Source: Nemertoderma westbladi
Taxonomy: Eukaryota; Animalia; Xenacoelomorpha
DNA: 56,454 nucleotides
Assembly (NCBI GenBank): GCA_032718475.1
Contig: JAUCBJ010000125.1
Location: 1 to 56,454 of the forward strand
Reading direction: 5' to 3'
Part shown: one piece after another, positions 1 to 56,454 of the stretch
Position numbering within the stretch: the first letter of the stretch is position 1
Layout of the letters: each line of letters opens with the position of its first letter
Notes under the pieces: model-generated
The model's database searches: none
What the model saw: only the letters and a program-made list of their open reading frames with translations
What the model was told of the DNA's origin: nothing
Translations under genes and position numbers: made by a program

Positions 1-1354
1 TAAGTAGAAAACAAATCTTCACATGCACTGAACTGGACGAGAAATGTAGGATCAAAGTAATGGCTAAAGTAAAGTTGTAAAAGTTGTTTTGCAGCTCGTA
101 TCGCCGTTTTATCGTCTTTACCGCTCGGTCAATCAATTTCGAGTAATAAACAAAACAATTAATGGCGGGAAATATTCATATGCTCTATCCAAAATAATTA
201 TTTTTATACCGCATATTAAATTTCACGAAGTTCATTTTAGGCACATTCGAAACGAAAGCTCTTTTATCAGAGGACAAAGTTACAAGTTGGTTTGACAAAG
301 GCTGAGCAATCATAAATTGAACAAAATGTGCAGAGAGCATATTTTACCCAAATTAATGTTATGTTGCTTCACAATCACTTTATCTTAATTCAAATGGTAA
401 TGTTGTTCTCTTAGAAAAGAGCTTTCGAATGATCCGAAAACGAACTTCGTACGACCACTAGAACTGGAGATTATACATTTTGAAGATCTCCGATGACCGA
501 TAAGTCTATTCCGTGTAATCCCGCATAGAACGCAGAGTCGCTTAATTGAGTCCCGTCATTGTTCCGGAGACTTGAAGTTGTCTTATAAACTGACCAGTAT
601 GTCCAATAGTCATAAAAAAATACTCATATATTAAAATTTGTGCTCTTTCTCACGGAGACATCCAATTGGCACCACTGAGCACAGAAAATTGCAGAAATTG
701 AATTGAAACCCAAAATTTCATCGCATTTACCAATACCGCAATATATCGGAGCCAGTATCGTCTACCCAAAATATCTCAAAAAGTAAGCAAGATATTGAAA
801 AAATCGTTTCCAAATTTGGATTCAGCATGAAATTCAGCATCAGATAAGATATATTTCAAAGATTTGACTTTTTGGTCAGAAAATCCCCCCCTTATGTAAC
901 TTATTAATTATCATAATTTTTCAACCAAAGACTCATTCAAATGAAAGTTAAATAAAAAAGTTATTCTTTGTTAATATATTTTCGAAATTGGAACAATGCA
1001 TAACTCAAAATTAGAGACAAACAAACATAGAAACATAATATATAATTTAAGAAAATATGTAAAAATATTTCTGCTGTACATAAAGATACACAACTGTCCT
1101 CCTATGGAACTGTTTGCATATTAACAATCCGTCCCTAATATTCTTCCTTATAAATATACGTGCGAATTCCTAAAAATAATAAAAGCCATTATTGATTGAT
1201 TATTTCTCATCATACGCAATTTTATTCCAAAAAATTGGTATTCATTCACCTTCCATTGCCGCTATAACGTGTTGATCGAAATATGAACGATATGCCCCAA
1301 TTCATTAATTCACACTGCAACACAGGAAATTCTTAACTGCCGTTTGCTAATTAT

Positions 1355-2022
1355 TAGGGATGTGGCGAATGTCCGAATCCGCATGATTTTTCGCATCCGC
1401 ATTCGCACCCGCATCCATGGCATGCGGATGTGACATGCGGATGTTACATGCACTATTCAAGCATCCTGTCTGAAGGCCCATCAACCCCTCAATTAAATTT
1501 TCAATAATAAATACTGGTAATTAATAGTAGTTATAGTAGTAGAATAGTCAAAATAGTAATAGTAATGGTAATTAAAAAATACAATAATAATAATACTTGT
1601 TTATTTTTTGACCGATAAACAGACAGACAAATAGACAGACAGACATTTAGACAGTTTCTGTGAGAGGAGCAACCTTAGAAATTCGATTTTGTGTGTACCA
1701 GTGTGTGTACACGTACATTGTTGTACACTATACAGTATACACTAACACTCGACTCGACTATATAAACAATGTTTGTTGTATTATTGTTTTGTTATATTAT
1801 GTCCCACTCTGTTCTATAACCTTAGACTATTGTTAGTTTATTAATATAAGATTAGAATATAATATTAAATTGCTGGTATAACCTTGATTTAAAATGGAGG
1901 CCAGGCAAAAATATGTATGTTTTAATAGACATCCGCCCGCATCCGCATCCGTATCCGTGCGGTTGTCACCTCAGACATCCGCATTCGCGGATGTTAAAAA
2001 TATGACATTCGCAACATCCCTA
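1355..2022. mobile_element. Non-autonomous hAT-type MITE
   Basis: TIRs TAGGGATGTGGCGAATGTC / GACATTCGCAACATCCCTA. Perfect 8-bp TSD CTAATTAT at 1347-1354 and 2023-2030. Subterminal ATCCGC/GCGGAT repeats at both ends; no ORF. Confidence 0.9.
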
Positions 2023-3460
2023 CTAATTATACACTACAGTTTCTGTGTTAATACTGTAGCTTACAGTACTTGAATAATAGGAATTTTTAGGAAAATATAA
2101 GTGGCCTTCGTTTCACTTGCATCCACGTATTTGTAGGAAAAAAAGTCCAATCTTTAATACTAAAACATCGGCTACTACTATTCGGCCTTATATATCAACA
2201 TTTTATTACCGAGGTAAATAAAATACCTTATAATGGTAAAAATAATTTAATTTATTCCTAAGCGTAATGAATAATTACAATATCCGGAATGGGGACTAAT
2301 CGTCTATTTAGTAAATTATATAGCAATTATTAGAAGACCGTCAGGGCTTCTTGCTGTCAACAAAAAACGTCTGTGTGTTTGTCTGTATGTATGTTTGTGC
2401 ATATTGATATTGGCTTGGAAGGGTAAGAAGTGCTCTACTTCGTAGCCAACTATACAAAGAAATGTATCGATTATTTGGGTTCTTATTTCGGTTATTAATT
2501 ATTTAAGCGGGTAAAATTAAGATCTTGCTGTATAAAAGTAGCACAGGTCGATTCGCCGTGTCCCATTCTCACAAAGATTTCATTACGGTATATTCGAGTG
2601 TTTAATATAAAGATATATGATTATTTATTGATTGAAAACAAAATAGTGTATAAATATGTAATATTCCCTCACGCAGCCTGAACTTTGCCTATGGTAGCGA
2701 ATAGGGAAGGATTTTCTCTGTATCATAGCAACGTTGTATAATTACTTAACTCAAGCTAGCTGGGAAGACAGGTAGCAAGCTGGCCGGAGTGTTGAGTGTG
2801 TCTCAGTAAATCCAATGGTTGGGGTGGGTTGTCTATTGAGAACTCCGAACTGGTCATGGCATTAATTCTGCTTTCTCCAAGGCTGCATGGAGGGTGGGAG
2901 GGGTTTACATATTGATTGCGATTGATATTTGATTGGGGATTAGATTATCATTTAGTTTTTCGGTTTTGTTGTCTTATAGACGGTCTTCTTATAGCCAGCT
3001 TGCTGGCTTTCTAGTTCTTAAAAGTGTAATAAATATTTAGTAAACACAATCACAGTCGATCGAAACAATAACGGTTCTAGCTATAATTCCCCGTAGTTTG
3101 GTCAGCGATTTATGTTCTGACATTCGGAGTTTGAGGCCAAAAATATTGTAAAATTCCTCTGGTATTTTGTGCTTCAACTTTTGATATACGTATATATGTT
3201 CCTTTATATTTATAAAAAGAAAGTTAAATAATTATCTTTTTTAACTTTATAATCAGTATTTTTAATGATTATTGATTTGTGATCTTATTTTAACTGGTAT
3301 TTTTAAAGTATCGCAATTATTTAGTCAATCAGAAACAAAAAATAAGAAATCAGTAATCGTGACAGACTAACTCACTCACCCAAAACATATCACGTAAGGT
3401 TTGTATTATATAAACTAATCCAGTAATCAAAGACTTTATTCCATTCAAGCCTTTCAGCCT

Positions 3461-4021
3461 TTACGGCCAGGAGATGGTGACACTCTTAAATTTCTTTGAG
3501 AGGGGAGGAGAACAAACTTGAGTTCTACTAATAGAAGTAGATTTAGTAGAACTAGATCTGGAATCTTTATTAGTAGAGGTAGATATTACGGTAGGCCTAC
3601 CAGACCTAACAGAATCCGAATTGGTCCCGGTTCTACTCAATGTTCGGCAGATTTTCGGACTAGATTCTTTCCGCTCCGAAGAATCTAAAGATTTCCGCTG
3701 AACTTTCACGAGTTTATGACGCAATAAAGGAGGCGGTTTCAGTCTGTCTGTCGACCCCGCGGTACCGGTAGCGATTCTCACGGGGGAAGGTAAACGCTTC
3801 AACCCCTTCCTGGTATCGGAACCGACGGCATGGCTTTCTGCGGGTCGCTTACGTTTTAATGGACGTTGTGGTAAAGGCAGCACGACCCGGTTGTAAAGAC
3901 TCAGTAAATTATCTCGAGTTGGCGAATCCCCCAGAGCCACACATCGGCTACGTAGGAGTTTGGTTAGAGTCTCGCTACTCATCACTTCGGGATGTAACAA
4001 GTCTAATTGTTCGCTTTCCAT
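3461..4021 (-). CDS. Ashwin-family protein (C2orf49-like, tRNA ligase complex subunit), intronless
   Basis: Motifs LLHPE, LY...PLPQR, DRLKPPP and C-terminal KK..VTISWP match the Ashwin family pattern. Minus-strand AATAAA at 3435-3440 just after the stop. Confidence 0.8.
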   Translation of the reverse strand: MESEQLDLLHPEVMSSETLTKLLRSRCVALGDSPTRDNLLSLYNRVVLPLPQRPLKRKRPAESHAVGSDTRKGLKRLPSPVRIATGTAGSTDRLKPPPLLRHKLVKVQRKSLDSSERKESSPKICRTLSRTGTNSDSVRSGRPTVISTSTNKDSRSSSTKSTSISRTQVCSPPLSKKFKSVTISWP

Positions 4022-4824
4022 TGCTCTTTTGCTTTTAATTAATACAAATCAAACACTAATCCTGTAGGGCCTAAACCTGTAGCATAAACAAACGGTCTTA
4101 TTTTACTATTTTAGAGCATTTTTCTAATCTTAGACCTACCGGTACTGTTAATTAACCAGTTAACTAACTGTACGTTACGTACTGCAGGTACTGTAGTTGC
4201 AGTTCTGTACTTCGTTTCCGATTTGTAAATATTTTTTAACATACCGCTGTACCGCAGTGTACAGGTGTAGGCCTACCTGCCCTGCCTACCACCGGTAATG
4301 CAGTAAGAAATTTTAATCAAGCAGCGGGTTAAACCTTTCCATATAGGTCTGTATGATGTCGTACGTCAGTACACAGTACGTATCCACGTATGTGCGTACT
4401 GCGTTACGTGGTACGTACTAAAAGGTAGAACGATCTATAACGGGCTATAACGATCTATAACCACTGCTGCACTGAACCAGATAACGGGCTATAACTTCCC
4501 CATAACAAGCTATAACCACCTATGCTATAACGAGCTATAATCTGAAAAGTTACAATAAAAAAACCTATTTTAGAATGGATTTATGATCCTAGTCAGTAAT
4601 TTAATTACGCAATTTGGTTTTTTAGTCCATAATGCTTTTCATCTTTGTGGTATCACGACGAAATCAGTCATTACTGCATTTAGTTATTAGCCTGCATTAT
4701 CTGACTTTCAGACAGTGCAGCAGAGGAGAGGTCTCCCATCTCTCTGTCTATCCTCCATCCTGATATATACGCTGTCAGCTTCTGGTTGATATAAAATACA
4801 GGAATGTGAGCAATATCTGAATAA

Positions 4825-6610
4825 TCGGGATACAGGAAAGGTTTCTCTGTTGAGACCTGCTTAATGTACCTAAATAACTACATAAAGGAAGCAGTCGACG
4901 ATGGTAAGTTAACTGGTGTAGTATTTATAGACTTACGTAAGGCCTTTGACACCGTGGACCATGATATACTGTTGCGAAAACTGAGCTTTATTGGATTCTC
5001 AGGAGCCACTGTTGCTTGGTTTAAATCGTATTTGAGTGAAAGACGACAAGTTGTATATGTTCGTGGTGTACAATCTTCTGTTCGGGAATTGATAAAGCGG
5101 GGAGTCCCTCAGGGTGGTTTACTATCTGTACTAATATTCTTACTATATATCAACGACAGTGATATAGCCATAACCAACAAGTCATCAGCCAACACAATCA
5201 CAGATCCAACACTAAATAATCCCGCACCTACTTGTTTATCACTGAAATTAGCTGATGATTCAAACATTTTAGCAGCTCATGATAACATAGACCAACTATC
5301 TATTTCATTGTCAGCGACACTAACCAACATCTACAACTGGGCAACAGATAATAAACTGAGCTTAAATTTTAAGAAAACAACAGCGATCATCTTTGGAACA
5401 CACCATAAACTTGCGCGAAATAATAACTTAAAGGTCGTATGTAATGGAATTGATATTGAACAAAGGACAAGCATTAAGTATCTTGGTTGTCATCTCGACA
5501 TGGATCTATCAGGTAACACCATGGCCGCTCAGGTCATAAAAAAGGGAAATAAAAACTTAAGATTTTTATACAGACAAGGGGCCTTCCTAGATTTCCACTT
5601 GAGAAGACAACTTTGTAACACCCTGATCCAACCACATATGGATTTTGTAGCTTCAAGTTGGTACCCAAGTACATCCAAAAGACTAATAAACCAACTTCAT
5701 GCTTTACAAAGAAAATGCATACGTTTCTGCCTCAGATTACCAAGCCGCACGCATATCACTCAATGGCACTACAACGAATTGTCTTGGTTACCAATTGAAT
5801 GGCGTATAAACCAGTTATTAGCGACGCACATGTACCGGATAACGCGCTCACTTTCACCGCCATACCTTAGTTCCCTTGTTCGATTCAACTCTGTGTCTAT
5901 TGATCTCCGGGGTGGTAACAGTCGCGCGATAGTCCCATCGAGGCACACGGTTACGGGATGCGAATGTTTCTCGTTTATGGGGCCAACTATATGGAATGCG
6001 ATACCCTTAGACGTGCGCAATGCGGTATCCGTGGAAGCTTTTAAACATAATATCAAAACACATTTCCTGAGTAAACTAACTTCCAACGAAAATACAATAT
6101 GGGAATATTGAATATCAATGATTGAATGTGAATCATATAACTGCATCCCAGACCCCATCATCAGCCGAAACGTCTGTTACCTGACGCTGACATCCGCACC
6201 CCCCCCCCCCCCCCCCCCCCCCAACCGACATGCCACATTAAACTTAAAAGATCGAGGTTTTTTATCATGATTGATTGTAAATATTATATCTTAATAGTTG
6301 TTTATGATCTATTTGTCTATTTTCTTTTTATTATTCATTTTTATTAATTTCGGTTTTTATTTTAATTAATTGTCTACAGTAGTTTAGTAATAAGTTCAAA
6401 GATTTTCTTTATAATTTTCAATATTGTCAATTTTATTTATAGTTTTAAATATTCTCTGTCTTAGTTATGATTTTAAATATTGACCATTTTAGTTATAATT
6501 TTAAATATTGTTTATTTCAGTTAAAATTTTAAACATTGTCTACTTTTGTATTATTCCTCGAGGACCCTCATGGAAACGAGGTTTTACCTCATGAGGCAAT
6601 CCTCAAGCGC
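4825..6610 (+). mobile_element. 5'-truncated non-LTR retrotransposon, CR1/L2 group (Crack/Daphne-like)
   Basis: RT fragment begins at SGYRKGFSVETC. The 3' UTR has a poly-C run, AT-rich repeats and a stem-loop-like GAGGACCCTCATGG...CATGAGGCAATCCTC at about 6559-6604. Ends are approximate. Confidence 0.8.
4864..6111 (+). pseudogene. Truncated LINE ORF2 reverse transcriptase C-terminal part
   Basis: Motifs FIDLRKAFDTVDH, GVPQG, LADD and KYLG. No endonuclease domain. Confidence 0.85.
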
Positions 6611-6959
6611 CACCTCACTCAAATTTACGTTGCAAACTGTATCAGACAAACTATATTTTCTATTTCTTTTTAATATATGTCCTGCTTCTCCGTGTGTCAG
6701 TATGTACAGTAATTTGTTCTTACTACACTTTTTAAAATAATAACAATTTTATTTTAAAGCATGCGGGAGGCGAATTTTAATTTCAATTTTAGTTAATTAT
6801 CATTATTATTAGTTGATCCAGCACTTAATGTAATCAACCACTGCCATGTTTTATTGAACATATCAAAGTTTTAATTAGAATGTAATCTTATACAGTATGT
6901 TTTACCTTTACTTTTAATGCATTTGTGTTCGTATTGTACGTTGTGTTGTCTTGTATTAG

Positions 6960-8068
6960 TGTTTGCGCTTTTAAGACCTTTGGCAGTTTAACCTACCAAA
7001 TTGGGATGTCTTTTAGATGATAGATAGTCTTTAGCCTATGACGAGTATTTGATACACTACATTAGCCGAAACCAGTCTATGCGCAATCATTCACCCGCTG
7101 GATATACCCGGGAGACTGGATTCGGAAGCTTAACTTGATTGAGGTGCAAGCCTACTGTATTATTCGACTGATCGTAATATATATAATCTCTGACAAATAT
7201 TATTTACTTTCGGGAAATATTAACAGTTCCTTTAGGACGTGGCGCTCTAAATATATAAACAGAGTTATGACTTAAACCAGACGCAACGGGATGGCTATAG
7301 ATTCACGTATATGGCGCATTCTTTAGGAAATGCTTCGTTATCAATCACTATCATACAAAATGCTGCACAATGCTGCACACCAATCTGCCGACCTTCACTA
7401 ATTTTAGTCACATACAAAGAGAATAACAGACAATACATGTAGGGCCTATAAAATAGCATTAGATTCACTTCAAACCACTTAACATACGTCGCAATCGTTT
7501 ATATGTAACCGGTCTCTCTAACCTTTAGTATATCAAGAAGATTGGGGTGTCTGACTATTGATAGCAAAAGCTGTCTGACAGCAAAAGCAGTAATGATTAG
7601 TTAATTGAGTGAATTAAGTGTGATAACGGATATACGTTCTATAATTAAGCCTACTAATGTTAAGCTAAAGACTGAAACACGGAGGTTCCATGCCGGTGTT
7701 GTAGGCTGTGGAAGAAATCACATACACTGACTCAACTTCACGAGTTTCTATCTACCATCTAACATAGAGGCAAAAAACGCTCTGATTGGTCGACCGAACA
7801 AAGAGAGAACAAAGGACAAAGAAATGTTCTATGTGGCAATATCAGCTGTTAGCCGTCGTCATGTTAGCGACACTGTTTTCAAGAGGATCCGGCTTATTGC
7901 GTCACAAAATTGCGGATTATGTCCTCTAAAGTACGCATACAGAAGAAATGACTTTTATGTCCTCTAAAACACCAGTACAGTAAGGACACGGCCCTTTTAT
8001 GCCTGGTAAACCAACTACAGAGTACTTTACGGGGAAAATAACCGGCTAATTACGCAAAAGCTTTTACA
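6960..8068 (-). repeat. 3' LTR of BEL element 1 (1109 bp)
   Basis: Direct repeat of 40452-41591, with about 10 substitutions counted by eye and one complex indel. Confidence 0.95.
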
Positions 8069-8076
8069 CCGCTCCC
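8069..8076 (-). promoter_or_regulatory. Putative polypurine tract of BEL element 1
   Basis: Minus strand reads GGGAGCGG immediately before the TG of the 3' LTR. Confidence 0.6.
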
Positions 8077-8539
8077 AGAAAATGGGATTTAAGTCTATAA
8101 AATATAACAAATCACAGTTTCTAAAATATAAAAATACTCTAAACAGTTAGCCTTTCTTACGCGGTCGGCGTTTACGCAGTTTTTTGAGGCTAGCAAGAGT
8201 CCTTTTCTCTTTGGGGCGAGCAACTTTACTAGGAGGGCTATAAATCCTGGGTGAAGGGTGCAATATGATTGCATCAGAAGGTGTAGGATTATGGTCGGGG
8301 TATCCGCCGTTTCGATATGCTTCTCCTCGAGCTGATTTTCCTCCGCTCGTAGCTGGATACGTTCATCCAAAAACTCTCGCAGAGAATGGGGTTGTCTAAG
8401 TTCGATATCTTCTTAGAGATTCTGGATTTCACAATCGAACTGAGACAAAGACAATTCGTTTATCGCTTGGACTTGCTGTTACCACTTACGTTTATCTGAA
8501 CAAACGCAGGTTTCCTTTCTGATCTTTGTAGAATAGCGT

Positions 8540-9669
8540 TTAACTCGTTTGGTACAACGTTCTCCGCCACTTTGGAGACAGGTTATATCGTGTTAAGCCG
8601 GGACGATGGTAAGGGTTAAACGGCGATATTAAATGTCCGCGTCCCAATCCGGCTAGGTAGGATGGGCTAATATCTAGGAAGCCCACAACTGGGGTGCCAC
8701 CGACTAATTGTTCAGGTAACACTAGATCTTTGAGCAGTGAGTACAGCTCGAGAGGATCCGTCATACTAATAGGATCAAGAGTCTGAGGTCTCACTAGAGA
8801 ATGAGGAGTTCTGATCGAGTATTCCGAAACTCTGATCATTGGTTTATTTAAGGATCGTCTGAGTCGAACGAGCGTAGGTGATACATTGAACAAGTTTCGC
8901 TCGAAACTCCCGTAAGTATAGCGAGTAAACCGTGTTTAGCGCAACGTCTCCGCGGATGTTTATGTCTTTCCGTTTGTTGGTTGGGTCTTGGGCATTCATC
9001 GCAATAAAACCAAAGACGCACGTCTTGTAGGGGGAAACGCGAGTGATCTTTCTCCAGCTTACAATATTCTTCCATCCGTTCGAAGCTATCCGGTACAACA
9101 GGTAGCGGTCGATCGGCGGTAAGATACATCATAGTGGAATAGAGCCGTTTGAGTTCTACCATGCGGTCATGATGTATACCTAGAGGATATCGAGTTTCTA
9201 GATTCTGTTGACTGGTAATATCGAGATAGGCTTCTCTCAAGAATTCCAGGTATTTGGTGAAGTCGCTGCGTTTATCCGGCTCTTCAACATCTGCACTTTC
9301 GAGTCGGTTTCGAATAGAATTTTCGTATTCGAGTCTCAGTTTATCGTTCCGCTTCCGCTGGGTATGATATTTAAATAAAACCATTTCCCTTTTGGTGTCT
9401 ATATCGTTCGTATCGTGTAGGTCGATAGGATGACCAGTAGTTAAGAAGTCCATATACGTACCATTACGATGTGTATAGCGAGCGGTGAATTTTCTACAGT
9501 CCAACCCACGCGCAAGTTGCTCCCGGGACATTGGCGGTTAGATATAACGACCATCGTCCTCCGTAGTAGTTGGACCAGCGTCGCCGCGTATCAAGCTATC
9601 AACAAACGCTTGTAAAGGTAGAGTATATCGCTCCCTGATACCAAGATCATCTTCTATCAACTCAATCAT
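8540..9669 (-). pseudogene. Disrupted accessory ORF of unknown function in the env position of BEL element 1
   Basis: The frame of ORF 8848-9531 extends upstream through one TAA to an ATG near 9669. It overlaps ORF 8540-8893 in another frame. Contains CDEC...H.H....C..H. Confidence 0.5.
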
Positions 9670-10504
9670 ATCTGCTATATAAGTTTATCCATATTATAAT
9701 GAGTTTATATTTAGGCGAGCGGGCGTCGCTGCCTACCCCTCTCTGCCCCCGGACAGTGCGAGATCCTCAGCGCTGGTGTACTTTCGCCGATGTGCCTATC
9801 GCCAACGTCGTAGCTGCACAACGACTACAACAACTAGCACAAGTCACTCCACCGTCCGTCCCAAAGGCTTAGATATACTTCAGGTTCTTACTGGAGAGTT
9901 AGGGTTACTTTCACAATTGCGACTCGCTACTGTAAACACACCTTAGTAGTAACATTCACCTACAAACGCACAAATTCCACGTAACTGTCACAAATTGTAC
10001 ACATTCTATCACACATTCGGGTCATTTGTCCGTTAGTCAAGTGCCTTCCAGAATGTCACGTTGTTATTATGTATCCTTGGATACTAGCGGTGTGCTATTT
10101 ATTCCGTATGCTATTCAATGGGGCAAGCCTTCTATTGTTCTTTTAACTCACTTCTAATTCTAGCGTGGTTGTTGCCATGGTGACATTATGGAAAGCTAGC
10201 GGTAGAATTAGGGTAATTCTCATGCATACAGATCTGGGATGCTATTTAATAGTAATTCTTTAATTGTCAATATCCTCTCTATATATGATTTTATGAATTT
10301 TATCGGCTATTGACTATATATTGGAGATTCTCGCACACAAATACACTTAATAGAGTGAATCTCCGCTCCCATGATCTATTAATTAATGGAATTTTGGGAA
10401 TGTTATAAATTGTATAAAATGACAATTTATTAAATTCATTGAAATATATGAATTTAAATTTATTCCCGTAAATTTTATTATTTAATATTAAAATAGACAT
10501 AATT

Positions 10505-10768
10505 TTATTCCAGAACGTGTCTGGGGACTGGGATCCTTGATTCTAGGAATTTTGTCTTTTTAAGAGTATCGGTAAGTGCTACGATATCTTAATCGACTAG
10601 AATTTTAAAGGATCTGATATTTGACAGATTTTGTAAATATTAATAATTAATATTTAGGATGGGCACCAGTTTATTCCAGAACTTGTCTGGGGACGTTAAC
10701 CACTGATTCTAGAATTTTGTCTTTCAAGTATATCGGTGGGTGCCGCGATATCTTAATCGACTAGAATT
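10505..10768. repeat. Two ~100 bp direct repeats in the BEL 3' internal region
   Basis: TTATTCCAGAAC.TGTCTGGGGAC...CGATATCTTAATCGACTAGAATT at about 10505-10604 and 10671-10768. Confidence 0.85.
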
Positions 10769-11315
10769 GCAGATGGTCAAAGGGTTTAACAGATTTATTT
10801 TGCGTTATACGCTACTGTTAAAGGGACATCACGCTACTATATGTATTATTTAATATACGGTATGAGAGCAATATCGCACGAAGCAATGTCAGTGTGAAGA
10901 GGCAAGTCGTTTCCAAGGTCTACCCAGAGCTTGGTTTAGCCGAGACACGAGGATCTGAACTTTGCATTCCTAATACTCTGCCTACCAATAATACTTGAAT
11001 ATAGTAGTGGCTTTATTGTACTTTAATAAGTACGGACATTTCATCTTACTGTAGTTACGTATTCGTAATATAATACGGGCAGTAAGGAAAGAGAAAAAGA
11101 ATTATTTCTCGCCGTCGCACTAAATATATAATATAAGTAATTACGTAATAAACGCGAATATATATTGCACTAATCTACTAAATAATCGCTAAAATAACAT
11201 TCTACTAAATAAAATTAAATAAAACGATTATAATAAAATTACATAATAATACATACATAAATATAAAATAATAAGACAAATATAAAATATAGTCATACAC
11301 CCACTCCAGCCGTTG

Positions 11316-14300
11316 TTAAGTTGGGGAGTCCCTAGATGTTTGTTGGATTAGGGAGGTGGTCGTGGGAAGAGTATCTTGCCTCCCATAGTTTCCGGAGAGT
11401 TCTCTGTCTCTTTCCAGTAAACATAAGCGACCAACTGGGCGATTGAGCTGCTGCGTCTCGAAGACAATTCCCGGTTTCTTGAAGTTACGTCGCATGACGA
11501 CGAGTTCTACCGATCGCACCAAACCATCATCAGAGATGTGAGTCTCGATGATACGACCTGTCTGCCACCTCTTACGTGGAAGATCTACATCCACAATAAG
11601 AACCATGTCTCCAGCGCTGACGTTTTCTTGCTGCGCAAACCACTTAGTTCGAAGTTGTAGCGTGGGCAGATAATGTTTTTCGAAATGATCAGCGAAACGA
11701 CGGGATAACAACTGCATGAGTTGCCAAGTTTGCCGGCAGTATTCGTCTCCGTCTGTGATTTCCGATTGTGGGAGCATGGCTACAGGTTTCTTCAGTAGGA
11801 AGTGCGCGGGTGTTAGCGCTTCCAGGGAATCGGGACTCGATGAGACTGGCATAAGCGGTCTCTCGTTGAGATAGGCGGCGATTTCCTCCATTAACGTCCG
11901 CAAAAGTTCGTCGGTGAGATACGCGCGGCAAGGCACTATAAAGTGAAATGCTGTCTTCACACTTCTTATTAATCTCTCCCAACTTCCTCCCCACCAAGGG
12001 GCGTCGGCGGCGTTGAAGGTCCAGCTAGACGCTGTTACTCGTAGCTGATCGTCCACCTGTCTTTGGTTCCAATCTTTGACGTAAGCTTTGATTTCATTGT
12101 TGGCACCAATGAAGTTAGTTCCCTTATCAGATCTCATCGTGTTACTAGTGCCAAAGCGAGCGATCTGTCGTCGTAAGCTTAATAGGAAGCTGTTGGTCGA
12201 TAAATCGTTCACCATATCGAGATGGATAGCTCTACAAGTCATACAAACAAAGATTACACACCATCTCTTGACTATAGTCCTAGCACGATATACTTCAATA
12301 GGGCCAAATAAATCCACACCGGTATTAGTAAAGGGTGGTTCATAGAAGCTTACTCGTTCCCTAGGTAATTCTGCCTCTCGCTGTGTTAAAGGCCTACTGA
12401 ATGCTTTCCTACAGGGTATACAGTTCCTAAGAACTTGGTTCAGAGCTCTACGGGGTTTATAAAAATAATAGCGAGTTCGAATTTCGCTAAGAACTCGTTC
12501 CCTACCAGCATGATAAAGTTTGCTGTGAACATCTACAATCATCTTGACTTGTATTTCAAGATTTCTAATGAGTATGGGGAACTTAGTGTCAAAGGATAAT
12601 GGGGCATTCGTTAATCTTCCTCCAACACGTATCAACCCATCTATCATTGTGCTAGAGAAACGATCCCTTAAGCGCATCTGTGGATTTCTCAACAACAGGA
12701 AATACTTATCGGAATCTTCATAGCATTGCAGGAGTCTCAGCATCTGCTTGTTGGTTTCTTCATGCTCCTGATAACTGATCTTCTCCTTCAGAAACCTGTC
12801 GGGTATCTTATATTTGGGAAGATCTTTAATAACATGGACCTGCACTGATGTTATTGGAGCGGTATCACCTTTGGCCTTCATCCCGGAGTAGTGATGGTGA
12901 AAACATCTCTTTAAATATGTAACGGCCTTACAGAGCCGATTCCAGGAACTGTAGTGATGTATCGCTCTCTGCAGAAGAGGTGAGAGTCCTTGCGAGACGT
13001 CTGGTATTCCAGATTTCCAATCCTTCTCACGGATTTCCACAACAAGTTTATTTGTGGCTGTGGGTTTCTGATCCAAAGCGTCGTCTCCGGAAGTATGTAG
13101 TACAGACAGATCTACCATAGGTTTGAATAACTTCGATTTACTCGCCCGAGTTTTAGGTTTGACTTTCTCCGCTCCCTTGGCCTGTCTAATCTCTGCTGTA
13201 GTAAGATGAGGAGGCCATTCTTCTTCTTCTTTGTAGAGGAAGTCGGGTCCACCTAACCAGTCTGGAGTATCTACCAGTTCTTGTGGAGTTGCTCCCCTGG
13301 AGGCGATGTCTGCTGGGTTAATCGTTCCGGGGCAATGTCTCCATTGATCCATCGTTGTGCGACTGAGTATAATGGCTACTCTGTTGGTAACGAAGACGCT
13401 GAACTGACAGACTTCATTGGTTATATACTCCAACACGAGTAAAGCATCGGTCCAATAGACAGTTTTCTCCAGTGGATAGTCGATCTGTTTTGTTACATTC
13501 CGGCCGATGGCTGTGGCGTATAGAGCCGCTTTTAACTCCGCTCGAGGAACTTTTAACTTGTTGTTTATCAATGCCTTAGAGGTAACTAAGGCGACTTTGA
13601 TTCCGTCCGGAGTTTCCACCCTTAGGTAGGCTACTATACCTATTCCCATATCGCTGGCGTCTCCAAACACATGGAGTTGATAGGAATACGTAGGGAGAAC
13701 ATGACCAAAATATGAACGGGAAATTATAAAGTTCTCGATGGCCGGTAGAGAATCTTCCCATTTCATCCACTTCTTTAATAATTCTCCCTTAAGTGGATCG
13801 TCCCATGAGTGGTTTTCAAGCCACATTTGTTGTACTAAGCTCCGAGCAATCAATATAACTGGGCTAATAAATCCCAATGGATCGAAATAAGTGCTCAGGA
13901 TACTTAGACAAATCCGTTTAGTCCAAACTGGATTATCTCGCTGTTTTAGTTGGAAAAACAGGATATCTCTTTCGGTGTCCCATTTCAAACCAAGGGTTTT
14001 AGTCTCTGGGAGATCATCCTTTATTAGATCTAGGTCTTTTGCTCCTCGATCTTCTACCGGGATCGACTCCAGAAACTCACGGGAGTTGCTGGTGAATTTA
14101 GTTAATCGAAATCCACCTTTCTTTAAGCACTCTACCGTTCTTTTAGCGACCTCAATGGCTTCTGCGACTGAGGGAAGGGACTTTAGATTATCGTCCATGT
14201 AGATGTCTCTCTTGATGTTGTCAATCACCTCTTTAGAGAAGGCGTCTCGGTTGTCATCCGCAGTAGTGCGCACCACGGAACAGGCGTTTGAAGGGCTCGA

Positions 14301-17279
14301 GATTATCCCAAAAGCCTGGATGGTCATCCAGTACTCCACCGGTTTCTGGTTGAGGTCTCCTTCAGGCCACCACAGAAATCGTAGGCTATCTCGATCCCTA
14401 TCCAGCGCTTTGACTTGTAAGAACATGCCTTCTATATCTGAGGCGAAAGCAATGGAATATTGTCTTAATCTTAATAGTATTCCCAACAAGGATTGGAGTA
14501 AGTTGGGTCCGGGTAACAATTCAGAATTAAGAGATTGGCCCATATAGAGGGCGGAGCCGTCAAACACCACTCGTACTTCATGGGGTTTACCGGGTTTGGG
14601 AACATAATGGTGAGTTAAATAATATGTTCTCTCAGTTATAGGTGTTTCTTCCGGTACTAGCTCCGCATATCCTTTGCTAATAAACTTCTTCAACTGCGTT
14701 TTATACATTTCTTTAGCTGAAGAGTTTGCCGTAAGGCGTCGATGTAGTTGAGCAATTCTTTTCTCCGCCAAGGGTCTGTTGTTAATGAACTTTGGTTCTC
14801 GCTTTCGGAAAGGAAGACCGATCTCATATCTACCTTGATCTTTAAGAAAACGAATAGTTGTCGCTTGGATCTGCTTGGCTCTTTCTTCCTCCACTGATAG
14901 GGCCTTATCGTAGGAGTTGGGCTCTACAGCCTCTTGAGTAAAGAATCTCACGGCGTGTTCATCCCGAGTCTTGGCATTATAACATTCAATGACGTCATTA
15001 AGCTCGTCGTTATAGTCGTCTCGCTCTGATGGAAGAAGGAGTTGACATAAGTTCACTTGGTTTTGCCAAGTCTCGTTTTCCTTAAGGAGATCGATGGCAT
15101 TCTCCTCATCGAAGAGTTGGTGTAAATCGTCGTTGTCTGAGGAGTATGGAGTTCCCTCAGTTGGATCGTCTAACTCACTGTTCTCAACTTCCCATTCTCG
15201 CACTTGATATACCTGATCTTTCGGTAATCTTTCCATGAGAGTTCTACGGGAAGGGCCAGTAAAGTACCAACCCAGTCTAGTTCTTACCGCATAAGGTTGT
15301 AATGGTTGCGGTTGAGCAGGCCGTTTCTCCAATGTCTCGAGCGCTTCATGCGCGTTTTGACCGATGAGTATTTGCACTCCAGGGTAATCGGTGTCGAATC
15401 TAAGTATTTCCAGTTGCTGGGTGAAATCGTCCTCATCCCAGTTATAAGGTTCCACTTGGGTGGTAGCGAAGTTCTTTATCGCCACCATTTTTACTGACCT
15501 TATACTATGTTCTCCTAGTTCATCCTGGGGGGTGGACAACGCACCTACATAATAATCCGCTGTTACTGTAGATTTCCAAACCTGCATAATTCCTGACATG
15601 TTTAGCTTAGTTCGGAACTTGGGTTGTCCAGCAAATATGTCTTTGGCTAGTTCTTTGTCGATGAATGTTCCTGTACTACCGGAGTCAAGGAGGGCGTTCA
15701 CTACATTACTCCTTTTAGGTCCGTGTACCCTTACCTGTACTACAGGAAATTCTCGGATTCCTACATTGGAAGTTGGTGCTTTCCAAGATGGTTGTCGATC
15801 AGAAGTAGTTAGAGTGAGGTCGCTGTCTGTATCTTTTTCATACGTGAGTGCTCGATACACTGCGGTATTTATCATGTAACAGGATTCGTTTTCGTCGGAG
15901 AACTCATCCGTATAGAATCCTTCCATCTCAGATTGATCAGTGTCGTTCACATCACTGAATTGGACATGTAGTTCGGAATCACTTACCTGACTCGGACTAT
16001 TTCGCTCGAATTCAGTGTGCAACAAGATATGATGTTTCGCACCGCACTTTGCACACCTTGTGTCGGAGTAACAGGTTCGTCGTTGGTGTCCTTGTCTGAG
16101 GCAATTATAACATAACCGCTTATCCCACATGACTTCCCGTCTCTCCGTTAATGATTTCTTCAGGAATTCATCACACATATTTAAGCGGTGGGTCCTGTCA
16201 CATAGCGCACATTTCGGTTTGATGTTACTTACCTTATTTTGAATAACATTGTGCACACTCATTCTTTCTTCGGGCTTTCTCACCTGAATTCTCTTGGGAG
16301 ACATAGGAGGGGTTTTTCTTACCTGTTCTCTCCTGTCATTGGTTCGAGACTTGAATTTACTTACCTGATCTTTAGGCATTTTATTGACATAATAAGATCT
16401 TTCAGTGTCTTTCCCGCTATCCTCTCCTTGAGAAGTCTGGCTTTCGCCGTCGTCTGTATAACACACTGGTGTTACCTTTCTCCTGGAGACGGGTTTCTCA
16501 CTTACCTTGTTTTCCGGTGTCTTCTCTCTGGACTGCTTTATGAGCTGTAATTTCACTTCGCCATCCAAGAATGACATGAGATCAGCCATGGTAGGGTCTT
16601 GTTGTTGTTGTTCCATCATGTATAACACTTTCTTATCCCAGCGTGTACCTACTCCACCCTTCGGTAAAGTAGAAGCCACTGCTCGAATAACCATAGCACT
16701 CTGATACTCATGAGACTTACCTAGCCAATCTAATTGTCTGCAGATCTCATGAATCTCATCGGGAAACTCTATAATACCGCTGCTAATAAACTTTCGGGGC
16801 GCTACCAACTTTGCATACAAATACCCAGCTATGTTATTCCTATTACCATACCTGATGTTTAGTGTATCCCAAACTTGTCTTAATCCGTCTGGATGTCCAA
16901 TAAACTTTAACGCCATTAACTTGGGAGATCCTTCCAAACACTCGATGAGGAATCGAAGTTTCTCTCCATTAGATAGTACAGAGTTCTGTATGTTATCTTT
17001 GTAATATTCATTAAAAGGTAACCATTTCATCTCATCTCCATTGAACTTGACGATCTCTCCCACCTTTACCGCTTGCCGGGCTTCGGTTCTAGCCATTTGA
17101 CGCGTAAAACTTTCTTGGGCCATCGTGTTATTTAATATCGAGTTATCGGTATATAAATTTCTCGGATTATGATCAGGTCTATAGGGAATATCATTATCAA
17201 CAGGTTTATAATTACCCTTAATAGGGTTTACTATAGGAGTTTCTACTTCCCTAGCAGTATAGATGCGTGTAGGCTCCAC
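11316..17279 (-). CDS. BEL/Pao gag-pol polyprotein (CA, triple zinc knuckle, protease, RT, RNase H, integrase)
   Basis: KFNGD..KW..F capsid region. Knuckles CALC...H....C, CYNC....H....C and CAKC...HH.LLH. LLDSGS protease; RFLWW and YMDD RT; HVFGDAS RNase H; H.G...C..C, GVDLFGP, SDKGTNF and WERLIR integrase. Uninterrupted 1987 codons. Confidence 0.97.
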   Translation of the reverse strand: MEPTRIYTAREVETPIVNPIKGNYKPVDNDIPYRPDHNPRNLYTDNSILNNTMAQESFTRQMARTEARQAVKVGEIVKFNGDEMKWLPFNEYYKDNIQNSVLSNGEKLRFLIECLEGSPKLMALKFIGHPDGLRQVWDTLNIRYGNRNNIAGYLYAKLVAPRKFISSGIIEFPDEIHEICRQLDWLGKSHEYQSAMVIRAVASTLPKGGVGTRWDKKVLYMMEQQQQDPTMADLMSFLDGEVKLQLIKQSREKTPENKVSEKPVSRRKVTPVCYTDDGESQTSQGEDSGKDTERSYYVNKMPKDQVSKFKSRTNDRREQVRKTPPMSPKRIQVRKPEERMSVHNVIQNKVSNIKPKCALCDRTHRLNMCDEFLKKSLTERREVMWDKRLCYNCLRQGHQRRTCYSDTRCAKCGAKHHILLHTEFERNSPSQVSDSELHVQFSDVNDTDQSEMEGFYTDEFSDENESCYMINTAVYRALTYEKDTDSDLTLTTSDRQPSWKAPTSNVGIREFPVVQVRVHGPKRSNVVNALLDSGSTGTFIDKELAKDIFAGQPKFRTKLNMSGIMQVWKSTVTADYYVGALSTPQDELGEHSIRSVKMVAIKNFATTQVEPYNWDEDDFTQQLEILRFDTDYPGVQILIGQNAHEALETLEKRPAQPQPLQPYAVRTRLGWYFTGPSRRTLMERLPKDQVYQVREWEVENSELDDPTEGTPYSSDNDDLHQLFDEENAIDLLKENETWQNQVNLCQLLLPSERDDYNDELNDVIECYNAKTRDEHAVRFFTQEAVEPNSYDKALSVEEERAKQIQATTIRFLKDQGRYEIGLPFRKREPKFINNRPLAEKRIAQLHRRLTANSSAKEMYKTQLKKFISKGYAELVPEETPITERTYYLTHHYVPKPGKPHEVRVVFDGSALYMGQSLNSELLPGPNLLQSLLGILLRLRQYSIAFASDIEGMFLQVKALDRDRDSLRFLWWPEGDLNQKPVEYWMTIQAFGIISSPSNACSVVRTTADDNRDAFSKEVIDNIKRDIYMDDNLKSLPSVAEAIEVAKRTVECLKKGGFRLTKFTSNSREFLESIPVEDRGAKDLDLIKDDLPETKTLGLKWDTERDILFFQLKQRDNPVWTKRICLSILSTYFDPLGFISPVILIARSLVQQMWLENHSWDDPLKGELLKKWMKWEDSLPAIENFIISRSYFGHVLPTYSYQLHVFGDASDMGIGIVAYLRVETPDGIKVALVTSKALINNKLKVPRAELKAALYATAIGRNVTKQIDYPLEKTVYWTDALLVLEYITNEVCQFSVFVTNRVAIILSRTTMDQWRHCPGTINPADIASRGATPQELVDTPDWLGGPDFLYKEEEEWPPHLTTAEIRQAKGAEKVKPKTRASKSKLFKPMVDLSVLHTSGDDALDQKPTATNKLVVEIREKDWKSGIPDVSQGLSPLLQRAIHHYSSWNRLCKAVTYLKRCFHHHYSGMKAKGDTAPITSVQVHVIKDLPKYKIPDRFLKEKISYQEHEETNKQMLRLLQCYEDSDKYFLLLRNPQMRLRDRFSSTMIDGLIRVGGRLTNAPLSFDTKFPILIRNLEIQVKMIVDVHSKLYHAGRERVLSEIRTRYYFYKPRRALNQVLRNCIPCRKAFSRPLTQREAELPRERVSFYEPPFTNTGVDLFGPIEVYRARTIVKRWCVIFVCMTCRAIHLDMVNDLSTNSFLLSLRRQIARFGTSNTMRSDKGTNFIGANNEIKAYVKDWNQRQVDDQLRVTASSWTFNAADAPWWGGSWERLIRSVKTAFHFIVPCRAYLTDELLRTLMEEIAAYLNERPLMPVSSSPDSLEALTPAHFLLKKPVAMLPQSEITDGDEYCRQTWQLMQLLSRRFADHFEKHYLPTLQLRTKWFAQQENVSAGDMVLIVDVDLPRKRWQTGRIIETHISDDGLVRSVELVVMRRNFKKPGIVFETQQLNRPVGRLCLLERDRELSGNYGRQDTLPTTTSLIQQTSRDSPT

Positions 17280-17323
17280 ACCTTGCGCATGGGATACTTC
17301 AGACCTAACGGGTTGACATATTG

Positions 17324-19460
17324 TTACAAGGGTGGTGATATACCCTTTTGTAAATTTACTAATTTATCGCGTTCTAGCGCGATACTTTGCTGCACTTCTT
17401 GCAACTCTAACCTACTTTCCTTTACGGTTCCCTTTAACTGTTGAACAGTCCCTTCTAACTCTCGGACCTGTTGGGAGGAGCGCACTCGATTCTCCTCCAT
17501 CTTTCCGAGGAGAATATCCATCCCCCGCCGTCTCTCGTCTACCCAATCAACCGCCGAAGCGGGATCCGCCAACGTCGTAGCGGGCAGACAAGGGACTAAG
17601 GGCGATATATCCTTTATATTTCGCTCGGAGTCCAGGACCGATACTGTTTCAGGGGCTGTTCCTCTAGGCACAGATAATTTGGTGCTGTGTAAAGGGAATT
17701 TAAAGGTGGGTTCTGGGAGCACAGGTGTCTCTATCACCGAAGAGGTGATTTCAAGAACAGGCCTAATTATTTCAGGCTCATCTACTATAGTAGGGAGTCT
17801 TTCTATTTTAATTATTTGGTCTGTGGGTTCTGTACTACCTAAATCTGTGTTATTTAGTTGCCTTCTAACAGCTGGGGGCAAATCAGGCAATTTCTGACGG
17901 TGGGACATTCTTTTACGTCTGCTTAGGCGAGATCGATTTCCTCCGCCTTCAGGATCGGTGGTATTGCCTTCCTCAGATGATGTATAACCCTGTCTTTTGG
18001 GAGTAGATCGATTCATCATCTGCATATTACTAGCTGTTAACTGTTCACTGAAGTTGTCTTGCTTCTCTTGAAGATTTTCCAACTCTAGTTGGGTTGTCTC
18101 TTCAGATGCCCTCCGTTCTGCTTCTGCCACTGCTATTTTTCTTTCCGCTTCGGCCGCTGCCGCTTTTCTTGCCGCTTCTACTGCTGCAGCTGCCGCTTTT
18201 GCTTCTGCCGCTGCCGCTTTTGCCTCTGCCGCTGCCTCTGCTGCTTTTCTATCCGCTTCTGCCGCTGCCACTGCCGCTGCTGCTGTCTTTCTATCTTCTA
18301 TCCGTTTTTTCTTTACTTGTTCTTCTTGAACCTTAGCGATGCGGATGCTTTCATTGAATTTAGCTTGGTTCGCAGCTAACCTATCCACATTGATTGCATC
18401 CAACACACGCTGGGCTCCTTCACTATTAGGGCTAAGCCCCTCTAACTCTTCTCCTCAACTCTTCATCTCCTACAAAACGTTGATAGTCCGACAGATAGAT
18501 GTCAATGGCATCCCTCTTATGCGGCTTCTCTGCCGTCGCTTCACTTTCCACTTGGGAAAAGGTAGCGTCTGTGGATTCCCCAAGTGTTGAGCGCTCATCT
18601 AACTGCGATTTCCACGGGGCAGCTCTTTGAACTTGGAGACTCACTGGTTGAAACCAAGTCTTTACGGCAACTTGCAACGACGTGTCTTGTTTTCTTTTAG
18701 AAGCCTCCTCAAAGGCCGATAAGATTAGCCTGATTCGTAGAATTCTTTCTCTAACTTGATAAAGCAGCTGTCCCTGCTCTTGAGGTCCTTGTGGTTGTTG
18801 AAACAGTTGTTCTAATCGCTCCATGGAGCTGAAAAATCCCTGTACATATCCGGCTGCGGACCTCTTCCACACAGCTGGATCGATGGTTTCCTTGGTTACT
18901 CCCATCCTGTGTATATCTTCCCAGACAGCTTCTGATAAATCAAACGGGAGTCCGGGTCCGGGGAAGTTCCATTGCGACTCGACAATAGACTTCAGTTCTT
19001 CCCTTGTGTATCCCGCATAATTATCTTTAGTCGATCGCTTACTTCTCGCCCAATCGATCTGGTGTTCTTCCACCGCAATCAATAACCTAGTGAGTACGGC
19101 TGCAGGAAGGATGAGAAGGGGATCCGAATAAACCTCATCCGTCATCTTTGCCCCGCGCTCGGGTGTCAGCTCTACAGTATCCTCACTACTGGAGCTGTCG
19201 GGCCGTTAAGAAATAAGTTCTTGGCTCGCGGGTTGTTGTTGTTCCGCTGCTTCTTGGTCCCGCTTGACCTGAGCTCAAGTGCCTATGATAGACCTACGGT
19301 GTTGGATTAGCCTAGGGTCCGATATTACTACAGGAGGGATGACCTTCCTCACAGTAGGAGGTGAACTGAACTTAGGTCTAGACGGTTCTACAGCCCTATC
19401 TGAGTCGCAGATAGTTACATCTAATAAACTGTCTGACAGGTTCTGCTTGGTATCAGACAT
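17324..19460 (-). pseudogene. Disrupted upstream (gag N-terminal) ORF of BEL element 1 with Ala/Glu/Lys-rich coiled coil
   Basis: ORFs 19275-19472 and 18432-19145 are in one frame, separated by TGA (19275-19277) and TAA (19206-19208). A frameshift near 18450 leads into ORF 17324-18406. Confidence 0.65.
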
Positions 19461-19597
19461 GTTTGTTTGCACAGTTGAATGCTTACTGCTATATTACAGT
19501 CTAAGCAAGTCTAGTAATTCAGTATTAACTGTTAGCCTAGTAATTAATTACCGATAATGCTACTCAGTGTAGCGTGATATATATATATAATATATTA

Positions 19598-19847
19598 GAA
19601 TACCGGTATGCTTATAGTATATATAAGTATTATTACAGACTAGGTTTGTTACAGAATACCGGTATAATTTTAGCACAAATATATAAATATATAATAGGCC
19701 TATCATGAATACCGGTATGCAGCTTACACTTATAATGTATATATATAAGTATAATTACAGACTAGAATTAATTACAGAATACCAGTATAGTTTCAGCCTA
19801 AAATTTATAGAAATAAATATAATAAGCCTATGGTAAATACCGGTATG
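19598..19847. repeat. Tandem ~110-130 bp repeats with AATACCGGTAT cores in the BEL 5' leader
   Basis: Repeated GAATACCGGTATG...TTACAGACTAG...ACAGAATACC.GTATA units. Confidence 0.75.
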
Positions 19848-20807
19848 TCAATTATTTCAATAATTGAATTTCTGAATTTTTAAGGGTTACTTAGTTACTT
19901 TACTTACTTTATTACCGTTATTGGAGCAGTAGTCCAACTGATATTGAGACCTAATTGTTGTAAGGCAGGCCTACTATTTATAAATCGTTAGAGTTGATTT
20001 ATAATATATATACCCGTTTAAATGGGTTTTTTCCAATATTTGAAATAAATGTTATTATTTCTGGGTGGAGTCACTACACAGAAGCTGTGCGCTCTCAGTG
20101 GAGTGCTACTTGTTGGACACTAAAACAAATAATTCTAATTTACCTAAGTTACTTATTACTACAAATTACGTACAATTCGGGTTGAGATTACAATCTCTAA
20201 ATAAACACAAAAATTTAATTACAAATACACAAATACGAATTTTTAGGGTAATTTTACAAGAAGTCTACAAACCAGCCTAACAAAGGGTTAGAATCTGGTT
20301 ATTAAAACGGACAGGATACTACGGTATTTGAAAATAATAAGTAGTAGTAAATATATTGCGCTGTCCCGATAGGAAAATACCACCGTCTGACGACCTATAG
20401 CCGTATCGCTATAGGTACTACGTTATGTATCACGGAGTGTTCCTACCCAGAAGTTAATTACCGCGGTCTACCAGAACCAACGTGCCTATTAACCACTTTA
20501 CAACACAAATATACTGCCTACACACTAATTGCTTTAGGAAAGCACTGTACACTAAACCCTAAATTAGGTACAAGTACTTGTATAACAAATAATCAGTAGT
20601 TAAAAATACTTGAACAGCTAAAAGAACCACGGTATCTGCCGGAGTGACCAAAGCATAAAATCTCCAGTCTTTACCTACGCCAAGCAGCCCTGATGTAGTA
20701 CCGGAGTTAGTTTAACTATAACGGTATGTATAACAAGCACAATTACTGTAGGAATAAACTTGGGGAATGAATGTTGCAAATAATAGCATAAACTCTGAAT
20801 AATAAAT

Positions 20808-21380
20808 ATTACGCTACGCGTACAAACTACTCAAACAAAATGCAGACCAAATACTGACAGACTACTATCAAGCCTAAACAAACTACGGTATATGCAGACT
20901 CCGAAATGATTAGTTAGTATGCGTTCTAACCTAGTAGTACGACTTATTCTTTCACAGGGGGTTTACCTCACAGCACTTGAAGCCCCTACTTTCCTAACTG
21001 GCACTTTATCGGACAGATGCTCTACACACACCGAAATTTCCTCAGACCCAACAACAGCCAGACAACTATCCAGCCTACAAATTATCTAAATAAGAATTAT
21101 ACGCTACCTGTACAGACTACACAAACAAAGTACAGACCAAACGATGGCAGACTACTATCAAGCCTAAATAAACTACAGTATATGCAGACTCCGAAATGAT
21201 TAGTTAGTATGCGTTCTAACCTAGTAGTACGACTTATTCTTTCACAGGGGGTTTACCTCACAGCACTTGAAGCCCCTACTTTCCTAACTAGCACTTTATC
21301 GGACAGATGCTCTACACATACTGCAATCCGTTCAGACTTAACAACAGCTAGACAACAGTCAAGCCTACAAATTATCTGTA
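20808..21380. repeat. Tandem duplication, period 290 bp, in the BEL 5' leader
   Basis: TATGCAGACTCCGAAATGATTAG at 20891 and 21181, with near-identical flanks. Confidence 0.9.
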
Positions 21381-21472
21381 CAATCTGAGCAGGCTTACAC
21401 GCCTTCTGCTCAATATTAGCCTACTAGTAAATAAAACTGACAGAAATAAGTAAAAACTCAATAAAAAACCGG

Positions 21473-21999
21473 AGTAGTAGGAGAAGCATAGATCTCACGC
21501 AACTCCTCCCTAGCTTGGGCTACGGGCTGCATCTCGGAGGCAATTAAAAAATGCCAAATTTCTGCGCTAAATCGAGGTGTTTAATGACCATCTGTCACCA
21601 ACAGTATTGATTCGTGTCGTTGCCTTCAACCAATCGTTGCTTATCACCTACGCGTAGCCTAACCTCACGATGCCTGCCTTACTCGACAACTGTTACCACC
21701 CGCGAGTATTGATTCGTGTCGTTGCATCAACCAACCATCGCATATTCATCTTCGCGTAACCTAACTTCTCAACGCATGGCTAGCCCCCACCCCTCACTAC
21801 GCTATTATATTATATCGAATCGATTGCCAACCAACCAACTCAACGATTATTTACCCACCGCTAACTAGCCAGCCAGCCAGCCAGCCACATACATAACACT
21901 ACTAACGATGACGTGGTCATCTACACGCATCACCACACACATATACCCCACCCAATATTATATCGATTGCCAACTCCACGACTGCTGTCACCAAATCAA
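21473..21999 (+). repeat. Left TIR of the Polinton
   Basis: Near-perfect reverse complement of 39739-40259; degenerate similarity continues to about 22057. Internal direct repeats AGTATTGATTCGTGTCGTTGC. Confidence 0.95.
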
Positions 22000-22188
22000 C
22001 AAACCAACCAGTATGATACATGAGATTCCGTCACGTTCCAGCTATGCGTATACGAGCATTAGTGATTATTATTACGCAATAATTTTTTTGTTTATACTGT
22101 AGTTCCCTACCGGCTAATCAACCAATCAATAAACCGAATTTAGGCTATTTTTCAGTTTAAGACCTGTATTATTTTTGAAAATATCTTA

Positions 22189-22229
22189 TATATAATCTCT
22201 TGCTTTAATCACAATTAATCATTTGTAAT
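22189..22229 (+). promoter_or_regulatory. Putative TATA + initiator promoter for the rightward Polinton genes
   Basis: TATATAA at 22189 and TCATTTGTAAT with its A 32 bp downstream. Mirrored by the minus-strand motif at 39316-39356. Confidence 0.6.
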
Positions 22230-22288
22230 GGTTTTAGTTTAAAAGTTTTTACTTTGTTTGTTTGATTTACAATAAAATAAATTAAATA

Positions 22289-22732
22289 ATGTCTTCTGAT
22301 TCCGATATGGTTATGCCAATAGTAAGGCATTCATTTTTTGCAGAAGATGGTCAAGCCTATATTGTTATTGATTATACAATTTACCGTCAGGCAGATGATA
22401 AATATAAAATTGAGTTTTCTGAAAAAGCCAGGAAAGTTTTAAGCTCAATCGATATTGATGCTTCAGATAATAGTATTCATCTTTTAGATTACAACCTGAA
22501 AGCTGAGCATGAGGGAAAATTAACCAACATCTTACTATTATCCATGATAGAGGGATTTATTGTTATTACACAATACAACAAAGCTGGTGAAAAGTTTGAA
22601 ATACGGCTAAATCGGCATAGCCCCTACGAAATTATGTCTTTCTTTATTGTAATGATTTCAAAAGAATCCTTTGTCGAAACTGAAGAATCAACGGATAATG
22701 TTGAATATGTTGATAATATCATTGATTCTTGA
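22289..22732 (+). CDS. Polinton hypothetical protein (147 aa)
   Basis: ATG-initiated ORF after the putative promoter; no motif recognised. Confidence 0.65.
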   Translation: MSSDSDMVMPIVRHSFFAEDGQAYIVIDYTIYRQADDKYKIEFSEKARKVLSSIDIDASDNSIHLLDYNLKAEHEGKLTNILLLSMIEGFIVITQYNKAGEKFEIRLNRHSPYEIMSFFIVMISKESFVETEESTDNVEYVDNIIDS

Positions 22733-22903
22733 CTTTTCCCCCTATATTATAAATATTTTATGATTATATATAAAATTTTACTATTTTTAAATAATCGAAA
22801 ATTGTAGTAGTATTTGTATATACAGTATAACAGTTTTGTTTGTTGTTGTTGTTGTTGTTGTGTATTGTGGTAATTATTTTCAATTTACTTTAAAATTTGG
22901 AAA

Positions 22904-23176
22904 ATGGATATGTTAAATGAAAAATGTCCAGTTTGCTATTCTAATTTATTGCAACAACATCGAGATTATTATAAATGTGAAAATAAACATGCAACTTGCG
23001 TACAATGTATAGTACAATATTCCGAAATGAATAATTATTGTTCTAAAATTTGTCCTATTTGTCGCGCATCCATATCTAAGTTTAATATAAAGTTGGCAAG
23101 ATACCAACCCTTTTATTGGAAAGAGCTTCGCAATATAACTTATATTTCTGCGAAAAGTAATGATCCTGGAGATTGA
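22904..23176 (+). CDS. Small RING-finger protein (putative E3 ligase)
   Basis: CPVC...CENKH..CVQC...CPICR, a C3HC4-like pattern. Confidence 0.8.
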   Translation: MDMLNEKCPVCYSNLLQQHRDYYKCENKHATCVQCIVQYSEMNNYCSKICPICRASISKFNIKLARYQPFYWKELRNITYISAKSNDPGD

Positions 23177-23575
23177 TTTACAATATTGGAGAATATTTTT
23201 TATAGAAACGTAGTTCGAAGGTGTTGCTATTATATTCCTTATTTTTTTAGCAGCGAACATAAAAAAATCATAAGCGCGAAATTCTCGGGAAGTGATTTCC
23301 AAACCGCCGATGTTACCTATCATTATTTCGCGTATAAAGATGCTCACCATGCTTGAAATTACATCAGTCTATACTATAATTGGAAATAGCACCTTTTGTT
23401 GCAGCGAGCGTCACATACTGTAGTTGTGTCATATGTTAATTAAATATACAGTACTCTAATATTATTGTAGTTCCATCAATTATTGTTATATACATAGTAA
23501 TGGTGATGGTTTATTGATATTGATATTGATATTATATTATATTATATTGTTGATATATCTTAATAATAATAATAA

Positions 23576-24259
23576 ATGGCTGACTTTAATTCAGGCCCAT
23601 ATAATTTAAACTTTCAAATGGGAACAAGTATGATAATTTCTGGCCCATCTGGTTCCGGAAAGTCAACCTTTGTGGGGAATTTAATTAAACACAAGAATGG
23701 CTGCTTCAACGAAGCCCCCTTGCGAGTATTGTATTGTTACGGGAGCAATCCACCGACTATTCCCGGTATTACTCACCTTTACAAAGGTTTGCCCGAAAAT
23801 ATAAATAGATTAGTCAATAGTCGAGATTTATTAATTATAGATGATTTGTTAACAGAAACTGAGTCCAGTACAGCATTAACTGTATTGTTTACTAAGGTAG
23901 CTCATCATTCCAATATATTTATTTGTTTTATAACGCAAAACATGTTTTACGGTGGGAAGCATAACCGCACAAGATCAATTAATAGCCATACTTTAGTATT
24001 AATGAAAAATCCGAGAGACAGTCTATCGGTTTTAAATTTCGCAAAGCAAATGTTACCAGGGCAGACCAAATTTTTAGTTGATTCCTATCAAGATGCAACA
24101 ATTGAGCCATTTTCACATTTCTTAATTGATTTACGACAGGAAACACCCGAACATTTGAGATTTAGATCGGATATATTTCGTAATCATAATTGTTACATTA
24201 AAAATTACATTAACTATAAACGTAGCGAAAATAATAATAATAATAATAATAATAATTAA
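23576..24259 (+). CDS. A32/FtsK-like genome packaging ATPase
   Basis: Walker A GPSGSGKST, Walker B LLIIDD, plus ITQN and KNPRD, typical of Polinton ATPases. Confidence 0.95.
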   Translation: MADFNSGPYNLNFQMGTSMIISGPSGSGKSTFVGNLIKHKNGCFNEAPLRVLYCYGSNPPTIPGITHLYKGLPENINRLVNSRDLLIIDDLLTETESSTALTVLFTKVAHHSNIFICFITQNMFYGGKHNRTRSINSHTLVLMKNPRDSLSVLNFAKQMLPGQTKFLVDSYQDATIEPFSHFLIDLRQETPEHLRFRSDIFRNHNCYIKNYINYKRSENNNNNNNNN

Positions 24260-24299
24260 TAATTAATATTTTGTAACAATTTTCAATAATGTTGCAACA

Positions 24300-24683
24300 A
24301 TGAATAGACTTGTGCAGAAATATTGAAACGAACTGGAATTTCTACGCAGCGCTACCCCTCAACAAAGAACTTATTTTATTAACCATACAGCCAGTAACGA
24401 ATTAATACGGCTCATTGTAAATACTGCAATAAATGTTCTAAAAGGTAACGTACAATTGTCCCCGCATTCATTTAGAAATATTCGCTGCTATAAGAAGGTA
24501 TTGAAATCCCTCAACCGTAAGACAAAAAATATATCAAGTTACAGAAAAAAGTTAAGCAATCAATCTGGAGGTATACTGCCGTTTCTAATACCCTTACTCG
24601 GCATTGGTGCAAAACTTGCCGCGAGTGCCGGTGCCGCTGCCGCTGGGGCTGCTATTGCGAAAAAAATTAACCGTGGGCGGTAA
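24300..24683 (+). pseudogene. Polinton basic core-protein precursor (PW/pX-like) with a premature stop
   Basis: ATG at 24300 is in frame with ORF 24456-24683, with one TGA at 24324-26. N.LKGNV.L motif, basic tract, QSGG-ILPFL putative protease site, then a hydrophobic/amphipathic peptide. Confidence 0.75.
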
Positions 24684-24694
24684 TAATAATAATA

Positions 24695-24865
24695 ATGGTT
24701 AAAACGGGAGTAACATTTAGAAAATTATATTTAGTATCGAGTAAACCGTTAGCTACTGATTTAAAACCTCAAGATATACCTAGAGTAAATAGTACAAAAA
24801 GAAAACCATTCAAAACATCAACTTCGAAAAAAATAATCAAAAAATTTCAGTTGTTCTTACGGTGA
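24695..24865 (+). CDS. Short basic ORF (56 aa, MVKTGVTFRKLYLV...), possibly truncated
   Basis: ATG follows a (TAA)n leader like other genes of the element and fills the gap before the integrase. Confidence 0.35.
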   Translation: MVKTGVTFRKLYLVSSKPLATDLKPQDIPRVNSTKRKPFKTSTSKKIIKKFQLFLR

Positions 24866-24901
24866 TGCCCTTTATAAGAGATTTGAATATACATATTACT
24901 T

Positions 24902-26008
24902 GTGGTTGCCGAAAAGATGCCACGCAAGATGAAACCGATTTTAAACCGAAGCTTAGACAAAAAACTGTCAAGAATTTATTTAGATCCTTCATCCCCTGCG
25001 GGTTTTGCAAGTGTCGCAAAATTAGCAAAAGCTGCAAACATCAAACCAGCACGAGCTCAGAAATGGTTGAGCGGGCAAAAGACATACACCCTTCACGCTC
25101 CACGTAGACAACATTATCCAACATCTAAAATATTTACGGGAGGCATAAAAGATATATATATGATAGATTTGGTGGATATGCAGCAATATAAATCGCAAAA
25201 TAATAATTATAACTATATATTAACGTGCATTGATGCCTTCAGTCGGCTTGCTTTTGCCTATGCTATGAAAACAAAAAAGGGTATTGAAATTATTAGTATA
25301 TTGCAAAAAATATTCCAAAAGGGAAAACCAAACAGAATCGCCACGGATCAAGGTTCTGAGTTTCTAAATAAATCTGTAAGGAAATATTTAGATACGTTAG
25401 GTATACAGTATTACGTAATGTATTCTGTGAATAAGGCGGCTATTGTCGAGAGATTCAACAGAACCTTAAAAACAAAGATGTTCAAAATTTTCACCCAAAG
25501 GGGAAATAATATTTGGATAACAATTTTACCTAAGCTTATCTCAGCTTATAATAGGTCGTATCATAGAACAATACAAATGACTCCCATTGAAGTTAATAAA
25601 TTTAATGAAACTGAATTAATGAATAGATTATATGGGAAATATAGACAGATAAATCACAAGAAAATAAAATTTAAAGTTGGAGATACAGTACGATTATCTA
25701 TCGCTCGTACTGCTTTTGCTAAAGGCTATCGAGAACAATGGACACGTGAATTATTTATTATTCATCGGGTCAGGTTGGATAGAGTACCAGCGGTAATGTT
25801 CGATATTAAGGACAGCACCGGAGCTATAATAAAGGGCTCATTTTATTCTCACGAACTCCAAAAGGTCCACCCGAATAGTAACATTTATCTTCCGATTGAC
25901 AAAAAAAATATTGACAAACTTAAAGAACGTGTACGCAATGGGAAGAAAGAATATTTAGTCCGATTCATCGGATCCAAGAAACAGTCCTGGGTCCAGCATA
26001 TTAAATAA
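24902..26008 (+). CDS. Polinton retroviral-like (rve) DDE integrase with C-terminal chromodomain-like region
   Basis: Motifs IDLVDM, IDAFSR, TDQGSEF and VERFNRTLK; FKVGDTVR and KGY...WT; C-terminal EYLVRFIG...SWV. Confidence 0.96.
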   Translation: MVAEKMPRKMKPILNRSLDKKLSRIYLDPSSPAGFASVAKLAKAANIKPARAQKWLSGQKTYTLHAPRRQHYPTSKIFTGGIKDIYMIDLVDMQQYKSQNNNYNYILTCIDAFSRLAFAYAMKTKKGIEIISILQKIFQKGKPNRIATDQGSEFLNKSVRKYLDTLGIQYYVMYSVNKAAIVERFNRTLKTKMFKIFTQRGNNIWITILPKLISAYNRSYHRTIQMTPIEVNKFNETELMNRLYGKYRQINHKKIKFKVGDTVRLSIARTAFAKGYREQWTRELFIIHRVRLDRVPAVMFDIKDSTGAIIKGSFYSHELQKVHPNSNIYLPIDKKNIDKLKERVRNGKKEYLVRFIGSKKQSWVQHIK

Positions 26009-26259
26009 GCTTAGGTTTATACTGTATATTAATTCATTTTGGTCGCATATGACCGTAATTAATCAATATTAACTCGAATGATATTACTATACTATATAGT
26101 TCATCCGCTTTAAATAAAGCCAGTAAAATATTGATCCCTCGCATATACTGTAGAAGATGCGGCGATGAACGTGGTCACAGATGTCTATAATTTATCATTA
26201 TACTGTACTGTATGTACAAAGGAGTCAAGTAGAGAGAGCGAGCTTAAATAATAATAATA

Positions 26260-27132
26260 ATGGCCACAGATACATATATCACTCTACTTTCAGATAGCTC
26301 ATTGAACACTTATCCCAATAATAATCCTAGTGAGTTTACTGTTGATTTAGCCGAAGAATTATATATTGGTCCAAATGCCAAAGTTGGACTTGCCGAACTT
26401 CAATATCAAGCAACATACAGTAATATTACGCTGCAAACTCAAATTTCGCTGTCAATCGGGGTAGATGCAAAAGATGCCAAATTATATAGTTTATTTCCTG
26501 GTATGCATAACTCTATTCAAGTGATTATTGATGATATAAATAAACTGTTTAATTCTGAAGCGAAATATAGAGATTTCGAATTCATTTTTAATACAAATAA
26601 TTCTAGAATTAAATTTAAATTTCCTAAAAAGTTGAAAAAAATACAATTAAGTCTACGCGGCGATTTAATACAAATTCTAGGCTTAAATCCGTTATTGGAT
26701 CGGAATCATCCGGATATTCCGAATTGGGATATATACAGTACCACTACAGTAGATGAATTAAGCAATATAGAACAACCGATATTAATTTTAAATTATAGTG
26801 GACCAAAAATTTCGGAAATTGGCATTTTAGATTTTCCAGCTCCCACAAATATAACACGTAATAAAGACACAATTTTCATATACACAGATATTATTAAGAG
26901 CTCATTTGTTGGCGACGCTTTAGCTCCGCTCTTAAGAACCTGCCCTTTAACGCAATTAAATCGAAAATATATTAATCACGAATACGAGAGCATTTGCTAT
27001 TTCCCATTGTTGAATAAAAAACTAAAAACAATATTAATTACTTTACGTGACGGCCAAGGCCAATTAATTAACTTCAGCGGAGGTCGCACTGTTATAACAC
27101 TTAAGTTAATACGGGGTGGCAGTGATGGATGA
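26260..27132 (+). CDS. Minor capsid (penton, PX-like) protein 1
   Basis: Motifs YITLLSDSS...YPNN, VGLAELQY, FIYTDII...VGD...PLLR and I.ITLRD..G.LINF. Confidence 0.9.
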   Translation: MATDTYITLLSDSSLNTYPNNNPSEFTVDLAEELYIGPNAKVGLAELQYQATYSNITLQTQISLSIGVDAKDAKLYSLFPGMHNSIQVIIDDINKLFNSEAKYRDFEFIFNTNNSRIKFKFPKKLKKIQLSLRGDLIQILGLNPLLDRNHPDIPNWDIYSTTTVDELSNIEQPILILNYSGPKISEIGILDFPAPTNITRNKDTIFIYTDIIKSSFVGDALAPLLRTCPLTQLNRKYINHEYESICYFPLLNKKLKTILITLRDGQGQLINFSGGRTVITLKLIRGGSDG

Positions 27133-27970
27133 ATTCTACGTAAGGCTGCCGAGTAACTCCTGTCCAATTGATTTTCCCCGCAATAGCGCTAGTAATTATC
27201 AGATCAACTTACATGGCGCCTTACCTATAAACCCAAACGAAAACTGGGTGGTAGGTATAAAAAGTATATTTTACTTAGCAACGTTGCCGTCCATATATAA
27301 CAATGTAGAGAATGTTATTTTATTAAAAAAAGGGAAAAAAATTATTGAGGATACACTTCCATCCGGTTTGTTCTACAGTATCAATGACATTATAGATTAT
27401 TTTAACACAGGGGCATTGAAACATAAATTACAAATAGTTGAAAATACTCAGCAAAATAGATTGCAATTTATTTTAGGGAAAGCGGTGCGAGAGTTATTTA
27501 TAGGTCAACAATTAGCCTATTATTTTGGCATTACTGAAAATAATCTCGGTGCGAATTTAAATCCAAATTTTAAAATTATTTTGAAGACGAAAAATAATAT
27601 AAAGGGTTATTTAATAAAGGTTATCGGAAATGAAGAAAAAACTTTCCAGATGGTATTTTTATGCCCCCAACCACCCAACTCTATTCCAGAACCTAAGTCG
27701 AACATGTACGTGACTACTAATATAATTGAAAATCAATATATTAACGATTTTGGCTTAGCTTTACTTCGTCGCGTGGCGATACCTGATGACGTGAAATATG
27801 GTAGTATAATAAATAAAGAATTTGCCAAGGATACAATTCATTATATCCCTGTAAAAAAATCATATAAGATAACATACATTCATATTGAAATAACAGACAA
27901 ACAAGGAAAATATTTGAATTTTGAATACGGGACAACTTGTATTACCTTACACTTTAAAAAAATAAATTAA
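27125..27970 (+). CDS. Minor capsid (penton, PX-like) protein 2
   Basis: Motifs FYVRLPSNS...FPRN, WVVGI, MYVTTNII...LLR, YIPV and IEITD..G..LNF.YG...ITLHFKK. ATG at 27125 overlaps the stop of penton 1. Confidence 0.88.
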   Translation: MDEFYVRLPSNSCPIDFPRNSASNYQINLHGALPINPNENWVVGIKSIFYLATLPSIYNNVENVILLKKGKKIIEDTLPSGLFYSINDIIDYFNTGALKHKLQIVENTQQNRLQFILGKAVRELFIGQQLAYYFGITENNLGANLNPNFKIILKTKNNIKGYLIKVIGNEEKTFQMVFLCPQPPNSIPEPKSNMYVTTNIIENQYINDFGLALLRRVAIPDDVKYGSIINKEFAKDTIHYIPVKKSYKITYIHIEITDKQGKYLNFEYGTTCITLHFKKIN

Positions 27971-27971
27971 A

Positions 27972-28538
27972 ATGGATTCCGATTTATTTCAAAGATACAG
28001 TAAACCTCAATATGGGGGTTCAGACTCTAACCTTGCTGTTTTTAAAGGCGGAAGAAGTACCAGAGGCTCGACGCAAGTTCCTGTTTTTCGAGGTGGTTCA
28101 TATATTGACCCTTACGGTCAACAAATTGGTGCATTTGGTCCAAACTTAAAACAACGTCGTTTTCAACGTTATCCTAGAGGTATGAGGACAAATCAACACG
28201 GGGAAGGTATATTTACAGACGCTTTATCTACATTGAAAAAATTTGGTAAACCATTAGCTAAAAAAGTGTTACAAAAAGCTTTACCATTTACCACAAAATT
28301 TATGAGACAACACGTAATACCAAAAGGCAAGCGGGTCTTACATCAGCAGGCTAATACAGTTATTAATAAAGCATTAAATAAAATGAAACCATCAACCAGA
28401 TCTGTTGTAGAAAAAGTTTATAGAGATTTAAAGCGACCGACTAGACAGCCAATGTCTATGAACATACCTCATCGACGTAGTAAAAAGAGAAATATAAAAA
28501 AAGGCAAACTGAAACACTGCGAAAAAAGTATTTTTTAA
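27972..28538 (+). CDS. Polinton core protein (PZ-like) with putative protease sites
   Basis: QYGG, QIGA and QHGEGIF motifs, an amphipathic basic helix and an Arg/Lys-rich C-terminus. Lies between mCP and MCP. Confidence 0.8.
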   Translation: MDSDLFQRYSKPQYGGSDSNLAVFKGGRSTRGSTQVPVFRGGSYIDPYGQQIGAFGPNLKQRRFQRYPRGMRTNQHGEGIFTDALSTLKKFGKPLAKKVLQKALPFTTKFMRQHVIPKGKRVLHQQANTVINKALNKMKPSTRSVVEKVYRDLKRPTRQPMSMNIPHRRSKKRNIKKGKLKHCEKSIF

Positions 28539-28540
28539 TA

Positions 28541-29800
28541 ATGTCAATTATTAAGGAATTAGATTTATTTTCTACACAACCAATACAGACTGAATTTAAA
28601 GCAAAGCATTATGAAACAATTTATCCAGTATCCAATCTCCGAACTGAATCTAGGGAGGTCACGTTCCTTGTCCCAATATCCAATGAATTCTATACGAAAC
28701 TGCAAGATGCGTTATTAATTACAAAATGTACAGTACGCTGGGATAGGCGACTTGAAAACTCTCATATATATATGCTGAATTACCCCGCTGAAACTATGTG
28801 GAGTGATATTAAAATAGACCTTAATGAGAAGCAGGTTGAAAATAGCAATAACCATTATTTCTACAAGTCGTACTTATCCAATTTACTATTTACAACTTAC
28901 GAGGATAAAAATGGGTTACTGGGGGCGGGCGGTTTTCAACAGCCTTTATCCGAACACGGAAATGAAATTAATGCTGGTGCGCATCCTATTGGCGATGCCT
29001 TTAGTAAACAATTGCAATTTGTAAGCGGGTTGACGATTGATTTTGATACTGAAACTAAAATAATACAACCTGGGTATGATTTAAGAATGCATTTTAGAAA
29101 AGTATCAAATTCGTTTATTTTTAAAATCACTCCAAACGCAAACGCCGTGACAAATCTTCGACTAGAATTAGATGAAATAAAGATTCTAATCCCTAGAATG
29201 GAGGTTAATCCTGTAATAGAAAGCAGTCACCTAAAAGGTTTAGAGAGTTACGATATTGAATATCAATTCCAAAAGAAAGAGGTGACTACATTTACTATTC
29301 CCGCGCAAACCACAAATTACACCCAAACAAACATATTTGATGGTAAAAAACCAAAATTAGTTATTATCGGCTTCATAACAAATAACGCTTATTCAGGAGA
29401 ATTAATTAGTAATCCATTAAAATTTGAACATTTTAACCTTAGACGCGCGGAACTGATTGTAGACGGTCTTCCAGTAGGGGGTGTAATATACGAGCCTAAT
29501 TTTACAGATGGAACATATATTTTTGAGTATACACAATTAATGAAGAACATTAATACATATATTAACGGTTATGGGGGAAATAATATAGACCATGAAACCT
29601 ACTTAGCTAATTGTCCCCTCCTATCCTGGGACCTAACCACTGATGGTTATGTTAGAGATCCGCAACCCTCGATATATACTAACGGACAATTAAAATTAAG
29701 ATTTGCCGAACCGCTGGTTGAGACCGTAAATGTAATCGTTTTTAATATTTATGATCAATCATTAAGTTTAAATAGCAGGAAAGAAATACATATCGATTAA
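28541..29800 (+). CDS. Double jelly-roll major capsid protein (PY)
   Basis: N-terminal ELDLFS..P.Q, and P..VIIGF....AY.G....NP..F.HF; 419 aa. Confidence 0.92.
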   Translation: MSIIKELDLFSTQPIQTEFKAKHYETIYPVSNLRTESREVTFLVPISNEFYTKLQDALLITKCTVRWDRRLENSHIYMLNYPAETMWSDIKIDLNEKQVENSNNHYFYKSYLSNLLFTTYEDKNGLLGAGGFQQPLSEHGNEINAGAHPIGDAFSKQLQFVSGLTIDFDTETKIIQPGYDLRMHFRKVSNSFIFKITPNANAVTNLRLELDEIKILIPRMEVNPVIESSHLKGLESYDIEYQFQKKEVTTFTIPAQTTNYTQTNIFDGKKPKLVIIGFITNNAYSGELISNPLKFEHFNLRRAELIVDGLPVGGVIYEPNFTDGTYIFEYTQLMKNINTYINGYGGNNIDHETYLANCPLLSWDLTTDGYVRDPQPSIYTNGQLKLRFAEPLVETVNVIVFNIYDQSLSLNSRKEIHID

Positions 29801-29802
29801 GT

Positions 29803-30258
29803 ATGTTATCTACAGAGGACCTTGATATGTTTCCAGTGGGTGGTCACTATTTGGGAGCGTTTCCAGCTAACAAATTACCTAAATTAGATAATAATAATAA
29901 GCGGAGGGATTATGGGCTAATAGTGAATACCGATAAAGAGCATCTACCCGGGATTCATTGGATCGCTATATATATACGAGATAATGAAGCTGAAGTATTT
30001 GACTCGTTTGGACCAAAATATCCAAATAGATGTATCGAAAAATGGCTTGAGAAAAATTCCGCAAGATGGCGTACTACCCGCAAACAATTTCAAGACCCCA
30101 GGAGGACCACATGCGGTCTGTACTGTCTCTATTACTTAGTAAATCGAATTGACACAAACTATCCAATGAGGGCGTTTACAAATAATGTGGAAATAAATGA
30201 AATAATATTATATAATTGGCTTGTTAATTATTATAAAATAAACCAACAAACGTTGTAA
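29803..30258 (+). CDS. Adenain/Ulp1-like maturation cysteine protease
   Basis: NTD....PG.HW, FDSFG and Q......CG.YC give the catalytic H/D/Q/C set. Confidence 0.95.
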   Translation: MLSTEDLDMFPVGGHYLGAFPANKLPKLDNNNKRRDYGLIVNTDKEHLPGIHWIAIYIRDNEAEVFDSFGPKYPNRCIEKWLEKNSARWRTTRKQFQDPRRTTCGLYCLYYLVNRIDTNYPMRAFTNNVEINEIILYNWLVNYYKINQQTL

Positions 30259-30289
30259 TTAATCATTTAGCTTTTATGTATCAGATAAA

Positions 30290-30892
30290 ATGGATAATAT
30301 TATTTTTGTTGATTTTCAATACTATAAGATAGACAATAAGGAGTATCCGGTAGTATTTAAAGAATTTGCTATATTCGATTCTAATTGCACCAAAACTAAT
30401 GTAAAGACGTTTTTAATTAAAGGCCCACCTAATATTAAATTATCGGCATTAGATGCAGCCCACGTAAACAATTTACGAGATATGACTTCTCACTTGCCCT
30501 GGAACTATGGGGACATTTCGCAAGACGACTTTAAAAAATATATGAAGAGACATTTAAAATATAAAAAAAATATTCATATATTTGGGTTGATGAAGCGGAC
30601 AATATTAAACACCCAACTCGATGTTCTCGCACCAAATTCGGTTGAGAAATTGGGAATATATAAGCAATATCACGAGTATTTAACCCCATGCCGGTTCCAC
30701 GACCGATTTACTACAATAGAAAATAAATGCACGTTTCACTTAAACACAAGGGATAACTGTCTGCGGTACTGCTCAGCAAAACGTGTTGGCGGATTTGAGT
30801 TGCTACACTTTTTCATGAGAAAGCGTTTAACTGCAACTGTTGATGTCGATGATAAACAGAAAGAAATAACTGCGGTGGAAGATGTACTGTAG
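30290..30892 (+). CDS. DnaQ/DEDD-fold nuclease-like protein with putative ECHC zinc site
   Basis: IFVDFQ...KEFA, H.LPW..G-like segment, and C-terminal CxxH...C. Confidence 0.6.
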   Translation: MDNIIFVDFQYYKIDNKEYPVVFKEFAIFDSNCTKTNVKTFLIKGPPNIKLSALDAAHVNNLRDMTSHLPWNYGDISQDDFKKYMKRHLKYKKNIHIFGLMKRTILNTQLDVLAPNSVEKLGIYKQYHEYLTPCRFHDRFTTIENKCTFHLNTRDNCLRYCSAKRVGGFELLHFFMRKRLTATVDVDDKQKEITAVEDVL

Positions 30893-31524
30893 GTTTACTC
30901 TAAGCATGTAATGTGATGGGATAATATAATTGTTTTAATGTCAATAAAAATAATAAAAACATTAAAATCTATTTTTAATATCTCAGTTTGACTGAAGGTG
31001 TAGGGCTTAAGTTTACACTTACAAACACACCGTACCTACCGGTAGCGGGCTTTTGCATCAGAGTTTAACTACCAGTAGCTAGCTAGCTGATTTTACTACA
31101 TATACCATACCAACAACACTAAACTGAGTTGTAGAACAGCAGAATGGCTCCGACGGCAACCACAGAGCTTTAGCTTTACCGGTACCATACTTATTAATAA
31201 TAAAATTAAATTAAGTCGACATGGGGGGGTTTGTGAATGCAGCATTAGAGGGGGCCCTCCTAACAATAGGCCTACTGGTACCGGCACTGTAGCACTCTTG
31301 TACCTGTATACTTGAATAGAGCAAGAGCATACCAGACTGCCAGTTTCTTTGATTTAAGGATTACGCTATTACACTTGAATGCTTCCAATTTTCTGTTTAC
31401 AACTTTAATTGGTCTAATCTACATTACTGCTGGTGGGCTACTACTGTCGCATAGGTAAGCCTATACAGCTATAGTTAACTTTATGCGGGGCCCTTTTTCG
31501 AATGTTGACCCAATATGGTTTATG

Positions 31525-31921
31525 GTTAACCTTTAGTACTCGCGGATAGGTAAGGTGCACTTTCATTCGGTTAGGCCTATAGGCTTAATGACTACTCCTC
31601 AACTGAAAGTTGACTAGCTCATTGATACAATAGGTGTGGTTAGGTACCGGTAGGGCTATAGGACCTATAAAATCCCCTCACACTCTCTGTTGTATGCTTC
31701 TTTACAGTTAACCTTTAGAACTCTCGAGCGCCATCATTCAACCAGTCATATAATGACTCCACTCGGATACAATAGGTGTGGCTCTCGGTATACCTAACTA
31801 ACTAAGCCTATATAAAATCCACCTCATTCTCTGTTACTAACATTCACTCTATGTTGACGGTGGGACTATATAAAACATAGTTAATTTATTTATGTATTCG
31901 CTTTTTTAATTATATATAAAA
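31525..31921 (+). repeat. Degenerate direct repeats with four TATAAAA boxes in the Polinton central non-coding region
   Basis: Units 31525-31691 and 31707-31835 share GTTAACCTTTAG, TAATGACT, GATACAATAGGTGTGG, TATAAAATCC and CTCTGTT. Further TATATAAAA copies at 31867 and 31913. Confidence 0.75.
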
Positions 31922-32018
31922 TAGATTCGGTCTACTAAGTTTTATAACAATAACTGATAGGCCTAACAATAACAATAACAACAACCCTAAATTTATTACT
32001 GTATTAGGTCTATACTTT

Positions 32019-32403
32019 TTATAGTCCTATATGTGAGTCCTCCTGTAGAGTTTCCTCCATTACCGGTCTTTGCGTTGGTATATTGAAGTGAAGTGTGTCA
32101 TCTCTATCATTCTCCCAATTTTCGTTAGAGGGTGAGCTTCCCGATATTCGCGATGGTTGTATCTTTATAACTAGCGAGAAATCTTTTGAAATTTCAACTG
32201 TTGTAGGCGATAAAGGTAGACCATCTACTTGACCAACTTCATATTCTATCGAAGTGAATCCAATCTCGAATTTTTTGTTTATATATATCGTAACTCCATC
32301 TCAGCAATATTTGATGCAGTGAGATACGTTTCATCGCATGATTGCAATTCGATTTTTATACTACACTTTTCAACTCACGGTTATTGAAAAAGGCAAATGT
32401 CAT
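32019..32403 (-). pseudogene. Possible frameshifted Polinton gene
   Basis: About 93 open codons (DGVTIYINKKFEIG...DSHIGL*) can be joined to ATG 32403 by two frameshifts. Minus-strand TATATAA near 32570. Confidence 0.35.
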
Positions 32404-33120
32404 CTTTGAGTTGACAGTTGAGGTAAGTTGTCGTTGTCGTCGTCGTCGTCGTAACTAGGTACCGGTACTAGAAAGAGTATCTTTAAATTGAATAGGTACC
32501 GTAAGCCTACTGATATTTTTTTTTCTTTTGTTTAACAAAATTATAGTTCACTGTCAGAAAAATTGAGTTTATATATATTTTTGTAGAGGGTCACAGATGT
32601 GTACATTACAAAATTCTCATAGTTAACAAAATGCACAACATAAACCTTTCCCATGCGGATTAGCGATATATGCTATGGTCGTTGTTCTATTCTGAATGTA
32701 GGGAGATGCATAGCGGATGTTTTAATAATAATATGTGCCGGTATACAGACTAGTAACAGATAGGAGGACATCGTCTTTGACTATGAATACCAGCACATAC
32801 CCCTAATCTTTTTCTCACTGAGCTTAGCGTTGCCTGCTGTACACACGCACAAGTAACAGATGCGCTATTGTAGCTTACTCGTGAGCAACAATGCTTAGCT
32901 AGCTAGCTAGCCACGGCTGCTGAGTATACTATGCCTACTTGAGTGTTACAAGCAAATGCTCTACTGAAGTTGGTTAGTTAATTTCCCATCAAACTAGTTG
33001 TTGATTTAAAAAAAAAATTCATAAATTTCTTCTCCCTTCAATTTAATATATATATATATTTTACAGTAAAAAATCTCCACCACCACCAAACAGCAACAAC
33101 AACAATAAATTTCATTCGTA

Positions 33121-33702
33121 CTAATTATATTTTACATCAAAAACCCTCACACCAAACAATAATAAATTATTAACCAGTTTGTTGAAAATAGGATAATATA
33201 TATGAAATTTAAACGGGGAACACATTAATGTACATTTACCGGTGTAGAAGCTGCATACAACAACATTATTACTTATTCTGACTTTACAGTTATTGAATAT
33301 TTCAGGCTCGTATGAAATTTCTAGTTTAACATTATCAAATATAACATAAAACCCGATATTGTTTATAAGTAACCTATAAATTACAGTATCGATACTAAAA
33401 ATATAAGTACACAAATTGATTGATTTAAAAATCAAATTAATGTTTGTTTTTTCGAATATATGCTTTTTCACTTTATTAAAATTATATTTTCTACCGAGAA
33501 TTGTTATTCGACCATTTGTAAACATTAATATAGTTGCACCAAATACCTTATATATAAACTGATTAGGTTTGAGTACAATTTTACCATTCAATTGATTTTT
33601 TAATTCTTTTAAATTAAGTCCATAAATGATCTGCTTACAACTTATATTTTTATTTACTATTTGATAATTCATCATCAACACCGTCATCTTTTTGTTCTTC
33701 AT
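33121..33702 (-). CDS. Divergent TATA-binding protein (TBP)-like protein
   Basis: Two-repeat TBP core pattern: IVN...SC / ATILMFTNGRITILG and SINLC / SYEPEIF...VVCSFYTGKCTL. Confidence 0.8.
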   Translation of the reverse strand: MKNKKMTVLMMNYQIVNKNISCKQIIYGLNLKELKNQLNGKIVLKPNQFIYKVFGATILMFTNGRITILGRKYNFNKVKKHIFEKTNINLIFKSINLCTYIFSIDTVIYRLLINNIGFYVIFDNVKLEISYEPEIFNNCKVRISNNVVVCSFYTGKCTLMCSPFKFHIYYPIFNKLVNNLLLFGVRVFDVKYN

Positions 33703-36700
33703 AAATTGGTATATTTGATATTTTTATAGGTTTTTTGAGGTTTGTTTTATAGTGCCCCCAAGGAAGCGATTGATTTTTATTAATCCAATAAAGTTTATCG
33801 TCAAAGCTACTGAGAGCAAATTTATTTTGCTTTAAGGTATAAATACGATGTAATTTAGATTGAAATCTGTGTATGTTTTTTTTTATTTCTTCATTTGAGT
33901 TATATGCTTTTAAATATTCTTCATGTGTAATATTCGTTTCCACAACAGCTCTTGTAATACCTTTTGCTCTACGAATATTTTTATTATTCCATTCCAAAAT
34001 TGAATATAATTTTGGTCTTAAAAATACTGCTTGTTTAATTTCACGTGGGGCTAGTTCGTCTTTACAGTAATAGAGCCTGGATTTATTTTTATCACTGTAG
34101 AGAGGGTGATCCTTGGGGTAATTGGATGTATCTAAAATATTATTTTTAATTAATGCTTTAAAAAAAATATTCTGCGATGTATTATAGTAACAACCTATCA
34201 AAGAGTCAGTGTCTGACGCAACAATTTCAATACGGCAGTTTAATTCTTTCTCAATAGGTAGCAATTTATTGTAAAACAGATCATACATATCCAATTTAGC
34301 CAAGTCCAACACAGTGCTACCAATAAATATAGGCTTATCGAGAGTTACAGAGTCTTTCACTAATAAATGTCCCGATAGTGTATTATTGTATATTATAAAT
34401 TGTTCATGATTAATACGATTTACCAATTGATCGCATTTATCATTGCTATTTGTAATACGAAAGTTACATCGATCTCTTATCTTTTCTATTGATTTGCCAA
34501 ACAGTGAATTATTGAGCAATTTCGCAACAGCTGTTTCAATGTAACTTTTTGCTAGGCGCCTTTGATTAATATTAAAATCAATGTAATTTTTAAATACAAA
34601 TTCTTGTTGAAAAGAATATAATTTATGTAGTTTAGTAACAATTAATCCATGTTTTATATAAAATTTTAACAGTTTCAAATGTAAATGATAAAACTCTTTA
34701 TCAAATTGTGTCAGCATGAGTTTTGGTATAGGCATTCTATATTTACGGGAGGTACCTCTTTGTATTGACAAGTTATTAAATTGTTCCCGCATATAAGGCG
34801 AAAGCATTGATTCATTTATACTTAAATGCTCAGGGGCTAACGGTAATTGTAATGTTTGATCGTGAATAGCCTTGGGATAATTTAAATCACATATTAAAAA
34901 ATATCCAGTAGATCCATCAATGTCTAAATCTCCCAAGTACTCGATTAGTTTTTCTGGAATTGCATTCTCTAAATGTTTAATACTTACTTCTTTGAATTGT
35001 GAGGTGGGTAGTTTTTTACTTAAATTCCCAGAATATAAAGAGTTGAAATCAATATTAAAAATATGGCATTCTTCCTTAGTTGAATCATATGTACTTGTAC
35101 CTGGTATATTTGATTCTATATAATGCTTTCGACAAAATGAAACACCACCCCTAATTGATTTTTCAAAATCTCTATATGTCTGATAATCCTTTATTAATTC
35201 TATTTTACATTTATTATATTTTAGCGCGCAATCATAGGTAAATGATGCGATACTACAGTAAAAAACCGCTTCTAAATCGTAATTTTGTTTACAAACATTC
35301 CTAAAATTCTCAAATATATCGGCAAGCAAACAAACATCGAGTTTTAAATAGGCTAAAAGATAATCTTTGAGATTCACGCAGTCGAATTCAACCCATGATA
35401 TTCCCGCAAACCTATAATCTTCAATTGTGCATGTTTTTGACTTAAGTTACTAAAAAAATTATTTATAGACGGCAAACCAGTATCATTAAATTTATTAATA
35501 TCTGTCAAGTACTCGTATGGAAATACTCCTTTCCGTTTAATTGTTGAGTTATTCAAGTTTGGATAAAAATATTTCATTTCTTGTAGAGTAATAGGTAAAA
35601 TTGAGCTTATATCATGACTGGCTACATCCTTTGTTGAACACTCAACTAAATTACTTAAAGAAAAGCTTAAAAATTGATATGTGTCTAAGAAACGTAACTC
35701 AATTTTCTTAGAAGTGTTTTTAATTGGGATAAACGCACTCAGTGAAATATATCGTTCTGTATTTCTCGGTATAACCTTTATATCCCAATCTGTGTATTTC
35801 TTATCTCTAAATCCGCTTTGTAATATACAATGTACATCATACTGATTGGCATTGTGCCCACAAAGTACATACAGGTATCGTTTCAACGATAAACTTCGGT
35901 TACAACTATTACAGGCTGCCGCAATATATTTACCTGTAATATGTGAATGATGTCTGTTTTTCCCTACTTTATTATTTAAAGTAACATTACAATAAAAACA
36001 AAATTTTGCTTGTTCAAAATTTACAAAATCAATATTAGTAAATGACATAGTTTTATGAGTGTATATGTCTGACCAACAACATAATTCAGTTATATCAGTA
36101 TATAATGAATCTAAGAAATCTTGAATACAATTATTATTATTTGTCTTTACAAATGTTTTCAAATGACATTTTGGAGGGTCAATTAATTCAGTATTGGGAA
36201 CAATTAAATAACTCACAGCACACGGTATATGCTCCTGTATAATTTGATTATTAACTGACGGTTGTAAGATACATTCTATATCAAAGTAGGTGACAAACAA
36301 TGGGGATAAGGTTCTATCTAAATTTGTAAAACTAATGTGTGTTCTTTTTTTAGGTAGTGTCTCTCGCTGACTTCTTCCTTGGTAGCAAGCGAGACGGTGT
36401 TGATGAAGAACTTCCGCACGAAAAAAATGAGCCAAACACCTTTCGCAATATTTCCTATTTTGGATATGAAGAGCTTTCGTATTCAGCAATCGATTCAAGT
36501 TAGTTATGGAAACATAATGATTCTGTTTAGGTACATTGTTATTTTTTACTACAAGTAATATATTTAATAACTGTTTATCGGGTGTAATTTTACTAAACGG
36601 AGGTTGTCTTAATATAGATACCGGGGTGCGTTTTTTGTCGTTATTCCAACATAGTAAATTAATAATATATTTTGAATTTTGTTTTTCAAAAAGTTTAATA

Positions 36701-37704
36701 GCTAGCTTCCACTCTGTTGGATAATCTTTGTTCCCATTGTCAAAAATGAAATGACTCATATAATTTTTGTACGACGAAGTACGGTTTTTGTGATCTTTCA
36801 CTTTGCTACTAAATTTTGCGGATATAATTGCCCATTTAAAACAGTTATTATCAGCCGATTTTACATTTATAACACATCGTTTAACTGATAAAGCCTTAGG
36901 TAATTCCATATATCCATGCCCCTTATATAGTAACGAGCTACACTTAGATTCAGCTAATTTAATTTCAACCCTTAATAAAGATTTAATACGCCACCCCGAA
37001 CCACGTGTGTTAAAGATGGCTATTTTTTGTAATATAATTTCCACAACATACTCAAACCATGTCTCAAAACTTTGCGGTGAATCTACAGTATTAATAGCAC
37101 CACCGGAAGAATTAAAATAAAAGGTTTCCAATTGTTCACCTTGTGAAAAATGTGATCTGTACATTAATACATTTAGACCTAACCACAGTCTAAGAACATT
37201 CACATCTTTCAATCTGTCTAATATTAACTGAAGAATATTACCTCGAATTTGCGTTAATGCTGTTTCTACATCGGGATAATCTCTAGAAGTTGGGAGGTCG
37301 TGGACATAAATTTCAAGACGATTATCGTGAGCTTCTTGTTCCCTCGTAAAAATTGTTGCGCATGTACCAAGAGCCACCCTTAAGTTTTTTCTGGATATTA
37401 TATTTTTATGTTGCGAAAATTTACGCTTTCTTGTGTAGTAACATTTCAAGTGACAATCGTGTCGTAGATAATCGTCATATGTATACTCTTTATTACAGGT
37501 AGAACAAGTCAATTGATAGGTGCGGAACTCCATTTCTTTACAACCAGTAGTTGTAAAATGTCGTTTACAAATTTCGCTGCATGAAGTCACGACATGACAC
37601 TTTAAACAAGAATAACTTTCAAAATGTGAGCGTAGGTGGCGTAAATAATTATGTCTAGTTACATTCATATGACAGAATGAACAACATATTGTTATTTTAT
37701 CCAT
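33650..37704 (-). pseudogene. Protein-primed family B DNA polymerase (pPolB) split by a 1-bp frameshift
   Basis: N-terminal C2H2-like fingers; DNNCF...HY (vOTU-like). ExoI FDIE, HNH/EndoVII-like insert CFYC...HSH.TG....ACNSCN, ExoII HNA..YD and ExoIII YLKLD. Polymerase motifs DFNSLY, KLLNNSLFGK and SDTDS. One extra base in the T5 run at 35434-35438 restores QKTCTIEDY...W..F.C.NLKDY. Confidence 0.95.
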
Positions 37705-37893
37705 GTTGAAGTTTGTTTAGATAAATAATAATAATAATAATAATAAAATATCTCCAAAGATTAAAATAAAATGAAATGAAATGTTATTGACTACATCTAA
37801 ACATTTATATGCTAGCGAGGGAAATAATTTTAAACCAATCACCAAACACATATGACTATTGGAAACCGTAAAGAGTTTAACTTATGATTAGGC

Positions 37894-38953
37894 TTACATG
37901 TTAGGATCTGGTTTCCATGGAGAATTAGTAACAGGCTCTACTAGAACTGGGTTACTGACAACTTTCTGTTTCTTTGCAGGTGATGCGTTGGTAAATTTAC
38001 TCGATGATCTTGGCTTCCAAGGTAATATTTCAGGAAAGACCTGTTGCGGTTGAGAGCAGCTCTCTTCAACATCCGGATTAGGTGATGGGATCTCTACGAA
38101 CGCTTTAGGTTTATCCAAAAGGACAAAGCCGTCAACGTGGGCTTCAGTAAGAGAAACACCATCCAGCGATTCTTTGAGAAAACTAATATGGGCTTTATCA
38201 TTCAAGTAATGCAACTCGATAGAATTTCCGCCGACACCTACTTCAGTAGAATTATCGGTGTTGGTGATAATAATTTTTTTATTATTGGTTTTAATCATTT
38301 TGAGACGGTCTGATAATTGAATGATATTTTTATCAAAAAGATGCTTGTCTGTTTCAGCAACTTGGTTGTCCCACTCTCGCAACAAAACAGTTAGTTCCTG
38401 TTTTGACAAATTGAAACCTGTATAATAGTTAAAACCAACACTATTCAACGTATCTGAGGCTGATTTTCCATAAGCCAACATAGTTGGTTCCTTTAAAAGC
38501 TGTTACAAATCCAATAAACTCTGGATTTGATAATTCAATGTAGAATTGATCGCTAATAATCTCTAGCGGTGGAGAGAGAAATTGCAATAATTTCCCTCTG
38601 TATTGAATTAGAACTTCAGTAAAAGCTTTGTTGAGAACTTTACATTTGCCTTGTTTCTGAACGTAAACATCACCCGATGTGGGGTTGATGGAAATATTCA
38701 AATTTCCCCGCGCAAAACGAAGAGTGGGATATATCCTACCTGGTATAATTGCTGGTCTGGATTGATGTTGGTTGTTGTTGGTTGTTTCTAGAATGTCTAA
38801 CATATAGCGGGTATCTTGATGGGAAAAACAAATTGATTCGTTGTCCTCCTGAGATTCCACAATAAAATACTTGCTGTGAACGACGGTACAAGTATATTTA
38901 TTGTAAGTAAATTTCCAGCTATTTGTTGCTCCAGTTTTTTGCGTTAAGGCCAT
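37894..38953 (-). pseudogene. PC4-like ssDNA-binding protein split by a frameshift
   Basis: VTAFKGTNYVGLWK at the end of ORF 38441-38953 and GFNLSKQEL..L in ORF 37894-38481 together form a PC4 pattern. Shift near the T4 run at 38464-38467. Confidence 0.65.
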
Positions 38954-39017
38954 AATAATAATAATAAATACGAAAAATATTACAAGTGATAAATTTTAAA
39001 CTGTATCGCTGTAATAA

Positions 39018-39301
39018 ATTGACACCATAGTTCTCACTCTAAAATTGTGTTTGGTCGGAAGACGACGCCTAAGAAAAATGTTGCTGAGTTCGACATTAGG
39101 TATCGACACAAAAACAAAAATCGGGTGAGACACGTAGCTCAGATTTTCGTTTTTAGGTCGATACCCAATGCTGGAATCAGTATCATTTTATGAGGCGTCG
39201 TTTTCCGACCAACGAATATACAACGAGTAAGATAATGTATAAATTATTAAGGAAATAACACAATGTCAGAGTGAGAACAAAAAATTAGATATGGTATCAA
39301 T
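39018..39301. repeat. Long imperfect inverted repeat (hairpin) flanked by 21-bp direct repeats
   Basis: TTGGTCGGAAGACGACGCCT (39051) pairs with AGGCGTCGTTTTCCGACCAA (ends 39212), with further inner and outer arms. ATTACAAGTGAT(A/G)AATTTTAA at 38979-38999 and 39316-39336. Confidence 0.9.
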
Positions 39302-39315
39302 ATATTACCATGAAG

Positions 39316-39356
39316 ATTACAAGTGATGAATTTTAATAAAAGCATTCAGTTATATA
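39316..39356 (-). promoter_or_regulatory. Putative TATA + initiator promoter for the leftward PC4-pPolB-TBP cassette
   Basis: Minus-strand TATATAA (39356-39350) and TCACTTGTAAT with its A 32 bp downstream, the same spacing as the left promoter. Confidence 0.6.
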
Positions 39357-39738
39357 TATAAAAATTTGCGATGTGGCATAGTCAACGAAGAAGAGATGGT
39401 ACGTGTCATAATCATCAACGAATAAGAAAAGAGATGGGGAGCAACGTGGATGAATAGCTGGCTGGTTGATTGCGTGGATAGGAAATACGTGAAAGAATAT
39501 GAATCATAGGGTTGTGTGTGTGTGCGTGTGTGTAATAATCAATAATTATTATAATAAAAAACGCACAGTATAATGTTAGCGGTGGAAGCCTTTCAATATG
39601 GCACAGATGCTGCGGGATCGGTTAGCTTGAGTAACTACTATGGAAATGTTGTTCGTATACGTGTAGCTGGAACGTGGCGGAATTTCAACACGTATCATAA
39701 TAGCGTTGGACTACTGGTAGGCCGCTTGGTTGGTTGGA

Positions 39739-40259
39739 TTGATTTGGTGACAGCAGTCGTGGAGTTGGCAATCGATATAATATTGGGTGGGGTATATGGG
39801 TGGTGATGCGTGTAGATGACCACGTCATCGTTAGTAGTGTTATGTATGTGGCTAGCTGGCTGGCTAGCTAGCGGTGGGTAAATAATCGTTGAGTTGGTTG
39901 GTTGGCAATCGATTCGATATAATATAATAGCGTAGTGAGGGGTGGGGGCTAGCCATGCGTTGAGAAGTTAGGTTACGCGAAGATGAATATGCGATGGTTG
40001 GTTGATGCAACGACACGAATCAATACTCGCGGGTGGTAACAGTTGTCGAGTAAGGCAGGCATCGTGAGGTTAGGCTACGCGTAGGTGATAAGCAACGATT
40101 GGTTGAAGGCAACGACGCGAATCAATACTGTTGGTGACAGATGGTCATTAAACACCTCGATTTAGCGCAGAAATTTGGCATTTTTTAATTGCCTCCGAGA
40201 TGCAGCCCGTAGCCCAAGCTAGGGAGGAGTTGCGTGAGATCTATGCTTCTCCTACTACT
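39739..40259 (-). repeat. Right TIR of the Polinton
   Basis: Reverse complement of 21473-21999; ends CCTACTACT. Confidence 0.95.
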
Positions 40260-40432
40260 AACCAGGGCGGCCGTCCCTGATTAATTATTAAGGCCTACCG
40301 GTATACAATACCACAATCGAATAATACTGCTGTACCTGTACTGCTGTAGGTACCGGTCCGGGTGATCAGGCAGTTAGGCCTACAGATTACCGGTCGACCG
40401 GTACTTTCGACTTGATTGCTTACACCGCAATC

Positions 40433-40451
40433 TAGAAGCTATATCCGTTAT
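40433..40451 (-). promoter_or_regulatory. Non-tRNA primer-binding position, complementary to an LTR-internal site (candidate self-priming PBS)
   Basis: Minus strand after the LTR reads ATAACGGATATAGCTTCTA. The LTR plus strand at 7623-7641 reads ATAACGGATATACGTTCTA. Confidence 0.6.
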
Positions 40452-41591
40452 TGTTTGCGCTTTTAAGACCTTTGGCAGTTTAACCTGCCAAATTGGGATG
40501 TCTTTTAGATGATAGATAGTCTTTAGCCTATGACGAGTATTTGATACACTACATTAGCCGAAACCAGTCTATGCGCAATCATTCACCCGCTGGATATACC
40601 CGGGAGACTGGATTCGGAAGCTTAACTTGATTGAGGTGCAAGCCTACTGTATTATTCGACTGATCGTAATATATATAATCTCTGACAAATATTATTTACT
40701 TTCGGGAAATATTAACAGTTCCTTTAGGACGTGGCGCTCTAAATATATAAACAGAGTTATGACTTAAACCAGACGCAACGGGATGGCTATAGATTCACAT
40801 ATATGGCGCATTCTTTAGGAAATGCTTCGTTATCAATCACTATCATACACAATGCTGCACAATGCTGCACACCAATCTGCCGACCTTCACTAATTTTAGT
40901 CACACACAAAGAGAATAACAGACAATACATGTAGGGCCTATAAAATAGCATTAGATTCACTTCAAACCAATTAACATACGTCGCAATCGTTTATATGTAA
41001 CCGGTCTCTCTAACCTTTAGTATATCAAGAAGATTGGGGTGTCTGACTATTGATCAGTATTCCAATATAATATTTCATCAACAAATATAATGAATAACAG
41101 ACAGCAAAAGCAGTAATGATTAGTTAATTGAGTGAACTAAGTGTGATTACGGATATACGTTCTATAATTAAGCCTACTAATGTTAAGCTAAAGACTGAAA
41201 CACGGAGGTTCCACGCCGGTGTTGTAGGCTGTGGAAGAAATCACATACACTGACTCAACTTCACGAGTTTCTATCTACCATCTAACACAGAGGCAAAAAA
41301 CGCTCTGATTGGTCGACCGAACAAAGAGAGAACAAAGGACAAAGAAATGTTCTATGTGGCAATATCAGCTGTTAGCCGTCGTCATGTTAGTGACACTGTT
41401 TTCAAGAGGATCCGGCTTATTGCGTCACAAAATTGCGGATTATGTCCTCTAAAGTACGCATACAGAAGAAATGACTTTTATGTCCTCTAAAACACCAGTA
41501 CAGTAAGGACACGGCCCTTTTATGCCTGGTAAACCAACTACAGAGTACTTTACGGGGAAAATAACCGGCTAATTACGCAAAAGCTTTTACA
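40452..41591 (-). repeat. 5' LTR of BEL element 1 (1140 bp)
   Basis: Direct repeat of 6960-8068, followed by the TSD ATTAG. Confidence 0.95.
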
Positions 41592-41895
41592 ATTAGTAAG
41601 TCATCATATCCTCCCATTCATTATTCCATTATATTACTGTGAATTGTAATAATTGTATACTTAGTGAATATATTATACTTGTGACCTCCTACATACTGTA
41701 GTCGAGTCATGTTTGTTTAGTTTAAGAAGATATAATTTGTTTCCATTTTCGTCTCTATTATTGTTTCTATAGTGTTTTGTGTAATAAAAAACTACAAACT
41801 TCGAATATAGGCCAATAAAAAAAACTATAAAAAAAAAGCCAATAAAAAAAAACACAGTATCAATTAGGCATAGGCAGATAGGCCTACCCTAATTT

Positions 41896-42082
41896 TTAAC
41901 CTGCGGGATTTTTCAGACCACCGTGTTAATCCAAAAGTTAAACGCGGGTCAGCCTAAACACCCAACTACACCCAACTTTTACCAACTTCCACCCAACTCT
42001 GCAACCACACCCAAATTTAATCCAACAGCATCCAACTTATACCAAACTACTGTATGGCACCAAACTTCCACAAATTACAATA
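41896..42082 (+). repeat. Probable piggyBac-type terminal fragment with CACCCAACT minisatellite
   Basis: Starts TTAA-CC. Segment 41946-42082 is an inverted copy of 46227-46409, which adjoins the piggyBac transposase 3' end. Confidence 0.5.
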
Positions 42083-42084
42083 TG

Positions 42085-42690
42085 TACACGTTCGTGGGGA
42101 CTTCGCGCAGCACGTAGTCGGCAAGCCTTGGCATACGGTTCATATAGAGCAAATGGGGCATGTCTAGTTTGGACCCAATATCCCATGCTATAAATGTATT
42201 CATTCGATATACAATCATATGTTAATCCGCTAGGTGGTGTCAAATTGTTATTCTGCAATTTCGTACTTACTGTACAGCAGTACCGTACCGGTAGGCCTAT
42301 GTCATTACTTCTGAGTCTCTAGCGGATCCCCAATTAAATGTCTTAACTTTTCAATTTCGTAAAAGATAGACTTCATGATTCTCTACAGGCCACCAAAATT
42401 TCAGCTCAGGAAAATGAGGCCTTCTCGAGAAATTTAACATTTTCTAAAAACCACATAATCTGTCGTAGCTGACGTCAGACTGCATGATTTTTCACCAAAC
42501 TTTACAATCTTTCTAAACTTTCTCTCTACTACTTACCTACTTAGTTTGGTTCAATTCCGAATGAGCGATGCCGAGAAATTCGCGTTCAAACATTTACCAG
42601 ACGGACGGACAGACAGACAGACGGACATGCCCCATTTGCCCTATATGAACCGTATGCCAAGGCTCGCCGACTACGTGTCTCGCCCCACAG
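42085..42690. mobile_element. Non-autonomous Helentron/DINE-1-like element
   Basis: ~52 bp subterminal inverted repeats (42111-42162 vs 42625-42677) and a (GACG/GACA)n microsatellite. Ends resemble those of 45776-46085. Confidence 0.6.
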
Positions 42691-44050
42691 TAACAAACTC
42701 TGAACTTCTTTGAGGGATTGCTGATATATGAACTTTTAAAAGTTGCATGTACTCGTACTGTATTTTGCCATCACTGCCCTGCAATTATGAAAATAACTAA
42801 CTACCATTTTATTTTTATTGCAGGTTGGTTCTAGAATAATTGATGAATTTAGCAATAAATATACAAAAGGAGAGACGCAGAGACTATTGGCGAACGATCC
42901 AGATACCTATAGATGTCTACACATACCACGCATCAAAACTCCAAACTAAAGCTACAGTATAAACTAAACTGGCGCTTTGGGATTGCGGTGAAAGTGAAAA
43001 CGGTATTGACACACAGGAGGGTCACCGCCACAGCCTTAACGACAAAATCGCATTGGAAACTTCTGCTGTGGGAATAGCAATGTAGATAATTCGTACAAAG
43101 TTAATTGAAATAAGTTATATATTATACAGTATGTTTAATGCAATTATAATAATGTAATTGTCCTTTATGTATCATAGAATACAAGAAAAAACTGTAACAT
43201 TATTTTCAGCGGCTTTATATTAAACTTTTGGCCTCTATACTGTATTAATAAATTTGTAAAGAAACAACAGAAATAATTTTAGAACTTTTTACATTTTTGA
43301 TAAACTAAAATGGGATCTGGTAAGATCTGTACAGATCAAGATAAATTCTGCAAAGAACTTATGATCTTCACATACAAGCAATGCCAGAATGGAGAAGATC
43401 TTTACGAGAATCGATAAGATCGTTATACAGTACTGATCTTAGTATAACTAATAATTCATCACACTAAGGTAGAGAATTGCGTACGTTGATCAACGTAATC
43501 ATATAGACGTGGCTTGTGGTCTCTAGTACATACAGTTTATGTACAGTAGGATATGCCAATATTCAGCTTATTTGATTACAAACAACGAAATGGGAGACGT
43601 GTATTTATCTTTCAGAAATTCCACCCATTCGAAAATCCTCATATGATCAACATGAGGTTTCCACGCTAAATTCTCACATGAGAATATGTCACACCCTTTA
43701 GGTGTGTTGCTACATAGTTGAATCCCAAGTGGGGTTTCCCATCGGGCTTTAATGTGGTTCACTTGGCGACGTGGGGTTTCATTATGGATGCTGTAATTTT
43801 GGGATGTAGAGCAATTGGACAACACCTTTCAGGACAATTAGTTCCAAAACTACATATTAATGGTGCTGAATTGTACGAATCTTCATTGTCTGGGCTGGGT
43901 CGGATTTTTATATTACGTAGCGCAGTTACTCTTATTGTCTTTGTTTATTATTTTGGTTCCATAATAAATTCATTATTCGCATGTTAAAAATATTGTAGTA
44001 CCCTTCTTTGTATTTTCTTACCTTTATCAGGGAGTCCAGTATAAGGTTAA

Positions 44051-45597
44051 TCGTGCCAGTGGAGTAGATGGTGTTCCCCCTGAGGTCTTTAAAATACCTG
44101 AGTGTTTAAAGCTCATCTATCCCATCATAGTAGACATGTACCGTACAACAAGAGTCCCACAAGAAATGAAAACAAATAAGTTGGTGCCAGTTCCCAAGAA
44201 AGGCAACCTAACACTCTATGGTTCTTTTCGGGGAATCTCATTGATCTCGATTGCTGCAAAACTATACAATAGAATTCTATTAAATCGCATCAGGGATCCC
44301 ATTGAGAGACTGCTACGTGGAAATCAGAATGGGTTCCGTAAAGGTCGTGGGACCATGGAGCCCATTTTGGCACTTAGAAGGATAATTGAAGAGTTATCAA
44401 AAAAGAAAGACAGGCATCTGGCTGTTATCTTTGTTGACTTCTTCAAGGCCTTTGATTCAGTCTCTCGCTCACGTATGTTCAGCATACTTTCATTATATGG
44501 GATTCCTGATGAAATTATTGCAGCAATCAGATCAGTATACGATGGTTCAACAACATTTGTGTCTACTGTTGACGGTGATACAGAACCATTTGAAGTGTTA
44601 TGGGGCGTCCTCCAAGGAGACACACTTGCACCATTCTTGTTCATTATTGTGGTTGACTATGTTCTACGCATGTCCTTAGATCATCATAATGATGATGGGG
44701 TGATGATAACTCCACCTACTGGCTCCAGAAGTCGAGGAAATCCTGCCAAGTACCTAACTGATCTAGACTTTGCTGATGACTTAGGAGTACTCTCAGAATC
44801 ATTAGAGGGAGCCCAGCGGCTCCTCAGCTCATTAGAACATGCTGCTTCTAGTGTTGGTCTTTTTATTAATTCCAGAAAGACAAAAATTCTGACAGTTAAC
44901 TTTGAAAGTCCTCAGCAAGTCTCTGATCGGATGAGCATAAGCTCAAAGGATGGTATGCTTGAGCATGTGGACGACTTCTGTTACCTGGGATCATGGATCC
45001 GGAAGTCAGGTGAGGACCTTCGAATACGTAAGGGAAAGGCATGGGCAGCCTTGAATAGGCTTTCCAGGATTTGGAAGTCACCTAGAATTAATCGGAAACT
45101 TAAGGTCCGATTATTTAGAGCAGCAGTAGTTCCAGTACTCCTCTACGGGAGTCCATGCTGGGCTCTAACTGCTGAGGACACCAAATCTCTGGATGGCACA
45201 TTCACAAGAATGCTACGCCGGGTACATTGTGTCAAGTACAATGCACACATCTCCAACCAGACACTATATAACATTGGAGGTGTCTCATTGGTTCCCCCAA
45301 GCTTGACACTAGAACAAAATCGGCTCCGCTTTGCAGGACATTGCTTTCGCCGTGAGGACCAGCCAGTGCATAATCTTGTACTTTGGCAGCCTCATGGAGT
45401 GAATAAGCATGGTGGACAACCCATGACTTTCTTGAGACGCATCTTAAAGGACACTGGCCTTGAAGATGCGGATGATCTAGCAAATGTCATGGGTGATAGG
45501 GAGTTGTGGCGGTGCGATTTTGTCGATAAGCCGGCACAGCATTCTTAAAAATGCAGCTGCAATGCAGCATGCCGATCCTAGTAGTAGTAGTAGTAGT
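44051..45597 (+). mobile_element. 5'-truncated RTE-group LINE with (TAG)n tail
   Basis: 13-bp TSD AGTATAAGGTTAA at 44038-44050 and 45598-45610; (TAG)n tail from about 45579. Confidence 0.92.
44136..45548 (+). CDS. RTE-group reverse transcriptase (N-terminally truncated)
   Basis: Motifs QNGFRKGR, FVDFFKAFDSV, GVLQGDTLAPFLF, LDFADD, FCYLGS and LLYGS..W. Confidence 0.9.
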   Translation: MYRTTRVPQEMKTNKLVPVPKKGNLTLYGSFRGISLISIAAKLYNRILLNRIRDPIERLLRGNQNGFRKGRGTMEPILALRRIIEELSKKKDRHLAVIFVDFFKAFDSVSRSRMFSILSLYGIPDEIIAAIRSVYDGSTTFVSTVDGDTEPFEVLWGVLQGDTLAPFLFIIVVDYVLRMSLDHHNDDGVMITPPTGSRSRGNPAKYLTDLDFADDLGVLSESLEGAQRLLSSLEHAASSVGLFINSRKTKILTVNFESPQQVSDRMSISSKDGMLEHVDDFCYLGSWIRKSGEDLRIRKGKAWAALNRLSRIWKSPRINRKLKVRLFRAAVVPVLLYGSPCWALTAEDTKSLDGTFTRMLRRVHCVKYNAHISNQTLYNIGGVSLVPPSLTLEQNRLRFAGHCFRREDQPVHNLVLWQPHGVNKHGGQPMTFLRRILKDTGLEDADDLANVMGDRELWRCDFVDKPAQHS

Positions 45598-45775
45598 AGT
45601 ATAAGGTTAACTTATGATCCGAGAAGTCCAATATGTAGCGACATAGAGTATGTAAACTAAAATACAGTTTGTACAACCCGTACAGGTGGAAACACAAAGT
45701 GCTTGATTATCGGAATTTATAGTGCCTGAATTTATTTCTCTATAATTAATAAAAATACTACTTGTTTTTACCTAC

Positions 45776-46085
45776 TACACGTCCGTGGGGAGTGACGCAG
45801 CACGCGAACTTTAGCAGGTTTGAAACAAGTTCGATTTGATCTGGAGGCAAAAGTTCGAGAGGTATTTGCCCGTAACGTAAAAAAATATTGGAACTTTTTC
45901 TCTTTTATGCCCATACAAAATTTAGTTGAAAATGTTTAAAATCTTCAAAAGTTATTTACGAAGGAATTTTTCATTACAAACAGACGGACGGACAGACAGA
46001 CGGACGCACGTCCGTCTGATTTTTTACGTATTTACTAATTATCATAGTGCGTTAAGGCTCGCCTTTACTACGTGGCTCGCCCAAC
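45776..46085. mobile_element. Second Helentron/DINE-1-like non-autonomous element
   Basis: TACACGT.CGTGGGGA...GCAGCACG start, (GACG/GACA)n, and AAGGCTCGCC..ACTACGTG.CTCGCCC end, all shared with 42085-42690. Confidence 0.55.
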
Positions 46086-46452
46086 AAGCGCAGAATACCA
46101 CGATCACGAAATTTTAAAAATTTCGTGTATCACCAAATTTCTGTTCCAGAACGAAAAATCCTCAAAGAATCCTCAAAGAAGTTCAGTTCCTGTACATAAG
46201 TTACGGTACAAAGTTATTGTACATAATTATTGTAATTTGTGGAAGTTTGGTGCCATACAATATAGTTTGGTATAAGTTGGATGCTGTTGGGTTGAATTTG
46301 GGTGTAGTTGCAGAGTTGGGTGGAAGTTGGGTGTAGTTGGTGAAGTTGGGTGGTAGTTGGGTGTAGTTGGGTGAATGTTGGGTGAAAGTTGGGTGTTTAG
46401 GCTGACCCGTGCAAACATAACACGGAACTGGTTCACGCTGTATTGAATGTTG

Positions 46453-47285
46453 TCAGTTGCCAATGCCAATGAGGTTCTTGAGATACTGACTCCGTGATTT
46501 ATTGTATCCCAACTTTTTCATAATAATGAAACCATTCACTGTAGAAACGTCGACCATATTCGAGAAAATAACAACGGGCCACCGATCTGTCTTTCTCTTA
46601 CACGTGAAGTGGCTGACTTGCTCATCCCTTAGATCTGTACCGAATTTAGTGCTGTTATAGTTATGTATAACAAAGAGTTTGCCATCCTTATTAGTTTCAA
46701 AAGGGCAGTGGCTACTTGATAGCATTATGACGTTTTTATCTCTCTTAGCCATGTAGGATACTAGGGTTATTTTATGTTCTTCATTGAACACAAACGCACT
46801 GGAATTAACAGTACGTTTCTTCGACAGCTGTAGCTCTGATGGAACCTCTTTTCTGTTCTTACGTACAGTTCCTAATAGAGTAAGGCCCTTTTTTTCTCAG
46901 TTCAACCAGTCAACCACCAATCGAACGAAGTAAAACAGTTGGCCATTATGATATTTCGGCCAGTTTGATAGAACGGTTCACACAGTTCCAATACGATATC
47001 TTTCCCCAATCCCCGATGAACTGCCTCACCCTCTAGTTTCCCACTGTATATGATACCTCCGAATGCATAACCAGTAGAGGCTTCGTTGATCCACAATTTC
47101 TTAGTACCAAACTTTTTAGGTTTGTTTGGCATATAAATCCTAGCTGGGACACGGCCTCGAAAACCTACAAGCTGTTCATCAACTCTCAGATTGACTTCAG
47201 CAATAATTCCCTTCAATAACTGGGCCTGAAGTATAGCGTATAGCAGCAAACTTATCTCCACCTGCTGCCTGTTTGCGACGGACGG
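46453..47285 (-). pseudogene. Degenerate piggyBac transposase (C-terminal half)
   Basis: DKFAAIR, VDEQLVGFRGR, YMPNKPKKFG, GTVRKNR, YNSTKFGTD and RKTDRWP spread over several frames. The second catalytic D reads A (MANCFTS). Confidence 0.9.
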
Positions 47286-48114
47286 AATCGAACGGAGTAT
47301 TCCGAGTTCCTCCTTCTTGGCTAACTCGGCCTTGGCCACCGCAAGTTTCTTGGAGTCGAGATGATGAGCGCGAGCGTGTAGAGGAGGTCCCTCGGTTACG
47401 ATGTGGTGTTCCACGCCATGTTTATTCGCCGCAGTGGGCTCGAACCTCGGGATGAGGAGTTCCGGAAACTCATCGAGGAGTTGCTCGCAGGGGCTGACGT
47501 GGTCGATGTGGATGCTGGCGATAGCGGACGAATAGCAAGCGATCTTGGTCGGGATTGCTCTAAAGTTCGACATATCGATGAGGGATCTCCCTGCGAGGTC
47601 GATGGCTAACCGGTTGGCGAAGAAGAAATCGGCGCCGAGGATTGGTGTGGTAACGTTGGCAACATGGAATTCCTGCGTGAAGACACGCCCCTTACCAAGG
47701 TGGGGGTGGATCAACCTCTTACCCCACGTGGCGATCGGGCTTCCATTGGCAGCGACCAACGGGGCAGTGGGGACGCGGTTGCGTTTATCGCCAGGTGTGG
47801 CGGGGGAAACCGAGACTTCGGCTCCGCAGTCCACCAGATAAGTTTGGCCACTGCGACGATCCCACACAGTCATCGTCCTCTTCGCATTCTAGCCGACCAC
47901 GGAGACGTTTAGCGGCCGGCCCCAGCATTTCACGGACCGTGAGTCAAGGCCGGTTGAGAAGGAAGAAGGTGGCTGAGTCGACAGCCTCTGTAGCTGCAAT
48001 TCCGTGCAGCGTTCCTGAACTTCTTATGGAAGAAGCAGAGGTTCGAGTTGGGAGACTGTGTTGTACTGGCGGGGGCGGCGTTTCTCTGCACACCGGCGAT
48101 TCCAACTCCAATGG
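47286..48114 (-). mobile_element. Ty3/Gypsy fragment (gag C-terminus, protease, start of RT)
   Basis: CFFHKKF...ARNC...C gag knuckle, YLVDCGAEVS and PILGADF protease, HGVEHHI.T.GPP. GC-rich. Confidence 0.85.
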
Positions 48115-48692
48115 TGTGACGGGATCCGAGAATCCCGACCAGTTGTTTTATTTACGTGTCCCCGCCGTGTGTGAAAAGTGTTTGTTGTTAGATTGAGAGT
48201 TCCAATGTTGTTCACAGATATGTATAAATATAATAATAGACTAAGGTATAAGCATTAAGCACAGTTAATGGATGACTAAGTTAACATAAGGAATAATATA
48301 TGAGATGGTGGTGGTGACGACGGTAATAAAAGTCACTGTTCTGCCCTAACTGTACTGAGCAAACTAACTGAATGATATAAAAACACCAACTGGTTATATT
48401 GCACTGTTGGCCTTGCTACCCAGATGATGCCTCTCCTATCCCCCATTGGCTGATAACCTAATTCTCGCCTTTTCTATTGCGGGAGTGTTTCCCCCCCGCT
48501 GCTGTTACTTTCCTTCTCCCCGGAGGCTTAACCTCTAACCCCCATTGTGTGCGGCCCTTTGGGGTTTGTCGTCCCCGTTTATTGGGGGTGATACGAGGTT
48601 GGTTGGTAATCAACCTCGTACTCCCCAATATTGCTTAAAGGCACCGCTTTCCCAACTTTATGGGGTGGTTAGCGGAATTGAATTTGCTAACA
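48115..48692 (-). repeat. Putative 3' LTR of BEL element 2
   Basis: TG...CA bounds. Minus-strand GGGGGGAG tract (48693-48700) directly precedes TGTTAGC; AATAAA near 48150. The partner LTR is not visible, so ends are inferred. Confidence 0.6.
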
Positions 48693-49749
48693 CTCCCCCC
48701 ATGCTATCTTCCCGGTGAGAAGATAGCATCCACCTCTAGTGCGCTCAATTCCGCTGGAGCCCGATCTACCATCGGGTGTGGGGTGGAGTTATTTTCTTGG
48801 AGTCGGCTTTCCAGGCCGCTCCCTATGGGTATCATATTTGTTACCCACTCTTGGTGCAACTTCGGCTATGTTGCACCAAGACATCTGGTGTCTCAGTGTC
48901 GGGCCGATTGTGCATTTCCCTCACACAATTTTTGTTTCCCCAACACTCTCTCCACTCTAACTCCGCTCTAACCCTTACTCCAACTTCTCAACCGCTCTAA
49001 CTCTTACTCCTCCCCCCCGCACTTGAATTGCACTCCTCTCACTGTCCCCCATCCTGTCAAAAACCTCATCTCCATTCTCCCCCCCGATTCCCATTCTCGC
49101 TTTCGTTCCTTACACACTTATCGGGCCCCACACATGAGCGCTCATGTCGGTGGGAGCCGTCCAAGTCCCGTCCTGTCGCCCTAGTCAATTAATCCCCCAT
49201 CCCAGTAGCTAATTGGAAAAAGGTTGTGCTTGACTATGGTACATACTTTATAATATATATACGAATTACTTATATAATTATTATAAGACTATTATTATCA
49301 TATATTATATTATATACTCATCTACATAACGCGCTTCATTCTTTCTCGGCCTTTCTCGGCTAGCGACTTCTTCCAGTCGCTTCTCCTCAAATCTATCCGC
49401 TTCCAACTTCTCCCACGTGATATGTGTATCCACCTCCCTGTCTACTAGATGCCGGCTGTTGTATTGCACCGACTCGCCCTTCAGCCCCGGGTGGTCTACC
49501 AGACCTTGAAGGCCACCTTGAAGGCTCTTCTGTAGTTTGGAGGTGATCCTGATATTCTTAATTTTTATTTTGTTTTGTTTTATCTCTGTTTGCCCCTGTT
49601 CTGTGCTATTACCCTATCTACTTAATGGATTATTCTGTTTTATAATCCATATTCTAGCCTACTCTATGGACTTGTGCAGTACAGCAGTATGTATCGCGTG
49701 GCCTACACAATTTATCCAGCTGCACCCACGTGCCCCCCTTTGGCTATTT

Positions 49750-50110
49750 ACTACTAACTCTACTAACTTCTTAGTTAATCTCTACTAACTTATTATATAT
49801 TTTATACATATCCTCCTACCACTATCTCTTACTGCTAACGGTACTATACGTACCCTCCTACTAACTTCTCTACTAACTCCTACTACCGGTACTACGTACC
49901 CTCTTACTAACTAACTCTCCAACTAACTCTTACTACCCGGTACTACGTACCCTCTTACTAACTAACTCTCCAACTAACTCTTACTAACCGGTACTAAGTA
50001 CCCTCTTACTAACTAACTAACTTCTCTAACTAACAGTACTACGTATCCTCTTACTACTAACTCTTACTGACTTCTGTCTTCCTACTTACCTACTACGTAC
50101 CTATTATGTA
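49750..50110. repeat. CTAA/CTAC-rich minisatellite in the BEL 2 3' internal region
   Basis: Repeated ~52 bp unit GGTACTACGTACCCTCTTACTAACTAACTCTCCAACTAACTCTTACTA. Confidence 0.85.
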
Positions 50111-50229
50111 CTATTACTACTTTCTATTACTTTCCTTTATTTATTTTTATTTTTTATTTTTTATGTGTGGGGAAGGGCGTCTCGCCCTCAATCCCACCCC
50201 CCTCAGTCCAAAACTTGGACGACCAAACT

Positions 50230-53200
50230 CTATGGTGCGCCCTCTAGAAGGCAGCACTTCCCTACAGCCCTCCTGTAGGTCTTCCTATCTTTCGCTCCTA
50301 TCTTACCACCTATCCGCACTTCTACCGATCGGACTCTTCCGTCCTCATCGGAGTAAGTGCCCACAACTCTCGCCAATCTCCATTGGTTGTTGATGATGGT
50401 ATCGTCCGTGACAATCACCAGATCACCCTCCTTCAACTCCCTATTTGTATTTCTCCACTTGCTTCTCCTATGAAGCGTGGGTAGATATTCCTCGACCCAC
50501 CTCCTCCAGTACTCCGCGCTTGTCGCCTTAGCGACTTTCCAACTCTGTCGGGAGTGTATATCGTCTGGGTCTACACCCCGCATGTCGATGGTCGCCGGCC
50601 TCTCCATTAGAAAGTGGCTGGGTGTCAGCACATCTAATGACTCTGGGTCATCATTTTCTGGATATAGCGGTCTGCTATTAATGATACCCTCGCACTTCAC
50701 TAGTACCGTCCTTAGCACGTCTTCGGTTACCATGTGGGTGTTCATCAACTTCGTCATTAGACGCTTTGAACTACCCACGAGTCTCTCGACGCATCCTAGA
50801 GTATGCGGAGCATACGGCGTCCTCCTCTCCCACTTCACCTGTCGTCTTCTCATGGCTGCCCTGACTTCCTCTCCTTCCATGATGTCCAAGGCATCTGCCA
50901 GCTCGTTCTCTGCCCCCACAAAGTTGGTTCCGTTGTCGGAGTATATTACTGCGATCGTCCCACCTTTGCGGTCTCTGAACCTTTCTAGGGCATTGATGAA
51001 TGCCGATGCGGTTGCATCTTGGGCGAGTTCTATCCCTACCGCCCGCGTGTTGTTACATACGAAGATAATGCCGTAGCGCTTCTCCGTGTGCCGCATCACC
51101 TTAATCTTTATCGGCCCGAACATATCCACACCGTAGTGCGTGAATGGCGGGTCGTGCTGTCTCACCCTACTGGCTGGTAGTGGCGCCATCTCCTGTATGG
51201 CTCGCTCCTTCTTCGTTCGTCGGCAGGTCTGGCACTGCCCCACTACCGCCTTTACCTTCTTTCTTAACTGTTTGACCCAAAAGGTCCTTCGTATCTCCGT
51301 GAGGGTTCGGTTGGTGCCCCCGTGCAATATCGACTTGTGGGAGTCCCAGATGATCTGGTGGACTATCGGCGATCCATTAGGGATGATGATGGGCTTTGGT
51401 GGAATGATGATACTGTTGTTGTTCAACACCCTAGAGTTCATTACTAAGATTCCATCATCATTGAGTTGTGGCGACAGCGCGATCAGCTCACTGTCCCGTC
51501 GGAGATGCTGTTGTTTACCGACGCGTTCCACCTCGTCGCCGTAATTCTTTCTCTGTTCGTAGCGGATGACGGCCTTGGCCGCTCCCTCCAGATCGATGGT
51601 TGTTTTATTTTTTATGTCTTTGCCGACTCCCTTGAGGAAATCCCCGAAGGCTCTCCAGTACGCCACTAACTTCTTGGTCTTGTACCAACTTGAGCTGTAG
51701 CTAAGGAGTTTGTCCGTCGGGTTATCGCACAGTTCTTCCGGTTTTGGTTGCACGTCCCTTATCTCCCTCACCATCTGGCTATATATCTCTTCACCCTCTG
51801 AATCTCCTCCCTCTTCCTCTAATGCTACTTCCCCTGAGCCCGGGTCCACCTTCTCTCATCGGTGGCCAGGCTGTCTTGTCGTTCAGGAATTGTGGCCCGT
51901 GCTGCCACAGTACTTCCTTCTTCAAGAAAGTGTGGCGTGCCACGCCCCTCGATAACAAGTCCGCTGGGTTCTCATCCGTTGGGCAGTAGTGCCACCTTTC
52001 CAACTCTGTCGTTGCCCTTATTTCGTCCACCCTGTTTGCGACGAATATAGGGTATCTCGTCCTTTCGTTATGTAGCCAACCAAGCACTACCATGGAGTCC
52101 GTCCAGTAGTGTGTTTCCACTATGTTGGGAATAGCGTCCATCAAGTAGGCTGTGGCCCTAACTCCTAACCTCGCAGCTGTCAACTCGAGTTTCGGAACCG
52201 ATGCTGAATCTGGCGGTGTCGACTTCGCTTTGCTGAATGCGAGTCTGGGCTTGTGAGCCCCCTCTCGTTGTACTAAGTAGAGTGCCGCTCCGTATGCCTC
52301 TAATGACGCATCGGAGAACATGTGTAGATCCAGATTCGTCATGTCCCCATCCGGGAAATACACGCGTGGCATGCTGTATGTTCCCATCTGCTCTAAACTC
52401 TCTGTCCACTTGCACCACTGCTTGCTGATCTCTTCCGGTACCTCTGTGTCCCACTCGTCCTTTAGCTTGTATACCTTCTTAAGTATTTGCTTCCCCGTGA
52501 CTAGTAATGGGGATGCTAGGCCTAAGGGATCGTATATCCTTGCTATGTACGATACATAGCCCCTCTTTGTGTGGATGTCCGCCCCCTCCTGGCTTAACTG
52601 GTACTTCAACTCGTCTGTCTCTCGGTTCCACACGATCCCTAATGCCTTCTGTTGGGACTCTACCCTTTTGTTCGCCATGTCCTGTCCCTTGGCTGTCGTG
52701 GGATTATCCATGGTCGACTCTGGCCTCCTGTCCTCTATGGCTTTCATGAACTCTTGCGAGCTGGATTGGAACTTGGTTAGGTTAAACCCGGATCCTTTTA
52801 GGATGTCGCGAACCTCGCGCCCCGTATCCAGTAGTTCCTTAACCGTATTTCCAGACTCCATCCCGTCGTCTACATAGAAGCCGCGTCGAATCATATCGAC
52901 GGCTTTGGCGCTATATTTATCTTCTTTCCCTTCTACTGTGTCTCTACGGCCACAGTCGTCGTAAATGAAGACGACTTGGCTCCCATATTCTGTACTACCA
53001 TCTTGTACATCGGTATTGTCGACGGTTCCTCGTCGCCGTTGTACCATAGGAAGCGCTGACTGTCGCTATCCTCTTCCGTTACACGGACTTGGTTGAACAT
53101 GCCTTCGATGTCGCAGGTGAAGGCGTGTTTCCCGTTCCTGAATCTGAGTAGGACCTCGATCCCTGAGTTATAGATATTGGGACCCTCCAGCAGATAATCG

Positions 53201-56200
53201 TTTAGGCATTTGCCGTTGGTCTTAGCCGATGCGTCAACTACCATCCGCAGTTTACCTTTCTTTGGGTCTAGAGCCACGTGGAGTGGCAGGTAATAGGTCC
53301 TGTCCGTGTTCGGTTCGTCGACCGGTAGCTCTACGGCCCATCCTTTCTCGACATACTTGCTAATCGTCTTATGGATGTACTCATTCTTTTCGGGGCTCCG
53401 TTTTAGCGTTTGCTTCAACTTGCGAAGCCTCGTGAGTACCATTCCTTTGTTGTCGGGTAACGGTAGTTTTGGTAGTTTCCATACCATCCCTATGGTATAC
53501 CGCCCCTCGTCGCATCTCATCGACTCCTTTACGCTTTGTAAAGCCTGCTTGTCTTCTACCGAGGTTCCGACCCCGGTCTCTTTCAATCCCTCAAAATCCT
53601 GTCTAAGCAGCCTCCTGAGCTGCTCCTCCGCTCCTTTGTCTTCCATCTCCCGCATAGTTCCCGCGAACATGCATCCTGATGTCTCCGACATCCTAAATGG
53701 TATCTTGGTTTTGATTGGGCCGCTCAGCGTCCACCCGAATGGTGTTAGAATCGCCACCGGGTCACACTGCCTGTCTTCGCCGAAGACCGTCTGCATTCTC
53801 TCGTGGGCCGTCGGGCAGTCCATTCCTACTATAATGGATACCTTCCTAACGTCCACATCTGGTATTGAGAAGTCGATGCTGTCCAGGAATTTATATTGTT
53901 CGACCTCGATGTTGGTTGGTCGCCTGGCATTGATATTTATCGACTCTATCACCTGGATGGGGTCGATGGTCGCCCCATAGTCGCATCCCGGTGCTATCGC
54001 TGCTATCCCGCACCGTCCAGTCCTCATCTCCAGGACCTCATCTTTGCTGGAGATGGTTGTTACCGCCATTCTACTTGGCCTCGTCCTCAATCCTATCTCT
54101 TCGGCCACCCAATTCTCAACCAACGTGAAGGCTGCTCCACTGTCGACCAGCATCAGCGTGGTTACTGATCGATTGCCTTCCCCAATCACCCGCACTGGTA
54201 CTACCCCGAGTAGTACCGTTCCTCTCTTCTTTGCCCCTACGGTGCTCGTTGCCATCGTCTGCCCTTTGCCTTGACCGAACTTAATTGGCGTTTCTTCGCA
54301 TTGGTCGGCTCTATGTCCACCCGTCACACACCGAGAACAAACTTCGTTCCTCCTCGCGTATTCTGTCTGATCTTCTCTGGGTAGTGCTTGCCAATATCTG
54401 CAGTTCATTGTCTGATGAAGTGCGTTCGTGTGCAATTGGCATTTGTTCTTTGGGTTATAGCCATCCTTGTATAGTGCGCTGCGTATCGCACTTGCGTTCG
54501 TACCAAAGTCCCTACTGTTCTTATTGCTTGGGTTCGGCCTACTGGGCGTCTGGGGTTATGTTTATTTGTGTTGTTATTTTTCCCCTGTCCGCTCCATGGT
54601 GCAGCCTTACCCCCGGCTACATGTGGACTAGCAGTCCCCTGCGTCGCCGCGTATGGCAGCGATTGTCTGAGCTTTGGCAATGCGTTCGCCGTGTTGTGTT
54701 CTGGTTTCGGCCTACTGTATTCGGTCTTTGGTCCCTTTCCCAGGCTATCCTCGCTATAGACTGGGTCTGTTATTAATTCGGCTTCATAGTTCAAGAAGCT
54801 CGACATTTCTTCTAGGCCCGGTTCCACACCCTTCTTGTCTCGAGTGGAGAAAGCAATCTTCCTCCACTTGTTGCGCAGCCACATCGGCAGTGCCTGCGCT
54901 ATCGTGGTGATGTTATTAGACGCGTTGAGTTCGTATGGTGCGTCTAGCGTCTTTAGCACGATTAGCGCCTTCTCAACTTTGTTCGCGAATGTCTTTATGC
55001 TAACGGGGTTATCCTGTAGGCCACCCGATGTTATCCCTCTCAGGGTCTGCCGGATGATCTTGGCCGGGTGCCCGTACTCCCTGTCTAGTGCCCGCCATGC
55101 TGTCGTGAAGCCGCCCTCGATGCCCTGGTATTGCCTCACGATGTCGTATGCTGGGCCTCCTGTATACACTTGCAGATATTTTAGGCACTCCGCTTGTGTC
55201 AAATTCTTCGTTAGTATTTCATTACTATACATGCGCCGAAACTGCAGATATTCTTCCGGCCTACTTCCATCGAATTTAAATGGTTCTACGGGTGGTAACT
55301 CGATCCTGGTTTTTAATGCATCGATTAGTGTAGCCATTCCCATCGCTTGTGCTTCCAATGGGTTCGATGGATGCTGTATAGATTCTCCCGTTGGGTGCGG
55401 TCCGTTCGTCCTATCTGCTGCTTTTCTTTGACTTGGATATATCATTGGGGGTAGCGGCCCCCTCCATATTTCGGTGTCGCACGATCTATTCTCGTCCAAG
55501 GGGTTCGATGTTCTTATTCCTACTGGGGTATATTGTTGATATTGTGATGGGGGAATGTCACCCTGTCCCCCCCCCCCCCCCCCCACCGGTATGTTTGATA
55601 CTGGGGTTGATGTTAATATATTGGGGCCCATGCACCTATCCGCAATAACTCTCCCCTCCCCTGGATATATGTTATGTCCTTGCATGCTGTAGTCATACTG
55701 CTGTGCTGGTACCGGTATAGGCCTATCCACTTCTGGCCTACCTACCGGTATATACTCCGCGACTTCCGGGTTTAATCCCGTCGTCCACGCTACCCTATCG
55801 CCTACATTATCTCTCCCAGCATGGCCTATAGTATGTGCAGTAAGGCCTACAGTATGTCCTGCAGTCTGTATGTGTCGCTCGGGATCGAAGTTTAATCTTC
55901 TCGAATAATCCTCCCCGCGGCTACCGTATTCTCGATCGGTAGGTAGATCCCGTCGGGAAGTTTCTCTTCGACCCCCTCTACTGTTCTCGTCCTCGTACCG
56001 GTACACCCTGTACCCTCCTCTCGGTGTATAGTACACCTCGTCAGGTCGCGTTTCTCCGGGACGACGGCAATCTCCCGGAGTTCGACCCCATCGACTCTCG
56101 AACTCCATCTCTACTACCGACGGCTCGCTATCCGTCCTCGCTCTCCTGTCGTTCGCAACGACACTTCTTCTACTCTCTTCTCTTCTTCTTTCTGCAGTGC

Positions 56201-56375
56201 AGTATCCCCGTTCGTGAGATCTCTCGTCGACCTCCCGGTTAAACTCCACTGTCCTTCTTCCCTCTTCTGACTGGGCTCGACGTCTCGTCGCTCGCCCTCT
56301 CGCGACGTCAACCTCTCTCTCTCTACTCGGTCGCACGCCGCTGGGGATACTCGCAACCCCCCTACTATTCTCCAT
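50230..56375 (-). pseudogene. BEL/Pao gag-pol broken by at least three frameshifts
   Basis: Overlapping ORFs: gag (KFDG...Y..F, 54405-56375), protease/RT (LVDSGA, RFLW, 52933-54435), RT/RNase H (YVDD, FSDAS, 51791-53047) and integrase (GVDMFGP, SDNGTNF, 50230-51849). Confidence 0.92.
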
Positions 56376-56454
56376 CGCCGGGTGCTGCGGTTCACCTAAT
56401 TCGCCCCGCGCATTATCCGCCGACGCTTGTGGGACACTCTTTGCCCCCCCCCCC

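What the first reader, a model, noticed from the sequence alone, without database searches (positions are those of the whole stretch)
33121..33702. Polinton encodes a divergent TATA-binding-protein homologue overlapping pPolB
Seen: both TBP half-repeats are recognisable. ATILMFTNGRITILG resembles TALIFSSGKMVCTG, and SYEPEIF...SFYTGKCTL resembles YEPELF...IFVSGKVVL. The ORF is intact and overlaps the 3' end of pPolB. Known: TBP is not in the Polinton core gene set, and Polintons lack an RNA polymerase; viral TBP-like factors are typical of large DNA viruses, where they drive late transcription. Inference: this may be an element-specific promoter-recognition factor or a dominant-negative against host TBP.
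Basis: partly seen in the sequence, partly recalled or inferred. Interest (0 to 1): 0.8.

Follow-up and report, generated by a model that had tools for sequence, protein, structure and literature searches.

The report
Polinton's own rewired TATA-binding protein
A virus-like Polinton element in what is likely an animal genome carries a heavily altered TATA-binding-protein gene, kept intact in most sister copies and overlapping the end of its DNA polymerase gene, which it likely uses to steer the host's RNA polymerase to its own packaging and capsid genes.

Summary
ORF 33121-33702 (-, 193 aa) lies in an 18.8-kb TIR-bounded Polinton (21473-40259) and overlaps the pPolB stop by 53 nt. It passes Pfam's TBP cut-off, matches TBP in the ESM Atlas and is modelled as a two-lobed saddle (the model rests on a TBP alignment). 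Sister copies show excess synonymous changes (10 of 20 listed sites, P=0.005) and one in-frame indel among those listed. It is not a canonical TBP. Three intercalating Phe (the fourth is uncertain) and both TFIIB-binding Glu are kept, but the central Asn pair and most base-reading residues differ. No TFIIB gene was found in the element. Most likely it is an altered-specificity TBP that recruits host TFIIB/Pol II to the element's own promoters (about 50%; inferred). A candidate site, TATAC[AT]GTA, sits before all four + strand gene clusters, but it was found post hoc and its core is a common word in this window. In print I found only a 'TBP' label in one MELD-virus figure legend. This scan has noted Polinton TBPs on other DNA (12 unchecked notes). 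Verdict: new variant of viral TBP mimics.

The parts
33121..33702 (-). Divergent TBP homologue, 193 aa (likely start at M10/M11, 33675/33672); overlaps the pPolB 3' end
   Evidence: Pfam TBP above cut-off; Atlas; profile versus shuffles; models and fold searches; sister-copy variation
33722..33751 (-). Two canonical TATAAAA words inside the pPolB coding sequence, 49 and 26 nt before M1 (76 and 53 nt before M10): candidate host-TBP promoter of the TBP gene
   Evidence: Sequence; function inferred; TATAWAW occurs 2.6 times per kb on this strand, so chance is possible
33650..37704 (-). Protein-primed family B DNA polymerase, split over two frames (35374-37704 and 33650-35446) in this copy
   Evidence: Frames; family-B motifs read by eye (DFNSLY, KLLNNSLFGK, DTDS); no Pfam, PHROG or PDB hit for the polymerase
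21473..22058 (.). Left terminal inverted repeat, starting AGTAGT
   Evidence: 419 nt at 99% plus further arms; flanked by AACCGG
39650..40259 (.). Right terminal inverted repeat, ending ACTACT
   Evidence: followed by AACCAG, a 5 of 6 match to the left flank, read as a 6-bp target-site duplication
22093..22101 (+). TATAC[AT]GTA word, 196 nt before the 147-aa ORF
22819..22827 (+). TATAC[AT]GTA word, 85 nt before the RING-like ORF
23445..23453 (+). TATAC[AT]GTA word, 131 nt before the packaging ATPase
26018..26207 (+). Three TATAC[AT]GTA words (26018, 26144, 26199) before the 290-aa ORF that heads the capsid block
   Evidence: none destroyed by the sister-copy changes listed (not significant)
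23576..24259 (+). Packaging ATPase (A32-like P-loop)
   Evidence: Pfam Pox_A32 E=0.0015, below cut-off
24300..24683 (+). Virion-core-like ORF with an adenovirus pX-like C-terminus; start interrupted in this copy
   Evidence: Pfam Adeno_PX E=0.011, below cut-off; sequence
24917..26008 (+). Retroviral-type integrase
   Evidence: Pfam rve E=1.9e-11
26260..28538 (+). Three tightly packed ORFs (290, 281 and 188 aa), likely minor virion proteins
   Evidence: ORFs; no significant Pfam family; role inferred from position
28541..29800 (+). Major capsid protein
   Evidence: 35 homologues at 20-27% identity, two of them named capsid proteins from Porites lobata
29803..30258 (+). Adenovirus-type cysteine protease
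   Evidence: Pfam Peptidase_C5 E=2.4e-5, above cut-off
37894..38953 (-). Two overlapping ORFs (170 and 195 aa) upstream of pPolB, unassigned
   Evidence: no Pfam hit; Atlas below 0.9

Best explanation
The Polinton encodes a conserved, heavily altered TBP homologue that likely binds a variant TATA-like word in the element's own promoters and likely recruits the host's TFIIB and RNA polymerase II to switch on the packaging and capsid genes. Shown: TBP homology, position at the end of the replication block, purifying selection, and retention of F116/F190/F207 and E186/E188 equivalents (yeast numbering) with changes at N69, N159, V122, T124, P191, I194, L205, V213 and T215. Inferred: (1) it is made early with pPolB, from canonical TATA words read by host TBP; (2) its kept Phe residues kink DNA while the changed base-reading face shifts specificity; (3) its intact C-terminal stirrup (YEPEIF) docks host TFIIB, since no viral TFIIB was found; (4) the site is TATAC[AT]GTA ahead of the + strand gene clusters (about 0.3 for this step alone).
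For: Homology. Selection: 10 of 20 listed non-overlap sites are synonymous against 4.65 expected, P=0.005; 9 of 10 listed indels fall outside the ORF and the one inside is in frame. Residue map: E132/E134 align with Glu residues that are invariant in 78 of 78 TBPs and bind TFIIB (Ravarani 2020). KSHV ORF24, a proven late-gene TBP mimic, also changes V122, T124, L205, V213 and T215 while keeping the Phe residues, with the same V213->T. Changes at I194/V203/L205 alter yeast TBP specificity and P191 constrains the first base; three of these four differ here. No TFIIB family among the 24 element frames scanned with Pfam. TATAC.GTA is the top de novo 9-mer in the four intergenic stretches before + strand genes (4 of 4, 6 copies); no word reached that level in 300 Markov or 300 host-non-coding null sets; it is absent before pPolB and the 170-aa ORF, which have canonical TATA words.
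Against: No binding, expression or activation data. Both central Asn positions differ (K18 or Y13 by alignment; T99), whereas ORF24 keeps both, so DNA binding may be weak or of another kind. The N-terminal strand is unresolved in both models (pLDDT <50) and global fits are modest (rmsd 4.4-5.8 A; TM about 0.45). The core TACWGTA is enriched across the whole window (51 against 8.8 expected), 8 of 18 TATACWGTA matches lie outside the element, and the four regions were chosen after the word was noticed. No shared word at a fixed distance from the 10-12 + strand starts was found. The 147-aa and RING-like ORFs have both canonical and variant words, which blurs an early/late split.
Confidence: 0.5

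Rival explanations
1. Decoy or repressor: the protein keeps the TFIIB stirrup and a basic surface but no productive promoter specificity, so it titrates host TFIIB or sits on TATA promoters (the host's, or the element's own early promoters) and dampens transcription.
For: TFIIB-binding Glu residues kept while both central Asn positions and most base-reading residues differ; no fixed-distance promoter word before the virion genes.
Against: A pure TFIIB sponge would not need the three or four DNA-kinking Phe residues, T112, L114, R196 and K211 equivalents, which are kept; a variant TATA-like word is concentrated ahead of the + strand clusters.
Confidence: 0.18
2. Non-transcriptional DNA-bending or single-strand-binding helper: the TBP fold has been reused to bend the terminal origins or to hold displaced strands during protein-primed replication, integration or packaging.
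For: The gene is coupled to pPolB on the same strand; pI 9.8; a divergent Giardia TBP binds ssDNA (PMC12209930, passages).
Against: The best-conserved stretch is the TFIIB-binding YEPEIF stirrup, which such a role would not need. The Giardia protein lacks three of four Phe residues, whereas this one keeps at least three. The candidate word is absent from both TIRs.
Confidence: 0.14
3. Substitute TBP with roughly normal specificity: it supplies TBP activity to the element's ordinary TATA promoters (Pol II, or Pol III through Brf) in cells where host TBP is limiting or regulated away.
For: Canonical TATAWAW words lie before several element genes and in the non-coding middle region; E186 also binds Brf1/Brf2; part of the N-lobe basic stripe remains (K77, H81, K85).
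Against: Nine base-contacting positions carry residues seen in 0-5 of about 76 aligned TBPs; the ATPase and capsid-block heads have no canonical TATAWAW within 450 nt.
Confidence: 0.13
4. Decaying remnant of a captured host TBP gene with no present function.
For: Very long branch (5.9 changes per column); no relatives in two large protein collections; this copy of the element shows decay in other genes; minor sister contigs carry a one-base gap or skip the 5' part of the ORF.
Against: Synonymous excess and avoidance of frame-breaking indels across sister copies; 193 open codons in DNA of about 25% G+C; selective retention of functional motifs.
Confidence: 0.05

Closest known systems
Cellular TBP family (Pfam PF00352; yeast 1ytb/7o4i, human 5fur, archaeal 1mp9)
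   Same: Two-lobed saddle topology; F116, F190, F207, E186, E188, T112, L114, R196 and K211 equivalents
   Different: About 20% identity; N69/N159 not retained; N-terminal stirrup hairpin and helix H2 each about 5 residues shorter; about 10 extra residues after strand S1'; encoded by a mobile element; cannot be placed in the tree
Beta/gamma-herpesvirus TBP mimics (KSHV ORF24, EBV BcRF1, HCMV UL87) (PMC12529657: abstract and section 15 read)
   Same: Virus without its own RNA polymerase encodes a TBP-like domain with Phe residues kept and base-reading residues changed; this is the working model here
   Different: ORF24 is 752 aa with Pol II- and ORF34-binding domains, keeps both Asn residues and is reported as incompatible with direct TFIIB binding (section heading seen); this protein is a bare 193-aa core that keeps the TFIIB stirrup; no partner proteins are known
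NCLDV TBP-like proteins (Ravarani et al. 2020, PMC7221094; passages and sections 8, 11, 12 read)
   Same: Divergent viral TBP with the key Phe kept; best Foldseek hits in the viral library are such proteins; some Atlas clusters are Nucleocytoviricota
   Different: Those viruses mostly encode their own TFIIB and conserve the stirrup Glu poorly (about 40% at C.L3.2); here both Glu are kept and no TFIIB gene was found in a 19-kb element
'TBP'-labelled gene in a MELD virus with adintovirus-like PolB (Starrett et al. 2021, PMC8502044, legend of Fig. 5; section 3.4 read)
   Same: A TBP-like gene in a midsize pPolB virus
   Different: Only a label in a legend; the figure is not viewable, so the virus and sequence are unknown to me; the section concerns mainly non-animal datasets; no analysis of residues, selection or promoters was seen
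Polintons/Mavericks (adintoviruses)
   Same: TIRs, 6-bp target duplication, pPolB, rve integrase, packaging ATPase, protease, major capsid protein
   Different: TBP is not among the genes discussed in the Polinton papers whose text I searched; VLTF3 is the transcription factor named there

Membership tests
TBP family (PF00352) | Profile score above the curated cut-off, two repeats | tested here: met
   26.3 bits against 22.9, 2 stretches
TBP family (PF00352) | Two-lobed saddle fold | tested here: met
   Top five of 48,161 chains are TBP, Z 8.7-10.0, rmsd 4.4-5.8 A, about 160 residues aligned; next Z 6.2. The model was built on a TBP alignment, so this is not independent; the Atlas feature search is (29 of 30 hits)
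Canonical TBP | Inner intercalating Phe in both lobes (F116, F207) and F190 | tested here: met
   F61, F152, F136 in two alignments
Canonical TBP | F99 in the N-terminal stirrup | tested here: inconclusive
   F49 aligns by sequence, but a 5-residue gap follows and both models place it in strand S3
Canonical TBP | Central Asn pair N69/N159 | tested here: not met
   T99 at N159 in both alignments and in phmmer; K18 or Y13 at N69, register unstable, with N17/N19 nearby
Canonical TBP | TFIIB-binding Glu pair in the C-terminal stirrup (E186, E188) | tested here: met
   E132, E134; invariant in 78 of 78 aligned TBPs; role
Canonical TBP | N-lobe basic patch for TFIIA/Mot1/TAF1/Brf1 | tested here: inconclusive
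   K77, H81, K85 align with R137, R141, K145; K133 position deleted; K138, E93, R105 not kept
Canonical TBP | Binds and bends TATAWAW DNA and nucleates initiation | not testable with these tools
   Needs EMSA/SELEX and transcription assays
Herpesvirus late TBP mimic (ORF24/BcRF1/UL87) | Large protein with Pol II-binding and partner-binding domains around the TBP domain | tested here: not met
   193 aa, single domain against 752 aa
Herpesvirus late TBP mimic (ORF24/BcRF1/UL87) | Cognate variant TATA word at late promoters | tested here: inconclusive
   Candidate TATAC[AT]GTA before four cluster heads; no fixed-distance word before each gene
NCLDV orthogonal TBP-TFIIB system | Own TFIIB (and RNA polymerase) in the same genome | tested here: inconclusive
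   No TFIIB or polymerase family among 24 frames scanned with Pfam; several ORFs are unassigned and a very divergent TFIIB could be missed
Polinton/Maverick | Long TIRs with AG-type ends and a 6-bp target-site duplication | tested here: met
   (5 of 6 match)
Polinton/Maverick | rve integrase, packaging ATPase, cysteine protease, major capsid protein | tested here: met
   (ATPase hit below cut-off)
Polinton/Maverick | Protein-primed family B polymerase | tested here: inconclusive
   Motifs visible, no profile hit; split over two frames in this copy

The most novel reading that the evidence does not exclude
A 19-kb Polinton runs a one-protein early-to-late switch: a bare TBP core with a rewired DNA face reads a private TATAC[AT]GTA box at the heads of its packaging and capsid gene clusters and hands them to host TFIIB and Pol II. 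This would be a minimal orthogonal TBP-promoter pair that needs neither a viral TFIIB (as in giant viruses) nor a multi-protein complex (as in herpesviruses).
Probability: 0.3. Interest if true: 0.82.

Novelty: new variant of a known kind. Interest (0 to 1): 0.6.

Why it matters
How Polintons control their virion genes, and so whether and when they make particles, is open. An element-encoded TBP under selection gives a concrete, testable switch: one small protein, a candidate site and a predicted host partner (TFIIB). It would extend viral TBP mimicry from genomes of over 100 kb to a 19-kb integrating element, in a third design (host TFIIB, no viral helpers). A natural TBP lacking the near-invariant Asn pair would also inform how TBP specificity can be rewired.

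Tried and rejected
Single-sequence searches found no relative: 0 of 151 candidates in the 5.8-billion set, 0 in 1.84 billion representatives, none in viral contigs. Related Polinton loci could not be fetched with pPolB or the capsid alignment, and no genome is held, so gene order and promoter words could not be compared across families. The tree (73 of 79 sequences; six under 165 aa left out; quick method) cannot place the protein: branch 5.9, long-branch join, so no donor is claimed. De novo searches for a shared word near the starts of 10 or 12 + strand genes gave nothing beyond nulls; the 'box about 30 nt before each gene' pattern of earlier scan notes was not reproduced. Conservation of the three candidate words in 26009-26259 is uninformative: 0 of 11 listed substitution sites fall in 27 of 251 positions (about 1.2 expected, my estimate). 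No RNA holder was listed; run X5 is only guessed to be RNA and is not used. The second structure model was less confident (pLDDT 62) and did not resolve the first strand. The profile comparison included the query in the target alignment and is not used. Rfam found nothing in 30850-33150. A PC4-like look of the 170/195-aa ORFs (by eye, recalled pattern) had no Pfam or Atlas support. A complex prediction with TFIIB was not run: no host TFIIB sequence was in hand.

Full report
Observation. The pPolB frame stops at 33650-33652, so the overlap is 53 nt from M1. M10/M11 are the likelier starts, because TBP similarity begins near residue 14; the overlap is then 26 or 23 nt.

Setting. The ORF lies in an 18.8-kb element, 21473-40259, with terminal inverted repeats (419 nt at 99% plus further arms) that begin AGTAGT and are flanked by AACCGG/AACCAG. 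The + strand carries a 147-aa ORF, a RING-like ORF, an A32-like ATPase, a pX-like ORF, an rve integrase, three unassigned ORFs, a major capsid protein (35 homologues, two named capsid proteins of Porites lobata), a C5 protease and a 200-aa ORF. The minus strand carries two unassigned ORFs, pPolB and the TBP-like gene. pPolB is identified by motifs only (no profile hit) and is split over two frames near 35374-35446. An animal host is inferred from the capsid relatives and the pX-like gene.

Is it TBP? Evidence that does not rest on a TBP alignment supplied by me: Pfam PF00352 above the curated cut-off with two stretches; phmmer against the PDB, best hits microsporidian TBP over residues 14-176 at E=0.004; ESM Atlas, 29 of 30 hits TBP clusters at 0.94 with 201-203 shared features, although the recognition value (1689) is below the tool's trust line. 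A profile of 78 TBPs rebuilt without the query gives 25.4 bits against at most 10.4 for 2000 shuffles (the 78 were gathered with a profile that included the query). AlphaFold2 on those TBPs gives two TBP-type lobes (pLDDT 67). The top five of 48,161 chains are TBP (Z 8.7-10.0, next 6.2), and viral-library hits are led by giant-virus TBP-like proteins. A second model on 35 sequences agrees at lower confidence. These fold results lean on the alignment. The first strand and residues 107-119 are unresolved.

Which surfaces are kept? Positions were mapped through a plant TBP in two alignments, with yeast numbering taken by counting from N69; the list of DNA-contact positions comes from Table 1 of PMC12529657. 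Kept: F116, F190, F207, T112, L114, S163, R196, V203, K211, and E186/E188, the two Glu that bind TFIIB (PMC7221094, section 11). Uncertain: F99 (F49 aligns, but a 5-residue gap follows) and the register of strand S1. Changed, to residues seen in at most 5 of about 76 TBPs: N159->T, V161->I, V122->T, T124->L, P191->N, I194->K, L205->C, V213->T, T215->M; N69 aligns with K18 or Y13. In yeast, I194/V203/L205 changes alter specificity and P191 constrains the first base (PMC1636458, passages). So the kinking and TFIIB-docking parts are kept and the base-reading face is rebuilt (inference). This differs from most NCLDV TBPs, which lose the stirrup Glu and come with their own TFIIB. No TFIIB family was found in 24 frames of this element.

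Is it under selection? Contigs of four public runs cover the ORF region (30 of 30 bins in three runs, 25 in the fourth; 1097 contigs laid in X1), which fits a multi-copy family; depth is not copy number. The tool showed 40 of 91 difference rows; 24 lie in the ORF and none makes a stop. Of the 20 outside the overlap, 10 are synonymous, against 3.9 expected uniformly (P=0.002) or 4.65 when matched by change type (P=0.005); five of the 20 come from one minor haplotype and are not independent. Of 10 listed indels, nine lie in the non-coding DNA just downstream and one, of 3 nt, lies in the ORF. Against this, one minor X3 contig has a one-base gap in the ORF and a minor form skips 33576-33809. Several sites differ between this copy and nearly all sister contigs, so this copy has aged since insertion.

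Promoter clues. Earlier scan notes (unchecked) reported shared variant TATA boxes in other TBP-bearing Polintons, which prompted this test. No word is shared at a fixed distance from the + strand starts. Most of these genes abut or overlap. Four have sizeable upstream spacers (147-aa ORF, RING-like, ATPase, 290-aa head of the capsid block), and all four hold TATAC[AT]GTA on the sense strand, six copies in 1049 nt. It is the top de novo 9-mer there. No 9-mer did as well in 300 Markov or 300 host-non-coding null sets, and this word never reached six copies in 20,000 host samples. It is absent from the spacers before pPolB and the 170-aa ORF, from the TIRs and from the 2.2-kb middle region. The ATPase and capsid-block heads have no canonical TATAWAW within 450 nt, while pPolB (-105) and the TBP gene (-49, -26, inside pPolB) do. 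Cautions: the word was noticed by eye before these tests; its core is enriched window-wide; 8 of 18 matches are in host flanks; host DNA is less AT-rich (62% against 68-80%); distances to the ATG vary from 61 to 242 nt; and two + strand genes have both kinds of word. Sister-copy variation does not break the three words at 26018-26207, but the test lacks power.

Mechanism. Most likely (0.5) the gene is expressed with the replication block, the protein binds a variant TATA-like site ahead of the packaging and capsid clusters, and its intact stirrup recruits host TFIIB and Pol II, giving an early-to-late switch like that of beta/gamma-herpesviruses but with one small protein. All functional steps are inferred. 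Rivals: decoy or repressor (0.18), replication or packaging helper (0.14), substitute TBP of normal specificity (0.13), remnant (0.05).

Origin. No relative was found in two large collections, and the tree cannot place the protein. It is far too diverged to be a recent capture of a host TBP or TRF2.

Literature. [quoted passage not shown] 5 of Starrett et al. 2021 (PMC8502044: passages and section 3.4 read, one supplementary file searched with no hit, figure not viewable; preprint 10.1101/697771: passages). Term look-ups found no TBP in the main text of three Polinton/PLV papers (PMC12220804, 10.64898/2026.06.19.733378, PMC11131425). PMC10675990 mentions TBPs only in mirusvirus-like elements. 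PMC7221094 has no occurrence of 'polinton' in its main text; its supplements and those of the other papers were not searched and may list such genes. The library lacks most subscription journals. This scan holds 12 distinct unchecked notes on Polinton TBPs or their boxes in other genomes, none matching this sequence; they are leads, not support. One of them (e1-8605585) describes a TBP that lost its partner surfaces, unlike this one.

Verdict. A real, selected, non-canonical TBP homologue in a Polinton; a new variant of viral TBP mimicry. Interest 0.6; 0.82 if the private-box switch is true (probability 0.3).

Noticed in passing
window 35374-35446: pPolB of this copy is split over two frames; its N-terminal part has zinc-finger-like and HNH-like Cys/His motifs (by eye).
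   Followed up: partly
window 37894-38953 (-): Two overlapping ORFs (170 and 195 aa) may be one interrupted gene; by eye they resemble PC4-type ssDNA-binding repeats (recalled pattern); Atlas gave only sub-threshold PCNA-like clusters.
   Followed up: partly
window 30893-33120: 2.2-kb stretch inside the element with no ORF of 100 aa, holding a roughly 142-nt duplicated module (16-nt exact repeat at 31624/31766) each followed by a canonical TATA word, and further TATA words at 31869 and 31915; no Rfam match.
   Followed up: partly
window 22904-23176 (+): 90-aa RING-finger-like ORF in the Polinton (zf-RING_2 E=0.0018, below cut-off).
   Followed up: partly
window 23560-26260 and 37705-38970: Runs of (TAA)n directly precede the ATG of several + strand genes (ATPase, 56-aa ORF, 290-aa ORF), and runs of (TTA)n precede minus-strand genes (170-aa ORF, pPolB).
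   Followed up: no
window 24695-25107 (+): Two short ORFs (56 and 80 aa) between the pX-like gene and the integrase; no significant Pfam family.
   Followed up: partly
window 11316-19145 (-) and 50230-56375 (-): Two BEL/Pao-type LTR retrotransposon coding regions (by eye); the first has a 1935-aa open frame.
   Followed up: no
window 6956-7876 and 40448-41399: A roughly 0.9-kb sequence present twice at 98-99% identity, 33.5 kb apart, flanking the region; likely a young non-autonomous repeat.
   Followed up: no
window 41959-46373: Inverted repeats of 30-78 nt around a 4.4-kb segment that holds a reverse-transcriptase ORF (44136-45548), with a 54-nt inverted pair at 42111/42624.
   Followed up: no
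whole window: The near-palindrome TACWGTA is enriched about six-fold (51 against 8.8 expected), in host non-coding DNA as well as the element.
   Followed up: partly
L001:857-2566 and L006:2572-4281: Viral contigs encode a 570-codon frame with an N-terminal TBP-like domain fused to a long basic C-terminal region.
   Followed up: no

Follow-up and report, generated by a model that had tools for sequence, protein, structure and literature searches.

The window analyzed here (the whole stretch of 56,454 nt from Nemertoderma westbladi) contains a young BEL/Pao retrotransposon that occupies 41591-6960 of the minus strand (Table 1). Its two LTRs share 1092 aligned matches against 13 mismatches and are ~99% identical. 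The open gag-pol frame was predicted by Pfam to encode DUF1759, zinc knuckles, a protease, a reverse transcriptase (RT), Peptidase_A17/RNase H, an integrase including its zinc domain, and DUF5641, and the two overlapping frames upstream of it are likely the frameshifted start of gag. The nearest proteins were 40-45% identical over RT/RNase H and contained the same domains; the named ones among these hits came from cnidarians, bivalves, an echinoderm, tunicates, crustaceans, a nemertean, a bryozoan, and fish. By its proteins, LTRs, target site duplication, and polypurine tract, the element belongs to BEL/Pao (Belpaoviridae), and its domain content and order, its LTR length of 1.1 kb (0.2-1.2 kb in the family profile), and its short polypurine tract are like those of the genus Semotivirus (PMC8742986). 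The region between pol and the 3' LTR (8070-11315) comprised ~3.2 kb with short frames and a 165-nt spaced duplication (10474-10768), as well as a frame of 229 aa that had no Pfam match (8848-9537). The leader contained a tandem duplication of ~290 nt with 90% identity (20805-21377).

The leader was also interrupted by a Maverick/Polinton-like insertion, which has terminal inverted repeats of at least 419 nt that start with AGTAGT and a 6-base target duplication with one difference. It encodes an integrase, an ATPase-like protein, a capsid-like protein, and a DNA polymerase B region that is spread over two frames. Three contigs of sequencing run X1 continue across the insertion point without the insertion. 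Other parts of the window harbored a second, distant BEL/Pao element on the minus strand (50230-56454), which is frameshifted, has its 5' end beyond the window, and branches near the base of the clade described below. An uninterrupted frame with an Ashwin domain (3461-4048; Pfam E 3e-14) is likely a host gene, and no relatives of its product were found in the protein search. Three further regions (4825-6111, 43968-45548, and 46902-47888) contained two non-LTR-RT-like frames, recognized by eye, and one frame with a fragment of a DDE_Tnp_1_7 transposase at its end.

Table 1. Features of the BEL/Pao element and of its putative priming region, with positions in the window.
Feature	Position	Strand	Remarks
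5' LTR	40452..41591	-	1140 nt, TG..CA
3' LTR	6960..8068	-	1109 nt, TG..CA; 13 mismatches and one indel region relative to the 5' LTR
Target site duplication, 5 bases	41592..41596	-	Identical copy at 6955-6959
Short polypurine tract	8069..8076	-	Precedes the 3' LTR
Open gag-pol frame, 2015 aa	11316..17363	-	Domain and frame search
Two overlapping upstream frames, 376 and 257 aa	17324..19205	-	No Pfam match
Maverick/Polinton-like insertion, 18.8 kb	21473..40259	.	In the BEL leader, 192 nt past the LTR; outside the priming site
Non-tRNA primer binding site	40433..40451	-	Directly after the 5' LTR end (40452)
3' LTR copy of the complementary segment	7623..7641	-	12/12 anchored at the first post-LTR base; 17/19 overall
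Upstream primer half	41151..41164	-	7 perfect pairs (41157-41151), 2x2 internal loop, 5 pairs (41164-41160)
Candidate splice donor GTAATC	41145..41150	-	Weak, T at +5; rank 21 of 88 GT sites by score
Candidate distal acceptor CAG (TAG in the 3' LTR)	40485..40487	-	Predicted intron 41150-40485, 666 nt
LTR portion of predicted exon 2, 33 nt	40452..40484	-	First 4 bases complete the 11-pair helix
Alternative proximal acceptor	41011..41017	-	AAG at 41017-41015, then GTTA; predicted intron 136 nt
8-pair hairpin over the distal acceptor, unspliced RNA	40471..40492	-	z about -3.8 against mononucleotide shuffles

According to the ICTV profile of the Belpaoviridae, reverse transcription in this family starts from a host tRNA (Arg or Gly) that binds an 18-base site, and the replication of BEL/Pao elements is described as poorly understood (PMC8742986). 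In contrast to that profile, neither this element nor the related clade shows the marks of host-tRNA priming, and an 18-base site complementary to a host tRNA was lacking here. The sequence-only reading of the window had pointed to the absence of TGG directly after the 5' LTR; this was confirmed, as the first TGG lies at offset 138. No tRNA gene was found in the window, and no Rfam family matched the post-LTR site. The same reading had placed a complement of the site inside the LTR, and this also held: bases 40451-40440 pair perfectly with the 12 bases at 7634-7623, and the 17/19 match of the longer segment was reached by 0 of 5000 dinucleotide shuffles of the LTR. A perfect run of at least 12 bases occurred in 3 of 5000 such shuffles with offsets 0-5 allowed, and none of the ~13,400 element-internal 12-mers had a perfect complement in the LTR. 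The duplex between the LTR segment and the site stops exactly at the LTR boundary, as had been claimed. These results, a self-complementarity far above chance and the lack of a tRNA-type site, suggest that the element very probably primes reverse transcription with its own RNA.

The perfect 12/12 match belongs to the 3' LTR allele only, which is likely a private allele and does not lie at the 5' end of the transcript. The copy in the 5' LTR (41164-41146) pairs with the site at 16 of 19 positions, with one extra difference at 41148 that the earlier reading had seen correctly. The 5' allele at this position is probably the common one in the family, as estimated from a variant listing for two sequencing runs together with 40 of 237 rows of a contig comparison. 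In the contigs of the two runs, neither the primer site nor positions 41148 and 40487 had a listed variant of at least 25%, and the 30 variants listed were all located at 40505-40995, inside the predicted intron described below; this listing left out three variants (40577, 40864, and 40970) that reach 72-99.9% in the same run. The sequencing runs share one organism label, and the best run may be the source of the window itself.

Relatives of the element were fetched with a 52-protein alignment, which provided the best 80 of at least 616 metagenome loci, and 53 loci from genome bins containing animal DNA were added to give 133 loci in total. Ten prokaryote genome bins (G001-G010) each carried BEL/Pao elements, which points to animal DNA in these bins. 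Viral contigs contained no relative of the polyprotein, and 26 exact viral-contig matches to a 16-base pattern were dismissed as chance, their alignments with the LTR not exceeding 35 bases at 80%. Relatives whose LTR ends were fixed by repeats were of two kinds, those with TGG (tRNA-type) sites and those with non-TGG sites. The contiguous LTR complement in non-TGG loci had perfect runs of at most 9 bases, with energies mostly within the shuffle range, and an interrupted primer, split by an intron, was therefore considered. Each of these non-TGG LTRs had a GT motif resembling a donor as well as an acceptor rich in pyrimidines, and their post-LTR sites corresponded to the bases before the donor followed by the bases after the acceptor.

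A test of this pattern on ten non-TGG loci used LTR ends that were preset from repeats and shifted by at most 3 bases to a CA (L092 was set by eye and L058 was uncertain), and donors and acceptors were scored from textbook frequencies, blind to the primer site. Perfect runs of 10-15 bases across the joint were obtained in 7/10 loci, compared with 0-3/1000 same-element control sequences, although these ten include the LTRs where the joint pattern was first noticed and the later tests weigh more. The donor ranked 1-2 of its LTR in 6/7 of these loci and the acceptor ranked 1 in 5/7. The misses were L081 with one mismatch, which is third from the primer end, L025 with an offset of 4 that was beyond the scan (12 bases were found later), and L058 without a match. 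Among the TGG controls, 1/9 gave a run, of 6 bases only.

A first wide scan was noisy (38/114 loci versus 15/114 controls, with false hits in outgroup L097, L098, L106, L119, L120, L125, and L128) and was replaced by a local rule, which was applied to the 102 of 133 loci that had at least 600 bases upstream of the match (71 non-outgroup and 31 outgroup). "Non-outgroup" denotes absence from a list drawn mainly from a tree. The local rule hit 20/71 non-outgroup loci, many of whose contigs may not reach the LTR, versus 1/71 in the reverse complement and 1/71 in the reversed sequence. The outgroup gave 0/31 hits, with 0 and 2 in its controls. Both scans of many loci favor a G at donor position +5, whereas the loose ten-locus scan does not.

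Curation by hand from the inspected LTRs and the scan hits yielded 35 loci, 31 of them with perfect runs (10 bases in 5 loci, 11 in 20, and 12-15 in 6) and 4 with one mismatch or wobble. In the 31 perfect-run loci, the site pairs perfectly only with the exon-exon joint of a predicted GT..AG intron inside the LTR, which runs against the earlier proposal of a contiguous LTR primer as in Tf1; self-priming itself was upheld, but not in the contiguous form in which it had been put forward. The 31 loci have 24 distinct 10-base cores, each matching its own joint, and the cross-pairings that reach 10 bases (22/930) all fall inside four core-sharing groups. A G at donor +5 was present in 31/31 and a helix that begins on GT or AT of the site in 28/31. 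Predicted introns range from 37 to 1022 nt; exon 2, measured in 21 relatives, is 51-200 nt long and contains AATAAA or ATTAAA in 18/21. The joined form was present in none of the 35 loci. The complementarity, whose conservation among relatives had been named as a check in the earlier reading, is kept, with changes on both sides, for instance between the close kin L084 and L085 of one bin, which differ at two paired positions. An intron of only 37 nt was predicted in L055 (181-217), with a 10-base joint match. The first base of the L077 contig coincides with the final base of its predicted acceptor (1-20 and 7270), a point at which an assembly would fork if spliced and unspliced forms coexisted; this may be chance.

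Eighteen further stretches contained one spliced locus, L210 (G003:C58), which had been held out; its LTR end is fixed by the repeat and the target duplication, and an 11-base run lies over its top-scoring donor (null 0/500). The other stretches comprised five TGG loci without a long run (L206 repeats L121), two with non-LTR flanking repeats (one 9-base run, null 26/500), nine without an LTR pair, and one without an RT match. L210 carries a TGG one base past the LTR, yet its own splice joint matches the site over 11 bases; a TGG near the LTR end can thus mislead. Taken together, a primer formed across a splice joint is well supported in the sequences at the level of the clade and is considered highly probable there.

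The N. westbladi element has a weaker version of the same arrangement. Contiguous pairing of its 5' LTR with the site breaks at the GT of 41150 after 7 bases. These 7 bases, followed by the 4 bases after the AG of 40485 or of 41015, would form 11 perfect pairs with post-LTR bases 2-12 (40450-40440). An 11-base run across GT..AG was found in 8/1000 null sequences at loose thresholds, and AG followed by GTTA occurs twice downstream of the donor versus 0.25 expected. The predicted probability of the helix was 0.91-1.0 when spliced to 40485, ~0.54 when spliced to 41015, and at most 0.02 when unspliced, in a weak test by which only 12/21 spliced relatives reach 0.5. The substitution at 41148, which the earlier reading treated as a defect, is likely the family allele and lies at +3 of the candidate donor, where it is the consensus letter. 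The distance from the candidate donor to the LTR end is 699 nt, and spliced relatives have 153-1110 nt. In three runs, single contigs depart from the window sequence directly past the donor, at 41144-41145, and another contig does so shortly before the distal acceptor, at 40489 (24-base side, weak); these points mark the borders of the longer predicted intron.

Several features of this element speak against splicing: the T at +5, the lack of a strong donor in either LTR, an exon 2 of 33 nt that is shorter than all 21 measured in relatives, the absence of AATAAA/ATTAAA from the predicted exon 2 and from the rest of the LTR, and a helix that in the spliced form starts one base in and not on AT, where the contiguous helix of the 3' allele starts. 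The element therefore has one trait of the splice-joint clade, the perfect complement of 10-15 bases over a GT..AG joint (11 bases, with either acceptor), and is without the other, a donor with G at +5 combined with a poly(A) hexamer in exon 2. On balance, the primer of this element appears somewhat more likely to be built by splicing out the predicted 5' LTR intron than to arise otherwise. The hairpin over the distal acceptor could not form after splicing and could help to keep the 3' LTR unspliced; such a hairpin was not general among the 21 relatives examined (z -2.2 to 1.5). Two other arrangements were rejected: a donor around LTR position 160 combined with an acceptor immediately preceding the primer was judged by eye to give poor pairing, and the donor itself was poor, and trans-splicing of a host leader conflicts with the location of the upstream primer half in each element's own LTR.

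In the proposed cycle, transcription would start upstream in the LTR, host splicing would join the two primer halves, and the joint would fold onto the post-LTR site. By analogy with Tf1, RNase H would then cleave immediately 3' of the helix, and the resulting 3' end would be directed into the LTR end. First-strand synthesis would cover exon 2 only, and this DNA would transfer to the 3' LTR via the sequence that lies between the cleavage point and the poly(A) site. Such a cycle would be possible if, in terms of exon definition, a cap-proximal donor were used and the twin donor that closes a multi-kilobase exon were skipped. The 3' LTR on the same RNA would have to stay unspliced, otherwise the intron would be lost; two intron-less relatives, L032 and L068, accordingly look like products of intron loss. 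Their contiguous complements of 11 and 10 bases are followed by AATAAA, with 125-222 nt after the primer, and both are nested among spliced loci in the tree. With every cycle, the primer would serve again as template for the post-LTR site, which would be a DNA record of the spliced joint, and matched changes at the joint and the site would follow from this recopying. The primer seems to come from an internal position, as the earlier reading had suggested, and not from the capped end. In several relatives, TATA-like motifs recognized by eye precede the primer by ~40-220 nt, and the frequent run length of 11 bases would then need a second cut or a closer start.

A quick-search tree of RT/RNase H (49 rows, 506 columns, LG+G4), which contains only unnamed loci and host-named proteins, placed the element as a long branch just outside a core clade with 98% support, with supports of 82-86 at its own level. 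The spliced L077 and the TGG-type L017 and L034 branch at the same level. In L017 and L034, a TGG-type site lies five bases past the LTR, indicating tRNA priming that was either kept or regained. The element matters as an early branch and may show a step between contiguous and spliced primers.

The strongest competitor of a spliced primer is a contiguous, unspliced self-primer, in which 41157-41146 would pair with the post-LTR site across ~690 nt and RNase H would cut internally, the element being intron-less either at a pre-intron stage or after intron loss. This is possible but on the doubtful side. It agrees with the early-branching position, with the lack of a strong donor in both LTRs, with the contiguous 10-11 base primers of L032 and L068, and with the 12/12 pairing of the 3' LTR allele, which runs from offset 0 and begins on AT as in relatives. 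However, the primer would be supplied by the 5' LTR, which is mismatched third from the 3' end with an allele that is likely common. If the site is recopied from the primer, as inferred from Tf1, such a family-wide mismatch should not persist and is therefore hard to square with a contiguous primer, although L081 is mismatched at the same place. Furthermore, the ~690 nt to the LTR end are 3-5 times the distance in L032 and L068, which have AATAAA close behind the primer, and the unspliced RNA has a low predicted helix probability (at most 0.02), albeit in the weak test described above.

Priming in trans by a host tRNA fragment or a small host RNA, with the LTR complement serving only as a structural helper, is improbable. 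Half-tRNA priming is known in Copia lineages according to the available sections of PMC6317226, and the TGG-type L017 and L034 branch at a similar depth; nevertheless, there is no TGG within 138 nt, the site has no Rfam match, and the 24 different cores of the 31 relatives match their own joints, as a fixed set of host RNAs would not. A chance or relic complement without a priming role, to which the 18.8-kb leader insertion in this copy might point, is least probable of all and is largely refuted by the shuffles (0/5000 at 17/19), the abundance of the family with the site unchanged in the listed variants, the ~99% identical LTRs with an intact target duplication, and the same layout in 31 relatives.

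Self-priming has precedents outside BEL/Pao. The available sections of the literature describe it for Tf1, Tf2, Tj1, sushi, and Tcn1 and propose it for Copia TAR (PMC6317226, PMC4600332, PMC5341516, PMC3601003), and in Tf1 RNase H releases the primer by a cut that falls between bases 11 and 12 of the RNA duplex (PMC7175516, in part). Like Tf1/Tf2 of Schizosaccharomyces pombe, Tj1, Tf1/sushi elements in general, and plant Tcn1, the N. westbladi element has no tRNA site, and as in Tf1/sushi ~11 bases of its own LTR RNA would pair right after the 5' LTR (PMC7175516, PMC4600332, PMC5341516, as far as their accessible text goes). Its site complement to LTR-derived RNA has the length of at least 10 bases that is typical of Tf1/sushi, with 12 contiguous bases for the 3' allele and 11 across the joint for the 5' allele. 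On the other hand, Tf1/sushi elements are Ty3/gypsy with chromovirus-type proteins, whereas the domains here are BEL/Pao, so that the element works like Tf1 without being a member of that group. Unlike in Tf1/sushi, moreover, a predicted intron divides the primer in 31 relatives and may do so here, and the primer seems to be located well within the transcript. The statement in the sequence-only reading that the Tf1 site also starts with ATAAC is correct according to the available part of PMC11042837. This likeness is probably coincidental, as the relatives have no more than the first two paired bases in common (GT/AT, in 28/31 perfect-run loci).

Loss of the tRNA site has parallels in other superfamilies. 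Plant Ty1/copia TAR elements (Houba, Osr-1) have lost it, and self-priming is predicted for TAR (PMC6317226); fungal GalEa has lost it independently and has a conserved hairpin (PMC5445492). In contrast to the element studied here, the accessible sections on both report no splicing, and the GalEa hairpin is without an LTR complement (PMC6317226, PMC5445492). Other odd primer sites, likewise without primer splicing in the text available, have been described (PMC5445492, PMC4558846, PMC6934838). Term searches of the main BEL/Pao survey (PMC3118150) found no mention of primer, PBS, intron, splicing, or tRNA, and those of a mollusc survey (PMC6238403) and of the Sinbad paper (PMC554778) gave nothing on priming. 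The open-access literature that was searched provided no report of self-priming in BEL/Pao, in line with what the sequence-only reading had supposed, and none of a splice-made primer in any retroelement.

The nematode element Cer7 reportedly encodes its own primer. By a slight preference, the comparison of LTRs and primer sites points to a broad BEL/Pao lineage in aquatic animals, with this element among its members, that would hand primer synthesis to the host spliceosome. If this is true, reverse transcription needs one LTR to be spliced while its twin on the same RNA stays unspliced, and only an RNA spliced in the 5' LTR and unspliced in the 3' LTR would be copied into a complete element. 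Splicing would then act as a switch for retrotransposition and give the host a new point at which to control it, and the lineage would offer a direct test of position-dependent splicing. It would also account for the many BEL/Pao elements that seem to be without a primer site, and would provide a simple rule for their annotation.
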